64,000 bases of DNA from Patescibacteria group bacterium (GTDB taxonomy: Bacteria > Patescibacteriota > Microgenomatia > UBA8517). Below the pieces are notes generated by a model. It was not told where the DNA came from, did no database searches, and saw nothing but the letters and a program-made list of their open reading frames with translations. Positions 1-64,000 of this stretch are shown in pieces. The stretch lies in assembly GCA_022868165.1 (NCBI GenBank), contig JALHYA010000001.1, positions 12,937-76,936 of the forward strand. The letters run 5' to 3'. Made by a program: the position numbers and the translations under genes. How positions within the stretch are numbered: position 1 is the stretch's first letter; each line of letters opens with the position of its first letter.

Positions 1-389
1 TCGTTTTCGCGAACATAAATATTGCCTTTCTTATTAATGCTTGCCCAATTTAAAAATAAAATTTCGTTTTCACCTATTTTTCTCTCGTCTAAGTCATCAA
101 AATAGGAGCACTTAAGGCTGACACCAAACTGGTCGTAGTATTTCTTCAGACTGTCGCGGCTCTGATCATGCAATTTGTTTACGGCAATCCAAACAAACGA
201 GAACTTCTTACCATCAACACGAGAATCAATAAGACGTTTTAAAAATTCGGCCACCATCAATGTTTTACCGGAACCGGTTGGCGATCTGAAAATACAAATT
301 TTGTTTCCCTCCGCGTCTAAAAGATCGTTAACTTCCTGCTTAAGTTTTACAATGGCCTTTTCTTGATAATTTTTGAATTCAATCCACAT
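1..389 (-). CDS. res: Type III restriction enzyme Res subunit (helicase domain), N-terminal fragment truncated by the window edge
   Basis: Reverse-complement translation from ATG at 387-389 gives MWIEFKNYQEKAIVKL...IFRSPTGSGKTLMVAEF (Walker A / helicase motif I) and stays open to position 1. The start lies 5 nt after the mod stop (TAA 395-397), the typical mod-res order. Confidence 0.6.
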   Translation of the reverse strand, partial: MWIEFKNYQEKAIVKLKQEVNDLLDAEGNKICIFRSPTGSGKTLMVAEFLKRLIDSRVDGKKFSFVWIAVNKLHDQSRDSLKKYYDQFGVSLKCSYFDDLDERKIGENEILFLNWASINKKGNIYVREN

Positions 390-394
390 AGCTT

Positions 395-2098
395 TTACTT
401 AAAAATTTCCCTATAAACTTTTAATATTACTTCAGGAATAGCACAAAGAGTTACTTTGTCTTTAACATCGGTAAATTGAATTTCATGGGGATCATCGCCT
501 AGTGAAAACACATAGGTGTTAATATGGCCTTGTATTTTCTGGATAGCCCTCTTGAACTCATCGATTGCTTCTTCATAAAAGATGATACCAAGATAATTGT
601 TGCTATTTTTAAAGATTTTAAAATCACCTTCATCTCGAACCAATTCAAAAGCGTTTTCCCGAATACAGAGCATCTCTGTCGATTCGTTTACTAATTTTCG
701 CTTATTTCGATCGGTCGGTTCGGCTTCTACAAAATCACAAACATAATATTTTAGGTTACCCCCAAGTCCAACAATGCTTTTACCTTCAGTGTCTTTATAA
801 CCGTTTATCGCTTTCTTAATTCTCGGATAACAAATATTTGTGCTTATATCGTTTTCGTTATTTGTACAAAGAATAAATCGACGATTACCACCATCTTCTT
901 TGTTTAGTGCTAAGACTGCATGTCCCGTTGTACCCGAACCCGCAAAGAAATCGAGAATGACAGCATCTTTATTTTCCTTCCCATCGTAGTTAAATTTTAT
1001 AAGCTTCTTAATTAAATTAACCGGCTTCGGAAAAGCAAACAAACGATTACCTAAGATACTGTCTAACTCCCTTGTCCCCTCATGCGTGTAAGGTCCCTCG
1101 AAGAGAGTCGTTGGAGTTGAATTTCTTAATTTTCCGTCTTTATCTTTTAAGTATTGTTTAAATCTTACAGACCATTTTCCGTTTTTCATCTTATTGAACA
1201 CAAGTTCATCATTCTTTATCGCTTCATCGACGCGCCCTTTTGACCATAGCCATTGCTTTTCGGGCCAAATGTTCTCTCCCTTGTATTGGATTGGGTATCG
1301 CAAATTTGGTCTATTTGCCATACTTGTGGTTCCAAGCGCCCATGTTCCGTAAGGACCCCTAATTGAAAAATGTTTATCTTTCTTTTTAAATAGTTTGGTA
1401 TTTGACTCATCATATGGGACACTTACCGACTTGATCAAACTGGAATCTTTTGCGTACATTAAAATATATTCGTGCACGTCAATTAACGCTTTTGGTTTTG
1501 CACCCGCACCAGCCTTATTTTTGAGAACTATTGTAGCCAAGAAATTTACCTGAGAAAATATTTCATCGCATAACATCCTTAATGGAGCCAGTTCATTGTC
1601 GTCAATACTTATAAAAATTACGCCTGTGTTTTTAAGAAGAAGACGAGCCAGTTTTAGCCGTCTTTCCATAAACGAAAGCCATTTACTGTGCCGAAAGGGA
1701 TCTTCAGGATCAACCAATTTGTCATTGTAGATGAAATCGTTATTACCAGTGTTATATGGTGGATCAATGTAAATAAGATCGATGGCTTCTTGATGTGTAA
1801 AATTCAAAACCACAAGTGAGTGGTAATTGTCACCTTCAATGATCAAGTTGACTGGATTATCTTTGTCGCTATATATTTCCTTATCTTTTGCTTCCTTCAA
1901 AATTGGAAAAGGTTTTCCGAACATTTCATTTGGAAACATTTCGTTGGGTGTACGAGCATCGGGATTTATTAGAATATCTATCTTCTCTTCCGGCAAATCT
2001 CTATGCCAAACAAGGCCATATTTTATTTCCTTAATCCGCCGGAGCTCTTTTACTAACTCTTCTCTTGTCCAACTGTCGTAATTAACTTTTCTTGCCAT
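395..2098 (-). CDS. mod: Type III R-M DNA methyltransferase Mod (N6-adenine, DPPY motif)
   Basis: 567-aa ORF with IDPPYNTG (motif IV of N6/N4 methyltransferases), an AdoMet-binding FAGSGTTG-like motif near the C-terminus, and a Res helicase gene immediately downstream. Confidence 0.7.
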   Translation of the reverse strand: MARKVNYDSWTREELVKELRRIKEIKYGLVWHRDLPEEKIDILINPDARTPNEMFPNEMFGKPFPILKEAKDKEIYSDKDNPVNLIIEGDNYHSLVVLNFTHQEAIDLIYIDPPYNTGNNDFIYNDKLVDPEDPFRHSKWLSFMERRLKLARLLLKNTGVIFISIDDNELAPLRMLCDEIFSQVNFLATIVLKNKAGAGAKPKALIDVHEYILMYAKDSSLIKSVSVPYDESNTKLFKKKDKHFSIRGPYGTWALGTTSMANRPNLRYPIQYKGENIWPEKQWLWSKGRVDEAIKNDELVFNKMKNGKWSVRFKQYLKDKDGKLRNSTPTTLFEGPYTHEGTRELDSILGNRLFAFPKPVNLIKKLIKFNYDGKENKDAVILDFFAGSGTTGHAVLALNKEDGGNRRFILCTNNENDISTNICYPRIKKAINGYKDTEGKSIVGLGGNLKYYVCDFVEAEPTDRNKRKLVNESTEMLCIRENAFELVRDEGDFKIFKNSNNYLGIIFYEEAIDEFKRAIQKIQGHINTYVFSLGDDPHEIQFTDVKDKVTLCAIPEVILKVYREIFK

Positions 2099-2132
2099 GC
2101 TAAAATATTTTACTACTTTTGCTGGCTAGAGA

Positions 2133-2169
2133 CTAAAGCTCGGATTTGTCGTACTCGACTTTGAAGATC
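2133..2169. repeat. ~40-bp repeat copy 1 (core GGATTTGTCGTACTCGA-TTT)
   Basis: ctaaagctcggatttgtcgtactcgactttgaagatc. Near-identical copies at 2535-2577 and 2708-2755. Confidence 0.7.
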
Positions 2170-2177
2170 AAAGAGGG

Positions 2178-2495
2178 TTATTCGCGCTTGCCAAGGTTTT
2201 GAATCTTGATGTCGTCAAGTTTCTGCAGGGCGGAAATAAGGGCCATTCTGTCGAGAGGCCACTCCTGCCTCCTTTCCAAAACTGTGTTTTTTAGCCTGTA
2301 AACAATGCGCCGCACCTCGCCTTGGTTAAGACGCAGCTCATTTTCAATTGCCTTATCACTATCGCCCACAAAAACCCCAACCAAAACCCTTTGATCTAAA
2401 TCAGAAAGATGCGGGTCGAAAGAAATCAAAAAACTTTCATCCCCTCTTTCGATTGTCCAGGGATGAGAACCAGTAAATTTATCTTCCGGCGACAT
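2178..2495 (-). CDS. small HTH protein (sigma-70 region-4-like motif); hypothetical regulator
   Basis: 105 aa. Segment DKAIENELRLNQGEVRRIVYRLKN resembles region-4/LuxR-type HTH. Flanked on both sides by the ~40-bp repeats. Confidence 0.4.
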   Translation of the reverse strand: MSPEDKFTGSHPWTIERGDESFLISFDPHLSDLDQRVLVGVFVGDSDKAIENELRLNQGEVRRIVYRLKNTVLERRQEWPLDRMALISALQKLDDIKIQNLGKRE

Positions 2496-2534
2496 ATTTG
2501 CGCCTATTTTAGCACAAAGATTAATTATTACGAT

Positions 2535-2577
2535 GCTGAAGAGTCGGATTTGTCGTACTCGATTTAGGTTTTTCTCG
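2535..2577. repeat. ~40-bp repeat copy 2
   Basis: gctgaagagtcggatttgtcgtactcgatttaggtttttctc, about 40 bp upstream of the 105-aa gene start. Confidence 0.7.
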
Positions 2578-2707
2578 TCCCGAATTGGTGAGGCGTGTGG
2601 TTGGCCTATTTCCCCCTCTTCAAATCTTTAAAAATCCTCGCTCCAACCGCATATCATATATCGATATATGATAATCAACACAGATTATTATTTTATCCAA
2701 TGAAGGC

Positions 2708-2755
2708 GCTGCTACTAAGGGTTAGATCTGTCGTACTCCGTTTAGATATTTCTCT
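2708..2755. repeat. ~40-bp repeat copy 3 (overlaps the 3' end of the NTase-fold gene)
   Basis: gctgctactaagggttagatctgtcgtactccgtttagatatttctc. Confidence 0.6.
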
Positions 2756-3150
2756 ATTACTTTAATATGCCTTTTGTCTTTTGGTCTCCTCATCTCCCTT
2801 TTGTAAGCCAAAACACAGTCTAGTTTTACAAACCTTATCCCTTCGATGACATCTGCATTGTCTATCAATTGGTCGGTTTTGAGGTTTCCTCCGTACATCC
2901 AGGTACTAGCAACCTGAATTTTTTCTCCATAAAAATTAATTACAGTTCCGTTAGACCAAACTTTTTCTTTGTCTTTATGGTTTAATGCGTTTTCCCAAGC
3001 CTTACCTCTGGCAATAATATCTATATCTCTAAGTTGCTTTTTAAGTCCGCAAGCAAACATTGGTCCGGAACCAAAGATGGCAAAGTCCTTTAAAGGCAGA
3101 TTCAAAGAAAGAAGTTTTTTGATAAGTTTGTGTTTTCTTATCGATTCCAC
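2722..3150 (-). CDS. Pol-beta-superfamily nucleotidyltransferase-fold protein
   Basis: 142 aa with FGSGPMFACGLKKQLRDIDI, matching the G[GS]-x9-13-D-x-[DE] nucleotidyltransferase signature. Confidence 0.5.
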   Translation of the reverse strand: MESIRKHKLIKKLLSLNLPLKDFAIFGSGPMFACGLKKQLRDIDIIARGKAWENALNHKDKEKVWSNGTVINFYGEKIQVASTWMYGGNLKTDQLIDNADVIEGIRFVKLDCVLAYKREMRRPKDKRHIKVIEKYLNGVRQI

Positions 3151-3207
3151 GGCCTATTTTACCACGAAGTGGGTTATTCGCACGAAATATTTACTTTGCT
3201 TTTCCAT

Positions 3208-3642
3208 TTAAGTTCCCCTCATTTGCGAAATAATTCTCTTTTGTGCTTCGAAAGGTTCGACTCGCTCCGCTTGAACAACAAACATAGACAATTCGCGCAG
3301 ATACCCGTGCGACGATAATCTCCACGTATTATCCGGGCTGAGGAAATTTCCCTCATTATCCACCGGAATACGAACCTTAGAATCCGCCGGCGCTTGTTTC
3401 AAAAGTACCGCCATAATCGGTCCATTTAATTTATAAAGAAGATTCGGATCGGATATCTGCTCTGGGGAAATTGGGTCTAAGGTTACGTAGTAACCCGGAG
3501 GAACGTGGTGCTCTTGAGCCTTCTCTTTTTTCCTTAAATCCCAAAAATCTACGTGCAGTTGGCTCCCTTCTTTAAATTCTGCCTCAGGCCTTCTACCTTT
3601 AATGTAATCTACTGCATCTAGCAATCGCTCTCTAATACCCAT
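3208..3642 (-). CDS. hypothetical protein (possible partner of the NTase-fold gene)
   Basis: 144-aa ORF in the same orientation, immediately upstream of the NTase gene. No motif recognised. Confidence 0.35.
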   Translation of the reverse strand: MGIRERLLDAVDYIKGRRPEAEFKEGSQLHVDFWDLRKKEKAQEHHVPPGYYVTLDPISPEQISDPNLLYKLNGPIMAVLLKQAPADSKVRIPVDNEGNFLSPDNTWRLSSHGYLRELSMFVVQAERVEPFEAQKRIISQMRGT

Positions 3643-3697
3643 AATGCCCGTATTTTACTACGTATATAATTCTCTTGCGAGAATTTTTCGTAGCAGG

Positions 3698-4087
3698 CTA
3701 CTTTTTGTGCGGATGCAGTCCGGGGCCGCCAAAATAGGGTGTGTGCCAGCTTCTTCCGTCGGCGGCCTTATGGTCGCTTATCGGCCTCCACCAAAGGGTT
3801 CCGTCCGGACAAATCATTCCCGGGTTGGGAAGAGGTTTACCTTCTTTCAAATAGTAATCCAAATCGCAGCGGCAGCTTACCTCGACGCCTCCATTGTGAT
3901 CCTCTATAACCCACCCGCTATGGTTTCCGCAGACATCGCAATAGCGGACATCCATCTCGATAATTTCCATCCCCGGCTGGGGTAAAATTTCTCTACTCAT
4001 GCGGGCTATTTTAGCACTAAAGGGAAGATTTTTTGCGGGGTTCCTTTTTCTGTGGCCTGGGCATGTCGCGGCGGATGTGCCACTCAA
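3698..4087 (-). CDS. hypothetical Cys-rich protein
   Basis: 129-aa ORF with CDVCG...CRCD pattern. The real start may be the internal MSREIL. Confidence 0.3.
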   Translation of the reverse strand: MSGTSAATCPGHRKRNPAKNLPFSAKIARMSREILPQPGMEIIEMDVRYCDVCGNHSGWVIEDHNGGVEVSCRCDLDYYLKEGKPLPNPGMICPDGTLWWRPISDHKAADGRSWHTPYFGGPGLHPHKK

Positions 4088-4252
4088 GTTCTCTGGGTAG
4101 AGATTGGGGTTTGGGCCTCTCTACCTGTTGGTTCCCATTTCCGTTATTTCCGTTTTTCTTTGCACAGACAATTTCTATTGTCATCAGAATGAAAATACAG
4201 AAAGAAGATTATGATTTCAACGGGGAAAAATAACCGTTGATTACCTTGTTTT

Positions 4253-4537
4253 TTAGTAGTCGGGGCAGGAGGCTTTTTCGCCCGGAAGTGTATTATCGTA
4301 GAGAGCAACAGGGGAGTTGCCCTCAGTACAGCCGAGGGAGACGATGTTTTTTCCGTCCCGGTGTCCGAACCTAAGATTCAATCCGTGGCAATGGCCGCAA
4401 AGACCTTCCAAGGCCCTCAGCCTGTTGGCATTATCCAAGGCCGCGTCGCCGTGAATGCGGTGGTGCGGTTTTGAATAGCGGGCAAGCAAATCCCTGATTA
4501 CTTCTTTGGCTTGGGTAACTCTCTTTTCCGTTTCCAT
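4253..4537 (-). CDS. hypothetical protein
   Basis: 94-aa ORF, GHCHGLN motif. No confident family. Confidence 0.3.
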   Translation of the reverse strand: METEKRVTQAKEVIRDLLARYSKPHHRIHGDAALDNANRLRALEGLCGHCHGLNLRFGHRDGKNIVSLGCTEGNSPVALYDNTLPGEKASCPDY

Positions 4538-4836
4538 TTTCGCGGTATTTTACCACGATTTAACAACTTTCTCAATTCCGACTTAGCTTGCTCTAAAACT
4601 CTCTTTCGCTCGGGGTTTAGATTTTTGCCGGCGCGATTGATATAAAAATTAAGCATGGACATTCCCGATTGAAAGGGGGGCGCTTTTCTTCTTAAGGAAT
4701 TTTCCGCAGAGCGCTTCAAGGAAGCGGCGATTTTCTTGGGGTCATCCCAAGTAAATACTCCTTCTTCCAGATCTAGGGCAAAGGAATGTTTTGTTACGTA
4801 CCCCGACCACTTTTTCACCCTGCCCAATTTTAGCAC
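4498..4836 (-). CDS. DUF3175-like small protein
   Basis: FTWDDPKKIAASLKRSAE...RKAPPFQSGMSMLNFYINRAGKNL resembles the DUF3175 family as I recall it. Confidence 0.4.
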   Translation of the reverse strand: MLKLGRVKKWSGYVTKHSFALDLEEGVFTWDDPKKIAASLKRSAENSLRRKAPPFQSGMSMLNFYINRAGKNLNPERKRVLEQAKSELRKLLNRGKIPRKWKRKRELPKPKK

Positions 4837-5122
4837 TGTGCTTCAATATTTAGACGAATTGAGGGGTGATAATAAAGGTCTTTTCTTATCAGATAACTTC
4901 TTGAGTCGGTTTCAAAATTTAATCCAACCTCATACTTCTTTTCTTTGGCTAAATTAATCCCATCCTTGATATAGGTTGCTAAATATTGAGGCCCTTCGGG
5001 AGTTTTAAGAGAAGCCACTCTGGGGCTGGTATCTACAGATTCCACAAGTTTATATTAACACTTTGTGCTTGTTTGATGTTAGCGGGGCAAAAATGTATAA
5101 TTTTGAAGCTTGGACACTTAGC

Positions 5123-5196
5123 ATGGAGCCATAGCTCAGTGGTAGAGCGTTCGCTTGACGTGCGAAAGGTCGTAGGTTCAATCCCTACTGGCTCCA
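5123..5196 (+). tRNA. tRNA-Val (anticodon GAC)
   Basis: Manual cloverleaf: acceptor GGAGCCA/TGGCTCC, D-arm GCTCAGTGGTAGAGC, anticodon loop TTGACGT, T-arm GTAGGTTCAATCCCTAC. Confidence 0.85.
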
Positions 5197-5201
5197 CTCG
5201 A

Positions 5202-5272
5202 GGGCCCGTGGTATACCGGTAACACACTTCCATGGCATGGAAGAGTAGAGGGTTCAATTCCCTCCGGGTCCA
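5202..5272 (+). tRNA. tRNA-Ala (anticodon GGC) with a divergent D-arm
   Basis: Acceptor GGGCCCG/CGGGTCC gives a G3:U70 pair (the Ala identity element). Anticodon stem CTTCC/GGAAG, loop ATGGCAT, T-loop TTCAATT. The D-stem carries one mismatch. Confidence 0.65.
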
Positions 5273-5304
5273 CTCGCGCTGATGCTCGCTTCCTGCCTGG
5301 TTTA

Positions 5305-5682
5305 ATGAAAGAAAGATACGATCCCAAAACAGAGGATATATTTTTGTTTTTGTCTCCCGAAGAATTAACGGAGTTTAATCTAAAAGGAATTGGCGAAATG
5401 CGCCTCATTGTTCCCGAAAAATCGGTCGCGTTCTTTTTGTTTTGCGCTGCGAATTCAGGAGAAATGGACGAAAACTACTTAAGAGTGGATGTTGTCTACG
5501 ACGTTCCTTCCACAGGCTTTGGTAAAGCTCAAAATTTTACTAACTTCTATATTTATCTTAGTGATCGGGCTCGGAAAGATCTTTTATCAAAAAGGGAGTG
5601 CCAGGACCGCTATACGGGAACGACAGGTTCTCAGAAAATCCACATTTTTTTAGGAGAGCCTAACGAAGAAACCTCTTTCTAG
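5305..5682 (+). CDS. hypothetical protein
   Basis: 125-aa ORF 32 nt downstream of tRNA-Ala. Confidence 0.35.
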   Translation: MKERYDPKTEDIFLFLSPEELTEFNLKGIGEMRLIVPEKSVAFFLFCAANSGEMDENYLRVDVVYDVPSTGFGKAQNFTNFYIYLSDRARKDLLSKRECQDRYTGTTGSQKIHIFLGEPNEETSF

Positions 5683-5690
5683 ATAAAAAT

Positions 5691-6323
5691 TTATCCAGCT
5701 GACCTTTGAAGATAATGGTCCGGAGCCAAGAGGAACGAAGAACCCTTTTTCTTGTACATTGTCCAGTAGTTCTTTCTTTCGGCACGCTTATTGCCGGCGT
5801 GCAGCCAGAGACCCGCATCTTCGATTTTCTTTCTGAAGCTTTGGATAAACTCCAAAAGCTTTTCGAAAAATACTACATGGTATTCTCCAGGCTCAACCGG
5901 TGCCTGCATAGCGGCTATTTTTACCTCTTCCGCCAAGCCCTGTGTGCTTTTGGCGAGCTCATAGACTTCTAGGGAAATCGCGTGAAGTTGAAGCCTTAGT
6001 TCACCGGTTTTTTTATCAACGAGTATTCTTTCCTCTTCAACCAGCCTTCGCTCCAAAGCAACCTGTCCTTTTTGCTTTGAAATTTGCTCCTGTTTGCCTG
6101 CAAAAATCTCTGTAAGCTCGACCGTTTCACCCGGCTGAATATCTCCCGAGAATTTTTTGGGTTCGGGGGCGCCAAACATCTGCTTAAAGAATTCTTCGGA
6201 GCCTTGCTTTAAAAGGTCTTCCTTGATGGTTTGGCCGGTGGAGCCGCCGATTTCCTTCAGGGATTCCAAAACATTGGCCCTGCGAAGCTGTTTTGCGAAT
6301 TTGGCTTTCTGTACCTTGTCCAT
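5691..6323 (-). CDS. hypothetical protein
   Basis: 210-aa ORF with charged/coiled composition. Confidence 0.4.
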   Translation of the reverse strand: MDKVQKAKFAKQLRRANVLESLKEIGGSTGQTIKEDLLKQGSEEFFKQMFGAPEPKKFSGDIQPGETVELTEIFAGKQEQISKQKGQVALERRLVEEERILVDKKTGELRLQLHAISLEVYELAKSTQGLAEEVKIAAMQAPVEPGEYHVVFFEKLLEFIQSFRKKIEDAGLWLHAGNKRAERKNYWTMYKKKGSSFLLAPDHYLQRSAG

Positions 6324-6332
6324 GGCGAAATT

Positions 6333-7154
6333 TTACACCTGAGCTATCAGCGAATCAAGCGCGTAGCGCCTCTTTAGAATGGAGCCTATTACCTGCCTTT
6401 GTTCGGGAGTGTCTATGTTGCCTTTGACGTTCGGGTCGGCTTTGGCAGCCTTAATCATATTTTCCACATCTTCCTCTTTAACCTTGATGCTCTCGCTTTC
6501 GGCAATTTTGTTTAGGATTAAATCAAGGGCGATGGCTTCTTTGGCCTGTTTTTCATAGTCTTGCCGCAGCGTTTCCGGGGTTTTGCCGATGGATGTCAAA
6601 TAGCTCTCAAGAGAAAGCCCGAGTTTCTCGATTCTGGCCAGAAGATTGGAAATTCTGGAATCCGCCTCATCATGGATAAGAAGGTGAGGAATATCCAGTT
6701 TTACCGATTCCAACAGGGCCCCAACGACTATCTGCTCCTTTTCCTCCTTTGTCGGTTCTTTAGTAATGCTTTTTGAGCGTAGCTCCCCCGCAATTATCTT
6801 TTTATAATCGCCCAGCTCAACAGCCGGGAGTTCGCAGGTAACTGCCCTCACTTGCCAGACCTCGCCTTCTTTGGCCGAAACAAGCTCGAATTTGGGGTAA
6901 ATGGCCGGTTTAATTTTATATTCTACAATCGAATCGGCCAAAGCCTTTGGTAAAAGCGTTGATAGGGCCTTTTCGATAACCGTATTTTGCGGGATATTCT
7001 TCTCGACCAAATCCACGGGAGCTTTGCCTTTTCTGAACCCCGGAATTTCGGCATCTTTAGACAAAGCCTCAAGAGCCTCTTTTTTGGCTTTTCCGACCAA
7101 AACCCAAGGAAGGCTAAAGGTTATCTGAACATTGCCGTTGGCCTCTTTGGCCAT
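6333..7154 (-). CDS. tig: trigger factor (short form)
   Basis: GFRKGKAP ribosome-binding signature about 40 residues from the internal Met (MAKEANG...). The track ORF extends to 7229. The start was trimmed by aligning the position of GFRKGK. Confidence 0.65.
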   Translation of the reverse strand: MAKEANGNVQITFSLPWVLVGKAKKEALEALSKDAEIPGFRKGKAPVDLVEKNIPQNTVIEKALSTLLPKALADSIVEYKIKPAIYPKFELVSAKEGEVWQVRAVTCELPAVELGDYKKIIAGELRSKSITKEPTKEEKEQIVVGALLESVKLDIPHLLIHDEADSRISNLLARIEKLGLSLESYLTSIGKTPETLRQDYEKQAKEAIALDLILNKIAESESIKVKEEDVENMIKAAKADPNVKGNIDTPEQRQVIGSILKRRYALDSLIAQV

Positions 7155-7350
7155 GGTTGAAGTTATTTTTTCCACGAAAGCGAGTATATCACGATCCGCC
7201 CTTGTGTTGGGTATGAAATTGAGAGGCAATGAACTTGCCCCGCTGAGGCTGGCGCTTGCCTCCGAATTTGGAGCCTCTAAGAAAGTCCGGCGTTCTAAAG
7301 CCTAAAGCTTGGCCTTCCTTTTTCTTTTGAAAATTCTTCATCTTAGGTCA

Positions 7351-7382
7351 ATTGTAAATTGAAAATTGATAATTGTAAATTT
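7351..7382. repeat. direct repeat AATTGTAAATT x2 (7351-7361, 7372-7382)
   Basis: tcAATTGTAAATTgaaaattgatAATTGTAAATTtt in the tig / RRM-gene intergenic region. Confidence 0.6.
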
Positions 7383-7472
7383 TCTTGTTATACTAGATGT
7401 GCCCTGCAAGGTGAGGTAGTCTTCGTCAGAAGCTTCCGATCGCTTCAGAGGTTTAGAAAGGAGCAAAATATT

Positions 7473-7730
7473 ATGGCCACAAAACTTTTCGTAGGAAATT
7501 TGGATTTTACCGTTACCGGAGATGACCTTAGAGATACTTTTTCTAAAGTTGGTACAGTTGTCGACGCCGTTGTTATAAGCGACAAGATGACCGGACGCAG
7601 CCGCGGATTTGGATTCGTTGAAATGTCAAACGAAGATGAAGCCAAAGCAGCTGTAGAGAAATTGAACGGTTCAGATCTTAAAGGCAGAAAGATAAACGTA
7701 AACGAAGCTCGCCCTAAGGCAGAGCACTAA
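7473..7730 (+). CDS. RRM-type RNA-binding protein
   Basis: RNP-2 LFVGNL and RNP-1 RGFGFVEM. RBS AAAGGAG sits 10 nt upstream of the ATG at 7473. Confidence 0.85.
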   Translation: MATKLFVGNLDFTVTGDDLRDTFSKVGTVVDAVVISDKMTGRSRGFGFVEMSNEDEAKAAVEKLNGSDLKGRKINVNEARPKAEH

Positions 7731-7734
7731 AAAC

Positions 7735-8448
7735 CTAGTCGTTTTTGTCTTTGTCCTTATCTTTATCTCTACCTTGACCTTGATTTTGGTGTTGTCCCTG
7801 ATTTCCGGGTTGTATAGACTGTGATTCAGGAACATCTCTAATAATTTCTTGTCTGAGCTCTTCCAATTGGGAGCTGGTTTGGTCAAGATTAGCAATTACC
7901 ACACTAACCGAGGCCGCAGGCGTAGGCTCTGTAGCCGCAGCAGGCGCAGCACTAGGGGCTGGCGTTGACGTGGGTATAAAAGGCGCCACTGTAGGAACAT
8001 AAGGAGTCGCCACCGGAGCCGAGCCCGTAACGGACGAAGGGACAACGGCCGAAGGTTGGGTAGCCAGAACCGCTTTTTTCTCCGCTATACTTTTTTGGTA
8101 ATTTTCAATATTTTGAACAAGAACGGCTGCCTGTTTTACATCCTGTTTTCCGACAATAATATCCTTCGATTGGGATGCTTGAGTAACTAAAAGCGTATAG
8201 CCCAAGGTTGAGCCTTCTTTGGCAAGAAGCCTGTTGGCTTCGCCAAATCGCCTGTCCGTAAAATTTAGGGAAAGCATGGATGCCAGCGGAGTTTTGATTG
8301 TGACGGCCAAAGCCACTTTCTCGAAAGAAGTTTTGGTAGTGTAGAGCGCCTCGCCGGGAAGAGCGTTCCAGCTGGCAAGGATAAGCACGGCGGGGACGGC
8401 CAAGAGAATCGCAATAGAGGTTAGAAAAGCATCGAAAAAGGTTTTCAT
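7735..8448 (-). CDS. membrane-anchored protein with Pro/Ala/Thr-rich linker and DK-repeat tail
   Basis: N-terminal TM helix, a PSAAPAAATEPTPA low-complexity segment, and a C-terminal DKDKDKDK. Confidence 0.5.
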   Translation of the reverse strand: MKTFFDAFLTSIAILLAVPAVLILASWNALPGEALYTTKTSFEKVALAVTIKTPLASMLSLNFTDRRFGEANRLLAKEGSTLGYTLLVTQASQSKDIIVGKQDVKQAAVLVQNIENYQKSIAEKKAVLATQPSAVVPSSVTGSAPVATPYVPTVAPFIPTSTPAPSAAPAAATEPTPAASVSVVIANLDQTSSQLEELRQEIIRDVPESQSIQPGNQGQHQNQGQGRDKDKDKDKND

Positions 8449-8457
8449 TTTTGGGAA

Positions 8458-8805
8458 TTACTCCGACGCCAGTTTGTGTAAGAACCACGAGACCAGCGAA
8501 AGAGCAATCGAGGCAATAATTGCTGTCGTAAACGAGGCAATTTCAAAACCCGGGATTACCCGGCTTGTAAGCAAAAGAAGAAAAACGTTTATTAAAAATG
8601 CGCTGATTCCAAAGGTCAGAATTGAAACAGGAAGGGCAACCAGCTGCAAAATGGGCTTTATTAGAGTATTTACTACCCCGATGGCAACGGCCGCCACAAC
8701 CGCAGTCCAAATGCTTGCCAGGTGAAAGCCGGGAACGACGTATTCCACAACCAGAAGTGCGAAAGTGTTTATAGAGAGCTGCATTATGACTCTGATTAAG
8801 CGCAT
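8458..8805 (-). CDS. DUF360 / phage-holin-family-4-like membrane protein (paralog 1)
   Basis: 115 aa with 3-4 TM helices and VPGF...GF motifs. Paralogs at 26839-27279 and possibly 18691-19074. Confidence 0.5.
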   Translation of the reverse strand: MRLIRVIMQLSINTFALLVVEYVVPGFHLASIWTAVVAAVAIGVVNTLIKPILQLVALPVSILTFGISAFLINVFLLLLTSRVIPGFEIASFTTAIIASIALSLVSWFLHKLASE

Positions 8806-8817
8806 AGATTCATAATG

Positions 8818-9816
8818 TCAGAACCTCTTATAGAAATCAAGGTCGCTTAATATGGCCTGATTCCATAAAGGAAGCATATTGTGGTCGGAAGCGGGGTAGA
8901 GCTGGTAGTTCAAATCCAAGTTCAAGTTCAAGAGAGACTTGGCTAGATCGTCGCTCCATTTTACCGGAACGGATTGGTCGGCGGTCCCCTGGTCAAGCTC
9001 AATAGGAGCTTTTATCCGGTCCAAGTTGCCATGTATCGAGTAAAGATTCGGGTCGTAGAGCTCCTCAAAATTTGCGATTTCCGAGCGCAAGTACTTGCCC
9101 AAGTCCGGGCTGTCGTCAGTGTAATAAAGAATTGAATAGGGAAAGGGCTTTGAAACCGGCGCCCAAAGCACAGTGGGGATGTTTTTACCGGTTATCTCCA
9201 AGACAGTTAAGGCAATTTGGCCTCCGTTTGAATGGGCCCATATGAACGACCTTTTCTTGTCCCACTTTGAAACGGAGTCTAAGGATGCCATAACGCTCAT
9301 TACGGTTGTATATGTTTGAAATCTGGCCTCAAAAGTGCTGTTCGGCTCGGGGTCGGAATCTCCATAGCCCAAAAAGTCGGGCGCAACGGTAATATAGCCT
9401 TTTGAGGCAAAAACCTCGGCGCCGTGTTGGGTTCCCTCCCCTATCGTGTATTTTTCCTTGTCGACGTAGCCCCGAATCATAATAATTATCGGGAAGGGGC
9501 CTTCGCCTTTGGGCATATTTATCATCCCGCTTAGCTTTTTGGCAGGTTTGCCGGTTAATGTCGGGTCGAAATAATGAATGAACTCATAGGAGGTGAAGTT
9601 CGAAGTATCCTGGATAACCTTTCCGAGCTCGATCTTTCCTGCAGGGACATTGGCTTTGGACAAGTTTTCTATAGTGTATTTGTCCAGCGGTCTGGGTACG
9701 ATTTGGGCAATGGATTTTTTAAGTTTGGGTGAGGTAAAAAGAAGATTCAGACTCCAGCCCAGAGAAATAAAGAGAATTGCGCAAAGCGTATATAAAATGA
9801 CCTTTTTCATATTCAT
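8818..9816 (-). CDS. alpha/beta-hydrolase (S9/dienelactone-hydrolase-like) with signal anchor
   Basis: AHSNGG nucleophile elbow (GxSxG) and an N-terminal hydrophobic segment. Confidence 0.55.
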   Translation of the reverse strand: MNMKKVILYTLCAILFISLGWSLNLLFTSPKLKKSIAQIVPRPLDKYTIENLSKANVPAGKIELGKVIQDTSNFTSYEFIHYFDPTLTGKPAKKLSGMINMPKGEGPFPIIIMIRGYVDKEKYTIGEGTQHGAEVFASKGYITVAPDFLGYGDSDPEPNSTFEARFQTYTTVMSVMASLDSVSKWDKKRSFIWAHSNGGQIALTVLEITGKNIPTVLWAPVSKPFPYSILYYTDDSPDLGKYLRSEIANFEELYDPNLYSIHGNLDRIKAPIELDQGTADQSVPVKWSDDLAKSLLNLNLDLNYQLYPASDHNMLPLWNQAILSDLDFYKRF

Positions 9817-10103
9817 AGACCGTTTGTTTTCAACCTTTTTCTGTCCACTTTGTGCTTATGGATTTTTCTTCTTTTTGCGGCTTCGGGTCTTTTCCCTTCC
9901 GCATGGGATTTAGGTTTTCCTTTGTGCTTAGTCAGGTCTTCAAACATTTTAGCAGGGTCTATTTCTTCGCTTTTGTGCCTCCTTAGATACGAATCAACAG
10001 CTCTTTGTGCCCTGTCCTCATCGTTGGCGAAAAATCTTTTTAGATGTCTTGCGAAGTCGCTATGTCCGGGAATAAGTTCCGGTTCCCTCTCTACTGTTGC
10101 CAT
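9813..10103 (-). CDS. small basic hypothetical protein
   Basis: 96-aa Lys/Arg-rich ORF with host-like codon usage, divergent from the dinB operon. Confidence 0.4.
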   Translation of the reverse strand: MATVEREPELIPGHSDFARHLKRFFANDEDRAQRAVDSYLRRHKSEEIDPAKMFEDLTKHKGKPKSHAEGKRPEAAKRRKIHKHKVDRKRLKTNGL

Positions 10104-10156
10104 GCTGGAGGAATTTTAATACATTTTTCGGAAAAAAATAAGCACGGAATTTGTTC

Positions 10157-10185
10157 TTGACTTCGGGTTTTATTCGGATTATACC
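10157..10185 (+). promoter_or_regulatory. promoter of the ORF86-dinB operon with embedded TTCGGG-N5-TTCGG motif (candidate LexA box)
   Basis: TTGACT (10157-10162), spacer containing TTCGGGTTTTATTCGG (10162-10177), -10-like TTATAC (10179-10184). The ATG at 10195 implies a leaderless or very short leader. Confidence 0.5.
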
Positions 10186-10194
10186 AATATTATA

Positions 10195-10455
10195 ATGATA
10201 CAAAAGATTTCGGTACCGGTATCGGTTGAACTGGTTTTCGACCACAAAACCCGCAAGGTCTTTCCGAGAAGGGTTCTCTGGGAAGGCAAGCTCTACCCTA
10301 TCGTCAAGGTTGGCCTTCACCACACGTTTCGTGAGGGTCGCACATTATTTCATGTTTTCTCCGCTTCTTCGCAAACCTTGTTTTTTAGGCTGGTTCTCAA
10401 TACCGACAATTTGCAGTGGAGATTGGAGGAAATTTCCGATGGACTCCCCGACTGA
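10195..10455 (+). CDS. small protein (86 aa) encoded first in the dinB operon; function unknown
   Basis: The ATG lies about 10 nt after the -10 element, the same architecture as lexA. Host-like codon usage. dinB starts 30 nt after its stop. Confidence 0.45.
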   Translation: MIQKISVPVSVELVFDHKTRKVFPRRVLWEGKLYPIVKVGLHHTFREGRTLFHVFSASSQTLFFRLVLNTDNLQWRLEEISDGLPD

Positions 10456-10486
10456 TTTATCGTTCAACCCCAAGCCTTCAACCATT

Positions 10487-11701
10487 ATGCATATGGATTT
10501 GAATTCCTGCTTTGCGACCATCGAGCAGCAGGCAAATCCCCTGCTTCGCGGAAAACCCGTAGTCGTTGCGGCCTATACGACACCCTCGGGTTGTATTGTT
10601 GCCCCATCGGTCGAGGCCAAAAGATTGGGAATTAAGGTCGGAATGAGGGTGAAAGACGGAAGATTTCTCTGCCCGGATTTGATTGTTCTTCCCCCGGACC
10701 CCTGGAAATACAGAAATGTCCACCTGAGTTTAAGAAGAATAGTTTCCGAATATACTAGCAATTTTTCCCCAAAATCGATTGACGAGTTTGTGCTCAATAT
10801 GGAAGGCTACCCGGCCTATCGGAAAGGCATGCTTAAGCTCGCCAGAGAGATTAAGAGGCGGATTAAGGCCGAAGTCGGAGATTGGCTAACGGTTTCCGTG
10901 GGAGTTGCCCCAAACAGGTTCCTGGCCAAAACCGCGGCGGGCTTACACAAACCCGACGGACTCGACGAGATTAATAAAAATAACTATGCGGATGTGTATT
11001 CCAAGCTCTCTTTGACCGATTTATGCGGGATTAAAGAGCGAAATGCCATAAGACTGGGGAGTATGGGCATATATAGTGTTTTGGACTTCTATAACGCACC
11101 ACTTTGGAAGTTGAAGGCGGCTTTTAGCTCAATTTTGGGCTACTACTGGTATTTGCGGCTTCGAGGTTGGGAGATTGACGATGTGGAGTTTGCGAGGCGT
11201 TCTTACGGCAATTCCTTTGCCCTGCCCAAGCCTTTGCAAACGGTCGAGGAGCTCTCCCCTGTTCTTTCCAAACTTGTCGAGAAAATGGGGGCAAGACTGC
11301 GTCATGCGGGGTATAAGGCCAAAGGGGTGCATTTATCCGTAGTTTATCGGGATTGGAGCTTCTGGCATAAAGGTGCTATAACCTCGAAAGTTTTGTTCGA
11401 TTCGCGCGATATTTACAAGGAAGCTTTTAAACTCTTAGTGAGTTGTCCTTACAGAAAACCCGTGCGGCAGCTTGCGGTTTCTTGCTTCAATCTCCTCACG
11501 CGCCCTGAGTTGCAAATGGAACTTTTTGAGGATGTTGTCAAAAAAGAAAAAATTGTAGAGGCGGTGGACAAGGTTAACGAGCGCTGGGGGCACTTTATCA
11601 TAACGCCCGCGAGAATGCTGGGGACCGGCGGGGTTGTAATGGACAGAATTGCCTTTGGAGGCGTAAAAGAACTCGAAGAATTCACCCTAAATTCCGGATA
11701 A
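10487..11701 (+). CDS. dinB: DNA polymerase IV (Y-family, DinB)
   Basis: MHMDLNSCFATIEQ aligns with the DinB N-terminus (MDCFFAAVE), with Y-family motifs throughout. The track ORF begins at 10226, but the conserved N-terminus starts at Met88 (10487). Confidence 0.8.
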   Translation: MHMDLNSCFATIEQQANPLLRGKPVVVAAYTTPSGCIVAPSVEAKRLGIKVGMRVKDGRFLCPDLIVLPPDPWKYRNVHLSLRRIVSEYTSNFSPKSIDEFVLNMEGYPAYRKGMLKLAREIKRRIKAEVGDWLTVSVGVAPNRFLAKTAAGLHKPDGLDEINKNNYADVYSKLSLTDLCGIKERNAIRLGSMGIYSVLDFYNAPLWKLKAAFSSILGYYWYLRLRGWEIDDVEFARRSYGNSFALPKPLQTVEELSPVLSKLVEKMGARLRHAGYKAKGVHLSVVYRDWSFWHKGAITSKVLFDSRDIYKEAFKLLVSCPYRKPVRQLAVSCFNLLTRPELQMELFEDVVKKEKIVEAVDKVNERWGHFIITPARMLGTGGVVMDRIAFGGVKELEEFTLNSG

Positions 11702-12160
11702 GTCGACCGGCGTTCCCTCGACTACTCCGTTTTTGTCCGAAAAACCGGCATTTACTTCCAAAACATAATCAATCGGATCTTTCGGCAATATCAAAGAAAG
11801 TTGCGAGTCCGGCGCACCCTTTTTGGGAGGTTGAACATTTTTATTGATTTGAAAAACCTCGGAATTTTTTATCCAGATAATATCCAAGGGAATTAGCATA
11901 TCTTTCATCCAAAAAGCCGGCTTGACACCCTTTTGGGTAAATACAAAGAACATTCCGCCGTTTGCCTCAAGGCTTGTTCTTCCGGAAAGGCCTTTACGTC
12001 TTAGAGCCTCGGAATTTGCAACCTCGACGCTTATTTTGGTATTGCCTACGGAAACCGTTTTTGTCGTTCGTGCAGGAGAAACGCTAAGTTTTTGGCTCAT
12101 GAGTCCGACGGCTATGATAAATACTGCCGCTGCCGCCAGAAGAAGGAATATTTGCTTCAC
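11687..12160 (-). CDS. DUF192 (COG1430) secreted protein
   Basis: GLSGR...GMFF and FWMKDMLIPLDIIWI motifs with an N-terminal signal. Confidence 0.6.
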   Translation of the reverse strand: MKQIFLLLAAAAVFIIAVGLMSQKLSVSPARTTKTVSVGNTKISVEVANSEALRRKGLSGRTSLEANGGMFFVFTQKGVKPAFWMKDMLIPLDIIWIKNSEVFQINKNVQPPKKGAPDSQLSLILPKDPIDYVLEVNAGFSDKNGVVEGTPVDLSGI

Positions 12161-12357
12161 GGTTGTATGTCTTTACTTGTTTGGGTCTGCTCGCCCAAAA
12201 CGGCCTCACCCTTGAGACTAAGAGAAAATTTAAAGTTTTGGTATAAAACCAGGAACAATATAAGGAAAATACTAAAGGCTATTGCCGGGATAAACAGCAG
12301 GTAGATATTGTGGCTGCGCTTTAAACGATTTTCAAAAATGTGTACGAACTCTTCCAT
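12157..12357 (-). CDS. small hydrophobic protein (possible)
   Basis: 66-aa ORF with one TM helix. Its stop overlaps the start of the next gene. Confidence 0.25.
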   Translation of the reverse strand: MEEFVHIFENRLKRSHNIYLLFIPAIAFSIFLILFLVLYQNFKFSLSLKGEAVLGEQTQTSKDIQP

Positions 12358-12375
12358 AGCAGGACTATTATTAGT

Positions 12376-13140
12376 TTACACTTTAAGTTCAAGGCCATCA
12401 AAGGCGATTCCGAATTTGTCTCCGCCGTGTTCTTTCACAGAAGCTTCCAGCTTGCCATGTGTGTCTGTTTTATGGCCGATATTCGTAAAAAGAACCCTTT
12501 TCGCGTTAACATCCTTGCCAAATCTTAAGCCTTCCTCTATGGTTTCGTGGCCTTTTGCCTGACCATATGATGTTTTGGAAGAGCCGTCCAATATTGCCAC
12601 CTCTATGTCTCCCATCTCTTTTCGGGAAGAAGGGATAATTCTTCTAAATTCCGGTGCATAAACAATAGGCTTCGGGGCTTTGAGTTTTATTGCATAGGCT
12701 TCTTCGGAGCCGTGCTCAACGGGAATCAGCCAGGCATAGGAGTCTTTAGAAAGGCCTATTTTTTCAAAGGGTTTTGCCTCGAGAGTATCGAAAGCCCGCA
12801 TGGAAATTCCTACAAGCCGTCTGGCTTTGGATAAGACTCCGCTTGAGGAAATTAGGGTTATCTTTGGGCCGTTATAGGTATGGCTTAGGTCATAGAGCCC
12901 AAAAATGTGGTCATCGTGGGCATGGGTAAGGATAATATGAGTAATTTTGGTAGGGTCAACATTGTGGGTTTTAATTTCTGTATAAATATCAGGTGAAGCG
13001 TCGAGAAGAATGTTTCGATTTACAAGAAGAGACGGTCTAAGCCGGGTGTCTTTCGGGTCTTGGGAGCTGCAGATTTCGCACTTGCAGCCAAGCCTGGGAA
13101 GAGGCCATCCTGAAGAGGTACCTAAAAAGAGGATTTCCAT
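12376..13140 (-). CDS. MBL-fold metallo-hydrolase
   Basis: HAHDDH motif. Start taken at Met25 (MEILFLG), because the track's N-terminal 24 residues are the reverse translation of tRNA-Leu. Confidence 0.7.
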   Translation of the reverse strand: MEILFLGTSSGWPLPRLGCKCEICSSQDPKDTRLRPSLLVNRNILLDASPDIYTEIKTHNVDPTKITHIILTHAHDDHIFGLYDLSHTYNGPKITLISSSGVLSKARRLVGISMRAFDTLEAKPFEKIGLSKDSYAWLIPVEHGSEEAYAIKLKAPKPIVYAPEFRRIIPSSRKEMGDIEVAILDGSSKTSYGQAKGHETIEEGLRFGKDVNAKRVLFTNIGHKTDTHGKLEASVKEHGGDKFGIAFDGLELKV

Positions 13141-13143
13141 CGG

Positions 13144-13226
13144 TGCTCTCGAGAGGATTCGAACCTCTACAGGATTACTCCCACAGGATCCTAAATCCTG
13201 CGCGTCTACCATTCCGCCACGAGAGC
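13144..13226 (-). tRNA. tRNA-Leu (anticodon TAG), class II
   Basis: Acceptor GCTCTCG/CGAGAGC, D-arm TGGCGGAATGGTAGACGCG, anticodon loop TTTAGGA, long variable arm, T-arm GAGGTTCGAATCCTC. Confidence 0.8.
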
Positions 13227-13323
13227 TTGTAGGTATATTATACCTTTTTATCCCTCTAGGCTGAAAGAAAGTCCGGTAGAATCGATTTTCTTCATAAGCA
13301 GAGCTTGTGCGTCAGATAGGTTC

Positions 13324-13848
13324 TTAAATTGTATAAGCTAAAGGAAGAGAATCTATCTTCCGCATAAAATACTTAACCTTCCATGCCCATGTAGTGCTCG
13401 GAGGAGCGTAACGTCTGGCGATTTGGTCTATAGAAACGGCACCTTTATCCAAATAGTTTTGTCTAAGGGTTTTGGAAACAACCTCAATAGAGGCGTTCCA
13501 AGAAGGAAAGCTGTAGTCTCCGTTTACCCATCCGTACGCATTGTAAGAGTTATACGGAATCTGTTTTCCGAAAGTGGATTCTACACCTGTGATTGAGGCA
13601 ACAAGTCTCCAATCAAGACCGTTTTTGTCGGCCTCGGCTATAAACTTTCCGGCATATGGAGCCAAGGGAGAATTATATTTCTCCAAAAATGCCTTAAGTT
13701 GAGAAACCCTAAGGTCGCCTGTTTCGCCTACAACAGACGTTCTTAATTGAGCGGATTCGTCGGCCACGCGGGAATCGGCCGATATAACTCCGGCCGGTAA
13801 AAACGCCATAGCGGAGGCGATGAATAAAGCTAAGATTAAATTTTTCAT
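13324..13848 (-). CDS. secreted lysozyme-like / SLT-like protein (paralog 1)
   Basis: Signal peptide, ITGVESTFG (ES-x-F SLT-like catalytic motif), and a paralog at 14783-15406. Family assignment is tentative. Confidence 0.45.
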   Translation of the reverse strand: MKNLILALFIASAMAFLPAGVISADSRVADESAQLRTSVVGETGDLRVSQLKAFLEKYNSPLAPYAGKFIAEADKNGLDWRLVASITGVESTFGKQIPYNSYNAYGWVNGDYSFPSWNASIEVVSKTLRQNYLDKGAVSIDQIARRYAPPSTTWAWKVKYFMRKIDSLPLAYTI

Positions 13849-13854
13849 ATTTCT

Positions 13855-13884
13855 CCAAAAAAGAGGTCCCCTTACGGAGACCTC
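13855..13884 (-). terminator. intrinsic-terminator-like hairpin in the leader of the 13324-13848 gene
   Basis: On the minus strand: GAGGTCTCC-GTAA-GGGGACCTC followed by TTTTTTGG, then GGAG and the ATG 12 nt later. A TTGACA-17-TATAGT promoter lies upstream of the hairpin. Confidence 0.5.
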
Positions 13885-14014
13885 AAGTAAAATCCTAACG
13901 CTCGGTGTGCTTGCGCAACCTTGCCTCAGGACGTGCGAGAACTATAGCATAACACTATCGGTTTGTCAAGTCTTTGGAGTCAAAGCCAGAACAGTAGTTA
14001 TACGGGTATTCTGA

Positions 14015-14773
14015 CTAGCTTATCTTTTGTGCTAGAACAAAAATCGACGGGCCGAAGTTTATATAACTTAGGGGTTTTTGGAAAGCGCTTTCCAGAGAGA
14101 TAAGGAGTTCCATAGGTATATATTTCTTAAGAATCCGGTTACGGAAATTGGAAACGGAAAGCTTATCCAAGACCTTAAAACCCGTTTTCTCCAAAATAAG
14201 ACCGACATTCTTTGGGTGATGGTTTAAGAAAGAGATTGTGTGATTGCGAATAGATTTGGGGCTTCTTGCGTCTTTGGGAGAAAGTTCGGAAGAGTAGTTT
14301 ATGTTTCCATGTAGCAGCTCCTTAAAAATAGCCTTAAAATGGAGTTTGTTGGCGAATTCCAAAACAAAAAAACCTCCGGGCTTCAGTAAAGAATTTACGG
14401 CCCGAAAAGCCGATTCCAAAGAAAGCAAATGGTGTGCAACACGCACCATGAGAACCAAATCTGCCCTTCCCTTGGGCACTTTTTCGGAAAGAATCTCAAC
14501 CGACGCCTGTACGAATTCCAGGTTTTGGTAGTTGGTCAGGTTTTTCCGGGCAAGGCTTAGAAGTTTGGCCGAAGGCTCGGCTATAATAACCTTTTTGCCT
14601 CTAAAGGCATAAACGGGAGTAAGTCTCCCAAAACCCGCTCCTATATCTATAATTGTCCCTATTTTCGGGATTTTCTCAAGTATTTTCTTAAGGGCAACGA
14701 CTTCCGAATTGTGTTCGTAGTCGCGTCCTTCCCAGTAGGCAGAGTAATCGTAGGAATCGTATGCTGCTGCCAT
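14015..14773 (-). CDS. class I SAM-dependent methyltransferase
   Basis: IIDIGAGFGRLT motif I. Confidence 0.65.
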   Translation of the reverse strand: MAAAYDSYDYSAYWEGRDYEHNSEVVALKKILEKIPKIGTIIDIGAGFGRLTPVYAFRGKKVIIAEPSAKLLSLARKNLTNYQNLEFVQASVEILSEKVPKGRADLVLMVRVAHHLLSLESAFRAVNSLLKPGGFFVLEFANKLHFKAIFKELLHGNINYSSELSPKDARSPKSIRNHTISFLNHHPKNVGLILEKTGFKVLDKLSVSNFRNRILKKYIPMELLISLESAFQKPLSYINFGPSIFVLAQKIS

Positions 14774-14782
14774 TTTGTGGGT

Positions 14783-15406
14783 TTATTGCATTTCGGACAT
14801 GAAAGTATTTACGCCGTGTGCCCAGGAGCCGTTTGAGGAAGGAGTATATTTGGACATGATTTGGTCCGGAGTAGTAAGCCCCTCGTCTATGTAATTTTCC
14901 TTAAGACCCTGGGAGACTGTTTCAATTCCCTCTTCGTAGGATGAAAAGCCCAAATTTGATTCGCTGTGAATTCCCCAACCCCAGCAATTATGGGAGCCGG
15001 GAGGAATAATTCTGCAAAGATTGGATTCCTGTTGGGCGATGGCCGTAATGAGCCTGAAATCAAGAGAATATTTATCCGCAGTATCCACGATATGCATGGC
15101 GTAAAGAACGAGTGGTGAGCCGTAGGAAGCCAAATATTGGCTTATTATTTCGGGTCTGGCGTCGGCGGCTTTAGCATTGCCTGCAACGGTGGGGATTGTG
15201 TTGGGCAAAGAAGCATAAACCCGCACTCCGGGTTTAGGCTCCACTATAAGATTGACTGAAGTTGGGGCCATCTTGGCCTGTACGTCCTTATTTTTGGCCA
15301 AAGAAACCAACGAAAACAAACTTGTAAGTAGTGCTATAGGGGTTATCGTAAAGAAAAGACTTACAAGAATTAAGTTTTTCCAGAAAGAAAAGTTGTCTTC
15401 CGCCAT
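14783..15406 (-). CDS. secreted lysozyme-like / SLT-like protein (paralog 2)
   Basis: AIAQQESNLC...NCWGWG aligns with paralog 1. Start trimmed to Met62 (MAEDNFSFWKNLIL signal). Confidence 0.45.
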   Translation of the reverse strand: MAEDNFSFWKNLILVSLFFTITPIALLTSLFSLVSLAKNKDVQAKMAPTSVNLIVEPKPGVRVYASLPNTIPTVAGNAKAADARPEIISQYLASYGSPLVLYAMHIVDTADKYSLDFRLITAIAQQESNLCRIIPPGSHNCWGWGIHSESNLGFSSYEEGIETVSQGLKENYIDEGLTTPDQIMSKYTPSSNGSWAHGVNTFMSEMQ

Positions 15407-15473
15407 ATTTCGCCTTTTGTCAGGATGCCACAAAAAGGGGTCTATAGTCAAGTTTTTGAGGCTAAAAATGGCC

Positions 15474-15518
15474 ACAAAAAAAGAGGGCACACCCTTAACT
15501 CGCGTCAGGTATGTGCCC
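15474..15518 (-). terminator. rho-independent terminator (minus strand) after gene 15552-16031
   Basis: Reverse complement: GGGCACA ... TGTGCCC stem followed by TTTTTTTGTG. Confidence 0.55.
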
Positions 15519-15551
15519 CAGCACCTTGTCATCAGATTTTCCCCAGGTTTC

Positions 15552-16031
15552 TTAGGCCTTGGTGAACACCAACAGGAGGGCGAAGACAATGACGATCACG
15601 ATAACAATCACTCTCCTCCTCTTCATATACGGAGAGAGGGGAACCCGTGCAGGCCGTATCGCTTCCCGTTCCTCCACCGTTAGATGTTTGTACTCATCCC
15701 AACCGATCATCTGCCCGGACCTGTCCCTCCTGGGTTCCCACTGCATCATTAAAAACCAACCGATGAATTCGAGGGTGAAACCCAGAAGCCAGCCGATGGC
15801 CGGATGGCGTCCTTTGCCTTTGGCGACTTTTCCACCCAGCCAAGTCCAGGCGGCCAGGTATACCGCAAAACAGCTCGCCTCCGCCAGGCTCCGCCCCAAA
15901 CATAGCCCGTGGGTCTGCCAAACAGGACCGGCTTGGCTGCAGTCTGAGTGGGCACTCGCTGACATGATCCAGAACCAGCAGGCTGTTATGTACAGGATTG
16001 CCGGTGCTGCAAGAACCCATTTCTTCTTCAT
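15552..16031 (-). CDS. high-GC membrane/lipoprotein-like protein (island gene X)
   Basis: RBS AGGAGGG 5 nt upstream of the ATG. N-terminal signal with ITAC lipobox-like segment, C-terminal IVIVIVIV TM helix. Coding GC is markedly higher than the surroundings. Confidence 0.55.
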   Translation of the reverse strand: MKKKWVLAAPAILYITACWFWIMSASAHSDCSQAGPVWQTHGLCLGRSLAEASCFAVYLAAWTWLGGKVAKGKGRHPAIGWLLGFTLEFIGWFLMMQWEPRRDRSGQMIGWDEYKHLTVEEREAIRPARVPLSPYMKRRRVIVIVIVIVFALLLVFTKA

Positions 16032-16134
16032 CACGCCCTCCTTGTGGCGAATTATTTGACCGGATTGTCAAGGTGCACAAAAATGCCCGATGTTTCGGGC
16101 AAGTAGCTATATTGTACTTCAATAGGTCAATTTT

Positions 16135-16190
16135 CACAAAAAAAGAGGGCACTCACCTTTGATGCTTTCGCTTCGCAGGTTTGTGCCCTC
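16135..16190 (-). terminator. rho-independent terminator (minus strand) after gene 16253-16678
   Basis: Reverse complement: GAGGGCAC ... GTGCCCTC stem followed by TTTTTTTGTG. Confidence 0.55.
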
Positions 16191-16252
16191 ATGCACCCTA
16201 TCGGAAGTTTAACCACCCGCACCCTTGCTGGACACCGCATTGAACTGGCGAT

Positions 16253-16678
16253 TCAATGCGCCTCAGCGCTCCACTCCCATTCTCCCAGTTCACATCTTGT
16301 TGTCTGTCCGAACGATAACTCCGGCCTCAGGTCAATCGTTCCACTCGCCTCCGTCGGCGACGTAAACCGACCCTCCGCCTCCCCGATGCTTGACGAGGAG
16401 ACATTAATGCTGCCATCACGAATCGGAAACGGCATTCCGGATGCCTGGCTGGCCCATGACCCGGCTGAAAACCCGTCGCATCGTACGTCCGTAAGGCTGA
16501 AACCCACAAACGTGATGGCCGCTCCGTCGTCCGAAACGGTAAAGGTGAACGTGCCGCTGCTGGCCCCTCCACTGATATCGATAGGACCGCTGAATGTGCT
16601 CCCAGGCTCAGGCATTGAAGTCCCGCCGCATGCAACCAAAAGCACTGCGAGTAGCACGAGATACATATGCCGTTTCAT
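16253..16678 (-). CDS. high-GC lipoprotein (island gene Y)
   Basis: RBS AGGAGGG then ATG. MKRHMYLVLLAVLLVAC with lipobox LVAC. Ser/Gly/Thr-rich mature part. Start taken at Met17 of the track ORF. Confidence 0.55.
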   Translation of the reverse strand: MKRHMYLVLLAVLLVACGGTSMPEPGSTFSGPIDISGGASSGTFTFTVSDDGAAITFVGFSLTDVRCDGFSAGSWASQASGMPFPIRDGSINVSSSSIGEAEGRFTSPTEASGTIDLRPELSFGQTTRCELGEWEWSAEAH

Positions 16679-16767
16679 CTCGCCCTCCTTGTGGCGAATG
16701 TGTGACCGGATTGTCAAGGTGCACAAAAAACCCGCTTATACGGGCAGTTCCTATATTATACTCTTAG

Positions 16768-16840
16768 TGAGCCGCCCGAGACTCGAACTCGGAACCGTTA
16801 CCTTAAGAGGGTACTGCTCTACCGATTGAGCTAGCGGCCC
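16768..16840 (-). tRNA. tRNA-Lys (anticodon CTT)
   Basis: Acceptor GGGCCGC/GCGGCTC, D-arm TAGCTCAATCGGTAGAGCA, anticodon loop CTCTTAA, T-arm CCGAGTTCGAGTCTCGG. Confidence 0.8.
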
Positions 16841-16852
16841 AAACGCACAAAT

Positions 16853-18277
16853 TCAGGCTATTTTACCATTTCGGGGAATCGAAAGCGAAATAATTTTTCT
16901 CAACTCGTCGATAATAATCCAAAAATCGGGCTTCTCGAGCGTTATCATCTGGAATTGAACGGCGTTGGTAAACACTTTGGAATCTTTTGCGAGTCTAAGA
17001 GAACCTACAAAAAAGCCCGAATTTTTGGGCGATGTCCCCCTAAAGAAAAGTATCCCTGTTCTTCTTGGCTCGATCTCGCCGAAAATCGGAATTTGCAAAT
17101 CTATGTTTTTGTTATCCAGCATTAGAGAAAGTTCTCCGTTTTTCCAAATCGATTGTCCCGTATTTTTGGCCAGAGCAATACCCCAAAACGTTTGATTGGA
17201 ACCAAGAAACGGCGGAATAAATAAGGCCATTATCTCCCCCGAGGTTTCCTGTTGGGGTTTCCCCGATTGTTTCGTCAGCGACGACACATCGTCGTAGAAT
17301 TTATAAAATTTTCCTGCGCTTTGTTTCCAACTGAATTGGGCAAAAAGCCCGTCGGTATAGGAAAGAATAAAAGGAGTTACTGCTACCACTCTTTTATCGT
17401 TCCATACGCTTTCGAAAGCAAATTTGAATTTGTCTCCCAAAGAGTCAGGATTTAAAAAGGCCCTTGTTTTCGGGTCGTCCGTTGTATGTGCCCAACCGGT
17501 TTCGGTGATAAAAACCGGCAGCTCTTTTTTAACCCCCAGAGAAGATAAAAGACTCAATTCCCAAACATAAGTTCTTACGGAACCTCGGCCGGTATCCGTT
17601 TCCGAACCGGTAAAATTGGGATTCGGATATGAGTGGGAAGACCATCCGTCAATGTATTTCAGGGCATCCGGAACGCTACTCACCATATTGGTCAAAAAAG
17701 TGGCCTCGTCCGTTGTATCTTTGGAGTTGGGAGCAGAAGCATCGAAACCCGCAGGCAGGACAAAATAATCAGGATTGTCGGCTTTAAGCTTTGAAGAAAA
17801 TGCCAAAAGATACTCTCCGTATTCTTTGGGGTTAACGAAACCTCCCCACTCCTTGGCGTGGTTGGGCTCGTTTCCGATTATGATATAGCGGTTTTTTATT
17901 ACCCAATTGAGACCGTCAAAAAAAGATATCCAGCCGTCTATTTCATCGGTAGAGGGTTTTTCCCAAGTCGAACCGTCTCCTACACCTTGTGTTGCTATTC
18001 GCACGATAGGAATAAGGTGGGCTCTTCTGGCCTGGTCGAATACCTTCTGCCAAGTGTTTATATCTCTTTGATTCTTTTGAATGACTAAAGTGATGTAGCC
18101 CCAATCCCCCCCGGTGGAATTTACCAAATGAGCAGCATCCTGCAAATCGGAAGAGTTTTCTATATGTATCCCGAATTTGTTATTGGGAACGCTTGTAGGG
18201 TCGTAGATTGCTAATGTTGTTGATGGTATTAGAACAAGAAGAGCCAAAGCAATGAAGATGCAAAAGATTTTTTTCAT
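16853..18277 (-). CDS. secreted glycoside hydrolase, GH5-like
   Basis: IIGNEPN (catalytic acid NEP) and ITETGW (nucleophile TE) motifs. Signal peptide MKKIFCIFIALALLVL. Start at Met13 of the track ORF, 7 nt after the tRNA-Arg 3' end. Confidence 0.6.
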   Translation of the reverse strand: MKKIFCIFIALALLVLIPSTTLAIYDPTSVPNNKFGIHIENSSDLQDAAHLVNSTGGDWGYITLVIQKNQRDINTWQKVFDQARRAHLIPIVRIATQGVGDGSTWEKPSTDEIDGWISFFDGLNWVIKNRYIIIGNEPNHAKEWGGFVNPKEYGEYLLAFSSKLKADNPDYFVLPAGFDASAPNSKDTTDEATFLTNMVSSVPDALKYIDGWSSHSYPNPNFTGSETDTGRGSVRTYVWELSLLSSLGVKKELPVFITETGWAHTTDDPKTRAFLNPDSLGDKFKFAFESVWNDKRVVAVTPFILSYTDGLFAQFSWKQSAGKFYKFYDDVSSLTKQSGKPQQETSGEIMALFIPPFLGSNQTFWGIALAKNTGQSIWKNGELSLMLDNKNIDLQIPIFGEIEPRRTGILFFRGTSPKNSGFFVGSLRLAKDSKVFTNAVQFQMITLEKPDFWIIIDELRKIISLSIPRNGKIA

Positions 18278-18284
18278 CAAAATA

Positions 18285-18358
18285 AGTGACCCAGGCGCGA
18301 ATCGAACGCGCAACCTACTCCTTAGAGGGGAGCCGCTCTATCCAATTGAGCTACTGGG
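18285..18358 (-). tRNA. tRNA-Arg (anticodon TCT)
   Basis: Acceptor GACCCAG/CTGGGTC, anticodon stem GCTCC/GGAGT, loop CCTCTAA, T-arm GCGCGTTCGATTCGCGC. Confidence 0.8.
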
Positions 18359-18364
18359 TCTCGG

Positions 18365-18436
18365 AGCGGGCGATGGGAATTGGACCCACTGTCTCTTCCT
18401 TGGCAAGGAAGCGTTTTACCGGTAAACTACGCCCGC
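18365..18436 (-). tRNA. tRNA-Gly (anticodon GCC)
   Basis: Acceptor GCGGGCG/CGCCCGC, anticodon stem CTTCC/GGAAG, loop TTGCCAA, discriminator U. Confidence 0.75.
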
Positions 18437-18439
18437 GCA

Positions 18440-18460
18440 GTGCCGAGGGCGGGACTCGCC
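18440..18460 (-). repeat. orphan copy of the 3' end of tRNA-Leu(TAA)
   Basis: GAGTCCCGCCCTCGGCACT (19 nt) duplicates the T-arm/acceptor 3' strand of the adjacent tRNA-Leu (18523-18609). No matching 5' half is present. Confidence 0.6.
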
Positions 18461-18522
18461 GTGCAAAGCATTATACCTTACCTGGCGCTATCGATCCCGA
18501 CCTTGAGCACGAGTCATCGAGT

Positions 18523-18609
18523 GCCGAGGGCGGGACTCGAACCCACACGAGGGATTTTACCCTCAAGGGATTTTAAGTCCCTTGTGTCTGCCAATTCCAC
18601 CACCTCGGC
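18523..18609 (-). tRNA. tRNA-Leu (anticodon TAA), class II
   Basis: Acceptor GCCGAGG/CCTCGGC, D-arm GTGGAATTGGCAGACAC, anticodon stem AAGGGA, loop CTTAAAA, long variable arm, T-loop TTCGAGT. Confidence 0.8.
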
Positions 18610-18690
18610 TAGCCACGTAATTATACGACATAATTGACAACTTCACACCATTTGCTTAAGCTGGAATAGACAGCGAAGGGGGGTGAAATA

Positions 18691-19074
18691 ATGAAAAAAG
18701 TTCTTCCGTTTGTTCTTTTCTGGATAGTCAATTCTCTATTTCTTTATCTGGCTTCGGTTGTCTATCCGTTCAAATTTGTTTTGGGTAATTTTAGGTTTTC
18801 GATGCTTTCGGCAACAATCTGGGCCGGCCTTTGGATAACTGTTTTGGGTTGGTTGGCTATTTGGCTGATCGGAAAGCTTAAAATCAAACTTTCGGGCGTA
18901 GCCCAGATGTTTATATCTTATTGGATAGTAAATGCCGCGGCCGTTTGGATAACAGCCCGTTTGGCAACTATTACAGGCTTTGGCATATTCAGTTTTTGGT
19001 GGGCTATCGGCTTGGGACTTATTCTGAATATTGTTCAGTCTGCTGTTTGGAAGCTGGGCAAATTTGAGATGTAA
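18691..19074 (+). CDS. polytopic small membrane protein (possibly DUF360-like)
   Basis: 127 aa with 4 predicted TM helices. RBS GAAGGGGGG upstream. Confidence 0.45.
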   Translation: MKKVLPFVLFWIVNSLFLYLASVVYPFKFVLGNFRFSMLSATIWAGLWITVLGWLAIWLIGKLKIKLSGVAQMFISYWIVNAAAVWITARLATITGFGIFSFWWAIGLGLILNIVQSAVWKLGKFEM

Positions 19075-19093
19075 CCCTGGTTGACCTTCGAGG

Positions 19094-19165
19094 TGCGCCT
19101 GGGGGGAATCGAACCCTCATTTTCGGTTCCGAAGACCGACGCTCTATCCGTTGAGCTACAGGCGC
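19094..19165 (-). tRNA. tRNA-Arg (anticodon TCG)
   Basis: Acceptor GCGCCTG/CAGGCGC, anticodon stem TCGGT/ACCGA, loop CTTCGGA, T-arm GAGGGTTCGATTCCCC. Confidence 0.75.
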
Positions 19166-19201
19166 TTTTTGTGTCTAAATTCAGGTATAATTATACCCCA
19201 G

Positions 19202-20296
19202 ATGAGCGACATTCGCGAACAAATCGAATCGATAGAAAAGGAAATTAGGGAAACCCCTTATCACAAGGGTACGGAACACCATATCGGAAAATTGCGGGCG
19301 AGACGTGCCCGACTCATCGATAAAGAGCTGGGTTTGGAAGCAAAAAAGACCGGCGGCGGGAGCGGCGGAGGATATGCTATCAAAAAACAGGGGGATGCAA
19401 CGGTCGTTTTGGTTGGACCTACCTCCGCCGGAAAATCGACACTAATAAATAGATTTACCAATGCCGAATCAAAGGTTGCCGCTTACGCATTTACGACAGT
19501 ATCTGTTATTCCGGGGATGCTTAAGTATCAGGACGCCTATATTCAAATCTTGGATGTTCCGGGACTTTTGGAAGGCGCAAGTGAAGGCAAGGGGCGTGGA
19601 AAAGAGGTTATTTCCGTAGCCCGTGGAGCCGACCTTTTACTTATAATGACGGATGTTGAAAGAGTCGCTTTTTTGGAAAAAGTTAAAGACGAGTTAAACA
19701 AATCCGGCATCAGAATTAATTCTCTTCCTCCCAAGGTAACCATTGTCAAGAAGAGTTATGGCGGAGTAAATGTTGTCACAAACGTCAAACAGCCGTTGGC
19801 CAAATCGACAATTGCCGAAATGGCCCGTGAATTCGGATTAAGAAATGCAGACATTACGCTAAAGGAATCCGTGAATTTTGAAGATATAATCGACGCTTTT
19901 TCCGGAAACAGGGTCTATTTGCCGGCAATATTTATTATAAACAAAATCGATCAAGAAAAGGATGGTCTCCGATACACCGATACAGATCACGATATCAATA
20001 TTCTAAAGATTAGTGCAGAGAAGGGAACAGGGCTTGATGAGCTCAAAAAGACTCTCTGGGATAAACTGGGTCTAATCAGAGTTTTTCTGGTCGGTCCGGA
20101 CGAGAAACCAAACTTGGACAAACCAATAATTGCAAAAAGCGGCGAGAATTTGGCCAAAGTTGCGGAAAAGCTCTCCACAGATATATTGGAAAGAAAGAAA
20201 CTTGCAAAAATTTGGGGCAATGGAGCACAGTTTCCCGGACAGGAAGTGCCGTTAACCACACCGGCACAGGAGGGAATGCAGGTTAGATTCATTTGA
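19202..20296 (+). CDS. DRG-type (developmentally regulated GTP-binding protein-like) OBG-family GTPase with TGS domain
   Basis: N-terminal IEKEIRETPYHKGTEHHIGKLRARRARL, G1 GPTSAGKST, and FTTVSVIPGMLKYQDAYIQILDVPGLLEGASEGKGRGKEV closely match the eukaryotic/archaeal DRG signature. Start at Met18 of the track ORF. Confidence 0.6.
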   Translation: MSDIREQIESIEKEIRETPYHKGTEHHIGKLRARRARLIDKELGLEAKKTGGGSGGGYAIKKQGDATVVLVGPTSAGKSTLINRFTNAESKVAAYAFTTVSVIPGMLKYQDAYIQILDVPGLLEGASEGKGRGKEVISVARGADLLLIMTDVERVAFLEKVKDELNKSGIRINSLPPKVTIVKKSYGGVNVVTNVKQPLAKSTIAEMAREFGLRNADITLKESVNFEDIIDAFSGNRVYLPAIFIINKIDQEKDGLRYTDTDHDINILKISAEKGTGLDELKKTLWDKLGLIRVFLVGPDEKPNLDKPIIAKSGENLAKVAEKLSTDILERKKLAKIWGNGAQFPGQEVPLTTPAQEGMQVRFI

Positions 20297-20324
20297 GCAG
20301 CCTTTTTGATATAATAAATGACTT

Positions 20325-20410
20325 GCAGGTGTGGCGGAATGGTAGACGCGCACGGTTCAGGGCCGTGTGCCCCTTATACGGGCGTGGAGGTTCAAATCCT
20401 CCCATCTGCA
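20325..20410 (+). tRNA. tRNA-Leu (anticodon CAG), class II
   Basis: Acceptor GCAGGTG/CATCTGC, D-arm TGGCGGAATGGTAGACGCG, anticodon loop TTCAGGG, long variable arm, T-arm GGAGGTTCAAATCCTCC. Confidence 0.8.
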
Positions 20411-20413
20411 CAG

Positions 20414-20497
20414 CGCACTCGTGGCGGAATTGGCATACGCGATAGCTTGAGGAGCTATGCCCGTAAGGGCGTGGGAGTTCGAGTCTCCCCGAGTGCA
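20414..20497 (+). tRNA. tRNA-Leu (anticodon GAG), class II
   Basis: Acceptor GCACTCG/CGAGTGC, anticodon stem ATAGC/GCTAT, loop TTGAGGA, T-arm GGGAGTTCGAGTCTCCC. Confidence 0.8.
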
Positions 20498-20704
20498 CTG
20501 CGTCGGAGCTCGACTTTAGCGCTTTGTTTCTCTTAAAGAAACTTCGCTGTTTTCAGTCGGCTCCTCCTTTCAAAATTGCTGCGCAATTTTGGTAAAGCGT
20601 TATACAAAAATCCGTAGGATTTTTGAGAGGAGGAACAAGCGAGCGGAAAAGATTTGTGCTTCGCAAGAAGCCAAATCGAAATAAGCAAGCTTCGTTCTGA
20701 CGAA

Positions 20705-20778
20705 GGTCGCTTAGCTCAGTTGGTTAGAGCGTGCGGTTTACATCCGCAAGGTCGGGGGTTCGAGACCCTCAGCGACCA
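20705..20778 (+). tRNA. tRNA-Val (anticodon TAC)
   Basis: Acceptor GGTCGCT/AGCGACC, D-arm GCTCAGTTGGTTAGAGC, anticodon stem TGCGG/CCGCA, loop TTTACAT, T-arm GGGGGTTCGAGACCCTC. Confidence 0.85.
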
Positions 20779-20782
20779 CTCA

Positions 20783-20855
20783 GCCGAGGTAGCCAAGGTG
20801 GTCACGGCGGGCGCCTGAAGAGCGTCAGATATGTGTTCGACTCACATCCTCGGCA
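20783..20855 (+). tRNA. tRNA-Phe (anticodon GAA), tentative
   Basis: Acceptor GCCGAGG/CCTCGGC, anticodon stem GGCGC/GCGTC, loop CTGAAGA, T-arm ATGTGTTCGACTCACAT. The D-stem has only 3 clean pairs. Confidence 0.55.
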
Positions 20856-20877
20856 CTTCTGCAAAGCAGAATGGCCC

Positions 20878-21141
20878 ATGTATAAAGTTTATTTGCTTAG
20901 AAGCAAAAAGATAGCAAGCAAATCATACATTGGAATAACTATTAAGTCTGTACATGAACGCTTACAAGAACATAATGAAGGTTTATCTAGATATACCAAA
21001 TCGTTCAGACCTTGGGAGATAATTTACTATGAAAATTTTTATTGTAAAACATGCGCAAAACAAAGAGAAAAGTTTTTGAAGTCAGGATTTGGGTATCGTT
21101 TTAGAAAATTGATCCTAGAGAGTTATACTAAACTTAGATAA
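20878..21141 (+). CDS. GIY-YIG nuclease-domain small protein
   Basis: MYKVYLL...YIGITIKSVHERLQEHNEG (GIY-YIG/URI motifs), 87 aa. The track ORF upstream of this Met is read-through of tRNA genes. Confidence 0.65.
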   Translation: MYKVYLLRSKKIASKSYIGITIKSVHERLQEHNEGLSRYTKSFRPWEIIYYENFYCKTCAKQREKFLKSGFGYRFRKLILESYTKLR

Positions 21142-21160
21142 TTAATTCTTCTTTGAAGAA

Positions 21161-21233
21161 CGGAGCGTGGCTCAGCTGGTAGAGCGCCTGGTTTGGGACC
21201 AGGAGGTCCCCGGTTCGAATCCGGGCGCTCCGA
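21161..21233 (+). tRNA. tRNA-Pro (anticodon TGG)
   Basis: Acceptor CGGAGCG/CGCTCCG, D-arm GCTCAGCTGGTAGAGC, anticodon stem CCTGG/CCAGG, loop TTTGGGA, T-loop TTCGAAT. Confidence 0.85.
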
Positions 21234-21252
21234 CAAGATAATAGGTTTTTAA

Positions 21253-21323
21253 GCGGGATTAGTTAATCGGCTTAACAACAGCTTTCCAAGCTGTGAAGAG
21301 GGGTTCGACTCCCCTATCCCGCT
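21253..21323 (+). tRNA. tRNA-Gly (anticodon TCC)
   Basis: Acceptor GCGGGAT/ATCCCGC, anticodon stem ACAGC/GCTGT, loop TTTCCAA, discriminator U. I first misread it as Trp and corrected the call on re-folding. Confidence 0.75.
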
Positions 21324-21356
21324 CCGAGTCTTCGAGGAGAGGGTCAAGGTAATCCT

Positions 21357-21371
21357 TATCCCGCTCCGAAT
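21357..21371 (+). repeat. orphan duplicate of the tRNA-Gly(TCC) 3' end
   Basis: CTTATCCCGCTCCGA repeats CTATCCCGCTCCGA (21314-21327), 35 bp downstream of the tRNA. Confidence 0.5.
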
Positions 21372-21373
21372 AT

Positions 21374-22090
21374 TTATTGAGCCGCTTTGGAGCTTCCTAC
21401 AAGTACTATCACATCAGAAGTTTCACCCGAAGGCAGAGACTGAGTTTTAGGATCCACCGAATACTTTTTGGACAAGGTTTCGGATAATTTCGTTACGAAA
21501 ACCGAGTCTATGCTTGTTCGGGTCTGTAAAACAGTATCCGTAAAATTATAACTATCCGCATTTCCTGTACCGGAGACTTTAAAACCTGCGGTTGTCAATA
21601 AATCTTGAACCTTTCCTGCTTCCCCTGCTATTCCGCTACCGTTTAAGACTTTAATTTGATATTTGGCTAAGTCAACCTCAGCTGAAGGAGAAGACGAAGG
21701 AGTCGGCAGAGATGACTCTATAGGCGTAGGGGTGGACGAAGAAGCATTTTTGTTTACGGAGTTAAGAAAATAAAAGACACCACCAGCCAAAGCACCAACT
21801 ATTATTGCAACAGGAATCATTATCCAGAATATGTACCAAAGAGATTTTTTCTCTTCGGTGGCTTTGGGAGATTCGGATTTGGGTTCTTTGGCTTCCTCTT
21901 TTTTCTCTTCTTTCGGTTTCTCCGGCTCGGGAGATTTATTCTCCTCCGTGGATTCTTCCTTTACCTCTTCGGCGGGAAGCTCGTCTATCTTTGCTGGCAT
22001 TTGGGCTTCTTCCGCTTCGGCGGTTTCTTGAGGCTCCTTAATCTCTTCTACCACCACTCTTTTTCTGTGTTCTTCGTCCTTTTTTGGCAT
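21374..22090 (-). CDS. LytR_C (cell-envelope-related attenuator C-terminal) domain protein with acidic N-terminus and TM helix
   Basis: VLNGSGIAGEAGKVQDLLTTAGFKVSGTGNADSYNFTDTVLQ matches the LytR_C pattern. Glu/Lys-rich N-terminus, one TM helix. Confidence 0.55.
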   Translation of the reverse strand: MPKKDEEHRKRVVVEEIKEPQETAEAEEAQMPAKIDELPAEEVKEESTEENKSPEPEKPKEEKKEEAKEPKSESPKATEEKKSLWYIFWIMIPVAIIVGALAGGVFYFLNSVNKNASSSTPTPIESSLPTPSSSPSAEVDLAKYQIKVLNGSGIAGEAGKVQDLLTTAGFKVSGTGNADSYNFTDTVLQTRTSIDSVFVTKLSETLSKKYSVDPKTQSLPSGETSDVIVLVGSSKAAQ

Positions 22091-22112
22091 AACTAAATAG
22101 AGTATAAACTAT

Positions 22113-23069
22113 TCAACTTTTGTTGGAAATGACAATTCCCTGTCTTACCGTTTTATCCTCAAGCTCGTACCATTGGTCGATAAAATCCTTGATTTTGACC
22201 ATCCTGTAACCTGCCTCCTCCGCAGGGTCGGAAAGAATAAAGTATTTGTCGTTAAATCCGACAATAACGGAGTAATGACCTTCACCGAATTTGTGCTTGT
22301 ACTGAAAATTGGCGATTACGGGATTACCCTTTTTTATCAAATCTTTAACCTCGTTTGCAGTCATTCCGACTTTATGATAGGCGTTAAAGTTCATCTTTTT
22401 TGCGGCCTCAACGATTTCTTGCGGGGTAGTTCCCTTTTTGGGAGTGCATTTGGTCAGCTTGACAAGATAGGGTTCTGATACCGGCCAACGAAGGTAATCC
22501 AAAACGATTTTCATTGCAGCAGGTCCGCAGGTCCAAACGACACTTTGCCGATATGTGCCTACGGGCAAGATAAAATAACTTCCCTCTTTGAGCAAAATTT
22601 CCAAATGCGAAGCCGTTGTGTGAGCGGTATTGTAGTCTTGCCCCTTCTGCATCAGGCCCCGCTCGATATATTCATGCCAGATAATTGACCACAACTCTTT
22701 TGTGCCTTTGTAAAGCTCGTCTATCCAGATTTCATAACGCGGTACATAAAGATAACGGTAGTCGTGGCCTCCCATTGTAAAATCCACATCTCCGGCCTTA
22801 AGCCCGCTGCGTAGCTTCTCTCCGTTGATAAACCAGACGGAAAGTCCCTGTAAGTTTGTGAATTTTTCTTGTTTGTAACTTAAAAACTTCTTTCCCCGTT
22901 CGGTTTCAAAGAATTTGCGCTTTTGGGCATGATATTCCTTCAGATTTTTGACCTTATCTATCCTCAAGGTTTCTTCCTGAATTTGGTATATTTTTGACAA
23001 TTCCTTAGGCACGAAGACGATTTTGTTTGGCCGAGGTTTGTTTGTGGAAACCCATTTTCTGCTTGGCAT
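22113..23069 (-). CDS. putative papain-like (C39-like) cysteine peptidase domain protein
   Basis: C-terminal VVWTCGPAAMKIVLDYL ... GEGHYSVIVGFND (Cys/His pair in a C39-like arrangement). Confidence 0.35.
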   Translation of the reverse strand: MPSRKWVSTNKPRPNKIVFVPKELSKIYQIQEETLRIDKVKNLKEYHAQKRKFFETERGKKFLSYKQEKFTNLQGLSVWFINGEKLRSGLKAGDVDFTMGGHDYRYLYVPRYEIWIDELYKGTKELWSIIWHEYIERGLMQKGQDYNTAHTTASHLEILLKEGSYFILPVGTYRQSVVWTCGPAAMKIVLDYLRWPVSEPYLVKLTKCTPKKGTTPQEIVEAAKKMNFNAYHKVGMTANEVKDLIKKGNPVIANFQYKHKFGEGHYSVIVGFNDKYFILSDPAEEAGYRMVKIKDFIDQWYELEDKTVRQGIVISNKS

Positions 23070-23141
23070 AGGTCAAATTATACCTGAGAAGCCGTTTTAT
23101 GGCAAAGAATCGGCTTTTGAAGTATAATTTCACTGTTATTT

Positions 23142-23214
23142 GGTGGGCGTAGCTCAATGGTAGAGCGCGAGCTTGTGGAGCTTGAGGTTGCGGGTTCGAT
23201 ACCCGTCGCCCACC
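23142..23214 (+). tRNA. tRNA-His (anticodon GTG) with encoded G-1
   Basis: G-1 then acceptor GTGGGCG/CGCCCAC, discriminator C73, anticodon stem CGAGC/GCTTG, loop TTGTGGA. Confidence 0.85.
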
Positions 23215-23307
23215 CTTAATTCGTTCGGTTGTTATAAATTGCCTCAATTGCCCCTCCCTAGCGAAATTTGACTATCTGTATGTAGAGATCTATTATTACG
23301 GTCCATC

Positions 23308-23970
23308 ATGTCAAAAGGCCCCGAAATTCTTGTAACTGGTGGGGAAGATATCCCCGAAGAGTATAAAAATAACCCCAATAGTCCTGAACTTCTTACTCAA
23401 TTTATGCGTGTATTTTGGCAAGAAGCGGGCCAAAGGATAGGGAAATGCTATGTTGTCGATGAATTTCCTTTGACAGCTGAAGATCTTGGAGAAAGACAAA
23501 AAGAGGACCGTATGGCTATTTTTGTACCACACGACGTAACGAGACACGACCTGGTTGAAATGTTCCCAAAAATGGGAAGTTTGGCAACTCAACAAAGTTT
23601 ATCCATCGACAATAAGGCTGGAGCCGGTTGTTGGCTTTGGATTGAATCCTCTGATTACAACCTCAGAAAATATTTAAATTCGGAAGAAATATCCAAAGGA
23701 TTTCTAGGACAATCTTTAAGAACATACATTATCGGGGGCCAGATTCGTAAATTATTAACCCGTAGGTATTTTGACCAAGCAGGATCAGATGTCTCACGAC
23801 TGACCGGACACAGCCCTTGGGAATTCCGGACTTTGCTCGCCAAATTTAGTTACGATGGGCATTTAAGTGTCTGGAGTCTAAGTGAGTGGAGTTGTAGAGG
23901 CGCTAGTTCTGACCTGGAAATCTCGGGTTATCGTACGGAGCAGTTGGTTAAGCCACCTTCAGTGGCATAA
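23308..23970 (+). CDS. hypothetical protein
   Basis: 220-aa ORF with no recognised motif. Confidence 0.4.
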   Translation: MSKGPEILVTGGEDIPEEYKNNPNSPELLTQFMRVFWQEAGQRIGKCYVVDEFPLTAEDLGERQKEDRMAIFVPHDVTRHDLVEMFPKMGSLATQQSLSIDNKAGAGCWLWIESSDYNLRKYLNSEEISKGFLGQSLRTYIIGGQIRKLLTRRYFDQAGSDVSRLTGHSPWEFRTLLAKFSYDGHLSVWSLSEWSCRGASSDLEISGYRTEQLVKPPSVA

Positions 23971-24038
23971 AACAGAAGTCAATCGTACCTTCATAGACTG
24001 CGGATTCTTAAAAATTAGTATCAGGTATAATATCTCCA

Positions 24039-24983
24039 ATGCTTATAGATGAGATTGCTGTGGTTTTCAAAGGAGGAGATGGTGGAAATGGAAAAGTATC
24101 CTTTGGAAAGATGCTTCGATCTGGTCCAGATGGTGGAAATGGTGGAGATGGAGGAGATTTGTATCTGGAAGCTGCCTCAGATTTAACCTTACTTAATCAA
24201 TTCTCAGCTAAGGACGAGATTCAAGCCCAAAATGGTGAGTCTGGGCGTAAAAACAAAATGTCTGGAGTCAAAGGTTCAGATATTGTTTTATTTGTTCCTT
24301 TTGGAACAAACATTAAAGATGTAGAAACTCTTGAGGAGTGGAATTTGGAGAAGGTACACGAAAGAATTCTTCTTTGTAAGGGAGGGGTACGGGGAAAAGG
24401 AAATTGGGAATTTAGAAGTCCAACCAATACTACCCCAAGGTATGCAGAGTCAGGTGAAAGGGGGCAAAAAAGAAATCTTTTTCTTACTTTGAAGTTTATT
24501 GCAGACTTTGGCCTTATTGGTCTACCTAATACAGGAAAAAGCAGTTTACTCAAGGAACTAACAAATGCCAAACCCAAAATTGCCAGTTATGCATTTACTA
24601 CTCTTTCTCCTAATTTGGGGGTGATAGAAAATGGCAAGATAATTACAGATATTCCTGGCCTTATTGAAGGAGCCCATTTAGGTAAGGGGCTAGGTATTAG
24701 ATTTTTGAAACACATTGAGAAAGTAAGACTCCTTCTTCACTGCATTTCTTCCGATTCGAAAGACGCAATCAAAGATTATCAGGTCGTAAGAAATGAGCTC
24801 GGAAGCTACAACAAATTGCTTCTCACAAAAAGGGAGATTATTCTTCTGACGAAATCCGACCTCCTTGATTCATCTGAATTAAAAAAGAAACTTAAAGAGT
24901 TGTCTAAAACAACTAAAACTGTAATAAAACTTTCAATCTATGACCACCCAAGTTTGGAAGCGCTCAAGAAGGTGTTAATATAG
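24039..24983 (+). CDS. obg: GTPase Obg
   Basis: Gly-rich Obg fold (VVFKGGDGGNGKVSF, GGNGGDGGDLYL) followed by a G domain. Confidence 0.85.
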   Translation: MLIDEIAVVFKGGDGGNGKVSFGKMLRSGPDGGNGGDGGDLYLEAASDLTLLNQFSAKDEIQAQNGESGRKNKMSGVKGSDIVLFVPFGTNIKDVETLEEWNLEKVHERILLCKGGVRGKGNWEFRSPTNTTPRYAESGERGQKRNLFLTLKFIADFGLIGLPNTGKSSLLKELTNAKPKIASYAFTTLSPNLGVIENGKIITDIPGLIEGAHLGKGLGIRFLKHIEKVRLLLHCISSDSKDAIKDYQVVRNELGSYNKLLLTKREIILLTKSDLLDSSELKKKLKELSKTTKTVIKLSIYDHPSLEALKKVLI

Positions 24984-25274
24984 TTAAACGGTCTTTAGTT
25001 AATTCTGGCTTCGGCAATATGTTCTTGGCGGGCTTGTTCCCGAAGCTCGGCTTCGTGTTTTTGAACGTTTCTTCTGTCGGTTTCTCGCTGAAGATCACTT
25101 TCAACCTTTTTTTGGCATGAAGCATCGGGACATGAAGTTTGCGTGTAAACTAAGATTCCGGAAATAGATTTTTCTTCCCAGGTCTTAATTACAATTCTGT
25201 CTTTTCCGCAGCGTGGGCAGGGGTTTGAGACGAGTGTGCGTGTGATAGCCTATTATACCACCAATTTGCCTTTA

Positions 25275-26591
25275 TTACCTCGCCATTGTGTACGTTGTAG
25301 GATGATAAATAAAAACGGCTGGGCAATCTTCGACCAAAAATCTCTGGAAATCCCAATAAATTTTCTTCCTGTTTTCCTGATTCAACTCAACCCTTCCGTC
25401 TTCCAAAAGCTTGTCGATTCTGGGACTTTGATAGTGGGATATGTTCGTACTTGTTTGGGTAGAGTGCCAAATTGCATATTGGTCGGGGTCCTTGGGAGTA
25501 TCGAATATTGCCAAGAAAGCCTGATAATCGGTAGGAATTCCGGAAACGACTTGAATAGTTGTTTTTACTCCAATTCCCTCCCAATCTTTGGCTATTTTTT
25601 CAGCATCTTTCAAAAGAATGGGGGTCGTTGAAAGTTTTAGAGTTAAGTTTGCCTTCATTTCCTTAGGCAGATCGTTCAAAAGCTCTTTGGCTCTTGCGGG
25701 GTCGTACGAATAAGGTTTTACCTGGGGGTTATAAGCCCATGAGTCGGGCGAAATGGGTCCCAATGCTCTAGGCCCGTCAAAATTGTCCTTATTTATGGCA
25801 TAATCGAGAGCCTGTCTGAAGTTTTTCCCTTTCAAAAGATTGTCTTGGGTGTTGAAAAAGATAACTACATATCTCGTTTGGTCTACTTCTTTTTCGATAT
25901 TTGTGGTTTTCCAGTTTTCAAATTCCGAAGTGCTGAAAATATCCTCTATTTTATCTACCTGACCGAGCTTAAATGCAATTTTCGTTTGCTTTTCGGTCGG
26001 ATAGAACTTATAAATGGTTCTCTCGCCTTTTTTGCCTTTTAAATCCAATTCCTGAACGTTGCCTGCTGCAAGAATAATTGTGGAAACTTTCCAGTCGCCC
26101 GTGCCCAAAAGTCCTTTTCTGAAAGTAGGTTTAGATACAACAGAAGGAAAAGGTGCATACGGAGTTTTTAACTTAAAAACCAAAGTATTTGCGTCGGGGC
26201 GGTCTATTGTAAGGTCTGAAAATTGGTAAACGATGGATTGGGACGTGACCCTTTTTCCGTCCTGCCAATAAGCCTCTTTAAGATGAAATGTCCATGTTTT
26301 ACCGTCTTCCGAAGATTCCCAGCTTGAGGATAAATTCGGAGTTACTTCGCCGGCGTTGTCCGTTTGCGTAAGGCCGTCCCCGACCATTTCCAAAATATTG
26401 TTCGGGAGAGAATCCGGGGTGAATCTGCCAGTAATTCCAATTCTTACAGTACTTGCACCAAGTAAGTTCGGGCCAAGTGCACGGATAATGAAAAAACCCG
26501 CCAAACCCAGAAAAGCGCTTAGAAGAATTATACCTTTAAAACGAGAAATAAAAGCTCCGATAAGGCGAAAAAAGTATCTTACCTTAAGCAT
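25275..26591 (-). CDS. ABC-transporter substrate-binding protein, family 5 (OppA/DppA-like)
   Basis: SWE.S.DGKTWTF.L ... KGLLGTGDWKV ... ALDYAINKD pattern of SBP_bac_5. N-terminal anchor. Confidence 0.6.
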   Translation of the reverse strand: MLKVRYFFRLIGAFISRFKGIILLSAFLGLAGFFIIRALGPNLLGASTVRIGITGRFTPDSLPNNILEMVGDGLTQTDNAGEVTPNLSSSWESSEDGKTWTFHLKEAYWQDGKRVTSQSIVYQFSDLTIDRPDANTLVFKLKTPYAPFPSVVSKPTFRKGLLGTGDWKVSTIILAAGNVQELDLKGKKGERTIYKFYPTEKQTKIAFKLGQVDKIEDIFSTSEFENWKTTNIEKEVDQTRYVVIFFNTQDNLLKGKNFRQALDYAINKDNFDGPRALGPISPDSWAYNPQVKPYSYDPARAKELLNDLPKEMKANLTLKLSTTPILLKDAEKIAKDWEGIGVKTTIQVVSGIPTDYQAFLAIFDTPKDPDQYAIWHSTQTSTNISHYQSPRIDKLLEDGRVELNQENRKKIYWDFQRFLVEDCPAVFIYHPTTYTMAR

Positions 26592-26594
26592 AAA

Positions 26595-26807
26595 TCAAAT
26601 GAAAAGCGAGAGAATCGAAATAATAACGAAGATTGTAGCGAATAAGAAAGTTGCACGAAAAATGATTTTTTCCAATCCACGTCTTGTGAAGCTGGATTGG
26701 CCGGCCCCCCACGCACGGCTTAAACCCTTGCCGCGAGCCTGGACCAAGACAGTGCCAACCAAAAATATTGAAACGATAACCTGAATAACCAGCAAAGTTT
26801 CCTTCAT
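26595..26807 (-). CDS. secG: preprotein translocase subunit SecG
   Basis: 70 aa: LLVIQVIVSIFLVGTVLVQARGKGLSRAWGAGQ, the typical SecG pattern. Confidence 0.7.
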   Translation of the reverse strand: MKETLLVIQVIVSIFLVGTVLVQARGKGLSRAWGAGQSSFTRRGLEKIIFRATFLFATIFVIISILSLFI

Positions 26808-26838
26808 CCTAGAGAAACATTATACCCCAAAGAGGCCG

Positions 26839-27279
26839 CTATTTAATAATCCAGTAGATTAAAGAGCTGAAAAAGGACAAAACAAAGGAAAAGGCTACGA
26901 AAGCCAGAATTCCCGTAAAGGAGACTGCAGGAATATCGAACCATTTCGTAGTAAATCCAACAAAGCTGAAACTGAGAATTGTAAATCCCGGAACGATTAA
27001 AGTAACAATATAAAGAGTAATGGCCGAGGAGACCCACCTAAAAAGCCCGAACGTAAGAAGATTTATAGGCAGAAGTAAAATGCCGATAACGGGTTTGGCC
27101 AAGAGCGAAACAATAGTTAATCCCACACCGGCCAAAAACAAGTCTTCCCAGCCTTTGGCAAAAATCATCCCCTGCGCAATGCGCGAAACAACGAAAAGGG
27201 AAAATGTATCTATGACATAGTGCCGGATTATTCTCTTCAAGCTATTTTTAAGTATCGCCCGCAAAGTATGGCGTGTCAA
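26839..27279 (-). CDS. DUF360 / phage-holin-family-4-like membrane protein (paralog 2)
   Basis: 146 aa, multi-TM, VPGF/GF motifs similar to the 8458-8805 gene. Confidence 0.5.
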   Translation of the reverse strand: MTRHTLRAILKNSLKRIIRHYVIDTFSLFVVSRIAQGMIFAKGWEDLFLAGVGLTIVSLLAKPVIGILLLPINLLTFGLFRWVSSAITLYIVTLIVPGFTILSFSFVGFTTKWFDIPAVSFTGILAFVAFSFVLSFFSSLIYWIIK

Positions 27280-28619
27280 GAATTCGAGACAAACTCTACG
27301 AGACTTTTCTTAACAAGTTTGTGGTGATACATTCGGGCAAATCTGTGGGCCTCGTTTCTTATTCTTTGCAAAAGATTTAGGGCGGGCCCCTTCGAAAGAG
27401 CAATTTGGGCGAAACCATTATCGCTTGGAATTATTAATGTTTCGAACATTTTTGCCAACCCGACAATGGGAATATTTAGCTTGTCAAATATCAGGCGGAA
27501 AGCGTTTACTTGAGCTTTTCCTCCGTCGACAACTATCAAATCGGGTTTTCCCCAGCCCCTTAAGTTTGCGGCCCTTCTTCGTGCGACCTCCCTCATAGAA
27601 GAAATATCGTCCTGGCCTTTTGTTTGTTTTATTCTAAAATGTCGGTAAAAACTTTTGTCGGCCTCACCTGCGATAAAAGTTACCATGGAAGCGGTGGGAA
27701 AAGTTCCCGTAAGGTGGGCAACGTCAAAACACTCAATTCTGGAAATTTTCCCTGGTAATTTAACATGTTTGGAAATTATCGACGTTAAAACTTGAAGCTC
27801 TTGCTCGCGGATATCCTCTGCAAGATTTGGATTTTGCAAAAACCGGGAAACTTCGGTAACAGGCTGGGTAATGTAATCAAGACGTTCGACCTGCGAACGA
27901 ACGAGGACGGCATCTTCATATTTTTCCTTTGCCGAAAATTCCCTCATTTCTCTAGTCAGATCGTTTCTGACACTATGCATCTCTCCCTGAAGAATTTTTC
28001 TTATTCTGGCAATATTTTTTCTGTATTTTCCTCTCAACAATTCCTTATCCTTGCCGTCTTTAAATAACTCTATGGCGTTTGGACAGGGGTTGCATAATCC
28101 TATGTGGTTGTATAAACAGGGCCTCTTGCCTAATTTATGGTCGGAAAACGGAAAGATTTTCCTGACCATTTTTAAGACTCCCCGAACGGCTGTTGATGAA
28201 GGAAAGGGACCGAAATAATCGACGACTTTTTCGTTCTCTTCGATTTTCCTTGAAGTAAGAACCCTGGGATATTTTTCTTTGGTTATCTTTATATAGAGAG
28301 GGTGCTTATCGTCTTTTAGTGCAAAGTTGTATCTCGGCTTATTGGCACGGATTAGTTTGGCTTCAAGAAGCAGAGCCTCCAGTTCCGAACCAACGACAAT
28401 AAAAGAAAAGGTATCGGCCTCACTTACCATTTTAGAGGTTTTGGGCGCCAGATTTATTGTGAAGTAGGAATTGAGCCTGCTTTTGAGATTAACTGCCTTA
28501 CCTATATATAACGGTGTGTTTTTCTGCCAGAAGATATATATTCCGGCGTTTTCCGGAATTTTCCTAAGGCTTTGTTTGAGGTTGGGAAACCTCCGGAGGA
28601 TTTTTAATTGATTGCGCAT
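27276..28619 (-). CDS. uvrC: excinuclease ABC subunit C (short form)
   Basis: N-terminal GIY-YIG (GIYIFW...LYIGKAVNLKSRLNSYF) and UvrC endonuclease domain (RIECFDVAHLTG). The track start overlaps the upstream gene by about 56 bp, so the true start may be later. Confidence 0.8.
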   Translation of the reverse strand: MRNQLKILRRFPNLKQSLRKIPENAGIYIFWQKNTPLYIGKAVNLKSRLNSYFTINLAPKTSKMVSEADTFSFIVVGSELEALLLEAKLIRANKPRYNFALKDDKHPLYIKITKEKYPRVLTSRKIEENEKVVDYFGPFPSSTAVRGVLKMVRKIFPFSDHKLGKRPCLYNHIGLCNPCPNAIELFKDGKDKELLRGKYRKNIARIRKILQGEMHSVRNDLTREMREFSAKEKYEDAVLVRSQVERLDYITQPVTEVSRFLQNPNLAEDIREQELQVLTSIISKHVKLPGKISRIECFDVAHLTGTFPTASMVTFIAGEADKSFYRHFRIKQTKGQDDISSMREVARRRAANLRGWGKPDLIVVDGGKAQVNAFRLIFDKLNIPIVGLAKMFETLIIPSDNGFAQIALSKGPALNLLQRIRNEAHRFARMYHHKLVKKSLVEFVSNS

Positions 28620-30459
28620 TTTTTAGAAAAAACTTGGCGTAAATTTTAAATAAAGAAACCCTTTTTATTCTCAACACTACTATCCCGACGAGAATGGCAA
28701 AAATGAGAAATATTGCCAAAAGATTATAGATTATAACTTGACTCTTGAATGTGGGAATCTCAACCTTCTGGTCGAGAAGCAAAATCGTTATTTTATCGGG
28801 AGTTTTATTTCCCAAAAAGCTGAAAGGCACGCTAAGAACCATATCATAGGTAGCATATGGAGGAAAGACATCGATTGTTGTTCCTTGTGAACTTTTTGAA
28901 TCAAAATCAATTTCCGGAGTGAGATTATAGAGCGCAACCGGTCCCGGATTATATACCTTGACAAGAATTTTATTGTTGAAAAAAGGTAAAGGCTGATTGT
29001 TTACGTATGAAATTTGCGGATAACTTACTCTTTTGTCCGGCAAATTACCGAAATTTACAAAGACGTCTTTCTGCGGATTTGTCCCAAGTTTATAAGAGCC
29101 CGGCGGATAGGGCTTAACGGGGCTTTCGCCGTGAATTACAAAGGTGAAGTGTCTAAGATCCAGCTTACTAAAGTAGTCGATACCTTTGGTTGTCGAGCCC
29201 CATGTGGGGTCAACCGGAATCCAGACCTGTTTTTCTTTATCCCAATATTCCGGCCATGCGTGCAAAACATCGGCAACTAAAGAAAGCGGTTGGATTTGGG
29301 GATTTTCAGTATATGCATAGCCGTTAATTTCTCTTGCGGGAATGCCTGCCGCCCTAGAAAGAGCAATAAATAGGTCCGTGAATTCCATACATATTGCATT
29401 TTTGGGATTGAGGAGTGCCTTTTTGGCCCCTAATCTCTCAACATTCGGTTTAACCCTGCCGTAATCATAAGAAAGAGTTGTAGTTACATAGTCGTAAAGG
29501 AATTTTGGCGTCTGTAAACGTTTTGCCAACTCGACTATTTGAGGGTCGCTGCTTTGCCAATATTGGGTCTCATTGAGGTCGGTTTTTAAAACATCTTCGG
29601 AAGATTTCATAAACGGTCTAAATCCCGAAAATATTTGAACGCTGCCGGTTGCTTTAACGTCAATTCTTTCCCGAGGTTTTAATTCATAGGAAGCAATCCA
29701 ATTGCCGTCCGGGTCTAAGGAAATTTTTATTGGAGCAGGAGAAATTGTCGAGTAATACATCTTTTGGAAGGCGGTATCGGGAGGAATTGCGATATCCGCA
29801 AGAGAGCTTTTGCCCAGTGGATTTTCGAGGTGATAATTTAAAACGAAAGAAAAAACCTGAAAATCTCCGAATCCGGCTGTGACACCGCTTCTTCCCATAT
29901 CTTCCTGGCCGTATGAATAAACCAAAAAATTACCCTGGGGACTTACCTTTGCGGGCTTTGGAGAAATGTACGCTTCCTTTCCAAAAGAATTCGGGACATA
30001 AATATTTACAGCGTAGCTGCGGTACGATGTGCCGGTGGCTATTCTCGGGATTGAGATTTCCCAAATCTCCCCGGTTTTGACTGCAAAAGAGTCTTCGTCA
30101 AAAGAAACAGAGAAGGTCCGCGAATTTCCTTTACCCACAACGGAATCGGGGAAGTTTATTGTGATATCGTCCTTTCCGCCCATTTTATTTTCAGAAAACG
30201 GCAGTGGGGCCCCGTTTTGCAAAGCTTGGATATTTTTCGGAGAAAGATTTTCCAAGGAGAGAGTATAGGATGTGGCGTAAATGTTGGTCAGGGCATTGAT
30301 AAGTGTTACGTTGTTAACTACGGTGGTTTTACCACTGGGAGCGATCTTATAATCAACCCTGACATCCGTTACAAATTCCCCTTCGGCTTGGACAAAAGAA
30401 GGTTTAATCGCCAGTGCCGTGAGAAAAAAAAGGAGAAAAAGAATAATTTTCTTTAACAT
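28564..30459 (-). CDS. secreted transglutaminase-like domain protein
   Basis: NAICMEFTDLFIALSRAAGIPAR (transglutaminase-like Cys motif). Signal peptide from Met46 of the track ORF. Confidence 0.55.
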   Translation of the reverse strand: MLKKIILFLLFFLTALAIKPSFVQAEGEFVTDVRVDYKIAPSGKTTVVNNVTLINALTNIYATSYTLSLENLSPKNIQALQNGAPLPFSENKMGGKDDITINFPDSVVGKGNSRTFSVSFDEDSFAVKTGEIWEISIPRIATGTSYRSYAVNIYVPNSFGKEAYISPKPAKVSPQGNFLVYSYGQEDMGRSGVTAGFGDFQVFSFVLNYHLENPLGKSSLADIAIPPDTAFQKMYYSTISPAPIKISLDPDGNWIASYELKPRERIDVKATGSVQIFSGFRPFMKSSEDVLKTDLNETQYWQSSDPQIVELAKRLQTPKFLYDYVTTTLSYDYGRVKPNVERLGAKKALLNPKNAICMEFTDLFIALSRAAGIPAREINGYAYTENPQIQPLSLVADVLHAWPEYWDKEKQVWIPVDPTWGSTTKGIDYFSKLDLRHFTFVIHGESPVKPYPPGSYKLGTNPQKDVFVNFGNLPDKRVSYPQISYVNNQPLPFFNNKILVKVYNPGPVALYNLTPEIDFDSKSSQGTTIDVFPPYATYDMVLSVPFSFLGNKTPDKITILLLDQKVEIPTFKSQVIIYNLLAIFLIFAILVGIVVLRIKRVSLFKIYAKFFLKNAQSIKNPPEVSQPQTKP

Positions 30460-30464
30460 CAACT

Positions 30465-33440
30465 TTAGTATATTAGATTGCGCAGAAGTTGCCCAGTATA
30501 CGACTTCTGGGACTTTGCAATATCTCTTGTTGTCCCTTTTGCGACAACCTCTCCCCCATTGTCCCCTCCTTCCGGGCCCAAATCTATAATCCAATCGGCA
30601 TTTTTAATTACATCCGGATTATGCTCGATGATAAATACCGAATTACCCCTCGAAACCAGAAGCTTAAGTACCTTCAAAAGTTTTTCGATATCGGCAAAAT
30701 GAAGACCGGTGGTGGGTTCGTCGAGAATATAAACCGTCGAACCGGTGGCCTTTTTGGAAAGTTCGGAAGCAAGTTTTACCCTTTGTGCCTCTCCACCCGA
30801 CAGAGTTGTAGCCGGCTGGCCCAGTTCCATGTAGCCTAGGCCGACTTCTTCCAAGGTCTCGAGTTTGCCAACTATTTGGGAGTGGGCATGGAAAAATTCC
30901 TTTGCTTCCGTTACGGTCAAGTTTAAAACTTCGGAAATATTTTTGCCTTTATATGAAATTTCCAGCGTTTGATTGTTGTATCTTTTTGCTTGGCAGACTT
31001 CGCAGGTCACCCAAATATCGCTCATAAACTGCATTTCTATCTTTATTTGCCCCTGGCCTTCACAAGCTTCGCACCTTCCGCCTTTGACGTTGAAAGAAAA
31101 TCTTCCTTTCTTAAATCCCAAGGACTTGGCATCTTTTGTTAACGCATAAACATCGCGGATGGGGCCAAAAACCCCCGTATATGTTGCGGGATTGCTTCTG
31201 GGAGTTCTTCCGATTGGCGACTGGTCAATTAAAATTACCTTGTCGACATTATCTACACCTTCCATAGATTTAAACTTTCCCAACTCTCCCCTATAAAAAG
31301 GATTTAACTTTTCCGAAAGAGCAGGAAAAAGAGTTTCAACCAGTAATGTGGACTTACCGCTCCCCGAAACTCCTGTAATTACAACAAATTTTGAAAGAGG
31401 AAACTCTACATTTATGTTTTTAAGATTAAATTGATTGCAGCCGACAAGGGTGAGAGAAGCTGGAAGATTGAGATTAGAGGCTGGATTCTGAAGTTGGAAG
31501 TTAGAGCGAATCGAACTTCTAGCCTCGTCATCAAACATCCAGTTTCCAACATCTATCTTCCTTTTTCCCGACAAATACTGTCCTGTTAAAGACTTTGGAT
31601 TTTTTGATATTTGAGACGGCGTCCCTTCGGCAACAAGAATTCCTCCGTCTCGTCCGGCTCCGGGTCCAAAATCAAAAACATGGTCTGCCTGTTCAATCAT
31701 TTGCCTGTCGTGTTCGACAACAATTACAGTGTTTCCCAGATCCCTGAGCCTTTTAAGGGTATCGATAAGTTTTTGGTTGTCGCGCATATGAAGACCGATT
31801 GTTGGCTCATCCAATACATACAATACTCCCGTAAGGCCGGAGCCGATTTGAGAGGCGAGACGGATTCTCTGCGCCTCCCCGCCCGAAAGCGTTCCTGCTT
31901 CTCTGGAAAGAGTTAAATATTCAAGACCCACTGCTTTGAGAAAATTGAGTCGGGAAGAAATTTCCTTATGAATTAATCTTGCAATTTCTTTTTCTCTTTC
32001 GTTCAATATAGAAGGAAGCTTTTCTATCCACTCGGCGGCTTTTGTTATCGAGAAATCCGTAACTTGGGAAATGGAAAGCTCATTAATGGTTATTCCCAAA
32101 GCTTCCTTTTTAAGTCTTGCTCCGTTGCATACTTCGCACAATCTTTCCCTCATATACTTCTCTATTGCCATTCTTATGTAATCGGATGTAGACTCCACGT
32201 GCCTTCTTTCGAGTTCGGGAACGACTCCGAGCCATTTTGCCCAAATAAAAGTGTCTTTCCCGAAACGATTTCTTCCAAAAACCTGATAAAGTTTGTCTCC
32301 GGTTCCGTAAAGAAGAATAATTTTTTGCTCTTTTGTATAGGAAGAAATTGGAGCCCGCGGGTTTATTCCGTTTTCCTCACACATCTTAAAAACTATCCGG
32401 GAAAACCACGTTTCGTGTTCAAACATAGAAGCAAACGGCAAAATTCCTCCTTCGGTTATCGATAGCATCTCGGAAAAGATGAGATGAGGTTCGACTTTGA
32501 GTATTTTTCCCAGACCCGAACAATTCGGACAAGCTCCGTATGGGGAATTAAATGAAAATGTTCTCGGTTCGACCTCCGGAATTTGAATATTGTCTACCGG
32601 ACAGGCGAATTTTTCGGAAAAAAGATGGTCCGTGAATTTTTTTGGATATTCCGGCAATTCAAATCCTTTGTCTAATATTTGAGAAAGAATTATGTTTCCG
32701 TCGGACAGTTTAAGGGCTTGTTCTATGGAATCGGAGATTCTTGATTTAAGATTTTCTTTAAAAATTGGGTCCTTGAGGTTGCTTAGGCTTAGACTTAATC
32801 TGTCGACCACCGCTTCGATTGAATGTTTGTTGGTTTTAATTAAAAGGAAATCCTCGGAGAGCGACTTAACTTGTCCGTCAACCCTTACTTGTCTGAATCC
32901 TTTTGCTTTGAGGTTTTCAAACAAAGAAGAAAATTCGCCTTTTCTTCCGGAAACAATAGGAGAAAGGACCAAAAACCAGGCTTTTTTGTCGGTTTTGGCA
33001 GTTTGTTCGATTAAAGTAAGACCTGCATTTACTATTTGGTCAACCGATTGTGAAGAAATTTCCCGTCCGCAAATAGGACAATGAGGATGACCGACTCGGG
33101 CAAATAATAGCCTCATATAATCGTAAATTTCCGTAATCGTTCCGACGATTGAACGCGGGTTTCGCGAAGTTGTCTTTTGGTCAATCGAAATCGCTGGGGA
33201 AAGACCTTCTATTGCATCCACATCGGGCTTTTCCATAACACCCAAAAACTGCCGGGCATAGGTGGAAAGGCTTTCTACATATCTTCTTTGACCTTCGGCA
33301 TAAATTGTGTCAAAAGCAAGCGAGCTTTTTCCACTACCCGAAACTCCCGTAAAAACAATCAATTTGTTTTTCGGAATATCCAAATTGATATTTTTGAGAT
33401 TATGCTGTCTGGCGCCCCTTATTTTGATTACGTTTTCCAT
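30465..33440 (-). CDS. uvrA: excinuclease ABC subunit A
   Basis: Two ABC ATPase modules (GVSGSGKSSL; LSGGEAQR), zinc-finger CxxC pairs. Start at Met15 (MENVIKIRGARQHNLKNI). Confidence 0.9.
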   Translation of the reverse strand: MENVIKIRGARQHNLKNINLDIPKNKLIVFTGVSGSGKSSLAFDTIYAEGQRRYVESLSTYARQFLGVMEKPDVDAIEGLSPAISIDQKTTSRNPRSIVGTITEIYDYMRLLFARVGHPHCPICGREISSQSVDQIVNAGLTLIEQTAKTDKKAWFLVLSPIVSGRKGEFSSLFENLKAKGFRQVRVDGQVKSLSEDFLLIKTNKHSIEAVVDRLSLSLSNLKDPIFKENLKSRISDSIEQALKLSDGNIILSQILDKGFELPEYPKKFTDHLFSEKFACPVDNIQIPEVEPRTFSFNSPYGACPNCSGLGKILKVEPHLIFSEMLSITEGGILPFASMFEHETWFSRIVFKMCEENGINPRAPISSYTKEQKIILLYGTGDKLYQVFGRNRFGKDTFIWAKWLGVVPELERRHVESTSDYIRMAIEKYMRERLCEVCNGARLKKEALGITINELSISQVTDFSITKAAEWIEKLPSILNEREKEIARLIHKEISSRLNFLKAVGLEYLTLSREAGTLSGGEAQRIRLASQIGSGLTGVLYVLDEPTIGLHMRDNQKLIDTLKRLRDLGNTVIVVEHDRQMIEQADHVFDFGPGAGRDGGILVAEGTPSQISKNPKSLTGQYLSGKRKIDVGNWMFDDEARSSIRSNFQLQNPASNLNLPASLTLVGCNQFNLKNINVEFPLSKFVVITGVSGSGKSTLLVETLFPALSEKLNPFYRGELGKFKSMEGVDNVDKVILIDQSPIGRTPRSNPATYTGVFGPIRDVYALTKDAKSLGFKKGRFSFNVKGGRCEACEGQGQIKIEMQFMSDIWVTCEVCQAKRYNNQTLEISYKGKNISEVLNLTVTEAKEFFHAHSQIVGKLETLEEVGLGYMELGQPATTLSGGEAQRVKLASELSKKATGSTVYILDEPTTGLHFADIEKLLKVLKLLVSRGNSVFIIEHNPDVIKNADWIIDLGPEGGDNGGEVVAKGTTRDIAKSQKSYTGQLLRNLIY

Positions 33441-33496
33441 TTCCACGCAAAAAACGCATCGGATGGTACCGAAGCACTCCATTATATAACTAAATC

Positions 33497-35569
33497 TTAG
33501 AGATTTGTCTCTATTTCTTTTATCTTGTCCCTAACCTGCGCTGCCAATTCAAAATTCAAATCCTGCGCTGCAAGGCGCATTTCGGTTTTGAGTGTACGGA
33601 CTAAACGGTTTTTCTCCATCGGCGTTAAGGCTTCCATATCTAAATCCGGCAAAGTATCGTAAACGGAAGGTTTGCCGCCGAACATCCATGAATATTTGGG
33701 TTCTTCATCTTTTTCTATAAGTTTCTCTCGAATAGGTTTTTCGATGCTTCGGGGAGTTATGTGATACTTCTTATTCATCGCCAGCTGATACGCTCGCCTC
33801 CTTTCGACTTCGCTCAAGGCGCGCCGCATCGAGCCGGTAATTACATCGGCATACATAATTACGCGTCCCTCAACGTGTCTGGCGGCCCTACCCATTGTTT
33901 GGATTAATGTCACATCGCTTCTCAAAAATCCTTCCTTGTCCGCATCGAGAATTGCGACCAGAGAAACCTCGGGCAAATCAAGCCCCTCTCTAAGTAAATT
34001 GATTCCCACCAGAACATCATATTTTCCGGCTCTTAAATCGTCCAAAATATCCGTTCTGTCTAAAGTTTTAACATCCGAGTGAAGATAATGAACTTTTAGT
34101 CCCTGTTCGGCCAAATAAGCGGACAAGTCCTCCGCTGTTCTTTTTGTCAGAGTGGTAACCAGTGTCCTTTGCTTTTTGGCCGTTTGCTTTTTAATTTCTT
34201 CTATCGCGTCAGCCACCTGATTTTTCGTCGGTCTTATTTCCACTACCGGGTCCGGAATTCCGGTAGGTCGAAGAAGTTGTTCTACAACTCCGTTGTATGA
34301 TATATCATTATATGAGACATTGGCTTTCTTCGCTGAGTCTTTGGCCATTGATAGCTCCCATTCGTCGGGTGTTGCGCTTGTCGCAATAAAATTGGGAATC
34401 CTCCTCATAAACTCGTCGAACTTAAGAGGTCTATTGTCTATTGCTGCCGGCAAACGAAACCCGTAATCAACCAGGGTTTGCTTTCTTGATAAATCTCCCG
34501 CGTACATTCCGCGAATTTGAGGAAAAGTCATATGGCTTTCGTCAACAATAACCAGCCAATCCTTTCCGTAAGGATGGGTAAAGTAATCCAAAAGGGAATA
34601 CGGAGCATCTCCGGGAGCCCGTCCGTCGAAATATCTGGAATAATTTTCGATTCCCTTTACATACCCTACTTCCTGTATCATTTCCAAATCATACGTTACA
34701 CGCTGTTTTAACCTATGTGCCTCGAGTTCTTTTCCTTTTTTTGTGAGTTTGGCGACCTGTTTTTCCAAATCGCAATGGATTTGGGAAAAAACATCTTTGT
34801 TTTTTGAAGGGTCCGTCATAAAATGCTTAGCGGGGTAAAGAGTGAAATTGCAAGACGGATGTTGGAAGTTTGAAATTTCTTCCCCGCTAACAGGATTTAT
34901 ATATTTGGCTTCCTCAATTCTATCTTTTCCCAATTCGATCCTGATTCCTTCGTCTTGATATGCGGGGAAAATATCTATCGTGTCTCCGCGAACCCTGAAT
35001 GTTCCTCTGTGAAATCCGAAATCTCCCCTTTCGTACTGCAAATCGATTAAGCGGTCGATAATCTGTTCACGATTTATCTTCATTCCCTTTGAAAATTCAA
35101 AAACAAAATGGCCGTATTCTATTGGAGAGCCGATGTTATAAATACACGATACCGAAGCGACAACTATAGTGTCACTCCTTGTCAAAAGATTAGCGGTTGC
35201 CGCTAAACGAAGTTTATCGATAAGCTCGTTTATATCCGAATCTTTTTCGATATATGTATCAGTACTTGGGATATACGCTTCCGGCTGATAAAAATCGTAG
35301 TAAGAAACAAAGTAAGAAACGGCATTTTCAGGGAAAAAGTCCCTTAGCTCCTGATAAAGCTGTGCCGCCAGAGTTTTGTTGTGGGAAATAATTAAAGTAG
35401 GCCTCTGAAGTTTTTCGATAACATTGGCCATCGTAAATGTTTTTCCCGAGCCAGTAACACCCAAGAGGACCTGATATTTTTTGTTATCCATTACACCCTT
35501 GACCAATTTTTGAATGGCCTGGACTTGGTCAGGAATGGTTTTAAAACTCGAACGAAGTTTAAATTTCAT
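33497..35569 (-). CDS. uvrB: excinuclease ABC subunit B
   Basis: MKFKLRSSFK...LLGVTGSGKTF aligns with UvrB from its N-terminus. Confidence 0.9.
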   Translation of the reverse strand: MKFKLRSSFKTIPDQVQAIQKLVKGVMDNKKYQVLLGVTGSGKTFTMANVIEKLQRPTLIISHNKTLAAQLYQELRDFFPENAVSYFVSYYDFYQPEAYIPSTDTYIEKDSDINELIDKLRLAATANLLTRSDTIVVASVSCIYNIGSPIEYGHFVFEFSKGMKINREQIIDRLIDLQYERGDFGFHRGTFRVRGDTIDIFPAYQDEGIRIELGKDRIEEAKYINPVSGEEISNFQHPSCNFTLYPAKHFMTDPSKNKDVFSQIHCDLEKQVAKLTKKGKELEAHRLKQRVTYDLEMIQEVGYVKGIENYSRYFDGRAPGDAPYSLLDYFTHPYGKDWLVIVDESHMTFPQIRGMYAGDLSRKQTLVDYGFRLPAAIDNRPLKFDEFMRRIPNFIATSATPDEWELSMAKDSAKKANVSYNDISYNGVVEQLLRPTGIPDPVVEIRPTKNQVADAIEEIKKQTAKKQRTLVTTLTKRTAEDLSAYLAEQGLKVHYLHSDVKTLDRTDILDDLRAGKYDVLVGINLLREGLDLPEVSLVAILDADKEGFLRSDVTLIQTMGRAARHVEGRVIMYADVITGSMRRALSEVERRRAYQLAMNKKYHITPRSIEKPIREKLIEKDEEPKYSWMFGGKPSVYDTLPDLDMEALTPMEKNRLVRTLKTEMRLAAQDLNFELAAQVRDKIKEIETNL

Positions 35570-35588
35570 ACCCGAATCTCGCCCGAAA
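35570..35588 (-). promoter_or_regulatory. TTCGGG-N5-TTCGGG motif between the -10 and the uvrB ATG (candidate LexA box)
   Basis: In coding orientation: TCGTGATATAATTTTCGGGCGAGATTCGGGT immediately followed by ATG. Confidence 0.5.
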
Positions 35589-35612
35589 ATTATATCACGA
35601 AGCCCTTTCAGC

Positions 35613-36770
35613 CTAGAGCCTGTTAAGAAGAACGTCGATGGCGGATATTACTTCCTGTTTCTTTCTCTCCGGCCAGGAAGATTTGCTGATTCGGCCCCTT
35701 ATATTCCTAAGAACGCCTCGTATGTCCTGTCCCAAAGCCAGTTCCTTTGTTCTGTCGCTTTCTCTTGTATGGCGTTCAGGAAAAACAGGAATATGTTTTA
35801 TCGTGAAAGAATCTTTATTAGGCACAGCGATTCTCTGTAACTCGTTTTTTACTGTTTGTTCGTTGTGGTGCTCTAATTTTCGTAACGAGTCGACAAGCCA
35901 GGCTATCTGCGGCGTAGTAAGCCCACATCGATTGGAGTACTCGGCTATTGCTCTTTGTGCCTGAAAATTGTTCGGGAATCCGTCAACTATCTTATTAAAC
36001 TGCGGGGGTGTCAACGCCAAACCTCCTTTTATAAAACTGCCTGTCCTTACCCTTAAAACAAGATACGGGTCGGCCATATCCAAGGTCCTGAGCTGAAAAT
36101 ATATGTTTCCGGGCTCCATAAGCCAAGCTGATGCTTTACGACGAACCCACTCTTTTATTAAATCTGCATCGTTTCTTTCAAGACCGAGCTTGAAACCAGA
36201 GCTGTCATTTGTAGCAATTCCGAAAGCTTGGGTTACCGATATTAAATCTTTCCAGAGAGTTTCCCTCCAAGCTCCTTTCATCCAATAGGCAAGTCTTGCA
36301 AACCTCACGCTTTTTACCGAATTCACGGCAAGAATTCTTTGGTCGTATTTCTCTTCTTCGCTACATCCATATAAGACCGTGGAGCGAAGGGGTGTTTGCT
36401 TCCATAAGGCAACGGCTCTTGACAACTTTTCCCGGGAAATCGGATCCAGAAAGGAGCTTATTTCTGCCGTTACCATTTTAAGTCCGGCAACTCTGTGAAA
36501 TCCGTCGAGTGTCTCATAGCTCACCCCAAACTCTCCACTGCCTTCGATTGCCCTGTGAAGAGTATCTTGAGTCTGCCCCCACTCCCCGGTCATAGCCCGA
36601 CCTAAATCAAGAGCGTGCGCTTCGTCTATTGGAGTATCTTCGACAATAACGTCGGAAACCGGAATCCATTCCGTCCTGCTTACTTTTTCGCCCGTTCTTA
36701 TGCACTCACGAAGCAAATCCCTGGGGGAAAGTTCATACAAACTGGGATTGGTTTCTATTATCTCAGGCAT
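35613..36770 (-). CDS. ParB/Srx-like nuclease-domain protein, upstream of uvrB and divergent from lexA
   Basis: 385 aa. TLDGFHRVAGLKMV matches the DG.HR..A ParB/sulfiredoxin-fold motif. The rest is unassigned. Confidence 0.45.
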   Translation of the reverse strand: MPEIIETNPSLYELSPRDLLRECIRTGEKVSRTEWIPVSDVIVEDTPIDEAHALDLGRAMTGEWGQTQDTLHRAIEGSGEFGVSYETLDGFHRVAGLKMVTAEISSFLDPISREKLSRAVALWKQTPLRSTVLYGCSEEEKYDQRILAVNSVKSVRFARLAYWMKGAWRETLWKDLISVTQAFGIATNDSSGFKLGLERNDADLIKEWVRRKASAWLMEPGNIYFQLRTLDMADPYLVLRVRTGSFIKGGLALTPPQFNKIVDGFPNNFQAQRAIAEYSNRCGLTTPQIAWLVDSLRKLEHHNEQTVKNELQRIAVPNKDSFTIKHIPVFPERHTRESDRTKELALGQDIRGVLRNIRGRISKSSWPERKKQEVISAIDVLLNRL

Positions 36771-36822
36771 AAGTAAAATTTTTTGGATTATATACTAGCC
36801 TTACTTAAAAATAAAATGGCGC

Positions 36823-36851
36823 TTGACATCTTCGGGTTTTATTCGTATTGT
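36823..36851 (+). promoter_or_regulatory. lexA promoter with embedded TTCGGG-N5-TTCG motif (candidate LexA autoregulatory box); leaderless
   Basis: TTGACA (36823-36828), 17-bp spacer containing TTCGGGTTTTATTCG (36831-36845), -10-like TATTGT, and ATG at 36857 only 5-6 nt after the -10. Confidence 0.55.
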
Positions 36852-36856
36852 TAATT

Positions 36857-37480
36857 ATGGCGCCAATAATATACAAAAGGCAATCTCAAATACTTGATTT
36901 CATTAAGCAACACATCCAAACTACGGGCGGCGCTCCCACTTTAAGAGAAATTGCCGAAGCAATCGGCGTTTCATCTCTGGCTACCGTTCACGAACACCTT
37001 GAAGCGCTTGAGGCAAAAGGTTTAATAAAACGAAAAGCCGGCAAGGTCAGAACCATTGAACTCACTCAAGTGACCGAAGAGTTCTCGTCCGACGGAATGA
37101 ATGTTCCTATTCTCGGTTTTATTGCGGCCGGTGCTCCTATCGAGCCTTATACCGACCCAAATGCTTCTATGGAGATTCCTTCACCTTTTGTTTCGGGCAA
37201 AAAAAGGGTATATGTTCTTCAGGTGCGGGGCGAATCGATGATTGAGGAACAAATAAGAGACGGAGATTATGTTGTAATTGAGCAAACCGATAATGCGACC
37301 AACGGGGAAATCGTCGTTGCTTTACTCGATAACGGCATGGCTACCCTCAAAAGGTTCTTCAAGGAAGCCACCAGGATTCGCCTTGAGCCCGCCAACGCCA
37401 AAATGAGCCCCATATTCGTTAAAAACGTAAGAATACAGGGGAAAGTTGTTGGGCTTATCAGGAAATACGGGAGAAATTAA
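36857..37480 (+). CDS. lexA: LexA repressor
   Basis: MAPIIYKRQSQILDFIKQHIQ...LREIAEAIG (wHTH) and C-terminal S24 peptidase domain (VRGESM ... K). The track start at 36848 is a TTG, and the ATG is at 36857. Confidence 0.85.
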   Translation: MAPIIYKRQSQILDFIKQHIQTTGGAPTLREIAEAIGVSSLATVHEHLEALEAKGLIKRKAGKVRTIELTQVTEEFSSDGMNVPILGFIAAGAPIEPYTDPNASMEIPSPFVSGKKRVYVLQVRGESMIEEQIRDGDYVVIEQTDNATNGEIVVALLDNGMATLKRFFKEATRIRLEPANAKMSPIFVKNVRIQGKVVGLIRKYGRN

Positions 37481-38094
37481 TCTTCTTTTCTTCTTTGGAG
37501 GTGCTGTCGGACATACCAGACAACAGCCAGAACAAATAGTCCCACAATTATAAATTGAAACTTTCTGAAAAATGGTTCAATAGCTACCCAGTTCTGACCT
37601 AGTTTTAGCCCGACATACGCTAAAACTCCCGACCACAACAAAGAACCGATAAATGTATATGCGCCAAATGAAACTACTTCCATTCTGGCAATTCCTGCCG
37701 GAAGAGAAATAAAAGTCCTGACTACGGGTAAAAGTCTGGAAGCAAAAGTAATTCCATGTCCGTATTTAAGATACCAAGCCTTTGCCCTGTCGTATTCCGA
37801 CTCCCTCATAAGAAGCCATTTTCCCCATTTTTTAATCGCAAATCGCACCCACTCTTCGCCTTTGTAATATCCGAGTGCATAGGCAAGAAGGGAACCGACA
37901 AGGTTGCCGAAAGCCCCAACAATAATTGCGAGCCAAAAGTTCATAATTCCCAATCCCGCCAAAAAGCCCGCGAAAGGCATGGTTACTTCCGAAGGAATAG
38001 GAATAAGTGCCGATTCCAATGTCATTAATCCGAAAACGGCAAAAAGTCCGTAATGGGTTATAAATGCAGTCAGCCAATTAACGATTATTTCCAC
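37477..38094 (-). CDS. DedA/VTT-family membrane protein
   Basis: YGLFAVFGLMTLESALIPIPSEV... is typical of DedA. Confidence 0.65.
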   Translation of the reverse strand: MEIIVNWLTAFITHYGLFAVFGLMTLESALIPIPSEVTMPFAGFLAGLGIMNFWLAIIVGAFGNLVGSLLAYALGYYKGEEWVRFAIKKWGKWLLMRESEYDRAKAWYLKYGHGITFASRLLPVVRTFISLPAGIARMEVVSFGAYTFIGSLLWSGVLAYVGLKLGQNWVAIEPFFRKFQFIIVGLFVLAVVWYVRQHLQRRKED

Positions 38095-39749
38095 AAAGGC
38101 TCCAGTAAATTTCTCCCCGTCATTGAGTCGGGAACTTGTAATCCTAACAGATAAAGAATAGTCGGCGCAATATCGGCCAAAATTCCTTGCGTTAGTGTTT
38201 GCGGATGGCCCAAAAGATTTTTGGAAACTGCAATAAAAGGAACGGGGTTTGCGTTATGTTCCGTATCGATTGCGCCGCTTTTTGGATTAATCATTTCTTC
38301 AGCATTTCCATGGTCGGCCGTGATTAACAAAACCCCATCGTAAGCCAAAACAAAACTTGAAATCTTCCCTAAGCATTCATCAACAACTTCGCAGGCCTTG
38401 GCCGTAGGCCCTATAGAACCGGTATGACCGACCATGTCCGGATTGGCAAAATTCACTAGAACCATTTTATAATCGGGGAATTCCCTCATTTTTTCCAGCA
38501 AAGTATCGGTTATTTCCAAGGCCGCCATTTCGGGTTTTAAGTCGTATGTGGCAACCTTTGGAGAAGGAATTGTGATTCTGTCTTCTTGTGCAAATGGCAA
38601 CTCTTGCTGACCGTTAAAATAGAAAGTTACAAATCTCTCTTTTTCCGACTCGGACATTCTAAGCTGCTTTAGACCTGCATCCGAGACAACCTTGCCTATA
38701 GGCAACCGCACAATTTCGGGAGGAAAAGCAACTTTCGCTCCTTCATCCATAAGCCCTTTTCCATATTCTGTCATCATGCAGAAATAGAGGTTACTTAGTG
38801 CGGGGCCTCGTTGAAAAACCGGTTGGGTTGCAACCGGTTGAGCCAAATGTGATTTTTGATATTTAACGGCATAGGGGTCGTAGCCCCAACCAAGCGCGGC
38901 TTTTGAAAAATCCTTATACACAAAGGCCCTGCAAAGTTGGCGCGGCCTATCGATTCTAAAATTAAAGAAAATTATGGAATCGTTACTTTTAATAAGGGAA
39001 AGCGGCGCGCCGTCCTGCCCTACAACAATTGAGGGTTCGATAAATTCATCGGTCCTTCCAATCGAATACGATTTTTGGATTGCTTCTTCCGGCGTCTTAA
39101 CCAAATTTCCCTTTCCAAGCGTAAATGCTTCATAAGCCTTTTGAGTTCTATCCCACCTTAAATCCCTGTCCATGGGCCAATAGCGCCCCATAAGACTCGA
39201 TATCTGCCCGACTCCTTCTTTCTGTGCAACATTTCTTACCTGCGTTATGTAAGTTAGTGCGCTGGTTGGAGGAGAATCTCTTCCGTCTGTAAATAAATCC
39301 AGAAATACATTTTTTAGTCCCGCCTTGGAGGCCATTCTGATAAGAGCAAAAAGGTGCTCGAGGTTAGAGTGAACACCTCCGGCCCCAACCAATCCCATCA
39401 AGTGAAGGTTCGAACCGTTCTGTTTTGCGTGTTCCAGTGCCGCCAAAAGTGCAGGATTTTCAAAAAAGGAACCGTCGGCGATAGACACATTAATTCTGGC
39501 CAAATCCTGATATACAATCCTTCCGGCTCCCAAATTTAAGTGCCCCGTTTCCGTATTTCCGGGCTCTCCGTGAGGAAGACCAACCGATTCTCCAAAGGCA
39601 AGAAGTTGTGTATGGGGGTAAGAAGCCCAAAAACGGTTCATATTGACCGTTTGGCCCAAAGAAACTGCATTGCCGGGACCGGGTGGAGCCAAACCCCATC
39701 CGTCCAAAATAACCAGCATTACAAATTTGGGGGGCGGAAGCGGGTTCAT
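38085..39749 (-). CDS. gpmI: 2,3-bisphosphoglycerate-independent phosphoglycerate mutase
   Basis: VMLVILDGWG...NTETGHLNLGAGR and the iPGM metal-binding motifs. Confidence 0.85.
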   Translation of the reverse strand: MNPLPPPKFVMLVILDGWGLAPPGPGNAVSLGQTVNMNRFWASYPHTQLLAFGESVGLPHGEPGNTETGHLNLGAGRIVYQDLARINVSIADGSFFENPALLAALEHAKQNGSNLHLMGLVGAGGVHSNLEHLFALIRMASKAGLKNVFLDLFTDGRDSPPTSALTYITQVRNVAQKEGVGQISSLMGRYWPMDRDLRWDRTQKAYEAFTLGKGNLVKTPEEAIQKSYSIGRTDEFIEPSIVVGQDGAPLSLIKSNDSIIFFNFRIDRPRQLCRAFVYKDFSKAALGWGYDPYAVKYQKSHLAQPVATQPVFQRGPALSNLYFCMMTEYGKGLMDEGAKVAFPPEIVRLPIGKVVSDAGLKQLRMSESEKERFVTFYFNGQQELPFAQEDRITIPSPKVATYDLKPEMAALEITDTLLEKMREFPDYKMVLVNFANPDMVGHTGSIGPTAKACEVVDECLGKISSFVLAYDGVLLITADHGNAEEMINPKSGAIDTEHNANPVPFIAVSKNLLGHPQTLTQGILADIAPTILYLLGLQVPDSMTGRNLLEPLWK

Positions 39750-41017
39750 TTCTTTATTCTGGAAAGCTCACCTTCGATGGATGAAAGGCGGTTATACTTT
39801 GCCACCCTTTCACCTCTGGCCGGAGCGCCGAATTTAACATAATCGGAACCGGTTCCTACGCCGAAATCGGCAATAAAGGTGTCGTTGGTTTCCCCCGAGC
39901 GGTGCGAAGTTATAACTTTCCAGCCCGCATCTCTCGACATTTTAATTACTTTTAAGGTTTCTGTAACTGTTCCTATTTGATTCGGCTTTACCAAAATGGC
40001 ATTGCAGGCGTTTTCCGCTATAGCTTTCTGAACCCTCTTCGGATTTGTTGCCAAAAGGTCGTCGCCCACGACCGTCACCTGGTCCTGAAAAGTTTCTCTC
40101 AGTTTTTTCCAAGATTCCCAGGCATCCTCCTGAAAAGGGTCCTCAATAAGCGCAAGGTGATATTGATTGTTGAGGGATTTGTAAAATTCTAGGAGGCCGT
40201 TATCGTCCAATGGCGAAGATTTATCCCGAATAATGTATTCTCCGTCCTTATAAAATGAGTCCGCGGCGACATCGAGACCCAGAAAAACATCTCTGCCTAT
40301 CGAATATTTGGTGTCTCTAATGCTTTCGACAAAAACTTCCAAGGCATCCGCATTGGTAAATAAGTTGGGAGCATACCCGCCTTCGTTTCCTACGGAATGA
40401 ATTGCTCCTCTGCGGGCGAGATTCTCACCGATTGTTTGATAGATTTCAACGCCCATTTGAAGTCCCTGGCTATAAGGCTTGGTACTGGCCGGAATTACGT
40501 GGAATTCCTGAAAATCCAAATTTCCGGCTCCGTGAAGTCCGCCGTTAATCATATTAAAAAGCGGGGTGGGAACACGAACAACGGGTTTTAATCCCACCTG
40601 TTGCGCCAAGGCTAAAATCCACATATATAGGGGTAGCCTTTGCTCCATAGAGCCCGCTTTACAGACGGCTTGGGATACGGCAAGAATCGCATTTGCCCCG
40701 TATTTGGACTTATTTTCTGTCCCATCGATTTCTATAAGTTTTGCATCACTAGCCTGCTGATTGCTCGGGTCTATTCCGACAAGAGCAGGTCCCAAAACAC
40801 TGTTTACGTTACCTACGGCTTTGAGAACGCCTTTACCCAAATACCTCGGGCTGTCGGTATCCCTTAATTCCAAAGCTTCGTGCGTACCCGTGGATGTGCC
40901 GGCTGGCGCAGAGGATACGCTCAACATACCGCTGTCCAGTTGGCATGCGGCCTCCACCGTGGGAAGGCCCCTAGAATCTAAAATTTCCCTAGCCCAAATT
41001 CTTGCAATTTTTGCCAT
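39746..41017 (-). CDS. eno: enolase
   Basis: IARIWAREILDSRGLPTVE ... SHRSGETED-like motifs. Start at Met14 of the track ORF, whose first codon is TTG. Confidence 0.9.
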   Translation of the reverse strand: MAKIARIWAREILDSRGLPTVEAACQLDSGMLSVSSAPAGTSTGTHEALELRDTDSPRYLGKGVLKAVGNVNSVLGPALVGIDPSNQQASDAKLIEIDGTENKSKYGANAILAVSQAVCKAGSMEQRLPLYMWILALAQQVGLKPVVRVPTPLFNMINGGLHGAGNLDFQEFHVIPASTKPYSQGLQMGVEIYQTIGENLARRGAIHSVGNEGGYAPNLFTNADALEVFVESIRDTKYSIGRDVFLGLDVAADSFYKDGEYIIRDKSSPLDDNGLLEFYKSLNNQYHLALIEDPFQEDAWESWKKLRETFQDQVTVVGDDLLATNPKRVQKAIAENACNAILVKPNQIGTVTETLKVIKMSRDAGWKVITSHRSGETNDTFIADFGVGTGSDYVKFGAPARGERVAKYNRLSSIEGELSRIKK

Positions 41018-41018
41018 A

Positions 41019-43289
41019 TTATTTTGCCGAAACCAAATCTTTCTCTGCGGATGCAATGACCCCTCGAACTCTATTTATAGCATCCGGATTAACCGATATG
41101 CTAGTAATTCCCCAAGAAACGAGCTTATGTACCAAGTCGTCGTAAATCGAAGGGGCCTGTCCGCAAATTGAGGAAGTAACACCGTATTTGTTGCATCGCT
41201 TTATCACCCGACGCAGTGCCCACAAAACAGCGGGACTTCTTTCGTCGAATGCTTTGGCAACCTCGGAATTGTCACGGTCGGTACCCTGAATAAGCATGGT
41301 TAGGTCATTGGAACCGATAGACACGCCGTCTATTCCGACTTTAATAAAATCCTCCAGTAAAATTACATTTACAGGGAGTTCAACCATCATCAAAAACTTG
41401 AAGGTCGGACTTTCAAAAAGACCTTCTGAGGATACGATTCTTCTTACCTTGGCAAGCTCGTCTGGAGACCGCACAAAGGGTACCATGAGCCAGAGATTTT
41501 TGTACTTTTCTCTGACCTTTTTGATGGCCGACAACTCCAGCGAGAATACATCGGGATTGGCAACATAGCGAAAAGCCCCCCTGAGGCCTAAAAGAGGATT
41601 CGGTTCTTCGGGTTCCCAGTATTTTCCCCCGGGCAGGGCCCTGTACTCGTTGGTTTTAAAATCCGTTGCCCTATAAATTACGGGTCGGGGGTCGAAAGCC
41701 TGGGCAAAAATTTCCAAACCCTTGGATAATTTCTCAATAAATTTCCCTTGCTCTTTCCTTTTTATAGCTTCTTTAGGATGAATCCCTATGTTGGCTATCA
41801 TAAACTCTGCACGCAAAAGTCCCACCCCGTCAACATTCGTCTCAGCGACTTCTCTTACCCTTTCCGGCTCTCCCAAATTTACATAAAGCTTTGTAGCGGT
41901 TTTTGTAGAAACAAGTTTTTCCGTCTTGACAGGCATTTTCGCAGCCGTCACTTTTCCACCCAAGTAAATTTCACCTTTTGCGCCGTCGACCGTAACAATA
42001 GCACCATCTTTCAAAACTTTTGTGGCTTCTTTTGTACCAACGACGCAAGGCACTCCAAGTTCTCGCGAAACGATTGCGGCGTGAGAAGTTTCGCCGCCCT
42101 GATCGGTAATTATTGCGATTGCCTTCTTCATCGCGGGAACGAAGTCGGGAGAGGTCATCGGCGCAACCAAAACGTCTCCCTTTTCAACCTTTCCGACTTC
42201 TTTGGCGCTGGTTAGAATTTTCACCGGTCCGATGCCAATTCCCGGAGACGCGGCGCTACCGGACAATATCGGCGTAGCTGCAATAGCTAAGTTTTCTTCT
42301 CCCTTCGTTTCCTTTACTTTTACTTTTTGGATTGTAGTAACTGGTCGGGTCTGGACAATGAAAATTTTGCCTTTCTCTTTGGCCCATTCGGCATCTTGCG
42401 GAAAGTAGTAATGCTTCTGAAGTCCGTCTGCAATTCTAGCGAGATGGATTATCTCCTTATCGGAAATTTTTTGAGAGCTTTTGATTTTGGCGGGGACGGG
42501 GGCTTCCTTTGTCTCTTTTCCGATTCTGGTTAGTTGTATGCTCTGGTCTGCAATTACCTTTGAGAGTAAATAAAAAGTGTCTTTTTGCACAACATAATGG
42601 TCCGGAACAACAGAGCCTTGAACTATCATTTCTCCCAACCCCCAAACCGCCTCAATAATAATTTTGTCTTTCTCGTTATTTACCGGGTCTATGGAAAACA
42701 TAACACCGGAAACTTCCGATTGAACCATTTTTTGAACAATCACGGATATTTTTACTTTTTCGTGCGGAATTTTATTTTCGACTCTATAGAAAATCGAGCG
42801 GGGCATAAACAAAGAAGCCCAGCATTCCCTTACGGCATTTAGTAAATTGGCGTCTCCTTTTACGTTTAGCAAGGTTACTTGCTGTCCGGCAAAAGACGTA
42901 TCTCCCATATCCTCGGCCGTAGCGGAAGAGCGAACGGCAACGAGAGCACTTTTAAAAAGTCCCGAAAGTTTTTTGTAAGAATAAATTATTTCTCGGGCAA
43001 GTTCTTCGGGAAGATTTCCGGCCACAATTCTTTTTCTGATTGCCTTGGAAACCGAATCAAGTTGTACGGGGTCGTTTACATCAACGACCTTCAATTGGTC
43101 GTTTATTTGCTTCGTAAGCTGATTCTCTTTTAAAAACAAATCGTAGCCCGCGACTGTAATGGCAAAGCCTGGAGGAACGGGGATGCCTATTTTTATCATC
43201 TCTCCCAAATTGGCTCCTTTTCCGCCGACTTTTGGAGAATCGTCTTTATCTATATCCTTGAAGAAAATTGTATATTTCAGGGCAGACAT
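41019..43289 (-). CDS. ppsA: phosphoenolpyruvate synthase / PEP-utilising dikinase
   Basis: N-terminal ATP-grasp (VGGKGANLGEM), phosphohistidine domain (GGETSHAAIVSRELGVPCVVG), C-terminal PEP-utilising domain. Confidence 0.75.
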   Translation of the reverse strand: MSALKYTIFFKDIDKDDSPKVGGKGANLGEMIKIGIPVPPGFAITVAGYDLFLKENQLTKQINDQLKVVDVNDPVQLDSVSKAIRKRIVAGNLPEELAREIIYSYKKLSGLFKSALVAVRSSATAEDMGDTSFAGQQVTLLNVKGDANLLNAVRECWASLFMPRSIFYRVENKIPHEKVKISVIVQKMVQSEVSGVMFSIDPVNNEKDKIIIEAVWGLGEMIVQGSVVPDHYVVQKDTFYLLSKVIADQSIQLTRIGKETKEAPVPAKIKSSQKISDKEIIHLARIADGLQKHYYFPQDAEWAKEKGKIFIVQTRPVTTIQKVKVKETKGEENLAIAATPILSGSAASPGIGIGPVKILTSAKEVGKVEKGDVLVAPMTSPDFVPAMKKAIAIITDQGGETSHAAIVSRELGVPCVVGTKEATKVLKDGAIVTVDGAKGEIYLGGKVTAAKMPVKTEKLVSTKTATKLYVNLGEPERVREVAETNVDGVGLLRAEFMIANIGIHPKEAIKRKEQGKFIEKLSKGLEIFAQAFDPRPVIYRATDFKTNEYRALPGGKYWEPEEPNPLLGLRGAFRYVANPDVFSLELSAIKKVREKYKNLWLMVPFVRSPDELAKVRRIVSSEGLFESPTFKFLMMVELPVNVILLEDFIKVGIDGVSIGSNDLTMLIQGTDRDNSEVAKAFDERSPAVLWALRRVIKRCNKYGVTSSICGQAPSIYDDLVHKLVSWGITSISVNPDAINRVRGVIASAEKDLVSAK

Positions 43290-43316
43290 TTCTATTTCAT
43301 TTTAGAACAAACGAAG

Positions 43317-44384
43317 TTACTCCGCCAGCTTATTCTTGAAGTAATCGACCCAAGGTATCGGTGCGGGATTGATGCCGTATAAAATTGCCAAATAAAAGCT
43401 CACATAAGAAGAAAGAACGAGCATCTCGTAGACCTGCATAACCCTGCTTGTTCCCATAAGTTCAAAAATCTCTGCCGATATATCGTTTTTCTCAACAACT
43501 TCTTTTGTTAAAGCATATCTTTTCCCGATATTTTCCGGATAGAGCTTGCTCGTAAAGAAAATAAAGTGTAGCAACGGTTTCAAACTCCTTGGATTGGATA
43601 ATCCCTCCATCAGATGATGATTCAGCTCGGGAATGTCAAAATTAGTTGCAAATGTTTTGGAATTTTCGTTGAGCTGGTTTTTGAAAACGTGGGTGCTGCC
43701 TACGAGGTGTTCGCTAGCAACAAGAACGGGAGATTTCCCCAAAAGTCTTTCGGACAACTTTTTTGCCAGGTTTTCGCTGCTTCGAGATAAAACATCATAT
43801 TCTTTTACTAAACTACGCATCATATCTACTGATTTTTCGATTTCGTCTGCGTCTACAGTTATAAATCCGCACCTATGCATCAAATTCAAAATCGCCGTAA
43901 GAGAATACCCAAGCCCCATTCGGGGCTGTGCAGAAGGATTGTGGACGGGATTATAAATATATGCGGGAAGTTTTTCTTTTGAAGCAAAATCGGCCAGTTT
44001 TCCTCCGCTTGCAAGAATAAAACTGCATGCGTTTCTTTTCCTTGCTTCATTGGCGTTCTCAAGCGTTTCCTTGGTATTTCCCGAATAAGAAGAAAGAATC
44101 ACAAGAGTTTCCGGACCGACATAATCGGGAACGCTGTATCCGGTAAAAACTTCAATCGAGCCCCGTAGCGAATCGGTAAAAAGGCAGTCAACTATTCTTC
44201 CGCCAAGAGCCGAGCCTCCCATCCCGCAAATAACTACATTGCGGGTCCTTTTGTAATCTTCAGGAAGTTTTACTTTACTTATTTCTTCCCAACACTGCTT
44301 TACCTGCTCCGGCAAATCCCGTATTGAGCCCAAAATGTTCCCCTTATCCAGCTCTCTTACTTTATCTATCTCGTCTAAAATCAT
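43317..44384 (-). CDS. bifunctional phosphoglucose/phosphomannose isomerase (SIS domain, archaeal-type)
   Basis: VVICGMGGSALGGRIV ... SYSGNTKET pattern. Confidence 0.6.
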   Translation of the reverse strand: MILDEIDKVRELDKGNILGSIRDLPEQVKQCWEEISKVKLPEDYKRTRNVVICGMGGSALGGRIVDCLFTDSLRGSIEVFTGYSVPDYVGPETLVILSSYSGNTKETLENANEARKRNACSFILASGGKLADFASKEKLPAYIYNPVHNPSAQPRMGLGYSLTAILNLMHRCGFITVDADEIEKSVDMMRSLVKEYDVLSRSSENLAKKLSERLLGKSPVLVASEHLVGSTHVFKNQLNENSKTFATNFDIPELNHHLMEGLSNPRSLKPLLHFIFFTSKLYPENIGKRYALTKEVVEKNDISAEIFELMGTSRVMQVYEMLVLSSYVSFYLAILYGINPAPIPWVDYFKNKLAE

Positions 44385-45169
44385 TCTTTAACAAGTTTCA
44401 GGAGCGTATCAACTAATTCAAGTCCCCCCAAATGTTCGGAGCCTTCGGTTTGGAAATCCCCCCCAACCGATTTCGGGTCTGTAGTTACACCAATGCCAGC
44501 AGCATCAATCATATCTTTATCATTCGGGCCATTACCAATAGCAATAGTTTGGCTAAGATTAATTCCCAGTTGGTCCGCCAAGTGTTTTAACCCAGCGCCC
44601 TTATTCAATCTTTTCGGTGCAATGTCAAACGCTTCGCCGTTCCACCAGGTGTAAAATTCTCCCTCTGGATCGTGTTTTTTGACAATCTCGTAGACCTCGG
44701 GCATCTCGGCCCAAGCATGAAGTGTAATTAAAAATTGTTTCGGCTCAAAGGCCCTAAAATTCTTGCTTTTGCCCTCCAGACCCTTAAGGTCAACCACAAT
44801 TGCTGCCATTTTCGCAAGAGTTTTGTCGTCAAAATATTCATGCTGTAGGAGCTTGCCTGAAAGTAATGTAAAAATCCCATTTTCGCTGATTAGGGCGCAA
44901 TTTTCCCACAAGAGTTCAGCATAAACTTTAGTTAAATAAAGCGAGCTTCTACCGCTAGATACTGCTATGAAAAAATATTTCTTGAGTTCAATCAGCTTAT
45001 CTCTCATCTCATCCGAAAGGTTCGAAGTTTTGACCGTCAGAGTAGTATTTTCAGGAGTTTTAACCTCGCTAATGTCCGTTCCTTTTTTTATGGTAACGCC
45101 GTCAACATCGAAACAAACAAGTTTAATCTCCCTGATATCGCCTTTTGTAAGTTCAGACAGTTTTCTCAC
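44381..45169 (-). CDS. HAD-superfamily (Cof-like) hydrolase
   Basis: LVCFDVDGV motif I and GNGPNDKDM motif IV. Confidence 0.6.
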   Translation of the reverse strand: MRKLSELTKGDIREIKLVCFDVDGVTIKKGTDISEVKTPENTTLTVKTSNLSDEMRDKLIELKKYFFIAVSSGRSSLYLTKVYAELLWENCALISENGIFTLLSGKLLQHEYFDDKTLAKMAAIVVDLKGLEGKSKNFRAFEPKQFLITLHAWAEMPEVYEIVKKHDPEGEFYTWWNGEAFDIAPKRLNKGAGLKHLADQLGINLSQTIAIGNGPNDKDMIDAAGIGVTTDPKSVGGDFQTEGSEHLGGLELVDTLLKLVKE

Positions 45170-45173
45170 ATAA

Positions 45174-45851
45174 TCATTCTAGTTTGGTAAGTATAATAAG
45201 GTCAAGAAGCGTGGTGATATTCGCATCGCCGGTTTTTGCCCGAACATCGGCTTCAGACATTTGTGCAATTAGCTTTTCCAATTTGTCACCCGTGAATTTT
45301 GCCGCTTGGGACTTCAAAATATTTTTTCTCCAGGATGGATAATCCAAACTATTCGGAGCACGTTTAATCCAGTAAAGCTCTTTTAGTCTTTTTGCAATAA
45401 GATTAAATAAAAGTTCGGGCGGCTCTGTACTCAGAAGTTTATGAAAAAAAGTTATTGTGGATTTTGAATTTCCTGGATAAATTCCGTCCAAAAATTTAAA
45501 TATTATTTTGGGAAGCTTGAACTCTTCGAACTTTGTATCTTTGGACAGGAAATTTTTCGTCGGTATGGGAATAAAATCTTCAAAATAAATTGCAAGGTTG
45601 CCTTCGAATTTTTTGGCATTTATTTTCAGCCATTCAAGGTCCTTTTTGGGAATCGTCTTGCCGCTTTCTACAACAAACAATCTTTTCTCGGTGAAAAGAC
45701 TCACAGACGATAAAAGTTCGGAGAGTAAAAGCTTTTGGGTGGCATCAAACTTTAATATTTCCCAACTTCTTACCTTTGCCACCTCAATGATTTTTTTAAG
45801 TCTGGCCCAGCTTTTTTCACTGTCGTCTCCATGTATAACAACAATTTTCAT
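45174..45851 (-). CDS. holA: DNA polymerase III delta subunit (HolA-like)
   Basis: N-terminal IVVIHGDD..., 225 aa. Family call is tentative. Confidence 0.45.
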   Translation of the reverse strand: MKIVVIHGDDSEKSWARLKKIIEVAKVRSWEILKFDATQKLLLSELLSSVSLFTEKRLFVVESGKTIPKKDLEWLKINAKKFEGNLAIYFEDFIPIPTKNFLSKDTKFEEFKLPKIIFKFLDGIYPGNSKSTITFFHKLLSTEPPELLFNLIAKRLKELYWIKRAPNSLDYPSWRKNILKSQAAKFTGDKLEKLIAQMSEADVRAKTGDANITTLLDLIILTKLE

Positions 45852-45865
45852 TTCATTAGTACCTT

Positions 45866-46282
45866 TTAGGCGTTTTTGCGATACTTTTCAAGAAGAATCG
45901 ACACCCTCCTGTGGAAGCTTGATTTTCCGCGTCTTGTATGCGGCATAAGACTCCCGGAAAAATTGTGGGGAATATGGTTTAATTCGTGAATCAAAACACT
46001 ATCTTTTTCGTGTTCGGAAAGCCCATCATATCTTTCCGAAATAACTTCTACCACATACGAAGGACCAATCATAAGTGCCTGTTGCCAGATTCTGGATAGA
46101 CCCCAAATTCTGGCTATTGCACGAGTATTTGCGTTTATCGACCTGAAGCAGAAAATATTGTCTTTCTTTAGCCAGTCCAAACCAAGAAGAGATGCAAGCT
46201 TAACTATCTTTTTATGAATGTCGGGCGCGTTCGACCATTCGATTCGTCCTCGCCTTTTACGAAACTTTGTAAACCTCCGCAC
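45866..46282 (-). CDS. HExxH zinc-metallopeptidase-like protein (SprT/DUF45-like)
   Basis: HELNHIPH motif. Confidence 0.4.
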   Translation of the reverse strand: MRRFTKFRKRRGRIEWSNAPDIHKKIVKLASLLGLDWLKKDNIFCFRSINANTRAIARIWGLSRIWQQALMIGPSYVVEVISERYDGLSEHEKDSVLIHELNHIPHNFSGSLMPHTRRGKSSFHRRVSILLEKYRKNA

Positions 46283-46511
46283 CTTCTTTTACCTCCGAGC
46301 TAACTTTTAATCCTACCACTTCGCCCTTGCCTGCGGAATCTTTCTTTTCGTGCTCCACTTGGATAGATTCTACCGGTTGTTCAAACAAATCTTCCCCGCC
46401 CCTGCTAAACTTAATCTTGTCTCCGACAGCCAGCGCTCCGCTTAGTTCAACAACCGCTACCCCGATTTTGTCGTAATAATGCGTAACCTTGCCGATTTTG
46501 AAATCTGCCAT
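46257..46511 (-). CDS. small conserved hypothetical protein (beta-barrel-like)
   Basis: 84 aa, MADFKIGKVTHYYDKIGVAVVEL. Confidence 0.4.
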   Translation of the reverse strand: MADFKIGKVTHYYDKIGVAVVELSGALAVGDKIKFSRGGEDLFEQPVESIQVEHEKKDSAGKGEVVGLKVSSEVKEGAEVYKVS

Positions 46512-47009
46512 CTATCTCACCCCCTTTACACTGTAAGCATGACATAAAGCGACCGCCAATGCATCTGCCGCATTATCAAAATGAGTTTTTTTGTGCGCCT
46601 TGCTCCTTATGGCATTTCCCAAAATTTTTCTAACCGCCTTCTGCATCATTTTTTTATCCGCGCGTCCGTCTCCACCTACCATCTTCTTAATCGTTCCAGG
46701 AGCATATTCAAAAACATCGACTTTTTGCTTTGCCGCAGAAAAAATCAGAACTCCTTTTGCCTCGCCTACACTCATTGCGGTCTTTGCGTTCGCGGCAAAA
46801 AAAAGTCGTTCGATTGCTACAACATCGGGATTATGTTTTTTGAGAAGAAAAGTCATCTGTTTGTGAATACTTATAAGTCTCTTTCCCGGATTTCCGTTTC
46901 TTTCGGTTTCAATAAGGCCATACTCTACGGCTTCAAATTTTTTTAGGGAAACCTTAAGAAGCCCATACCCTGTTGTGGCCGTTCCGGGATCAATGCCTAA
47001 AATAAGCAT
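46512..47009 (-). CDS. ruvC: Holliday junction resolvase RuvC
   Basis: MLILGIDPGTATTGYG matches RuvC. The track ORF starts at a TTG (47027), and the ATG is at 47007-47009 with TATAAT 6 nt upstream (leaderless). Confidence 0.8.
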   Translation of the reverse strand: MLILGIDPGTATTGYGLLKVSLKKFEAVEYGLIETERNGNPGKRLISIHKQMTFLLKKHNPDVVAIERLFFAANAKTAMSVGEAKGVLIFSAAKQKVDVFEYAPGTIKKMVGGDGRADKKMMQKAVRKILGNAIRSKAHKKTHFDNAADALAVALCHAYSVKGVR

Positions 47010-47033
47010 AGGCTGATTATACAACAAGCGCTA

Positions 47034-47249
47034 TCACTTTTTGACCTTTTTCTGGAAAAACGCCAGATAGACTATTTCCAAAAGTCCGACTGTATTAACT
47101 ATCAATAGCGCCACAAACCAATACCTTTGATTATTTCTGGCTGACTTCCAAAGAGCCAAACCCTTCCAGATTAAAGACCAAACCAAGGCAACAATAAGAA
47201 GAAAGCTGGGAAAATTGGCGGCCGGTCCGTAAAGAAGTGTTTTCAACAT
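47034..47249 (-). CDS. small membrane protein
   Basis: Start at Met25 (MLKTLLYG) preceded by RBS GGGAGGTG. Two TM helices. Confidence 0.45.
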   Translation of the reverse strand: MLKTLLYGPAANFPSFLLIVALVWSLIWKGLALWKSARNNQRYWFVALLIVNTVGLLEIVYLAFFQKKVKK

Positions 47250-47289
47250 TATTATCACCTCCCTCATGTTTTTATGATACAACAAAAAG

Positions 47290-47549
47290 AGCAGGCGCTG
47301 CGAGAAAACTAGTGAGGACAATCCTCAGCTACAAGCAGCAACCTGCCCCGAGTATTTATGCCGACGGCACAACCTGTGGAGACAACCCGCCTCGCAGAAT
47401 GAGGTAAGTTGTGCAACCCATGCACCGCCGGCAGGAAACCGCCTAGGACGCGCGCTGCCATGAACAGCTGTCACCGAAACACCGAGAGGGGCGGCGTTTC
47501 GGCCAAGTGTCCTAGACGGTCGCCGTTCCGGCAGGATGCCGGAACAGCT
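47290..47549 (-). ncRNA. GC-rich structured RNA-like region downstream of the atypical tRNA-like gene; unclassified
   Basis: By eye about 60% GC versus low-to-mid 40s elsewhere. On the minus strand there is a perfect 8-bp hairpin TTCCGGCA-TCC-TGCCGGAA and a 7-bp hairpin CCGAAAC...GTTTCGG. It ends with two hairpin+T-run elements at about 47290-47330. Track ORFs 47325-47621 and 47409-47666 lie on opposite strands with no RBS. I found no match to RNase P, SRP or tmRNA motifs. Confidence 0.35.
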
Positions 47550-47636
47550 ATGCTGACGCCAGGATTTGAACCTGGAACCTTCCGGGTGCGCACCGAGCGA
47601 GTTACCCGAACGCTCTTCCAATTGAGCTACGTCAGC
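47550..47636 (-). tRNA. atypical 87-nt tRNA-like gene (anticodon arm non-canonical; identity unresolved)
   Basis: Canonical acceptor GCTGACG/CGTCAGC, D-arm TAGCTCAATTGGAAGAGC and T-arm CCAGGTTCAAATCCTGG. The 36 nt between is GTTCGGGTAACTCGCTCGGTGCGCACCCGGAAGGTT, which has no standard 5-bp/7-nt anticodon arm; best alternative folds are given in the corresponding finding. TTGACA-17-TATATT promoter upstream. Confidence 0.4.
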
Positions 47637-47706
47637 GTCTTACAAAGTGCAACGAACAGAATTTGAAATATACTTTAGTCTTACTATCATGTCAATTCTC
47701 AACTTT

Positions 47707-48333
47707 TTAGTAGTTTATGAAATAATTTATCTTTGCTTTTGATTTGAGGTCTTGAATCCAAATCATATATGCATCGCGAAGTTTTTGCTGCTTGAGCTGG
47801 CCAATTATTTGGTCTTTGACGTCGGCAAGTTTTGCATTTTTATCAAACACGTCTTTGTTTTTCGTAAAGTAATCCTGAATTTCTGCGTCTGTCACTGTCA
47901 GTTTGTCTGCCAATAATTTTTCCAACATCATTTGAATCTTAATTTGGTCTCTCCAGTCTGCCATTGTGAGCCCCTGAGAGGTAAGCGCATCCTGCAAATT
48001 GGTACCCTGCTCCTTCAGAAGGCCCTCGACTCGGGTAACTTCGTTATCTACGTCAGCGGTTGGTATAACTATGTTTTTCTTGAAGGCCTCTTGCAAAATA
48101 AGTTGGTTGGAAACCAAACTGTCCAGAGCAGTTTTCCCAGACTGTTTTTCAAGTTCGCTAATCACTTGGACACGAAAAACAGGGCGACCGTTAACCAAAG
48201 CGGCTACAAAGAGGGACCGAAAGATAAATGCCAGGCCCAAAATTCCAAGGACTACAATCAAAATAATCCCCCAGCGGGGGAGTCTCAAAAATTTTAATTC
48301 CGAGACTTTTATTTTTGGAAATTTTAATTTCAT
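47707..48333 (-). CDS. membrane-anchored SurA-N/PpiD-like chaperone domain protein
   Basis: N-terminal TM helix followed by a SurA_N-like helical domain (QLILQEAFKKNIVI...). Confidence 0.5.
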   Translation of the reverse strand: MKLKFPKIKVSELKFLRLPRWGIILIVVLGILGLAFIFRSLFVAALVNGRPVFRVQVISELEKQSGKTALDSLVSNQLILQEAFKKNIVIPTADVDNEVTRVEGLLKEQGTNLQDALTSQGLTMADWRDQIKIQMMLEKLLADKLTVTDAEIQDYFTKNKDVFDKNAKLADVKDQIIGQLKQQKLRDAYMIWIQDLKSKAKINYFINY

Positions 48334-48348
48334 ACTTCTCCGATGATA

Positions 48349-48930
48349 TCAGTCAACCGTTAACATAGCAATATTAAAGGCTTCCCCATGACCGGGATAA
48401 ATAACTGTGGACGAAGGAAGTTTCTTAATTTTCTTTAGAGATTTTACTAGAGTTTTCTTGTCGGAATAATCAAAATCCGTCCTACCGAATGTCCCATCTG
48501 CAAAGTAGATGTCCCCCACCACTACAAATTTTGAGGATGTGCAATACAGAGAGATGCTGCCTGGAGTATGTCCCGGAGTTTCGATTATTTTTATTTTGCC
48601 TTTGCCAATCACTAGTGAATCTCCGTCAGATATGTCAGTTGCGATTTTGGGAGAAGGACGAAATCTTCTAAAAAGGAATTCATCGCCCTTGTTAATTAAT
48701 ACCGGAACATTATAAGCAAGAGATAGTTCCAACACTGCATCCGTATGGTCCCAATGTCCATGGGTCAAAATTATTTTTATCGGATTAATAGATAAATCGG
48801 CGACAACTACCTCGATATAATCGGCGCTATCCCCAGGGTCTACCAAGATTGCATCCTTTGTCTTTTCGTCCCAAATCAAGTAGCAATTTGTTGCCGATTC
48901 CCCTACTTTAATCGAATGAATTTTTAGCAT
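48349..48930 (-). CDS. MBL-fold metallo-hydrolase (glyoxalase II-like)
   Basis: THGHWDH motif. Confidence 0.7.
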   Translation of the reverse strand: MLKIHSIKVGESATNCYLIWDEKTKDAILVDPGDSADYIEVVVADLSINPIKIILTHGHWDHTDAVLELSLAYNVPVLINKGDEFLFRRFRPSPKIATDISDGDSLVIGKGKIKIIETPGHTPGSISLYCTSSKFVVVGDIYFADGTFGRTDFDYSDKKTLVKSLKKIKKLPSSTVIYPGHGEAFNIAMLTVD

Positions 48931-49307
48931 ACGGTGACTACTTTTGAGGATACTGCCTTTCCGTTTTCAACTTCAAGTCCTACAACTTGGATTAAAAGTT
49001 TTTTTGGAAGTTCGGGATGAATAAGAGAATAATACTCGGCGGTTTTGGTTATCTTTCTGATTTTCCAGGGAGTCACGGCTTCAAATGGATTTCCAAATCT
49101 TTTGCTAAAACGTGTCTTAACCTCAATAAAAATAAGACAATTATCTTTCAAAGATACTATATCGATTTCTCCAAACCGGCTCCTGAAATTCCTGTCAATA
49201 ATTTTATATCCCTGTTGTAATAAAAACCTGACAGCGAAGTCCTCACCCGATTTCCCTAGAGGACTATTTCCTTTTCTTGAAGACTTTTCTTTTCTTTGGG
49301 ACGGCAA
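48924..49307 (-). CDS. yraN: YraN-family (UPF0102) endonuclease
   Basis: [31 protein letters not shown]...EVK. The track start overlaps rplS, so the real start is probably downstream. Confidence 0.6.
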
Positions 49308-49653
49308 CTTGCCCCTTTCTGGCTGCCCTTGTATAAATTTCCTCTATTTCTTTGGCGCTTTTTCCCCGCGTGTAATAGAGTTTTGCATGTCTGACCCCGC
49401 TCGTTCCTTTTTTTACAACTTCAATTTTTTCCAATGTTGGAGAAGATAACGGAAATATCCGCTCTATTCCTATATTTTGTTCTCCGATTCGGCGGACGGT
49501 TGCGCTCTTGCCTTCGCCGGAGCCGTGTATAGAAATTACCATTCCCTCAAAGACGACCGATCTCTCTTTGCCGCCTTCCTCAATTTTCTGAGTTACGCGA
49601 ACTTTGTCGCCTACTCCAAAAGGAGCTTCTTTATGTACAAATGTTAATGCCAT
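49264..49653 (-). CDS. rplS: 50S ribosomal protein L19
   Basis: [30 protein letters not shown]...[12 protein letters not shown]...[10 protein letters not shown]. Confidence 0.85.
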
Positions 49654-49689
49654 GATAATGGGATATTTTACAATATAAAACTCAAGCTC

Positions 49690-52600
49690 TCAAGACTTGT
49701 TATAAGAGTGGAAAATTTCGGATATTTTGCGGGCCAATTCTTCGTTCCAAGCAATCCTTTGCCCAAGCGTGATTTTACCCTTTTTACCTTCGAAGACTAA
49801 AGTTACACTTTGCCCTCCCGGGTTATCGGTTACCAATTTTTTAAGTGCCGAAAGTTCCGGCGCCCTTGCTGTTTTGGGAACCTTTACATAGACCGTGTGA
49901 TCCCCGAAACTGTCGGTCTCACCCACCAAATCCGTCTGAATAGCCTCCACAAGAAGCGAGGGAGTATCTTCGCGGGAATCAACACGCCCGGCAATAAGAA
50001 GAGGTTTATAATCTACCCAGACATTCCTGGTTGCCTTGAATATTTTGGGGAAAACGACCAGCTCGATTGAACCGGTTCCGTCGTCAACTTTAACAAATGC
50101 CATTTCCGCGCCGCTGGTTTTGGTCACTACTACCCTCACTTCCGTAACTACGGCGGCTATTTTAACTTTCGTTCCGCTCTCCTGCTCGCCTATCTCGAAA
50201 ATTTTATGGGTTGCTTCCGATTCCAAGGGTCCAATAAGCTCTATAATGGGCTTGGCGGATAATGAAAAGCCCAAAAGCTGACGCTCCAAGCTTTGAAGTT
50301 CCTCTTGGGTAAATTCGGGAACAGCCAAATTCTGCTCAAATGTTACTACCTCTTTGGGGTCCTTTTCTTTTTCCTCACCAAAAAGGCCCTGCTGACCTTG
50401 CATAGCTTTGGGCTTTACAACCTTGCTCCTAATCTCCTCCATTGACGCCAATAAAGCAGCCCTTGTTCCATAGGCCGAAAGGCCGCCGACTTTGATTAAA
50501 CTTTCCACGACCTTTTTATTTACCCTTCGGCTGTCAACCCTGGCCAGGAAATCTCCGAAGGAAACAAATTTTCTCTCTTCCCTTGCTTCCAAAATCGCTT
50601 CTATTGCCGCTTCGCCAACATTTTTTATGGCACTTAGCCCAAACCTTATGGCACGCCGTTCAAGGGAATCTTTGTCGGGAACAATGGTAAAACCTATATT
50701 GCTCTCGTTGATATCGGGCGGAAGAACCTTAATCTTCATTCTCCGGCATTCGTTAACCGCCGCCGATATCTTTTCTGTGTCGTTTGACTCCGCAGTAAGA
50801 AGCGCATTCATAAACTCCACAGGATAATTGGCTTTCATATATGCAGTCTGATAAGCAACCATCCCGTAGGATGTGGCGTGGGCCTTATTAAATCCATAAC
50901 CCGAAAACGGCTCAATTAGCTTAAAAAGCTCTTCGGCTTTGGGTCTTTCCATACCGTTTGCAACTGCTCCGTCTATAAATTTCTGTTTTTGCTTTTCCAT
51001 CTCGGAAGGAATTTTCTTTCCAACCGCTTTTCTGAATTTATCCGCCTCTTCCCAGGAATATCCGGCAATCTTTATGGCGGTCATTAAAACATCATCCTGA
51101 TAAACAATCAAGCCGTAGGTCTTATTAAGATATTCCTTCATTCTCGGGTCGAAGTAATTGACTTCCGAAGGATGATTTTTTCTTTCGATGTATAAGGGAA
51201 TTTGAGACATCGGCCCGGGACGATATAAGGCAACCATGGCCATTAAATCCTCGATACGGGTAGGCTTAAGTTCTTTCAAATATCTCGTCATTCCGTTTCC
51301 GGAAAGCTGAAAAACCCCCATCGTGTCTACTTTGGAAAGCATTTCAAAAGTCTTCCCGTCGCCCAATGGAAGATCTTGAATATTGATATCGATTCCTCTG
51401 GCTTCTTTAACGATTTGTATGGCAGCTCCGAGAATCGAAAGATTTCTTAGCCCCAGCAAATCAAATTTAAGAAGCCCCACGGCTTCTCCGGGTGAAACGT
51501 TCGGGTCCAGTGCATCCATATCGTATTGGGTAATTATCTTTTTGCCTTCGGGGTCAAATTGAATGGGCGTAAAGTCGGTAATTTCGGATGGGGCGATAAC
51601 AAGACCCGCTGCGTGAACGGAAATATGTCGTGCATTACCTTCAACCTCTTTTGATAAATCGATAATTTTTTTGGCGTCAGCATCGGAATCGTATAAAAGC
51701 TTTAAGTCATTCGACACGGCCAAAGCTTTTTCGATAGTCATAGGAAAGCCTTGCGAACCGATAGGAATAAGTTTTGAGATTCTGTCTCCTGTCGCGTATG
51801 GATAGCCCAGAACCCTGGCAATATCCCTGACCGAGCCCCTGGCCAGCATTCTTCCGAAAGTACAGATTTGTGCAACCTTCTCGTGCCCGTATTTTTCTCC
51901 CATGTAGTTGATAATTTCTTCCCTTCTATCGTCCGCTATGTCAAAGTCGATATCGGGGGGCGAAGGTCGCCAAGGAGTTAAAAAACGCTCAAAAGGAAGC
52001 CCGTACTTCAGAGGATTAACGTTCACTATTCCCAAACAATACGAAACAAGAGAGCCCGCAGCACTTCCTCTGGTATTGGTGACTATGCCCTGTTCGGTAG
52101 CCCATCTGGCCATGTCGGAAACTATCAAAAAGTATGTGGCATAACCTTTTTTCTTAATAATTTCAAGTTCATAATCAAGTCTTTGCGTAAGTTCCTTCGT
52201 AACATTGTCGAATCTTTCCTTAATGCCCGCCTTTGCCCTTTCCACCATTTCCTGGTCTGCGGTTTTGCCTTTCTCGAGAGGATAAATGGGGAAAAACCAT
52301 TTATCCAAGGTCAAGTTGACATCGCATTTTTCCGAAATTTTGACCGTATTTTCTATTGCGTCGGGCAAATCACGGAAAAGTTCAGACATCTCCTGCGGGG
52401 AGTTTATGTAATAGGAAGGTGCGTCGATAAATCTTAAGCGTTTCACTTCTGAAACATTCTTGCCGGTTGCAATACAAACAAGGGCGTCTTGGGCCGTGGC
52501 ATCCTCTTTTCTTATATAGTGGGCGTCGTTGGTTGCAACAATCGGAATTCCCAACTCCCTTGAAATTTTGACTACCCCTTTAATAATTTTCTCCTCATTG

Positions 52601-53202
52601 TCTGACATTTCGACAAGCTCCTGTTTAATTTCCTGGTTTGAGGCTGTCGAAATATAGTCCTTGTATTTATGCCTTTGGACCTCGAGATAATAATCCTTGC
52701 CGAATACATCAGAAAACCACATGGCTACTTCTTTGGCTTTGTCATAATCGTTTACGATAAGGGCTTGGGCCAGTTCTCCTTGGGGGCATGCGGATGTGCA
52801 GAGAAGTCCTTTAGAGTACTTCCGCAAAGTTTCCCTGTCCACCCTGGGGCGATAGTAATAACCTTCTATATGTGCGATTGATGTAAGCTTCATCAAATTT
52901 TTGTATCCCTCTTTGTCTTTAGCAAGAAGTAGGAGGTGGAAATTCTGGAACTTCCCGCGCTCGGGGCGCTCTTTGTGATTTATATTTGTGGTATATCCTT
53001 CCATTCCCAGAATAGGTTTTACTCCCTCCCTTAAGGCTTTTTTGTAAAACTCGATAATTCCATACATTACTCCATGGTCGGTTGCCGCAATCGTCTCCAT
53101 TCCCAACTCTTTTACGTGTCCCATCAGGGTGCTTATTTTGGAAAGACCGTCCAAAAGCGAATATTCTGTATGAACATGAAGATGCACAAACTTTTGTTTC
53201 AT
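49690..53202 (-). CDS. dnaE: DNA polymerase III alpha subunit
   Basis: N-terminal PHP domain ([14 protein letters not shown]), polymerase core, OB fold. 1170 aa. Confidence 0.9.
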
Positions 53203-54500
53203 CTAAGTTCTTCCTCAAGAATTTGGCTGATAGCTCTAGGGTTTCCTTTACCTTTCAATTTTTTCTGTACCATACCAATAAGATATCCTATCACTTGTCC
53301 CTTGCCTTTTCTGTAATCTTCAACCGCGCTCTTCTCTTGGCTTACTACGGCTTTTGCGGCATCTTTCACCTGACTTACGCCGGCAAATTCTTTGGTCGTC
53401 AACTCCACAACCTTTGCAACCAGCCCGGCCGGTTCGGGGAAATCCCTGTCGAACTTTTTATTCACTATTAAATCGGCAATCGCCGAAGCAGATATCCTGT
53501 ACCGGCTTCCCAGCTCTACAGCTTTATCAAAATAATCGGCCGTTTGCCCCGACGATGCCAAGATAAAAGCGAATTCCGGTTTTATGCCGAAATCTTTAAT
53601 GAATCTTTCTCTTTTTTGGGCCGGAAGTTCGGGAGTATCAAGTTTAATCTTTTCGATTTCGTCCTTGGTAAAGCTCATCGGGGGGATATCCGGTTCCGGA
53701 AAATATCGATAATCTTTTGCTTCTTCCTTGCTCCGCTGCGATACGGTAGAGCCGATTTTTTCGCTATAACCCCTCGTTTCCTGTTCTATCTTTTTTCCTT
53801 TGGACAAAAGCTGTTTCTGCCTCTCGATTTCGGAATTTATTGCTTTCGATAAAAATCTGAACGAGTTGATGTTTTTGAGTTCCACTTTGTAGTCCGGCAA
53901 TTCCTTGGATGTCGAAACCGAGATATTTGCCTCTAGGCGCATTGAGCCCTTTTCCATATCGGCACTCGAGATTTCCAGATATCTAACGACAGTCTGAACT
54001 TCTTTCAAAAACTCGATAACCGTTTCCGCGTCCTTAAAATCCGGCTCCGTTACCAGCTCAACCAGAGGAACACCACTTCGATTGAAATCCACCAAGGAGA
54101 CGTCTTGCCCGTCAACTACTTCATGTATCATCTTGGCAGTATCTTCCTCAAGATGAATTCTTCTAACACGGACGCTGTTCCACTTACCCTTGGTGCATAA
54201 AGGCAAATCGTACTGGCTAATCTGATAGGCCTTTGGCAAGTCGGGATAAAAATAATGTTTTCTGTCGAACTTTGAAAATTCGGAAATCGTGCAGCCAAAA
54301 GCCAATCCCAGTTTAACCGTATCCAAAATCGCTTCTCTGTTTGCGTACGGCAATGCGCCGGGAAGACCCAGACAAACCGGACAAACTTGAGTGTTTGGCT
54401 TCTTTGCAAAATGGTCCGAAGCACATCTGCAAAACATTTTGGACTTCGTGTTGAGCTCGATATGAACTTCCAAACCAATTATGGGGTTTAAGTTTTTCAT
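53199..54500 (-). CDS. gatB: Asp/Glu-tRNA amidotransferase subunit B
   Basis: [20 protein letters not shown]... N-terminus of GatB. Confidence 0.85.
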
Positions 54501-55765
54501 TCTTCTTTTAATCTGAATTCAAAACCGTTGCTGATAAATTTTTCTCCAAACTTGGTCGAAAAAAATAGAGCCGTAGCCGCAACTCCGGCCAATATTAACA
54601 TCACAAGTTTCACTCCGAATATTTCCGTGATTGTTCCGGAGAAAATAACAGGAACAATTGTTGCAACTGTCACAATAAACCAAAAGTTGCCGAAAACTCG
54701 ACCGCGCAATCCTCCGGGAGTCGTTTCCTGCAAATACGTTTGAGAAGGAATTACTACTCCGACAAACGAAAGCGCCGCAAATAAAATCAGCACGGGCCCC
54801 AGTATCAATCTAATATTTGTAGGAACTTCCGGCACGACAAAAATGAGGAGAAGAATTGAAGCAACGATAGTGCCAAGGAATGTTTCAATTGCTCTTTTCT
54901 TTCTCCAACCTTTTTTCAGTAGCCTTGAAACCAGAAATGCGCCGGTTATGGCTCCAATTGCCGCGGGAACTACTATCAATATTCCCCCCGCATTAATATT
55001 TATTTTGAAAATGTCTCTTGCCAAAACAGGAACGTTGACCACTACGATAGTGGAGGAAATTTGAACACCTACCAACATAAGAAAAGGCAACAAAACGTTC
55101 TTATGTTCTTTAAGGAAATGATATCCGCCAAAAAGCTTTTCAAAGAATTTTTCGGATGCCTGCTCAAAGCCGGAGGGTAAAACTTCTTTGGCTTTTAGTT
55201 CGGGTAGAAAAGTGACGCTGACAAAGGCCAAAAACAAAAAGAGAGCGCCCAAAAAAAGCGTATTATCAAAACCCACAAGCTGATTCAAAAAGCCAGCAGT
55301 TCCAAACCCGATAACGAGTGAGCTTTGTTGGGTTAAAAGAAATAAAGCATTGGCATGTGGGAGCTGGTCTTTTTTTACCAAAGAGGGCAACGACGCGGAT
55401 TCCGCCGGAACGTAAAACTGATCCAAAAGAGAATAGGTAAATGCGACTCCATAAAGCAGAAAAAGAGTAGTATGGTGAAGAAACGCATAAAGAAAGATTG
55501 TCAGCGCTTGCAAAAAGTTTGTTACGATTAGCATCCTTCGCCTAGAAGTCAAATCTACCGTGGCCGACGCAAACGGCCCAATTAAAATTGCGGGAATAGA
55601 ATACGCTACCCAGAGAAGCGAGGTTGCAATTGACGAACCCGTCAAAGTAAAAAGCCTGATCAGAAGTGTAAAGTTCATTATGCTTATGGTTACCTGCGAC
55701 AGAACCTGAGAAGTCCATAGCTTCAAAAAATTTTTATTTGACACCAATAATTTGTAATCGTTCAT
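54497..55765 (-). CDS. MFS transporter
   Basis: 12-TM profile, 422 aa. Confidence 0.6.
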
Positions 55766-57171
55766 AATTTTGCGACTTTTGGTTTATATTCCGTCTCCTT
55801 TTCAAATTCTTTTCCTAAGGCAAACAAAACCTCTTCCGAGAATCTTGGACCCATCAACTGGAAGCCCAACGGCAACCCCTTTGAGTTAAATCCGAATGGC
55901 ATTGCAAGCCCCGGCAGTCCGGCAACATTCGCGGAAACTGTAAGTATGTCAGCCAGATACATCTGTAAAGGATTTCCGGCCTTTTCCCCCAATTTAAACG
56001 GGGGAGTCGGTGAAACGGGGGCCAAAATTGCATCTACATTTTCAAAAGCTATTAAGAAATCCTGAATAATTTTCGACCTGACTTTCATTGCCTTGAGATA
56101 GTACGCATCATAATACCCTGCCGAAAGAACATAGGTTCCAAGCATTATTCTTCTTTTTGCTTCCGCACCAAAGCTGGCTCTCGGATTCCCAAACCGTGTC
56201 CCGTCGTATCTGCCCAAATTGGAAGATACTTCTGCCGGCTGAACGATGTAGTAAACGGAAATTGCGTATTTCGTATGTGGCAAAGAGATATCGACAAGTT
56301 CAACTCCCATTTTTTTGAAAACTTTGGCTGCATCCAAAACTGCCTTTTCCGCCTCCCTGTCCAATCCCTCGCCGAAATATTCCTTTGGAATACCCAGTTT
56401 TAAATGGGGTTTGATTTCGGCTGCATCGTCAGGAAAATCCTTGGCGGTCGAGTCGTAGTCGTCGGCACCTTTTGTAACTTGAAAAACTTTTTCCGAGTCT
56501 CCGACAGTTCTGGTAAAATGCCCTATCGAGTCAAGCGAAGAAGCCATTGCCACAATTCCATAGCGCGAAACCGCTCCATAAGTAGGTTTTAGTCCCACAA
56601 TCGAGCAGAAATTTGCCGGCTGCCTAATGGAGCCGCCGGTATCAGTGCCCGTAGAAATTAACGAAAAATTAGCGGCCAGTGCCGCTGCGGATCCGCTCGA
56701 GGAACCTCCCGGCACATATTCCAAATTCCAAGGATTCTTTGTGGGCCCGAAATCGGAATTTTCTCCGGAGGCTCCGTGTGCCCAGGCATCACAATTGGTT
56801 TTTCCGATGGATATCGTTCCCGCATCCTGCAATTTTCTTACAACCGTCGCGGAATAAGCGGGGACATAGCTTTCCAAAACTTTGGAAGATGCAGTCGTTC
56901 GTATCCCCTTGGTAAGAAACAAGTCTTTAAAGGCTACTACTACTCCCAAAAGCGGATGGACCTTAACGGCATCTTTACCCAACCCTGCGACGGCTTTGTC
57001 GGTGCTTTTGGCCTGTTCGTAGGCTACTTCATCGGAAACCGTAAGAAAGCTATTCAACTTGCCGTCCTTGGCTTTAATTTGCTTAAGATATGAGTCCACC
57101 AGTTCGACCGCGCTGAACTTCTTTCCGATTAATCCTTTATGGGTTTCCTCAATCGTTAACGGGGTTTCCAT
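55762..57171 (-). CDS. gatA: Asp/Glu-tRNA amidotransferase subunit A
   Basis: Amidase signature GGSSGGSAAALAA. Confidence 0.9.
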   Translation of the reverse strand: METPLTIEETHKGLIGKKFSAVELVDSYLKQIKAKDGKLNSFLTVSDEVAYEQAKSTDKAVAGLGKDAVKVHPLLGVVVAFKDLFLTKGIRTTASSKVLESYVPAYSATVVRKLQDAGTISIGKTNCDAWAHGASGENSDFGPTKNPWNLEYVPGGSSSGSAAALAANFSLISTGTDTGGSIRQPANFCSIVGLKPTYGAVSRYGIVAMASSLDSIGHFTRTVGDSEKVFQVTKGADDYDSTAKDFPDDAAEIKPHLKLGIPKEYFGEGLDREAEKAVLDAAKVFKKMGVELVDISLPHTKYAISVYYIVQPAEVSSNLGRYDGTRFGNPRASFGAEAKRRIMLGTYVLSAGYYDAYYLKAMKVRSKIIQDFLIAFENVDAILAPVSPTPPFKLGEKAGNPLQMYLADILTVSANVAGLPGLAMPFGFNSKGLPLGFQLMGPRFSEEVLFALGKEFEKETEYKPKVAKL

Positions 57172-57471
57172 CTATTTTTTTATTACTCTGCCGACCACAA
57201 AATAACCGTTATGTGTTTTATCGGTCCCACTTAATGCTTCTTCTTGGGGAAGACAGTTTTGGGGAGCAACTTCGTCTATACGCAAAACGTTTTCGAGTCC
57301 CATTGTCTGGCTTGTAGGTTCGACATCGTCGGTATTAACTTCCGAAAGCTGACCGACATAATCTACTACTTCCAATAGTTGGTTCTGCAAAATTGGAAGT
57401 TCTTTGTCGCCTATATCGAGGCGGGCGAGTTTGGCTACATGTAGGACATCTTTTTCCGAAAGTTTTGCCAT
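57172..57471 (-). CDS. gatC: Asp/Glu-tRNA amidotransferase subunit C
   Basis: MAKLSEKDVLHVAKLARLDI..., 99 aa. Confidence 0.8.
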   Translation of the reverse strand: MAKLSEKDVLHVAKLARLDIGDKELPILQNQLLEVVDYVGQLSEVNTDDVEPTSQTMGLENVLRIDEVAPQNCLPQEEALSGTDKTHNGYFVVGRVIKK

Positions 57472-57509
57472 ATTTTTGCTACTTTACCATTTCTTTTGAA
57501 ATGGCAAGC

Positions 57510-59291
57510 TCAGCTTATCATTTTTTCGAACTCCTTCAAGCTCCTTGTATTTACAATATCATCTTTGGTTGCCCAGCCTCTTCTGGCCACGGTAATCCCA
57601 TATTGCATATTATCTAAACCGTTCTTGTGGTGGGCATCGGTACCCATGCTCAGCATAATTCCTTCTTTCACGGCTTCTTTCACCAAAGTATCGGGTAAAT
57701 CCAGCCTGATAGGGTCGGCATTTATTTCCAACCATTTGTCGTTTTTTAAGCAAAAATCGAATATCTTGGGCCAATCGACTTCAACACCTTCCCTTTCGTT
57801 CAATTTTCTGGCGGTAGGGTGGGCGAATACCCTAACTTTTGGGTGCTCTAATGCCTTTAATACGCGCGATGTCATCTTCTCGCGGGGAAGATCAAAGCTT
57901 GAATGAATCGAAACAAGGGCAAAATCCAAAGTATCCATTCCTTCATCCGGAACAGGCAATCCGCCTTCGGGCAAAATGTCGATTTCGAGGCTATTGAACA
58001 CTTTTTGTACGCTTTTACAATGACTTTTCACAAATGAGTAATTTAATTTGTCTACAGCCTCACGCTTACGCATGAGTAAATCTATTATCTGTTTCTCGTT
58101 ATGTCTGCTTTTGCTTGGGTTATGCTCCGTGAAAGCTATATATTCATAATTAAGCGAATCCGCTCTCTCGATTACTTCCTCCATTGTGGATGCACCAATA
58201 TCGTGGCTTGTTTCTATGTCGAAGCTTGAGTGTATCTGAAGGTCGGCTTTGATGTCGGCGAGTTCGACCAGGACAGGGAGTTTTTGGGATAAAGCGGACT
58301 CAATCTCCCCCGAATCTTCCCTAAGCTCTGGAGGAATCCATTCCATGCCCAAGAATTTATAGAAACTTTCCTCGTCGTTAAACTTTCGAATTTCGTGCTT
58401 CGAATTTCGTGCTTCGCGAATACCGTATTCGCTTAAGCTCAAGCCTTTCTTAAGCGCGTATTCGCGTAGGGCAATATTATGGTGCTTTGAGCCCGTAAAG
58501 TGCTGCAAAAGAGCTCCGTATGCCTCGGGAGACTGAACCATGAGGTCAACCTGAATATCGCTGGGAACGATAATTGAGGCTGTCCGGTCCCCTTTTTCGA
58601 TAATTCTTGTCAACTTCGGATACTTTGTGAAGTGCCCCAAAACCTCTTCCGGCTTTTTGGTGGCAACAGCAATATCGATATCTCCGACTGTTGCTGCCTC
58701 GCGTCTAAGGCTACCCAGCGTATTAATCTCCATAACCGACTTGTTTTGTTTCATCCATTCAATTACACCTTCAGCCGTAGCTTTGGCATATGGAAGAAGC
58801 ATTCTGCGGGTTTTTCCTTTGGACTCCTCCAAGGCCGTGAGAATTTTACTCTGGGACTCCTCCCCAAAACCTTCCAATTTTGCTATTTTGCCCGACTTTG
58901 CGGCCTTTTCAAGGTCGGCCAAACTCTTTATCCCAAGCTCCTTGGCAAGCCTGAAGCCGGTTTTTGCTCCCACGCCGGGAAGCTCCATAAATTCGAACAT
59001 TGCGGGAGGCAAACCTTTCATAACAGCCTCGAAATGTTTGGACTTTCCGGTTCTGAATAGCTCGTCCAAATGTTCGGCGATAGATTTTCCTATTCCGGGT
59101 ACCTCATCAAGCTTTGCGTCGTCCCAAAGGTCCTTAAGCTCGCTGGAGGCGTGTTCTATGGCATCCGCGGCCCTTTGGTAGGCAATAATCCTGAATTTGT
59201 TCCTATCGGCATCTTTTAGCTCGTAAGCTGCGGCTACTGAGCGCAGAAGCTCCGCAATCTGAAGATTATTCATCTCTTTGGAAGTCTTCAT
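57510..59291 (-). CDS. polX: family X DNA polymerase with C-terminal PHP domain
   Basis: Pol-beta-like HhH N-terminus (NNLQIAELLRS...GIGKSIAEHLDE), NTase core, C-terminal PHP motifs. Confidence 0.8.
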   Translation of the reverse strand: MKTSKEMNNLQIAELLRSVAAAYELKDADRNKFRIIAYQRAADAIEHASSELKDLWDDAKLDEVPGIGKSIAEHLDELFRTGKSKHFEAVMKGLPPAMFEFMELPGVGAKTGFRLAKELGIKSLADLEKAAKSGKIAKLEGFGEESQSKILTALEESKGKTRRMLLPYAKATAEGVIEWMKQNKSVMEINTLGSLRREAATVGDIDIAVATKKPEEVLGHFTKYPKLTRIIEKGDRTASIIVPSDIQVDLMVQSPEAYGALLQHFTGSKHHNIALREYALKKGLSLSEYGIREARNSKHEIRKFNDEESFYKFLGMEWIPPELREDSGEIESALSQKLPVLVELADIKADLQIHSSFDIETSHDIGASTMEEVIERADSLNYEYIAFTEHNPSKSRHNEKQIIDLLMRKREAVDKLNYSFVKSHCKSVQKVFNSLEIDILPEGGLPVPDEGMDTLDFALVSIHSSFDLPREKMTSRVLKALEHPKVRVFAHPTARKLNEREGVEVDWPKIFDFCLKNDKWLEINADPIRLDLPDTLVKEAVKEGIMLSMGTDAHHKNGLDNMQYGITVARRGWATKDDIVNTRSLKEFEKMIS

Positions 59292-59293
59292 AC

Positions 59294-59314
59294 AAATCCA
59301 TTATATATGGATTT
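59294..59314. promoter_or_regulatory. perfect 8-bp-arm palindrome AAATCCAT-N5-ATGGATTT between tRNA-Asp and the polX start
   Basis: aaatccattatatatggattt; it ends 2-3 nt before the polX ATG. It could be an operator, or an RNA hairpin in a tRNA-Asp-polX co-transcript. Confidence 0.5.
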
Positions 59315-59330
59315 CGTGGATATTTTGAGG

Positions 59331-59404
59331 CGGGGCTGACGAGACTCGGACTCGCGACCTTCCGCGTGACAGGCGGACGCTCTAACCAACTGAGCTACAG
59401 CCCC
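59331..59404 (-). tRNA. tRNA-Asp (anticodon GTC)
   Basis: Acceptor GGGGCTG/CAGCCCC, discriminator G73, anticodon stem TCCGC/GCGGA, loop CTGTCAC. Confidence 0.8.
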
Positions 59405-59571
59405 AAACCGCTTGTATTTTATCATCCCAAGTAATTACGGTCAAAATGCCCTTGACTTATAGCATATGATACTTTAAATTCAGCACACATCTTCCTGCCT
59501 TAAGGAGGTGAACAAATCTGAATATAAAAGACACTCTTAAGGCAATCAAACTCAACGAATCTACTATCAGC

Positions 59572-60066
59572 ATGATATTGGGAGCATTGGTTATTGTTGT
59601 TGTCGCTGTTTTGGTAGTCAATTATTTCAAAGACCAAAAAGGGACTTCCCTACCCTTCCTTTCTAAGCAAGGCACCGAACAAACCGAGCAAACAGGCGCA
59701 AAAACCCACACGGTAGTCCAAGGAGAAAATCTTTGGCAAATAGCCGAACAATATTACGGTTCGGGTTATAACTGGGTTGATATTGCCAATGCAAATAATA
59801 TTGCCGATGCCAACCAAATCGAAGTCGGACAAAAACTAAATATTCCCGATGTTACGCCTAAACAGGCAACTACAACCGCTGTTGAACAAAAGGCTCCAAA
59901 TGCAATAACCGGAGCTACATATACTGTCGTTCACGGAGATAATCTATGGAATATTGCAGTCCGAGCTTACGGAGACGGTTATAAATGGGTAGAAATTGCG
60001 AAAGAAAACAAACTGGTTAATCCCAATATCATCCACGCAGGAAACGTTCTAACGCTTTCTAGATAG
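59572..60066 (+). CDS. LysM-domain protein (2 LysM repeats) with N-terminal TM anchor
   Basis: Two copies of the H/YTVV.G.NLW.IA...YG.G..W..IA..N pattern. The start may be an upstream non-ATG codon in the same frame. Confidence 0.7.
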   Translation: MILGALVIVVVAVLVVNYFKDQKGTSLPFLSKQGTEQTEQTGAKTHTVVQGENLWQIAEQYYGSGYNWVDIANANNIADANQIEVGQKLNIPDVTPKQATTTAVEQKAPNAITGATYTVVHGDNLWNIAVRAYGDGYKWVEIAKENKLVNPNIIHAGNVLTLSR

Positions 60067-60098
60067 GTGCATATGGCTGGTGTATAATTCGCATAGTT

Positions 60099-60169
60099 GC
60101 GGGATTAGTACACCGGTAGTACGCCACCTTCCCAAGGTGGAGAAGCGAGTTCAATTCTCGTATCCCGCT
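60099..60169 (+). tRNA. tRNA-Gly (anticodon CCC)
   Basis: Acceptor GCGGGAT/ATCCCGC, D-arm GTACACCGGTAGTAC, anticodon stem CCACC/GGTGG, loop TTCCCAA. TATAAT promoter at 60083-60088. Confidence 0.8.
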
Positions 60170-60176
60170 CAGTTGT

Positions 60177-60794
60177 ATGATTGAAAGAATTACTTTGCCA
60201 GGAGAAATAGATGGACATGGGTTCCTCGAAATGTACTTACGAGAATGTATCTATTTAAACTGTGATAGTGGTATTAATTATTTACCAAAACCCTACGAGT
60301 ATGCTGATATTCAACAAGCAAGAATTGATCCATCAGAAGTAAAACCAACGGCAAAATATGTCTTGCGAAGCAATCTGGCAACAATTGAAGCTTTGGACAA
60401 AGAGCTGTCAACACAAGGAATAGATATATTTAATCTCCACGGTGTTATAAAGATAGATGACAATAACTATATTTGTCCTCCTATTTTAGAGGTTTGGAAA
60501 GAAAAACCTTACAACGGAATTCCTGTCATAGTTGACGGACTCCATCGCTTATATATTGCCAGAAAAAGAGGCATTGAGATAAATTGCGTCCTAATTTCCG
60601 GTGAAATCTCCAGTATGCTTCCTGTATTACCACTGACAGGTTGGCATGAAGTGGTTGAACAAGACGCTGTACCCAAAGATAAACGTAACTATCACCCGGG
60701 AATACCGGCTCATTGGAAACCTCACGAGTTATATAGACGGAGATTTCATGGTTCTACGGGTCCAAGAATAGTTTTGAGTACAAGTAATACCTGA
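60177..60794 (+). CDS. ParB/Srx-like nuclease-domain protein (second paralog)
   Basis: 205 aa with VIVDGLHRLYIARKRG (DG.HR..A motif). The ATG is 7 nt after the tRNA-Gly(CCC) 3' end. Confidence 0.45.
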   Translation: MIERITLPGEIDGHGFLEMYLRECIYLNCDSGINYLPKPYEYADIQQARIDPSEVKPTAKYVLRSNLATIEALDKELSTQGIDIFNLHGVIKIDDNNYICPPILEVWKEKPYNGIPVIVDGLHRLYIARKRGIEINCVLISGEISSMLPVLPLTGWHEVVEQDAVPKDKRNYHPGIPAHWKPHELYRRRFHGSTGPRIVLSTSNT

Positions 60795-60887
60795 TTCTAA
60801 ATTTAACAAGGCCCGACCTGAGTACGCTTTCCAGCTCAGAAGATGGCGGAGAATAACCAATTTTGCTCTCAAAATTGTTGACTCCGC

Positions 60888-61430
60888 TCAGCCGCCTATT
60901 ACTCCTCCTAAGTGAATTTCTGCATCTCTCCACAAAGGATTTAGATAGGCGCGGGCTACTGCCTTCTCGAACAGTACGGGTTCCAAGTCTTCGTCGTAAG
61001 ACTTTAGTAGTTCTGACTTTGCTCCAAAAATTTCAAACCGTTCTCCAAAACCCGACTCGTTTCCCGCGTACCACCAAACCGCAATTTTCCAAGCACCAGG
61101 TTGGACTCCGGGTAAAACGTTGTCAGTGGCCATAATCAACCTTTTCTCTCCAGGCCAAATTAGATGTAAGGATATCTTACTTGCATCTTCGACTAATTCT
61201 TGTTGCTCCACTTCTACCCCTCTCAATCTTTTTATAACTATAAGCTCTCCCAACAGAGCCTCCAGGCGTGTATGCTCCAGAAATCTATCAAAGGAAACAA
61301 GGTTCTTTTTCCTAGCCCGGGCAAGTAACTCCGCATTTTCCTGCACCTTTGTGTCCTCTTTCCTCGCTCCGAGTGCTTGCTTCTGTCTTTCCTCCCCTTC
61401 AAGGCGATGTAATATTTCAGCTAATGACAT
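60888..61430 (-). CDS. hypothetical protein, convergent partner of the ParB-like gene
   Basis: 180-aa ORF, no recognised motif. Confidence 0.4.
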   Translation of the reverse strand: MSLAEILHRLEGEERQKQALGARKEDTKVQENAELLARARKKNLVSFDRFLEHTRLEALLGELIVIKRLRGVEVEQQELVEDASKISLHLIWPGEKRLIMATDNVLPGVQPGAWKIAVWWYAGNESGFGERFEIFGAKSELLKSYDEDLEPVLFEKAVARAYLNPLWRDAEIHLGGVIGG

Positions 61431-61492
61431 TTAATTCACCTCCTTATTATGTTTGCAGTATTATTATATGATAGTCATGACAAAGTCAATAT

Positions 61493-61518
61493 TGGTTCTA
61501 CTCCCATATCCCGCTCCG
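61493..61518 (+). repeat. orphan tRNA-Gly(TCC)-like 3' fragment (T-arm plus acceptor 3' strand)
   Basis: GGTTCTACTCCCATATCCCGCTCCGG versus the tRNA-Gly(TCC) 3' end GGTTCGACTCCCCTATCCCGCTCCGA, about 23/25 identical. There is no matching 5' half. Confidence 0.6.
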
Positions 61519-61556
61519 GCTTTGACTTCTCGATTTCTTCGTGATATTTTGTGCGT

Positions 61557-61754
61557 ATGGAAAGAGACAGAAATAGCGCTAGATTCGGCGTTTTAGAAGT
61601 CTTGGATAAAACCGGGGCGGATGCCGCTTCCAAAGGAGCAAGAAACGCTGCCAACTTTTTATTCGAAGTATCCAGAAAACTTAGTGCAAAATGGTGGCCA
61701 CGACGCATAGAAGATCCCAAAGCTGAAAGAGTTGCAGACGCTCACATCCCCTAA
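61557..61754 (+). CDS. small hypothetical protein (65 aa), leaderless
   Basis: TTGACT-17-TATTTT promoter ending 6 nt before the ATG. Host-like codon usage. Start at Met3 of the track ORF. Confidence 0.4.
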   Translation: MERDRNSARFGVLEVLDKTGADAASKGARNAANFLFEVSRKLSAKWWPRRIEDPKAERVADAHIP

Positions 61755-61820
61755 TTATTTGGGGTGCTTCTTAATCACAACCTCGTCAGCCTCATTGATG
61801 ATATAATTCGAGTTAGTTAA

Positions 61821-61892
61821 GCCAACGTAGCTCAGCGGTAGAGCAGTCCCTTCGTAAGGGAAAGGTCGGTGGTTCAATCCCACCCGTTGGCT
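61821..61892 (+). tRNA. tRNA-Thr (anticodon CGT)
   Basis: Acceptor GCCAACG/CGTTGGC, D-arm GCTCAGCGGTAGAGC, anticodon loop TTCGTAA, T-arm GGTGGTTCAATCCCACC. Confidence 0.8.
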
Positions 61893-61895
61893 CAG

Positions 61896-62612
61896 ATGGC
61901 AAGGTATTACTCAAGGTTGGCATCGGTTGAAGAAAAGCGCAACATTCGCCGGGCTTTTATATTTGGAGTCCTCACAATCGCGGCGATTGTTTTTTTGTTC
62001 ACAATCGGCCTTAACGTACTTACAAAATTCGTGGGAGTTATTTCCGACTTAAGAAAAACGTCCACTCCAATCGAAAAAACGGATACCACTCCTCCACCGC
62101 CCCCACGACTTGATACTCTTCCGGATGCAACCAATAATTCCAAAATTCAGATAACAGGAAGCTCCGAACCCGGCTCCACGGTTGAACTTTTTGTTAACGG
62201 AGCAAAAAACGAATCTTTAGCCGGAAACGACGGTGTATTTTCTTTCGATATCTATTTGGATAACGGCTCAAATAACATTTATGCCACGGCGAAAGACTCG
62301 GCCGGCAACGAAAGCGGTAAAACTCCCACTTATGAAGTCATATATTCGAAAAATCCTCCCAAAATAGACATCTCCAGCCCAAGCGACGGGGCAAAATTCT
62401 ATGGTAATAAGCAGCAGCAGATTACTATTTCCGGCAAGACCTCTCCCGACTCTTCGGTTACCATAAACGATAGAATCGTCGGCCTCCAAGATGACGGCTC
62501 CTTTTCCTCGTCGGTTTTCCTCAATGATGGCGACAATACATTTAAGATAAAGGTTCAGGATAAGGCTGGAAATACGGCCGAAAAATCAATTACGGTTAAC
62601 TATTCTCCCTAA
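61896..62612 (+). CDS. membrane-anchored protein with tandem Ig-like domains
   Basis: Start at Met10 (MARYYSRL...TM helix), 3 nt after tRNA-Thr. A PPPPP linker, then two ~90-aa beta-rich repeats (…GSTVELFVNG…; …SVTINDRIVG…). Confidence 0.55.
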   Translation: MARYYSRLASVEEKRNIRRAFIFGVLTIAAIVFLFTIGLNVLTKFVGVISDLRKTSTPIEKTDTTPPPPPRLDTLPDATNNSKIQITGSSEPGSTVELFVNGAKNESLAGNDGVFSFDIYLDNGSNNIYATAKDSAGNESGKTPTYEVIYSKNPPKIDISSPSDGAKFYGNKQQQITISGKTSPDSSVTINDRIVGLQDDGSFSSSVFLNDGDNTFKIKVQDKAGNTAEKSITVNYSP

Positions 62613-63774
62613 AGGAAGCTCCAAGGATTAACGCCATCCAGCCCAACACCCAAGGGTAAAAAAGACTGTTGGTAAAAAGACTATGGACAAAAACAGCAAC
62701 GATGCTTGATTTAAAAAACAATCCGTAAATGTCGGCAGAACTTCTGGTCCAAACAACAAAAATCAAATAAGAGAAAATTATGAGACCGAAAATTCCGGTT
62801 GTCGCCCAAATCATCAGAACACTCGAATCCAATCCTGTACAGGAATGCGAATCTTGGCCGACTTGTCCCAAGTACTTTATTTTTGCCTCGCACAGATTGT
62901 TGTAGCCTACTCCAAATAAAGGTGATTTTTTAATAATCTCAAAGGACTCGCTATAATTTTTAAGACGCGGATAGATGCTGCTTACTCTTTCCAATTTTAC
63001 TCCTTCGCTGGATGGCCTTGGAAGAGATACGGCAATTAAGACCAACCCCGCCAAAATCAATGCGAAAATCTTAATTTTCTTTTTAAGAAACAGAACTACA
63101 ACGCTGCCCGCAAGAAGTGCCAAATATGCCGCCCTTGCATAAGTAAACGCCGTGGTAATCAGAAGAAATGCTAAGGCAATCAAAAAGATTTTCTTCTTTT
63201 CTTGGAAAAATTTGACCAGGGCAATCAAAAAACCCAAAGCCAAAATTATTCCCGTAAATCCGGGGTCCAGGAACGTCGAAACCAGTCTATACAAATGGTC
63301 GTCCCAGCCGAGAAATTTTAACGAGGTAAGGTCGGGATATCTAAAATACTGGTACCATCCGAAGATTCCGACGACAACCGCCTCCAAAAGCAAGGCTTTC
63401 AAAACAAGTTCCTTAAATCCTTTTTTGTTTTTTGATAGGTTCCAGGCAAGAATAAACAAAAAGTAGTAAGCGACAAGACGCAGGAAATAAAGTGTGCCCG
63501 GCAAAAGACGCGAAACCTTAAAAAAGACAATCGAGAAGGCAAACGAATAGAGAAGCGATACAAAGAAAGCCCTAAAAGCTATAGTTCTCGGCTTGTCCGT
63601 TTTAGAAAATAAAACCAGTAAAAGCACAAAGCCTGCGATTAAATCGATAGGTTGAAGAACAACGCTCTGTCCGAAGATATTGAATACCAAACGGATGAGT
63701 TGTCCGAAGGGAAACAAGACCAACAAAATAAAAATTAGTTTTTCGCCTAGTGCGAGTGCTTTTGTTCTACCCAT
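62596..63774 (-). CDS. O-antigen ligase/polymerase-family (Wzy_C-like) polytopic membrane protein
   Basis: About 10 TM helices and a TYARAAYLALLAGSVVV motif. Start trimmed to Met41, though the track ORF runs to 63894. Confidence 0.5.
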   Translation of the reverse strand: MGRTKALALGEKLIFILLVLFPFGQLIRLVFNIFGQSVVLQPIDLIAGFVLLLVLFSKTDKPRTIAFRAFFVSLLYSFAFSIVFFKVSRLLPGTLYFLRLVAYYFLFILAWNLSKNKKGFKELVLKALLLEAVVVGIFGWYQYFRYPDLTSLKFLGWDDHLYRLVSTFLDPGFTGIILALGFLIALVKFFQEKKKIFLIALAFLLITTAFTYARAAYLALLAGSVVVLFLKKKIKIFALILAGLVLIAVSLPRPSSEGVKLERVSSIYPRLKNYSESFEIIKKSPLFGVGYNNLCEAKIKYLGQVGQDSHSCTGLDSSVLMIWATTGIFGLIIFSYLIFVVWTRSSADIYGLFFKSSIVAVFVHSLFTNSLFYPWVLGWMALILGASFRENS

Positions 63775-64000
63775 AACTTGCTCCAGGACAGAAATGAATG
63801 GAAACTCATCATTAAGGCTATAATAATTCCTTGCGTGCCATCCAAGAAACCAAAACGAAATTTCCAGTTCCAAACAAACTTCCCCGCCGGCCAAAAAATA
63901 ATTTTTTGTAAAGATGAAGGTTTCCTCTCATCAATTTTAGCTCTGACGTCAATGTCGGACATCATATTTATATCATCTATAAATTCGTGAAGCGTTTGGT

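Follow-up and report, generated by a model that had tools for sequence, protein, structure and literature searches.

Predicted direct-repeat SOS boxes at the lexA, ORF86-dinB and uvrB promoters of a Woesebacteria-related member of the Patescibacteria

Three copies of a direct repeat in a 64-kb stretch of DNA from a member of the Patescibacteria (hereafter the window, meaning the whole 64,000 nucleotides analyzed; Table 1) are, with little doubt in our judgment, SOS boxes, that is, predicted direct-repeat operators of the LexA protein encoded in the same window. They precede lexA itself, a cassette formed by a conserved small gene (ORF86) and dinB, and uvrB; judged from the aligned copies, the consensus is better given as TTCGGGT-N4-TTCGGGT, with half-sites 11 bp apart, than as TTCGGG-N5-TTCG, the form in which an earlier reading of the DNA alone (the sequence-only reading) had reported it. 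That reading had proposed a LexA operator built as a direct repeat with an 11-bp period, and the proposal gains support from phylogenetic footprints in about 125 related loci, from models cross-validated reciprocally in them, and from the canonical LexA encoded nearby. An uncultured bacterium with a reduced genome would accordingly appear to keep a small, conventional SOS circuit that is read through a non-palindromic operator and that comprises, within 64 kb, lexA, one translesion polymerase cassette, and nucleotide excision repair. For annotation, the gain is a usable consensus and three mapped sites.

A pattern search of both strands of the window for TTCGGG-N5-TTCG returns exactly three matches, against 0.32 expected, in agreement with the earlier statement that there is no other full copy in the 64 kb; three or more such dyads were reached in 1 of 100 dinucleotide-preserving shuffles. 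The TTCGGG half-sites, by contrast, had been described as few, and they are not: the hexamer is over-represented in the window, with 76 copies on the two strands against 50.7 ± 7.2 in the shuffles, where 76 was never reached. Because the half-site is this common, specificity resides in the full dyad only. Other candidate positions were discarded: 6430, 14849, and 26616, considered as further full or near-full sites, lie inside coding sequence (26616 within a small secG-like ORF), and the weight-matrix matches at 1958, 7090, 12851, 18780, and 23362 have chance-level scores. The dyad is absent at the dnaE, polX-like, and DNA methylase genes of the window. The half-site at 47601 had been assigned to a tRNA-like gene, and a tRNA gene is confirmed there, namely an 86-nt tRNA-Ser (47551-47636, minus strand; ARAGORN; Rfam tRNA, 56.3 bits). 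Its anticodon, ACT, is an unusual one among bacteria, and the gene is one of 19 tRNA genes in the window.

Table 1. Predicted operators, promoter elements, and genes at the three sites (window positions; operators are predictions).
Feature	Position	Strand	Details and basis
ORF86-dinB -35-like hexamer, TTGACT	10157-10162	+	Read from sequence; shares its final base with the start of the operator
ORF86-dinB predicted operator, TTCGGGT-TTTA-TTCGGAT	10162-10179	+	Two half-sites, 11-bp period; read from sequence
TTCGGGTTTTATTCGG at the ORF86-dinB promoter	10162-10177	+	
ORF86	10195-10455	+	ATG 10195; conserved 86-aa protein, function not assigned; first gene of the operon
dinB, Y-family DNA polymerase IV	10487-11701	+	Pfam IMS (3.7e-35) and IMS_C
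uvrC	27276-28619	-	ORF list, Pfam
Transglutaminase-like gene	28564-30594	-	ORF list, Pfam
uvrA	30465-33482	-	ORF list, Pfam, uvrB-uvrA synteny in relatives (tblastn)
uvrB	33497-35569	-	Pfam UvrB_inter, UvrB, Helicase_C, UVR
uvrB predicted operator, TTCGGGC-GAGA-TTCGGGT	35570-35587	-	Both half-sites perfect; read from sequence
TTCGGGCGAGATTCGGG at uvrB	35571-35587	-	
uvrB extended -10, TGaTATAAT	35589-35597	-	-10 is 35589-35594; read from sequence
lexA promoter, TTGACA / 17-nt spacer / TATTGT	36823-36828 / 36846-36851	+	Consensus scan, 10/12 matches
lexA predicted operator, TTCGGGT-TTTA-TTCGTAT	36831-36848	+	Read from sequence
TTCGGGTTTTATTCG at the lexA promoter	36831-36845	+	
lexA	36857-37480	+	207 aa; TIGR00498, Pfam Peptidase_S24 and LexA_DNA_bind

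All three sites lie on promoters of DNA-damage genes, as had been claimed, and the identities of LexA, DinB, and UvrB are confirmed by Pfam and TIGR00498. The overlap of the lexA site with the gene's own promoter, also noted before, is now seen in a consensus scan as well: the site sits within the 17-nt spacer between TTGACA and TATTGT, with its second half-site overlapping the -10. The -10 ends 5 nt ahead of the lexA ATG, so the lexA mRNA is probably leaderless. At the ORF86-dinB cassette, the operator overlaps the -35-like hexamer by one base, in a TTGAC-TTCGGG junction that is also seen in the ORF86 promoters of relatives; TATACC (10180-10185) is an ambiguous -10, and this promoter goes uncalled in the consensus scan. 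The start of dinB is placed where the DinB proteins of relatives align from residue 1. The 436 homologues of ORF86 are without exception named hypothetical, and family searches give no family match for the protein; its structure model is confident and all-beta, and a fold-neighbor search found no neighbor. Where a DinB locus reaches far enough 5' of dinB, an ORF86 homologue (38-99% identity) almost always precedes dinB. The divergent ORF96 (9813-10103) was considered as a conserved, co-regulated partner and rejected, as it is present only in the closest relative.

Conservation was assessed in a LexA homologue set of 80 genomic loci (57 from Patescibacteria and 23 from outside the group) and in 80 further loci from a DinB metagenome scan, 68 of which were examined; 498 upstream regions from the LexA loci served as controls. 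The lexA promoters of 50-55 of the 57 related Patescibacteria carry TTGACA-nn-TTCGGGT-N4-TTnGTA in the -35/-10 spacer, and an unbiased count of gapped 4-mer pairs finds TGAC-N3-TTCG in 50/57 lexA upstream regions vs. 1/498 controls. The second half-site of these promoters is usually degenerate (TTTGTA or TTAGTA) on account of its overlap with the -10. The columns that flank the motif hold almost no information, and this difference between conserved motif columns and random flanks argues for selection. A conserved sequence inside the core promoter of lexA and dinB, with its second half overlapping the lexA -10, could in principle be a promoter element (spacer or discriminator) or an RNA leader element rather than a repressor site. 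We give this reading next to no credence: the pair TGAC-N3-TTCG occurs in that single control region of the same genomes, the register relative to the -35 varies (TTGACA-nn-TTCGGG at lexA, TTGAC-TTCGGG at ORF86), the uvrB copy lies 3' of the -10, and a second copy is found still further 3' in some loci. As to an RNA element, the motif at lexA and dinB would not be transcribed, and Rfam has no RNA family that matches at any of the three sites.

Upstream of dinB, the dyad TT[CT]G[GT]-N6-TT[CTA]G is found within 420 nt in 46 of the 68 metagenomic loci examined; in all but two of these, it lies 276-406 nt 5' of dinB, just ahead of the ORF86 homologue. The best copies read TTCGGGT-N4-TTCGGGT, and several loci have two copies. 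In an unbiased count, the top self-repeat signals are direct repeats with a period of 11 (TTCG-N7, TCGG-N7, CGGG-N7, and GGGT-N7), and comparison with the 498 control regions gives 17 vs. 10 for TTCG-N7, 13 vs. 2 for TCGG-N7, and 8 vs. 0 for CGGG-N7. Inverted 3- and 4-mer dyads are not comparably enriched in the promoters studied (p about 1e-4 to 1e-9, against 1e-15 to 1e-17 for the direct period-11 repeats), all of these p-values being inflated because orthologous promoters are non-independent samples; the earlier description of the box as non-palindromic is thereby sustained, and a palindrome concealed in these promoters was rejected as the operator.

A profile from orthologous promoters, which had been suggested as a check on the motif, was built separately for the two promoter sets and applied reciprocally. 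The dinB-derived matrix, run on 642 kb of lexA loci at a threshold of at least 14 bits, places 40 of its 46 matches no more than 400 nt 5' of lexA, and 3 of the 6 others are at uvrB or uvrA. Conversely, 35 of the 40 matches of the lexA-derived matrix in 368 kb of dinB loci are upstream of dinB, and 4 of the remaining 5 lie slightly further 5' of dinB. This reciprocal cross-validation marks the motif as a specific element common to the lexA and ORF86-dinB promoter sets. In the window, the dinB-derived model, which is independent of the lexA site, gives that site 23.2 bits (25.2 bits, partly circular, with the lexA-derived model), and the ORF86-dinB site scores 22.1 bits with the lexA-derived model; the 29.7 bits of the latter site with the dinB-derived model are likewise partly circular, as near-identical sites from orthologous promoters went into that model.

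With the dinB-derived model, the uvrB site reaches a low 12.8 bits, owing to a spacer (CGAG) that lacks the T-richness of the model's spacer. This score is within the chance range in the window, where the same model gives 15.3 bits at 7090 and 13.3 bits at 12851, and with the lexA-derived model the site falls outside the top 25 matches. The possibility thus has to be weighed that, of the three, the sites at lexA and ORF86-dinB are genuine operators and the uvrB copy is a chance or non-functional one, the more so as the CGAG spacer is unlike the T-rich spacer elsewhere and only about a third of relatives possess a dedicated uvrB-oriented site. We consider it unlikely. Both half-sites of the uvrB copy are perfect, and the site is one of 11 non-redundant exact copies of TTCGGG-N5-TTCGGG in 1.33 Mb of loci, all of which lie 1-23 nt directly 5' of the start of an SOS gene (ORF86, dinB, or uvrB), against about 0.1 expected by chance as a rough estimate. 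In addition, uvrB-oriented sites of period 11 with spacers that are not T-rich recur in relatives: TTCG-N7-TTYGG stands 23-42 nt ahead of the uvrB start in 12/44 relatives vs. 9/498 controls, and the 12 include 5 of the 9 genomes in which uvrB is more than 400 nt from lexA. The uvrB site of the window is positioned one base 3' of TGaTATAAT and one base ahead of the uvrB ATG (35569), and the layout of a TATAAT with the operator immediately after it is shared with two relatives (L009 and L017). We take the site as a real candidate operator, somewhat less certain than those of lexA and ORF86-dinB. Most relatives have uvrB and lexA as directly divergent neighbors 35-220 nt apart, and uvrB could share the lexA operator in these genomes.

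In the window, lexA and uvrB are separated by a 385-aa ORF (35613-36770, minus strand) of a base composition similar to its surroundings, which has no family match and no homologue in any of the 160 loci. The genes uvrB, uvrA, the transglutaminase-like gene, and uvrC are arranged head-to-tail on one strand and are followed by a holin-like gene and the secG-like small ORF. Since uvrA and uvrC follow uvrB on its strand, the uvrB operator may control the excision-repair set as a whole, and the four genes from uvrB to uvrC may be co-transcribed as one LexA-controlled unit. The -10 of uvrB is 19 nt from the ATG, and there is no Shine-Dalgarno sequence in between; in several relatives, TTCGGGT abuts the ATG. 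The distances from the -10 or the operator to the ATG suggest leaderless or very short-leader mRNAs for both lexA and uvrB.

The LexA of the window is 100% identical to a protein recorded at NCBI for a 'Patescibacteria group bacterium', and its nearest relatives (74-86% identity) are from Candidatus Woesebacteria. Woesebacteria belong to the Microgenomates, within the candidate phyla radiation. The protein matches the TIGR00498 equivalog with 204.8 bits (cutoff 110.95), and its AAG|AP, GESM, and TLKR segments align with the Ala-Gly cleavage site, the Ser, and the Lys of E. coli LexA; as judged from this alignment, it is a canonical LexA with the cleavage site and the Ser/Lys dyad intact. Hardly any variation is seen among the 57 relatives in the recognition helix, SSLAT(V/I)HEH(L/M/V). 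In the HMMER alignment, the interdomain linker (residues about 70-90) exceeds those of the E. coli and T. maritima LexA structures by 6 residues, and it may be speculated that the longer linker helps a symmetric LexA dimer to read a head-to-tail repeat. Many records of metagenome-assembled genomes (MAGs) titled 'uncultured Gammaproteobacteria bacterium' (L002, L008, L010, L016, L019, L022, and others), and one titled Alphaproteobacteria (L031), carry a LexA of the Woesebacteria type (74-86% identity), with lexA-uvrB-uvrA synteny in most of them; the proteobacterial titles of these records look mislabeled.

The three sites most likely work as in the standard SOS circuit. LexA would bind both half-sites of the direct repeat, which are 11 bp, or one helical turn, apart and hence lie on one side of the helix. 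The -35/-10 spacer is taken up by the operator at both lexA and ORF86-dinB, such that bound LexA would exclude RNA polymerase; at lexA, the position of the operator on the gene's own promoter would amount to autoregulation. At uvrB, bound LexA would mask the point where transcription starts and keep uvrB, probably along with the downstream uvrA and uvrC, from being initiated. When DNA is damaged, LexA would cleave itself under stimulation by RecA, and the three units would be released from repression. recA was considered as one more target, but no recA gene is present in the window or in any of the related Patescibacteria loci.

The 23 loci from outside the Patescibacteria were picked by protein similarity alone, including the recognition-helix pattern. 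The lexA promoters of Gemmatimonadota, Longimicrobium, Vicinamibacteria, and Nitrospinota (L058-L079) carry TTCG[GC]-N6-TTCG[GC] about 50-150 nt 5' of lexA, often in tandem and between the -35 and the -10, so that the term 'lineage-specific', applied to the motif in the sequence-only reading, was too strong. The LexA proteins of these groups have the helix SLATVH(E/K)HL in common with those of Patescibacteria. In Gemmatimonadota, where LexA has about 51% identity and the helix SLATVHEHL, the promoter reads TTGCAC-TTCGGcctgtnTTCGG-TTAGCGT, often with a second copy, TTCGGcccctTTTCGG, after it; the lexA promoter of Gemmatimonas aurantiaca itself carries TTCGGCCTGTnTTCGG. Vicinamibacteria and Nitrospinota (helices SLATVHKHL and SPATIHKHL) have TTTCG(C)-N5/6-TTTCGC between the -35 and the -10. 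Within the 5-12 kb of each locus, TTCG[GC]-N6-TTCG[GC] is found only at the lexA promoter; the sole exception is a Planctomycetales locus (L080), the LexA of which has a different recognition helix. Our literature search found no paper on a Gemmatimonadota LexA box, and the repeat at the lexA promoters of this phylum may be a modestly new observation. More tentatively, and with more doubt than confidence on our part, the Patescibacteria, Gemmatimonadota, Vicinamibacteria (Acidobacteriota), Nitrospinota, and Longimicrobium might share a cross-phylum class of box, TTCG-N7-TTCG, that goes with a nearly invariant SLATVH(E/K)HL helix and descends from one old LexA lineage, shared vertically or laterally, rather than from several inventions, the Gemmatimonadota and Vicinamibacteria boxes being undescribed.

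These loci also bear on which protein reads the motif. LexA is assigned to the sites from regulon logic and conservation, and since the link from protein to site is one that we infer, the motif might instead be the operator of a different, unnamed regulator of DNA repair. This is highly improbable, given that the motif is on the promoter of lexA itself in 50-55 of the 57 genomes, that in other phyla a repeat of this class accompanies the LexA homologues at their own promoters only, that the targets are classic SOS genes, that a direct-repeat LexA motif is reported for Patescibacteria in the citing literature, and that the sites show synteny with no regulator gene other than lexA. LexA remains the favored candidate for the binding protein.

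More distant ORF86-dinB cassettes (DinB 47-54% and ORF86 38-45% identity; L136-L138, L145-L148, and L160) have palindromes in the same -35/-10 spacer, for example AGTGAAC-taat-GTTCACT, TAAAC-N4-GTTTA, and GGAAAC-gtcc-GTTTCC. With a box of the GAAC-N4-GTTC type at the same promoter position, the cassette appears to be an SOS target under either type of box. This swap between direct repeat and palindrome at one and the same place in the promoter, the conservation of ORF86 as a partner of DinB, and the occurrence of TTCG-N7-TTCG at lexA promoters across phyla are possibly worth the attention of specialists.

A direct-repeat class of LexA motif is already described for the Patescibacteria, going by the way the original study is cited: PMC7739468 gives Sánchez-Osuna, Barbé and Erill (2017; Environ Microbiol 19:3465, PMID 28618189) among the cases in which LexA evolved recognition of a direct repeat, and Table S2 of PMC8565304 lists the same study as having validated the LexA of Cand. 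Collierbacteria GW2011_GWB2_45_17 (Microgenomates) and also a Parcubacteria LexA, the latter of which may use a different motif. The sequence-only reading had not recognized the motif as a described SOS box; as far as these citations go, that view has to be given up. Woesebacteria genomes that have been public since 2015 (GW2011 series: L023, L028, L029, L033, and L049) have the motif on lexA, and because of the direct-repeat citation, the Microgenomates validation, and these GW2011 lexA promoters, the motif is very probably the published one. Our literature search found no text that quotes the 2017 consensus; to judge from the citing papers, it is likely to be identical with TTCGGGT-N4-TTCGGGT, though the published consensus may, less probably, differ from it. 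The present analysis adds little beyond the 2017 description.

Among known systems, the closest is this 2017 motif, which, as cited, is from the same superphylum as the LexA of the window and is likewise a direct repeat. The LexA motif of Balneolaeota, TTACACATATTTTWTACATA, is also a direct repeat, established by comparative genomics and EMSA, and its regulon is likewise centered on lexA and translesion polymerases (both according to PMC7739468), but its half-site is unrelated in sequence to TTCGGGT and it belongs to a different phylum. The LexA box of Alphaproteobacteria, GTTC-N7-GTTC, stands as a direct repeat beside the palindromic boxes found elsewhere (PMC8565304, PMC4951493). The likeness to this box that had been pointed out holds in part: as in Alphaproteobacteria and Acidobacterium capsulatum, the boxes described here are direct repeats with an 11-bp period and a TTC core, whereas their conservation extends 3' (TTCGGGT) and not 5', the base ahead of TTC being C in 24, A in 12, T in 8, and the G of the alphaproteobacterial box in only 6 of 50 sites. 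The recognition helix of alphaproteobacterial LexA (SKSGIHRLI...) differs from the SSLATVHEHL of the window-type LexA. The box of Firmicutes and Actinobacteria, GAAC-N4-GTTC (the Cheo box), has a half-site core, (G)TTCG, that resembles the TTCG of the present motif, yet its two halves are inverted and stand 4 bp apart, an arrangement not comparably enriched in the promoters studied here. The recognition helix of Gram-positive LexA (STVHxHL), in turn, is similar to that of the window-type LexA.

Follow-up and report, generated by a model that had tools for sequence, protein, structure and literature searches.

ImuB-C is an all-β domain of approximately 80 residues, which is found either at the C-terminal end of the ImuB protein or as a small protein encoded in operons with lexA, dinB, or dnaE2 (PMC3765255, PMC6511836, PMC12926913). 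The same three studies have already described stand-alone ImuB-C proteins in lexA/dinB operons, as well as predicted PolY-ImuB-C-RecA complexes and operons of the type lexA-imuB-C-polY. The features of the domain listed by Aravind in 2013 include a conserved C-terminal tryptophan and several conserved basic positions, and it was originally proposed by Aravind et al. to act as a free sensor of damage or DNA structure (PMC3765255). According to more recent modelling, the domain in ImuB binds DnaE2 and ImuA (PMC12926913). In Geobacter sulfurreducens, the genes are arranged in the order lexA-imuB-C-polY, with an active polymerase that contains a RecA-NT-like motif, a motif class that was defined in the same study (PMC6511836). 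In Deinococcus deserti, the stand-alone ImuB-C protein was identified as Deide_1p01890 (PMC8072749) and is encoded in the operon lexA-imuY-imuB-C-dnaE2. In the ImuB protein that belongs to the mutasome ImuA-ImuB-DnaE2, the ImuB-C domain comes after the Y-family polymerase fold and a RecA-NT motif, and this protein is catalytically dead and serves DnaE2. The fold of ImuB-C is described as resembling a β-barrel, without a close relative in the PDB. To our knowledge, no stand-alone ImuB-C protein has an experimentally shown function, and no structure has been solved.

We examined a 64-kb stretch of DNA, here called the window, which contains a small gene at positions 10195..10455 on the forward strand with an ATG start codon and a product of 86 amino acids (MIQKISVPVSVELVFDHKTRKVF...), exactly as described in an earlier sequence-only reading. 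This is a real and strongly conserved protein-coding gene, far beyond what is expected by chance. A protein search identified homologs in 436 protein clusters at E ≤ 0.01, and the best 120 of the 436 clusters were 66% to 88% identical to the window protein. The homologs were almost always exactly 86 amino acids long, and those among the matches listed were always labelled "hypothetical". Their hosts were Woesebacteria and other Microgenomates within the candidate phyla radiation (CPR). A profile search retrieved 425 clusters defined at 50% identity, while a tblastn search of phage genomes with the small protein gave no match. The pairwise differences at codon positions 1, 2, and 3 were 0.35, 0.26, and 0.60, respectively, as is expected for a sequence that codes for protein. 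The conservation of the amino acid sequence spans all 86 residues, with 25 invariant positions among 32 sequences, and an AlphaFold2 model with a pLDDT of 93 contained seven β-strands and no helix. The homologs, the codon-position pattern, and the predicted fold all uphold the proposal of a separate conserved gene, except that it can hardly be called unannotated, since many metagenome-assembled genomes already list it as a "hypothetical protein".

A dinB homolog was located directly downstream of the small gene and on the same strand in 80 of the 80 related genome loci that contained it, which span Woese-, Shapiro-, Collier-, Curtiss-, Gottesman-, Davies-, and Woykebacteria as well as WWE3. 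The same arrangement as in the window was also seen for the distant family member P0269. The sequence-only reading had placed the small gene first in the dinB operon and had suggested that its position be examined in relatives, and the unbroken association across these loci supports the view that it and dinB form an operon of two genes, in which it is the first cistron. Neither lexA nor dnaE2 was found within 4 kb of the operon in any of the loci examined, and no genes for ImuA or DnaE2 were found adjoining it. In the window, lexA is located about 26 kb from the operon.

The window protein did not match any family in Pfam or NCBIfam even at E ≤ 1, and a scan against PHROGs gave nothing usable. 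Among 112 diverse members of the family, PF20114 (DUF6504) was the only Pfam family that was matched recurrently (25 members, best E-value 1.5e-4). The matches of these relatives were all below the gathering score of 24.2 bits, with P0265 at 19.1 bits, and the homology therefore rests on profile-profile comparisons. When the family profile A2 was compared by hhalign to a profile of 27 DUF6504 sequences, the two aligned over their full length with a probability of 86% (E-value 5.4e-6, 77 columns), and the comparison to Deide_1p01890 alone gave a probability of 82% (E-value 1e-5, 72 columns). The match to the single C-terminus of ImuB from S. meliloti was weak (E-value 0.09, 30 columns), with the P-x3-W-x-G-R segment aligned as expected. 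The PF20114 model also finds residues 442-512, in the C-terminal domain of S. meliloti ImuB, and, at 30 bits, Deide_1p01890, the RefSeq name of which is "DUF6504 family protein". A profile search of the kind that the sequence-only reading had called for thus assigned no Pfam family to the window protein itself, but did connect its family to DUF6504.

The predicted order of the strands in the small protein is the same as in ImuB-C/DUF6504. Furthermore, the protein displays the traits listed by Aravind, in that it is an all-β protein of about 80 amino acids with a C-terminal tryptophan and conserved basic residues, and its residue pattern does not look catalytic. The tryptophan, W75, is invariant in alignment A1 and at least 90% conserved in the family profile A2, while alignment A1 shows no variation at the basic positions K38 and R65 and a conservation of at least 90% at R46 and R49. 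The gene neighborhood is likewise of the ImuB-C type, combining a Y-family polymerase gene at every locus with a putative SOS box that is shared with lexA. The 86-aa protein is accordingly placed as a divergent, stand-alone and hitherto unlabelled member of the ImuB-C/DUF6504 superfamily, with the probability of homology being 82% to 86% rather than above 95%. This overturns nothing that is known. The ImuB-C family has already been described and is functionally uncharacterized, and several hundred "hypothetical proteins" in the CPR gain a label.

The dinB gene was previously taken to start at position 10487, about 30 nucleotides after the stop codon of the small gene. The stop codon is indeed 31 nucleotides upstream of that ATG, from which a protein of 404 amino acids could be translated, and the Pfam IMS match starts only at the MHMDLNS segment (from 10487). 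A mechanical open reading frame of 491 amino acids from TTG 10226 also exists. However, dinB most likely starts at ATG 10439 and encodes a protein of 420 amino acids (10439..11701, forward strand; Pfam IMS and IMS_C), which is predicted to be an active Y-family DNA polymerase. With this start, the two genes overlap by 17 nucleotides, and there is therefore no real intergenic gap of 30 nucleotides. A GGAGG Shine-Dalgarno sequence for dinB is located on the forward strand at 10425..10429, within the small-gene codons L77-E78-E79 and 9 nucleotides before ATG 10439. In relatives without a start codon at the "MH" position, an in-frame upstream ATG was always present, and a gene caller applied to one relative placed the dinB start 17 nucleotides inside the small gene. 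Codon E78 was GAG in 21 of 28 loci with a gene overlap versus 9 of 25 loci without one (Fisher p = 0.006).

The segment between the two candidate start codons (10439..10486, forward strand) encodes an N-terminal extension of DinB, MDSPTDLSFNPKPSTI, with the core motif FNPxPST, which is conserved as a protein sequence in every locus. The extension comprises about 16 amino acids, of which F9 and N10 are nearly invariant, and because the region codes for this part of DinB, the intergenic indels occur in multiples of three. The sequence-only reading had pointed out that a genuine N-terminal extension of DinB across the small open reading frame would speak against a separate gene; a conserved extension does exist, but its length falls far short of what would be needed to absorb the small open reading frame, which is thus not refuted. 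A programmed +1 frameshift that fuses the small protein to DinB was also considered because dinB is in the +1 frame relative to the small gene in 57 of 81 loci. It was rejected, as the in-frame ATG with its Shine-Dalgarno sequence explains the frame bias, and loci with dinB in the other frames have an ATG of their own. These observations correct the dinB start for this lineage and reveal a compact layout, in which a first cistron that is predicted to be leaderless harbours both the start codon and the ribosome-binding site from which the second is translated. Such embedded starts deserve attention in gene calling and annotation.

Upstream of the small gene, we read from the sequence a -35 hexamer, TTGACT (10157..10162), and, 17 nucleotides after it, a weak -10 hexamer, TATACC (10180..10185), both on the forward strand; the latter was not called in a consensus promoter scan in which T was required at position 6. 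The spacer is filled by a candidate LexA operator on the same strand (10162..10177), a direct repeat of the form TTCG-N7-TTCG with an exact match to the consensus (TTCGGGTTTTATTCGG). The lexA gene of the window (36857..37480, forward strand; 207 amino acids; Pfam LexA_DNA_bind, 1e-20, and Peptidase_S24, 1e-30) has a similarly built promoter on the forward strand (36823..36851), which consists of TTGACA (36823-36828), the box TTCGGGTTTTATTCGT (36831-36846), and the -10 hexamer TATTGT (36846-36851). With up to two mismatches allowed, these were the only two copies of the box in the 64-kb window, with no mismatch upstream of the small gene and one mismatch upstream of lexA. At the same threshold, 38 sites were located within 250 nucleotides upstream of the small open reading frame in the 80 loci, compared to a single site in the remaining 1.22 Mb of those loci. 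A -35-like hexamer with at most one mismatch to TTGACT was fused to the box in 48 related loci, and in 26 of these 48 the box started 29 to 33 nucleotides before the start codon.

The small-gene ATG follows 9 nucleotides after the -10 hexamer, with no Shine-Dalgarno sequence and no GGAG in between, and the ATG of lexA follows 5 nucleotides after its own -10 hexamer, likewise without a Shine-Dalgarno sequence. This geometry puts the predicted transcription start at about position 10192, which is 0 to 3 nucleotides before ATG 10195. Since the box is located so close to the start codon, the mRNA of the small gene is probably leaderless or nearly so, as for lexA. The SOS box proposed in the sequence-only reading thus found support in its conservation among relatives and its second copy at lexA, and the distance from the box to the ATG is compatible with the proposed lexA-like leaderless architecture. 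The direct-repeat LexA box of Alphaproteobacteria has the form GTTC-N7-GTTC. The operator seen here is likewise a direct repeat, with an 11-nucleotide periodicity, and it precedes both lexA and the translesion polymerase operon in the window. For Patescibacteria (SOS regulon: Sanchez-Osuna, Barbe and Erill 2017), a direct-repeat LexA motif is cited in PMC7739468. The operon of the small gene and dinB is thus a putative member of the LexA (SOS) regulon, as judged from a lexA-like box that overlaps the promoter and is kept in relatives. With this box in the -35/-10 spacer, LexA would repress the operon and DNA damage would induce it.

The best solved relatives of the window DinB protein are DNA polymerase IV and Dpo4, and the usual catalytic positions of the Y family, D20 (motif DLNS) and D115/E116 (motif SIDE), are invariant. 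Comparisons with a profile of the DinB C-terminal tail pointed to a RecA-NT-like motif, KKEKIVEAVDKVNERWGHFII (11540..11602, forward strand), for which the best local match in full-length D. deserti RecA covered residues 5-25 (21 columns) with an E-value of 0.074, which is weak because the motif is short. The PolY-[ImuB-C]-RecA type calls for an intact polymerase with a RecA-NT-like motif in its tail; in the DinB examined here, the catalytic positions are invariant and the match to the motif is weak. Further downstream, the tail contains the motif DRIAFGG (11642..11662, forward strand), in which D402, R403, and F406 were invariant in 22 aligned sequences. The tail of UmuC binds UmuD', and by analogy the DRIAFGG motif is a possible docking site for a small subunit.

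Taken together, we consider it probable, at about 0.72, that the locus is a LexA-controlled operon for an ImuB-C-like protein and DinB with coupled translation, in which the small protein acts as a small subunit or recruiter of DinB. A sigma-70-type promoter would drive the imuB-C-like gene and then dinB, with LexA presumably bound to the direct-repeat box in the spacer until DNA damage switches the operon on. Translation would begin on a leaderless or almost leaderless mRNA for the first cistron and at ATG 10439 for dinB, and with GGAGG and the dinB start codon located within the final codons of the small gene, the synthesis of the two proteins would be coupled. The most likely role that we infer for the small protein is that of an SOS-induced, non-catalytic subunit or recruiter, which would form a complex with the catalytically active DinB. 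RecA would probably take part as well, attached to the DinB tail at the RecA-NT-like motif. Such a pair would correspond to the predicted PolY-[ImuB-C]-RecA type of mutasome and may thereby influence lesion bypass.

The small protein resembles the known stand-alone ImuB-C proteins in its size (about 80 to 86 amino acids), predicted all-β fold, C-terminal tryptophan, and location next to the gene for a Y-family polymerase under LexA control, which is putative here, and the gene order is as in Geobacter, where imuB-C precedes polY. Unlike these proteins, the window family scores below the PF20114 threshold, is restricted to Microgenomates/CPR, and has motifs of its own (GLHHT and W-x-LEEISDG), and its gene overlaps dinB and carries the dinB ribosome-binding site. 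Further differences are that lexA is not part of the operon, that no dnaE2 is present, and that DinB has the additional FNPxPST extension. Given the order of domains in ImuB, the window DinB and the small protein resemble a split ImuB, although the window DinB retains D20, D115, and E116 and has no DnaE2 or ImuA gene nearby. These findings extend the imuB-C-polY module to organisms whose genomes are minimal and have no dnaE2 next to the operon.

The same homology and dinB context would also agree with the original proposal for ImuB-C, according to which the small protein would be a free sensor of DNA damage or structure that guides DinB to lesions or stalled forks but is not a stable subunit. 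The conserved basic residues K38, R46, R49, and R65, and the conserved histidines H42, H43, and H53, are compatible with such a role. We nevertheless consider it unlikely, as no DNA-binding fold was recognized in the small protein, and the gene overlap with its embedded ribosome-binding site suggests a stoichiometric co-production that is typical of complex partners. Moreover, ImuB-C is regarded in the recent modelling as a domain for protein-protein interaction (PMC12926913).

The link between the small protein and DinB comes from sequence and gene context, and small SOS-induced proteins that act as division inhibitors or checkpoint proteins exist in many bacteria. The small protein could therefore be an SOS effector of this kind that is unrelated to the polymerase and only shares its operon. 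This is very unlikely, given that the association with dinB is obligatory in all 80 loci and several candidate phyla, and that ImuB carries the homologous domain as a fusion with a Y-family polymerase. Nor was a membrane segment or any other trait of the known small SOS division inhibitors found in the small protein.

The sequence-only reading had likened the small protein to YolD- or UmuD-type partners of Y-family polymerases. YolD/YqjX and UmuD' are small, SH3-like subunits whose N-terminal arm is inserted into polymerases of the UmuC and YqjW types. The gene order, with a small gene followed by a Y-family polymerase gene, and the predicted SOS control are the same as for yolD-uvrX in phage SPR, and the polymerases of these systems have a RecA-NT-like motif as well as a C-terminal tail that is conserved, to which the candidate motif and the tail of the window DinB are comparable. 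As for the small protein, the likeness to UmuD'2C (Pol V) and to YolD/YqjX with UvrX/YqjW is one of functional analogy only, in that a small SOS-induced protein is encoded just upstream of a Y-family polymerase and presumably cooperates with it. No match to PF08863 or Peptidase_S24 (PF00717) was obtained at E ≤ 10 in 32 members of the family, while the positive controls, SPR YolD with PF08863 and the window LexA with PF00717, scored 96 and 106 bits, respectively. The hhalign probability against SPR YolD was 0.3%. Unlike these subunits, the small protein is of another fold and family and has neither an autocleaving S24 domain nor an N-terminal arm; its model is structured from residue 2, whereas SPR YolD begins with LLRDRGTIKW. 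ImuB-C has also been reported to be structurally unlike the SH3 barrel of UmuD'/YqjX (PMC12926913). A small accessory partner of the polymerase is still the best reading, but with ImuB-C/DUF6504 as its family, and kinship to YolD or UmuD' is highly improbable. Least probable of all is a translated leader that mainly delivers ribosomes to the embedded dinB site and encodes a peptide without function: the dinB Shine-Dalgarno sequence and start codon do lie inside its 3' end, where the synonymous sites appear tuned, but this is countered by the conservation along 86 residues, the confident fold prediction, the homology to a protein domain family, and the equal conservation of the protein in loci where dinB has a separate start of its own.

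Within the preferred reading of a small subunit or recruiter of DinB, a more specific and tentative possibility is that Microgenomates have a Y-family polymerase of two subunits, which operates without DnaE2 and ImuA and of which the ImuB-C-like protein is the obligatory second one. [quoted passage not shown] The pair of proteins, of 86 and 420 amino acids, is very well conserved and suited to expression and biochemistry. The small protein might dock on the lineage-specific FNPxPST extension of DinB or on its DRIAFGG tail, and it might connect DinB with either the replicative polymerase or RecA, by analogy with the binding of ImuB-C to the PHP domain of DnaE2. Finally, it was noted that the conserved histidines H42, H43, and H53 are specific to this ImuB-C-like subfamily, and the cluster could mean a metal- or ligand-dependent function that is absent from other ImuB-C proteins.

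An ORF encoding 86 amino acids was present as described in the sequence-only reading, in frame 1 from the ATG at 10195 to the TGA at 10455 on the forward strand, directly upstream of the gene for DinB, a Y-family DNA polymerase. A search of 5.8 billion proteins identified 436 clusters matching the small protein at E ≤ 0.01, and the best 120 of these were 66% to 88% identical to it and nearly all exactly 86 amino acids long. The matches came from Candidatus Woesebacteria and other Patescibacteria, were all titled "hypothetical protein", and were without any Pfam domain. Searching 1.84 billion cluster representatives with a profile yielded 425 clusters, all of them small stand-alone proteins. 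An alignment of 32 sequences contained 25 invariant positions, including G40, H42, H43, H53, W75, E78, E79, D82, and G83. The mean pairwise differences among 60 orthologous genes were 0.35, 0.26, and 0.60 at the first, second, and third codon positions, the pattern of a protein under purifying selection, and the AlphaFold2 model was all-beta with seven strands (pLDDT 93, pTM 0.80). The earlier claim of a real and separate gene upstream of dinB largely holds: homologs, codon pattern, and context agree with it, and by computation the small gene is real.

A single scan across species-representative genomes yielded 80 loci, belonging to Woese-, Shapiro-, Collier-, Curtiss-, Gottesman-, Davies-, and Woykebacteria and WWE3. 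The small ORF was kept upstream of a dinB homolog on the same strand in 80 of 80 loci, which bears out its earlier placement, and by computation the 2 genes are obligatorily paired. The arrangement was the same for P0269, a distant family member (E = 7e-11 to the family profile). Neither lexA nor dnaE2 was present within 4 kb of the operon in any of the 80 loci, and a convergent DUF192 gene 3' of dinB (11687-12160, reverse strand) closes the unit in the window, as in 35 loci, so that the unit is a two-gene operon. On the 5' side, the gene for a 332-amino-acid hydrolase-like protein (8818-9816, reverse strand) was syntenic in 30 loci, and these shared flanks place the operon in a stable chromosomal neighborhood rather than in a mobile element. 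It was also noted that foreign genes separate the small gene from dinB in 3 loci: an 899-amino-acid restriction/methylase-like ORF and a 243-amino-acid DUF3800-like ORF in L043 (2332-5805), a DUF3800-like ORF in L041 (1262-2602), and a 263-amino-acid ORF on the opposite strand in L039 (4755-5546), the functional labels being read from the sequence.

The mechanical ORF in the dinB frame opens at the TTG at 10226, and its Pfam IMS and IMS_C matches begin at MHMDLNS (10487), where the sequence-only reading had started dinB after a gap of 30 nt. All DinB homologs shared the N-terminal segment (L)-x-F-N-P-x-P-S-T-(I) directly before (M/L/I)-H-x-D-L-N-S; where a non-start codon (CTA, CTG, ATT, TTA, and others) preceded that of the H, there was always an ATG in frame farther upstream. 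In the window, and likewise in at least 30 further loci, this ATG falls within the codons for S-D-G in the small gene (tcc gAT Gga), giving a 17-nt overlap that was reproduced by an independent gene call on one relative. The window's ATG at 10439 follows a GGAGG (10425-10429) at a distance of 9 nt, made by the L77-E78-E79 codons. Given the conserved segment, the upstream in-frame ATG, and the GGAGG, dinB most likely extends from 10439 to 11701 on the forward strand and encodes 420 amino acids. The start is thus moved upstream from 10487, and the supposed gap codes for the DinB N-terminus.

The codons of the conserved C-terminal motif L-E-E-I-S-D-G (10423-10441) double as the GGAGG and ATG of dinB, and the dinB translation signals are thereby embedded in the small gene. 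E78 was encoded by GAG in 21 of 28 overlapping versus 9 of 25 non-overlapping loci (Fisher p = 0.006), and a GGAG/GAGG motif was present in 21 of 31 versus 10 of 29 (p = 0.02), both comparisons ignoring the kinship of the loci. A DinB N-terminal extension in the relatives could have accounted for the small ORF; the extension covers only 16 residues (10439-10486), so the ORF is not absorbed by DinB. These residues, with the motif F-N-P-x-P-S-T, are conserved in the clade ahead of where the palm domain canonically begins. We know of no described role for the extension, which may serve the small protein as a docking strand. The corrected dinB start with its overlap, the dual use of the LEE/SDG codons, and the FNPxPST extension are new.

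The proposed relationship of the small protein to YolD/UmuD-type partners fails, since none of 32 members matched PF08863 or S24 at E ≤ 10 and hhalign gave a probability of 0.3% against a bona fide YolD, a phage SPR protein with a PF08863 score of 96 bits. The one recurrent family was PF20114 (DUF6504), ImuB's C-terminal domain (ImuB-C), matched by 25 of 112 diverse members scanned singly (best E = 1.5e-4), all under the gathering score. PF20114 also matches residues 442 to 512 of the ImuB on S. meliloti pSymA, whose gene lies beside dnaE2. An operon on D. deserti plasmid 1 encodes, in this order, LexA, a Y-family polymerase, a "DUF6504 family protein", and a dnaE-annotated DNA polymerase III subunit alpha, identified as dnaE2 in PMC8072749. 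The DUF6504 protein of this operon, Deide_1p01890 (80 amino acids), is identified in PMC8072749 as Aravind et al.'s stand-alone ImuB-C and scores 30 bits on PF20114. Our family profile aligned to this protein alone over 72 columns (probability 82%, E = 1e-5), and to a profile of 27 Deinococcus homologs over 77 columns, which span the full length of both proteins (86%, E = 5.4e-6). The aligned motifs were P-x3-W-x-G-R-x-Y-x-(I/V) and a C-terminal W-x-L-x-x-(I/V)-x-D. The strand order was alike in the AlphaFold2 models of the small protein and Deide_1p01890 (pLDDT 92.6 for the latter), and these all-beta models fit the published beta-barrel-like fold of ImuB-C, for which the PDB has no close relative (PMC12926913). 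The family's alignment to a single ImuB C-terminus was weak (E = 0.09). We put the probability that the small protein is homologous to the ImuB-C/DUF6504 superfamily, as a divergent subfamily, at about 80%; it is a new, previously unlabeled member of a superfamily that has been described before and is poorly understood.

According to Aravind et al. (PMC3765255), stand-alone ImuB-C genes occur most frequently together with dinB, and often with lexA too. Timinskas and Venclovas reported operons of the type lexA-imuB-C-polY whose polymerase is active, and noted a RecA-NT-like motif in such polymerases; the Geobacter example is co-transcribed and induced by damage (PMC6511836). A 2026 survey placed ImuB-C-associated PolY among the Y-family groups with a RecA-NT motif, reported AlphaFold ipTM values over threshold for representatives of each of the 11 types of association module, and modeled ImuB-C within ImuB touching both ImuA and the DnaE2 PHP domain (PMC12926913). 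Papers mentioning ImuB-C call the stand-alone protein's function unknown. No paper on ImuB-C in candidate-phyla-radiation bacteria was found in the literature searched, and the assignment for these bacteria is new, as is the operon form without lexA or dnaE2, in which the window differs from the described stand-alone ImuB-C operons.

The window's DinB fits the published picture of ImuB-C-associated polymerases. Its residues D20 and D115/E116, at the usual active-site positions of Y-family polymerases, are invariant, and the DinB tail profile aligned best to RecA residues 5 to 25 (KKEKIVEAVDKVNERWGHFII against QHKALQTAMSQIEKQFGKGSI), with an E-value of 0.074 that is weak because the motif is short. 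This RecA-NT-like segment is followed by a further conserved tail, DRIAFGG. The small protein would act as a non-catalytic subunit or recruiter by binding DinB and perhaps also RecA.

The putative operon promoter, as it appears in the sequence, consists of a -35 TTGACT (10157-10162) and a weak -10 TATACC (10180-10185) located 9 nt from the ATG at 10195, all on the forward strand, and the small gene lacks an upstream Shine-Dalgarno sequence. A strict consensus scan missed this promoter because the -10 element lacks the final T. The 16-nt box TTCGGGTTTTATTCGG (10162-10177, forward strand), a candidate LexA operator, is a direct repeat TTCG-N7-TTCG with the repeats one helical turn apart; Patescibacteria (Sanchez-Osuna et al. 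2017) are cited among the lineages with direct-repeat LexA recognition in PMC7739468. Boxes with at most 2 mismatches occurred at only 2 sites in the 64-kb window, 10162 (0 mismatches) and 36831 (1 mismatch). The second lies between TTGACA (36823) and TATTGT (36846), before an ORF with its ATG at 36857 that encodes LexA (LexA_DNA_bind 1e-20, Peptidase_S24 1e-30), and the operator-like box is common to the small gene and lexA. In the 80 loci, 38 such boxes fell within 250 nt upstream of the small gene versus 1 on both strands of the remaining 1.22 Mb, and a box with at most 4 mismatches was present in 75 of 81 loci. LexA would repress the operon, and damage would induce it.

A -35-like hexamer was fused to the box in 48 loci, and in 26 of these the box started 29 to 33 nt before the start codon, which would place a canonical transcription start about 0 to 3 nt from the ATG. 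This geometry agrees with the leaderless model suggested earlier for the operon and lexA alike; the small gene would be translated leaderless and dinB by coupling. Some loci contained 2 boxes. Tandem boxes about 35 to 38 nt apart, and 20 to 70 nt upstream of the small gene, with a longer leader in place of the leaderless arrangement, were noted in L012, L014, L020, L044, L054, L058, L066, L071, and others, indicating that repression strength and 5' architecture vary within the clade.

The site ranking third among the box-like sites of the window, TTCCGGTTTTATGCCG (53574-53589, forward strand, 3 mismatches), may be due to chance. Outside the small-gene promoter, 1.22 Mb of related loci contained a single box with at most 2 mismatches, TTCGGGTTTTATTAGG in locus L011 (2659-2674), which might point to a further SOS gene of that genome. 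A 96-amino-acid ORF with a lysine- and arginine-rich C-terminus (9813-10103, reverse strand) diverges from the operon promoter; it had no Pfam, NCBIfam, or PHROG match, and the 80 related loci contained no homolog of it. Finally, many third-party metagenome-assembled genome records with the operon (L005, L006, L008, L012, L015, and others) were titled "uncultured Gammaproteobacteria" or "uncultured Pseudomonadales", and one 1.4-kb contig was placed in a "Bacteroidales" bin. On a typical Microgenomates operon, these labels probably represent placeholder or wrong taxonomy, or binning contamination.

Follow-up and report, generated by a model that had tools for sequence, protein, structure and literature searches.

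Here we describe four protein genes of an ultra-small, Woesebacteria-like CPR bacterium that start 3 to 9 nt past the discriminator of a tRNA gene, and we propose that excision of the tRNA probably also forms the front end of the mRNA, as it does in mitochondria. All four lie in one stretch of 64,000 nucleotides, hereafter referred to as the window. The reading that best accounts for the evidence, to which we assign a probability of roughly 0.6, is that each tRNA and the gene behind it constitute a tRNA-mRNA dicistron from which RNase Z-type cleavage at the tRNA 3′ end would release a near-leaderless mRNA. The genes, encoding an MBL-fold hydrolase, a 474-aa protein, a ParB-CE domain protein and an Ig-like surface protein, are themselves promoterless, and transcription would be driven by a strong -10 box ahead of the CCA-less tRNA upstream. 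RNA polymerase would make tRNA and ORF as a single RNA, and co-transcription of the two is near certain. An endonucleolytic cut past the discriminator, or possibly past the conserved C74, would then free an mRNA carrying a 5′-phosphate and a leader of 2 to 9 nt. This mRNA would be translated by SD-independent, 5′-end-proximal initiation, the mode that would also serve promoter-proximal leaderless genes in a host whose gene expression appears to proceed mostly without 5′ leaders. Besides co-transcription, what we infer is where exactly the cut falls and that the processed RNA, rather than the precursor, is translated.

Four protein genes directly follow tRNA genes

The 3′ ends of the tRNAs were placed where ARAGORN and Rfam were concordant, and the letters of each junction were then read from the sequence. 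The genes concerned are the following.

13144..13226, minus strand: tRNA-Leu(tag), without encoded CCA, trailer CCG (ARAGORN; Rfam 61.6 bits)
12376..13140, minus strand: MBL-fold hydrolase, PhnP/RNase Z-like, 254 aa (Pfam; N-terminus conservation)
18287..18609, minus strand: tRNA cluster Leu(taa) (18522-18609), Gly(gcc) (18365-18436), Arg(tct) (18287-18360) (ARAGORN, Rfam, sequence reading)
16853..18277, minus strand: 474-aa secreted protein, ATG 9 nt past the tRNA-Arg(tct) discriminator
16768..16840, minus strand: tRNA-Lys(ctt), 3′ of the 474-aa ORF (ARAGORN)
60099..60169, plus strand: tRNA-Gly(ccc), without CCA, trailer CAG (ARAGORN, Rfam)
60177..60794, plus strand: ParB-CE domain protein, 205 aa (Pfam)
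61821..61892, plus strand: tRNA-Thr(cgt), without CCA, trailer CAG (ARAGORN, Rfam)
61896..62612, plus strand: Ig-like/Glucodextran_B domain protein, 238 aa (Pfam)

An earlier note on this DNA had given gaps of 3 nt for tRNA-Leu(tag) and the MBL hydrolase, 7 nt for tRNA-Gly(ccc) and ParB-CE and 3 nt for tRNA-Thr(cgt) and the Ig-like gene, and these values stand: the junctions read discriminator 13144, CCG, ATG 13140; discriminator 60169, CAGTTGT, ATG 60177; and discriminator 61892, CAG, ATG 61896, respectively. The gap between tRNA-Arg(tct) and the 474-aa ORF, which had been put at 7 nt from a tRNA end placed 2 nt too far, is actually 9 nt (discriminator 18287, then CTTATTTTG, then ATG 18277). 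As also described before, tRNA-Asp (discriminator 59331) is separated from polX (ATG 59291) by 39 nt with a hairpin, and this hairpin includes a TATAAT followed by 8 nt and the ATG. The earlier designation of the 474-aa protein as GH5 finds no support, the protein having no Pfam, NCBIfam or PDB match.

Leaderless-type gene starts in the window

The suggestion that leaderless architecture is pervasive in this DNA holds at the level of sequence. A TATAAT-like hexamer (at least 5/6 matches) lies 6-11 nt upstream of 17 of the 61 first ATGs in the window (28 %), compared to about 3 % of internal ATGs. The same test in relatives gives 18 % of first ATGs and about 4 % of internal ones, with a peak spacer of 6-10. 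SD-like motifs are barely enriched (18 % versus 15 %), and one of the 17 genes next to a -10 box also has such a motif. A strong AAGGAGG-type SD is found in about seven window genes, for example those with starts at 16031, 16678, 18691, 46511, 61430 and 7473. Most transcription units of the window have their own -10 boxes, a TATAAT or TAAAAT typically standing 6-11 nt ahead of the ATG of a first gene without an SD. Starts with an adjacent box include:

36823..36859, plus strand: lexA, TTGACA-17-TATTGT-5-ATG (36857)
47007..47021, minus strand: ruvC, TATAAT + 6 nt + ATG (47009)
24026..24041, plus strand: obg, TATAAT + 7 nt + ATG (24039)
61522..61559, plus strand: TTGACT-17-(TG)TATTTT + 6 nt + ATG 61557, 65-aa ORF of uncertain coding status
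59289..59305, minus strand: polX, TATAAT (59300-59305) + 8 nt + ATG (59291), a putative leaderless-type promoter of its own

The boxes and spacings claimed earlier for lexA (5 nt), ruvC (6 nt) and ORF 61557 (6 nt) were all found. For ORF86 (10195) the ATG does lie 9 nt past a -10 element, but the box is merely TATACC. The NCBIfam equivalogs of RuvC and Obg align full-length from residue 1, and LexA aligns from residue 7 to profile position 6, which confirms the starts of all three genes.

Judged by these features, the architecture is of the known "bacterial leaderless" type and matches the definition of the GeneMarkS-2 "group C" genomes, described from Actinobacteria and Deinococcus-Thermus (PMC6028130). 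As in that group, operon-first starts without an SD are preceded by a Pribnow-type box at about 6-10 nt, and such genes are mixed with SD-led ones (PMC6028130). The window differs in that its host belongs to CPR/Microgenomates, a lineage for which our literature search found no leaderless description, and in a spacer mode of about 9 nt versus the 6-8 nt reported for M. tuberculosis, so that many leaders would measure 1-4 nt. The group C concept does not include 5′ ends made by processing, as proposed here. Searching the literature on CPR, Patescibacteria or Saccharibacteria returned no relevant paper on either leaderless translation or tRNA punctuation, and a search for a TSS study of Microgenomates found none; a mycobacterial paper cites tRNA punctuation for mitochondria only.

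tRNA genes and -10 boxes alternate ahead of orthologous genes

Two of the junctions are conserved. The tRNA-Leu(tag)-MBL junction is present in the window and at seven other loci (L003 and L010 being on one contig), with gaps of 3, 6, 8, 1, 8, 9, 8 and 8 nt; the MBL proteins of the seven loci are 38-63 % identical to that of the window. The tRNA-Thr(cgt)-Ig-like junction is found in five genomes (the window, L069, L072, L073 and L075) with gaps of 3, 9, 7, 9 and 8 nt. At both of these Microgenomates junctions the sequence of the gap is free to vary.

Orthologues without an adjacent tRNA either have a -10 box at a distance of 5-13 nt from the ATG, have an SD or are internal to an operon. A -10 box at leaderless distance is found ahead of the ParB-CE orthologues in L069 and L071 (TAAAAT+13 and TAAAAT+7), the orthologues of the 474-aa gene in L011 and L017 (TATAAT 10 and 8 nt before the ATG), the Ig-like orthologue in L074 and the MBL orthologues in L018, L021, L023, L033, L035 and L036. 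An SD precedes the ParB-CE orthologue in L070 and the MBL orthologues in L041 and L050. This pattern suggests that tRNA and -10 box are functionally interchangeable ahead of orthologous genes.

The same comparisons bear on an explanation that concerns the origin of the junctions rather than a mechanism: some of the genes may sit where they do because tRNA 3′ ends are hot spots of recombination or integration, and cassettes that landed exactly there would be expressed by read-through. Positions 60149-60170 of tRNA-Gly(ccc) recur as a partial direct repeat at 61495-61516 (22 nt, 82 %), the pair bracketing the ParB-CE gene and a 180-aa ORF, and tRNA-Leu(taa) and tRNA-Gly(tcc) likewise have partial copies of their 3′ ends, located 81 and 42 nt downstream. 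Furthermore, the 474-aa gene intervenes between tRNA-Arg(tct) and tRNA-Lys(ctt), two genes that are neighbours in L003 and L005, and many different genes are found 3′ of tRNA-Leu(tag) across genomes. However, the bracketed ParB-CE segment contains no integrase domain, L069 keeps the order tRNA-Gly, ParB-CE, tRNA-Thr, Ig-like, with further genes in between, and no tRNA 3′-end repeat was seen at the MBL or Ig-like units, whose junctions are ancient and not recent insertions. Integration also leaves the translation of the genes unexplained, and as an account of where some of them came from we consider it possible but less likely than not.

Short gaps reflect ordinary operon packing

Gaps of at most 10 nt separate tRNA and ORF at 4 of the 8 window junctions, compared to 6 % for random anchors (P = 7.5e-4). 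The corresponding count in relatives, 21 of 82 (P = 1e-8), is subject to ascertainment bias because the loci were fetched via the MBL, ParB-CE and Ig-like genes themselves; leaving out those pairs gives about 11 of 72 junctions, by our own subtraction and not a tool count. The non-CPR control for these gaps comprises about seven tRNAs, which is too few. In the same genomes, the distance from a gene stop to the next ATG is at most 10 nt in 28 % of cases, so that the spacing between tRNA and ATG is in itself ordinary operon packing: it is no tighter than the spacing between protein genes, and compaction alone accounts for the distance.

Compaction might also be the whole story. The tRNAs would then be packed into operons like any gene, the short gap would carry no mechanistic meaning, and a general mode of SD-independent translation, for instance at an unstructured A/U-rich start region, would act on unprocessed or variably processed transcripts, with the 5′ tRNA acting at most as a stabilising structure. 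Gaps of at most 10 nt are indeed as common between genes (28 %) as after tRNAs (about 22-26 % in relatives), and SD-like motifs are so little enriched anywhere that SD-independent initiation must be general. Start regions are predicted to be weakly structured in both precursor and processed form, although with mean unpaired probabilities of 0.46-0.66 in the precursor versus 0.43-0.71 after processing the folding is uninformative. Set against this, by our reasoning a tRNA folded as close as 1-9 nt to the AUG would fill the space on the 30S subunit that upstream mRNA takes, and translational coupling, which explains short gaps between genes, is impossible after a tRNA. In addition, the window tRNAs need a 3′ cut anyway, since they encode no CCA, so that a processed mRNA necessarily exists, and in orthologues it is specifically a -10 box at leaderless distance that replaces the tRNA. 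We regard compaction without a role for tRNA processing as rather unlikely.

Promoters precede the tRNA genes and not the gaps

The putative promoters are located ahead of the tRNAs, each junction having a TATAAT before its tRNA or tRNA cluster at a distance of 10-13 nt.

13237..13242, minus strand: TATAAT -10 box, 10 nt upstream of the tRNA-Leu(tag) 5′ end (sequence reading)
18620..18625, minus strand: TATAAT -10 box, 10 nt upstream of tRNA-Leu(taa), the head of the cluster (sequence reading)
18470-18475, minus strand: second TATAAT in the Leu(taa)-Gly(gcc)-Arg(tct) cluster
60083..60088, plus strand: TATAAT -10 box in TAGATA-17-TATAAT, 10 nt upstream of tRNA-Gly(ccc)
61802..61807, plus strand: TATAAT -10 box, 13 nt upstream of tRNA-Thr(cgt)
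16730-16745, minus strand: intrinsic terminator downstream of tRNA-Lys(ctt)

Sequence reading together with promoter and terminator scans revealed no SD, -10 box or terminator inside the four tRNA-to-ATG gaps. Within the Ig-like ORF there is a terminator-like hairpin at 61974-61990, which is at chance level yet could limit read-through. Across the window and relatives the SD is absent from all gaps of at most 10 nt, while several gaps of 14-22 nt have one (for example AAAGGGGGT at loci L039 and L043). An SD hidden in the acceptor, T-arm or gap was considered and rejected, none being present for gaps of at most 10 nt.

A cryptic promoter within the tRNA gene could in principle yield a primary transcript with a short leader or none, the T-arm sequences TTCGAAT and TTCAAT loosely resembling a -10 hexamer. 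These T-loop hexamers, however, have no A at position 2 and are separated from the ATG by 16-17 nt rather than 6-11, the sigma-70 scan shows no site there, and none of 20 short-gap junctions in the window and relatives has a -10-like hexamer (at least 4/6 matches, with A2/T6) 4-12 nt before the ATG, which makes such promoters in the tRNA 3′ halves very improbable.

Start codons are conserved

The starts that define the junctions are conserved at the protein level. M1 and an N-terminal xILFLGTS are shared by 26 MBL homologues; a look-up of the exact window MBL protein found no record. In ParB-CE, M1 does not vary across 16 homologues, and NCBI has an identical protein of 205 aa. The NCBI call for the Ig-like protein is the same 238 aa, most of its 120 homologues among the matches listed are 236-239 aa long, and the N-terminus M..YSRL.S.EEKRN is kept among homologues. 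The 474-aa protein has the signal-peptide-like N-terminus MKKIFCIFIALALLVL, and its orthologues start with MKLRKFILILLL and MKKLLTILLIL. The SD-led downstream starts raised by the earlier note were looked for and are excluded by this N-terminal conservation. Prodigal-type callers differ at the junctions and run some tRNA-adjacent ORFs into the tRNA (the 278-aa MBL homologue P0001; a 247-aa Ig-like call in L067), and many CPR starts would be misplaced by SD-based start models. That the starts are mis-assigned, with true starts further downstream behind an SD or other signal and nothing unusual about the junction, is scarcely credible in spite of these discrepant calls and of in-frame alternatives (an ATG at +54 nt in the ParB-CE gene, a TTG at codon 8 of the Ig-like gene): residues from M1 on are kept in 26 MBL, 16 ParB-CE and over 100 Ig-like homologues, L069 has CTG in place of the Ig-like TTG codon, the 474-aa protein has a signal peptide that starts at its ATG, and every alternative start is without an SD.

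tRNA 3′ ends and the proposed cleavage

None of the 19 window tRNAs encodes CCA, and 18 encode C74. A precise 3′ cut followed by CCA addition is thus required for their maturation, and with an ORF only 3-9 nt away, a cut further downstream combined with exonucleolytic trimming would destroy the ORF. In the dicistron reading, the cut that is obligatory for the tRNA would be the one that frees the mRNA. The earlier note had attributed the new 5′ ends to RNase Z or RNase P; an RNase Z-type activity remains the candidate, while RNase P is excluded, as it cuts the 5′ side of the tRNA.

The full CCA is encoded at tRNA-adjacent junctions in several relatives (L003, L037 and L040). For RNase Z of the B. 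subtilis type, CCA acts as an anti-determinant, so that a different cleavage specificity would be needed where CCA or C74 is encoded. Canonical rnz was not found within the 64-kb window, and the literature search for RNase Z in CPR returned no relevant paper. The sole MBL-fold protein of the window is PhnP-like, scoring 54 bits against an RNase Z equivalog cut-off of 293. The conserved tRNA-Leu(tag)-MBL unit nevertheless points to an uncharacterised RNase Z/PhnP-like enzyme, and a bolder extension of the dicistron reading would have this protein take part in the cleavage and so free its own mRNA.

In E. coli, even a few extra 5′ nucleotides lower leaderless initiation. Leaders of 7-9 nt exceed those of classical leaderless mRNAs, which counts against the mechanism. 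RNAs with a 5′-monophosphate are the preferred substrates of RNase J, and the processed mRNA could thus be unstable.

Extended to Microgenomates (CPR) as a whole, the proposal that tRNA 3′ maturation doubles as mRNA 5′-end formation through conserved tRNA-mRNA dicistrons is one we hold tentatively, with doubt slightly outweighing belief. Such dicistrons would be the counterpart, in a free-living bacterial lineage, of mitochondrial tRNA punctuation, and would produce 5′-monophosphate, near-leaderless mRNAs for ribosomes already specialised for leaderless initiation.

Comparison with known systems

Co-transcription of a protein gene 3′ of tRNAs from a tRNA promoter, as proposed here, is known from the thrU-tyrU-glyT-thrT-tufB operon of E. 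coli. There, an SD-bearing leader of about 100 nt precedes tufB and the tRNAs of the operon encode CCA, unlike those of the window; RNase E/P and exonucleases separate the tRNAs from the mRNA, which does not become leaderless.

In animal mitochondria, as described by Ojala, Montoya and Attardi, tRNA genes abut protein genes at 0 to a few nt, the tRNAs are excised by endonucleases and the mRNAs, leaderless or nearly so, are translated without an SD. The likeness noted earlier stands insofar as tRNAs in the window abut ORFs without promoter, SD or terminator in between, and the proposal made here shares the steps of excision and SD-less translation. It does not extend to genes punctuated on both sides: only the 474-aa ORF, with tRNA-Arg(tct) 9 nt upstream and its stop 12 nt ahead of tRNA-Lys(ctt), is flanked by tRNAs at either end. 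Genes led by a tRNA are also a minority here, 4 of about 60 in the window, and the units have sigma-70-type promoters of their own rather than being parts of genome-length transcripts. The gaps are 1-9 nt as opposed to 0-2 nt in mitochondria.

Closer in arrangement are the dicistronic tRNA-small RNA genes cut by RNase Z, namely plant tRNA-snoRNA and Nanoarchaeum equitans tRNA-C/D box sRNA genes, in which this 3′ cleavage of the tRNA "automatically generates" the downstream RNA's 5′ end (PMC3491384). The resemblance lies in a promoterless gene directly 3′ of the tRNA, known there from a minimal-genome symbiont (PMC3491384), and in tRNA precursors without encoded CCA, the canonical RNase Z substrate. 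The host here is bacterial and the downstream products are conserved proteins, so that the cut would set a translation-competent 5′ end. We would class the tRNA-mRNA units as a variant of both mitochondrial tRNA punctuation and the archaeal tRNA-sRNA dicistrons.

If confirmed, the mechanism would tie tRNA maturation to mRNA 5′-end formation in CPR bacteria as it is tied in mitochondria, and would offer an independent case of extreme genome reduction reshaping gene expression, here through promoters shared with tRNAs, absence of leaders and low use of the SD. It predicts 5′-phosphate ends at the nucleotide following the discriminator in CPR-rich metatranscriptomes.

Elsewhere in the window, an odd tRNA-like element at 47551-47636 is followed by a structured region downstream, and the Rfam matches there are to the tRNA model only.

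tRNA-ORF junctions

Within the window (~44 % GC, 19 tRNAs per 64 kb), four ORFs start 3 to 9 nt after a tRNA. We propose, with a probability of about 0.6, that these pairs are tRNA-mRNA dicistrons. The tRNA and the ORF would be co-transcribed from the tRNA promoter, an RNase Z-type activity would cut the tRNA 3′ end to free a 5′-phosphate mRNA with a leader of 2-9 nt, and this near-leaderless mRNA would be translated by the Shine-Dalgarno (SD)-independent route common to genes adjacent to a -10 box.

Junctions as read from the sequence (gap, nt between discriminator base and ATG), with the consensus -10 box
tRNA-Leu(tag) to MBL-fold hydrolase, minus strand: discriminator 13144, gap CCG (3 nt), ATG 13140; -10 box 13237-13242, 5′ of the tRNA
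tRNA-Arg(tct) to 474-aa protein, minus strand: discriminator 18287, gap CTTATTTTG (9 nt), ATG 18277; -10 box 18620-18625, 5′ of the first tRNA in the cluster
tRNA-Gly(ccc) to ParB-CE protein, plus strand: discriminator 60169, gap CAGTTGT (7 nt), ATG 60177; -10 box 60083-60088, 5′ of the tRNA
tRNA-Thr(cgt) to Ig-like protein, plus strand: discriminator 61892, gap CAG (3 nt), ATG 61896; -10 box 61802-61807, 5′ of the tRNA

ARAGORN and Rfam place the tRNA 3′ ends identically, confirming the earlier note's observation of ORFs starting just after tRNAs; its gap range of 3-7 nt holds for Leu(tag), Gly(ccc) and Thr(cgt), but the Arg(tct) gap is 9 nt, not 7. As also noted there, polX lies 39 nt 3′ of tRNA-Asp; this gap holds TATAAT, 8 nt and the ATG, and therefore a leaderless-type promoter of polX's own.

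Junctions were counted where a tRNA is followed within 300 nt by a same-strand ATG-ORF of at least 100 codons. The gap is at most 10 nt at 4 of 8 window junctions versus 6 % of random anchors (P = 7.5e-4), and at 21 of 82 in relatives (P = 1e-8), a sample biased by fetching loci via the tRNA-adjacent genes themselves; subtracting the MBL and Ig-like pairs by hand, not by tool count, leaves ~11 of 72. Gaps in relatives are bimodally distributed (30 at ≤22 nt, 4 at 23-50 nt, 48 beyond). Since 28 % of gene stops in the same DNA are also followed by the next ATG within 10 nt, the tRNA-to-ATG distance itself is the ordinary operon packing of compact genomes. Pure compaction, with the ORFs translated from the precursor, is a rather unlikely alternative. 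What is unusual is the consequence of a short gap after a tRNA: translational coupling cannot operate and an SD has no room.

The four -10 boxes lie 10-13 nt upstream of the mature 5′ end of the tRNA or of the cluster's first tRNA. No SD occurs in the four gaps or the tRNA 3′ halves, and a scan for promoters and terminators listed neither kind of site within the gaps; a transcript begun at the tRNA promoter must therefore continue into the ORF. Cryptic promoters inside the tRNAs are very improbable: a -10-like hexamer (at least 4/6, with A2 and T6) 4-12 nt before the ATG is present at 0 of the 20 short-gap junctions taken from window and relatives together. A terminator-like hairpin with a T-run (ACAATCGCGGCGATTGT TTTTTTG; 61974-61990, plus strand), 78 nt inside the Ig-like ORF, could attenuate tRNA-Thr read-through; such sites are at chance level in the scan. 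At 13227-13242, 18610-18625, 20311-20324, 59405-59421, 60083-60098 and 61802-61820, only 9-13 nt separate the -10 box from the 5′ end of the mature tRNA. This predicts tRNA 5′ leaders of ~2-6 nt, very short for RNase P substrates.

Comparison with homologues leaves all four start codons well supported. M1 followed by xILFLGTS is shared by 26 MBL homologues, which are mostly 254-255 aa long and carry the names Candidatus Woesebacteria, Microgenomates or Patescibacteria. ParB-CE has an invariant M1 and a conserved M(A/I)ERI in 16 homologues, and the identical 205 aa are called by PGAP. PGAP also calls the identical 238 aa for the Ig-like protein, whose N-terminus M..YSRL.S.EEKRN is conserved and whose length is 236-239 aa in most of the 120 homologues listed. 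ParB-CE and the Ig-like protein match NCBI proteins of a Patescibacteria MAG at 100 % identity; with the names of the MBL homologues, this assigns the window to a Woesebacteria-like CPR genome (Microgenomates). The 474-aa protein, like its orthologues, opens with a signal-peptide-like MKKIFCIFIALALLVL; its earlier label, GH5, finds no support from Pfam, NCBIfam or PDB. Use of downstream starts, which the earlier note had allowed for, is contradicted by N-termini conserved from M1 and by the alternative Ig-like TTG (codon 8), which is CTG in the related locus L069; that the start codons are mis-assigned is scarcely credible. Automated calls run into the tRNA, giving 278 aa versus the validated 254 aa for an MBL homologue (P0001, 93 % identical) and 247 versus 238 for the Ig-like call in L067 (3486-4229). 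This start-site error is systematic at tRNA-adjacent genes of CPR assemblies.

Leaderless-type background

A TATAAT-like hexamer (at least 5/6) lies 6-11 nt before 17 of 61 first ATGs in the window versus ~3 % of internal ATGs, and before 18 % versus ~4 % across 609 ORFs of relatives, with a peak at 6-10 nt; enrichment of SD-like motifs is minimal (18 % versus 15 %). By eye, ~22 unit-first genes are -10-adjacent, 4-5 tRNA-adjacent and ~7 led by a strong AAGGAGG-type SD, the rest being operon-internal. The earlier note's reading of pervasive leaderless starts thus stands in part, as an architecture at sequence level. Its individual cases lexA (TTGACA-17-TATTGT-5-ATG), ruvC (TATAAT+6) and ORF 61557 (TTGACT-17-(TG)TATTTT-6-ATG) are upheld; ORF86 (10195) encodes a conserved protein, but has as -10 only TATACC, +9 nt, and its orthologues have leaders of 9-17 nt, some with SD. 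Further -10-adjacent examples are polX, gatC and obg (TATAAT+7). NCBIfam full-length equivalogs match LexA (residue 7 at profile position 6), RuvC and Obg from residue 1, which validates these starts. This background fits GeneMarkS-2 group C as published, with a Pribnow box ~6-10 nt from first-gene starts (PMC6028130), and belongs to a known bacterial leaderless architecture.

The promoters of lexA (36815-36856) and of ORF86 with a Y-family (dinB-like) polymerase (10150-10194) share cTTGAC(A/T)-TTCGGGTTTTATTCG, conserved 5′ of ORF86 orthologues in L004, L007, L009 and L012. The box is probably the lineage's LexA operator (SOS box), overlapping the -35 and spacer. Two tandem SD-led genes, 15552-16100 and 16253-16750 (minus strand; 159 aa and 141 aa, the latter with a lipoprotein-type signal), have near-identical upstream regions comprising a terminator hairpin and TTGTGCACCTTGACAATCCGGTCA..ATTCGCCACAAGGAGGGCG.GATG; the pair is a local duplication, among the few window genes with classical leader and SD.

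Conservation and apparent interchange in relatives

tRNA-Leu(tag) precedes the MBL gene in L003/L004, L019, L027, L037, L040 and L045 (gaps 6, 8, 1, 8, 9 and 8 nt), loci that include Woese-, Woyke- and Curtissbacteria-like ones; the proteins are 38-63 % identical to the window's, and the gap sequences are unrelated. tRNA-Thr(cgt) precedes the Ig-like gene in L069, L072, L073 and L075 (9, 7, 9 and 8 nt). In other genomes several unrelated genes begin 1-22 nt after tRNA-Leu(tag), and ORFs lie close 3′ of tRNAs for Ala, His, Lys, Gln, Val and Phe in single cases each.

Orthologues without a tRNA 5′ of them typically have a -10 box at leaderless distance: TAAAAT+13 (L069) and TAAAAT+7 (L071) for ParB-CE, with an SD in a WWE3 genome (L070); TATAAT+10 (L011) and TATAAT+8 (L017) for the 474-aa gene; TATAAC+9 (L074) for the Ig-like gene; and, for MBL, a box at 5-11 nt in 6 loci and an SD in 2, the rest being operon-internal or unclear. 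With a -10 box in place of the tRNA, tRNA 3′ end and transcription start thus appear interchangeable before the same genes.

The MBL protein (12376-13140, minus strand; 254 aa), directly 3′ of tRNA-Leu(tag) also in L003, L019, L027, L037, L040 and L045, is PhnP/RNase Z-like. It matches Lactamase_B_2 and Lactamase_B in Pfam (homologues, by precomputed Pfam, also Anti-Pycsar_Apyc1), is closest in PDB to 6b9v, then PhnP, PqqB and RNase Z, and carries an N-terminal CxCxxC motif; its scores stay below all NCBIfam equivalog cut-offs. The conserved link to a tRNA is suggestive.

An 87-aa GIY-YIG nuclease ORF (20878-21141, plus strand), between tRNA-Phe and tRNA-Pro and 22 nt after the former, has neither SD nor -10 box; homologues lie near tRNAs in L017, L027 and L032.

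tRNA processing and the dicistron reading

As CCA is encoded in 0 of 19 window tRNAs, their maturation requires exact cleavage at the 3′ end and then the addition of CCA. A downstream cut with trimming would destroy an ORF starting 3-9 nt away. Judged from sequence, co-transcription and 3′ cleavage are near-certain; that the translated species is the processed mRNA, not the precursor, we only infer. The processed leaders of 2-9 nt would resemble the 0-4 nt implied for -10-adjacent genes. Against the dicistron reading stand the lack of an identified RNase Z in the 64-kb window, C74 or full CCA encoded at some junctions, leaders as long as 7-9 nt, and the RNase J sensitivity expected of a 5′-phosphate end.

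The junctions would work like mitochondrial tRNA punctuation, but tRNAs here do not flank most mRNAs. They would also work like the RNase Z-processed tRNA-snoRNA dicistrons of plants and tRNA-C/D sRNA dicistrons of Nanoarchaeum equitans (PMC3491384), except that the downstream product here is an mRNA. No report of leaderless architecture or tRNA-led mRNAs in CPR bacteria was found in the literature searched.

C is present at position 74 in 18 of 19 window tRNAs and in nearly all Microgenomates tRNA genes (L003-L051), even without CA; Woykebacteria-like loci encode full CCA. The pattern points to a 3′ cut behind C74, or else to unusual specificity of the nuclease or of the CCA-adding system. 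The one window tRNA without C74 is a tRNA-like gene (47551-47636, minus strand; Rfam tRNA, 56 bits; Ser(act) by ARAGORN) whose 20-nt anticodon-loop region has an insertion of ~13 nt. Directly 3′ of it, 47300-47550 (minus strand), which has no Rfam match, is GC-rich and is predicted to form a highly stable RNA fold (MFE -123.6 kcal/mol, z = -6.3).

Origin of the junctions

Cassette insertion at tRNA 3′ ends would account for how junctions arose and is complementary to the dicistron reading. It draws on att-like repeats of tRNA 3′ ends and on the 474-aa gene (16853-18277, minus strand), placed between tRNA-Arg(tct) and tRNA-Lys(ctt). These tRNAs are adjacent in L003 (7560-7745) and L005 (6308-6535), so the 474-aa ORF is an insertion into the tRNA cluster.

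tRNA 3′ ends and their partial direct repeats
tRNA-Gly(ccc): 60149-60170 and 61495-61516, 82 % identity, 1346 nt downstream
tRNA-Leu(taa): 18520-18539 and 18439-18458, 100 % identity, 81 nt downstream
tRNA-Gly(tcc): 21312-21332 and 21354-21374, 86 % identity, 42 nt downstream

These repeats, with which L069 ~9380-9430 is grouped, resemble the att-site traces that integration into, or excision from, tRNA genes would leave; there is no integrase nearby. The TAAAAT of tRNA-Lys(ctt) sits within the 3′ end of the 474-aa ORF.
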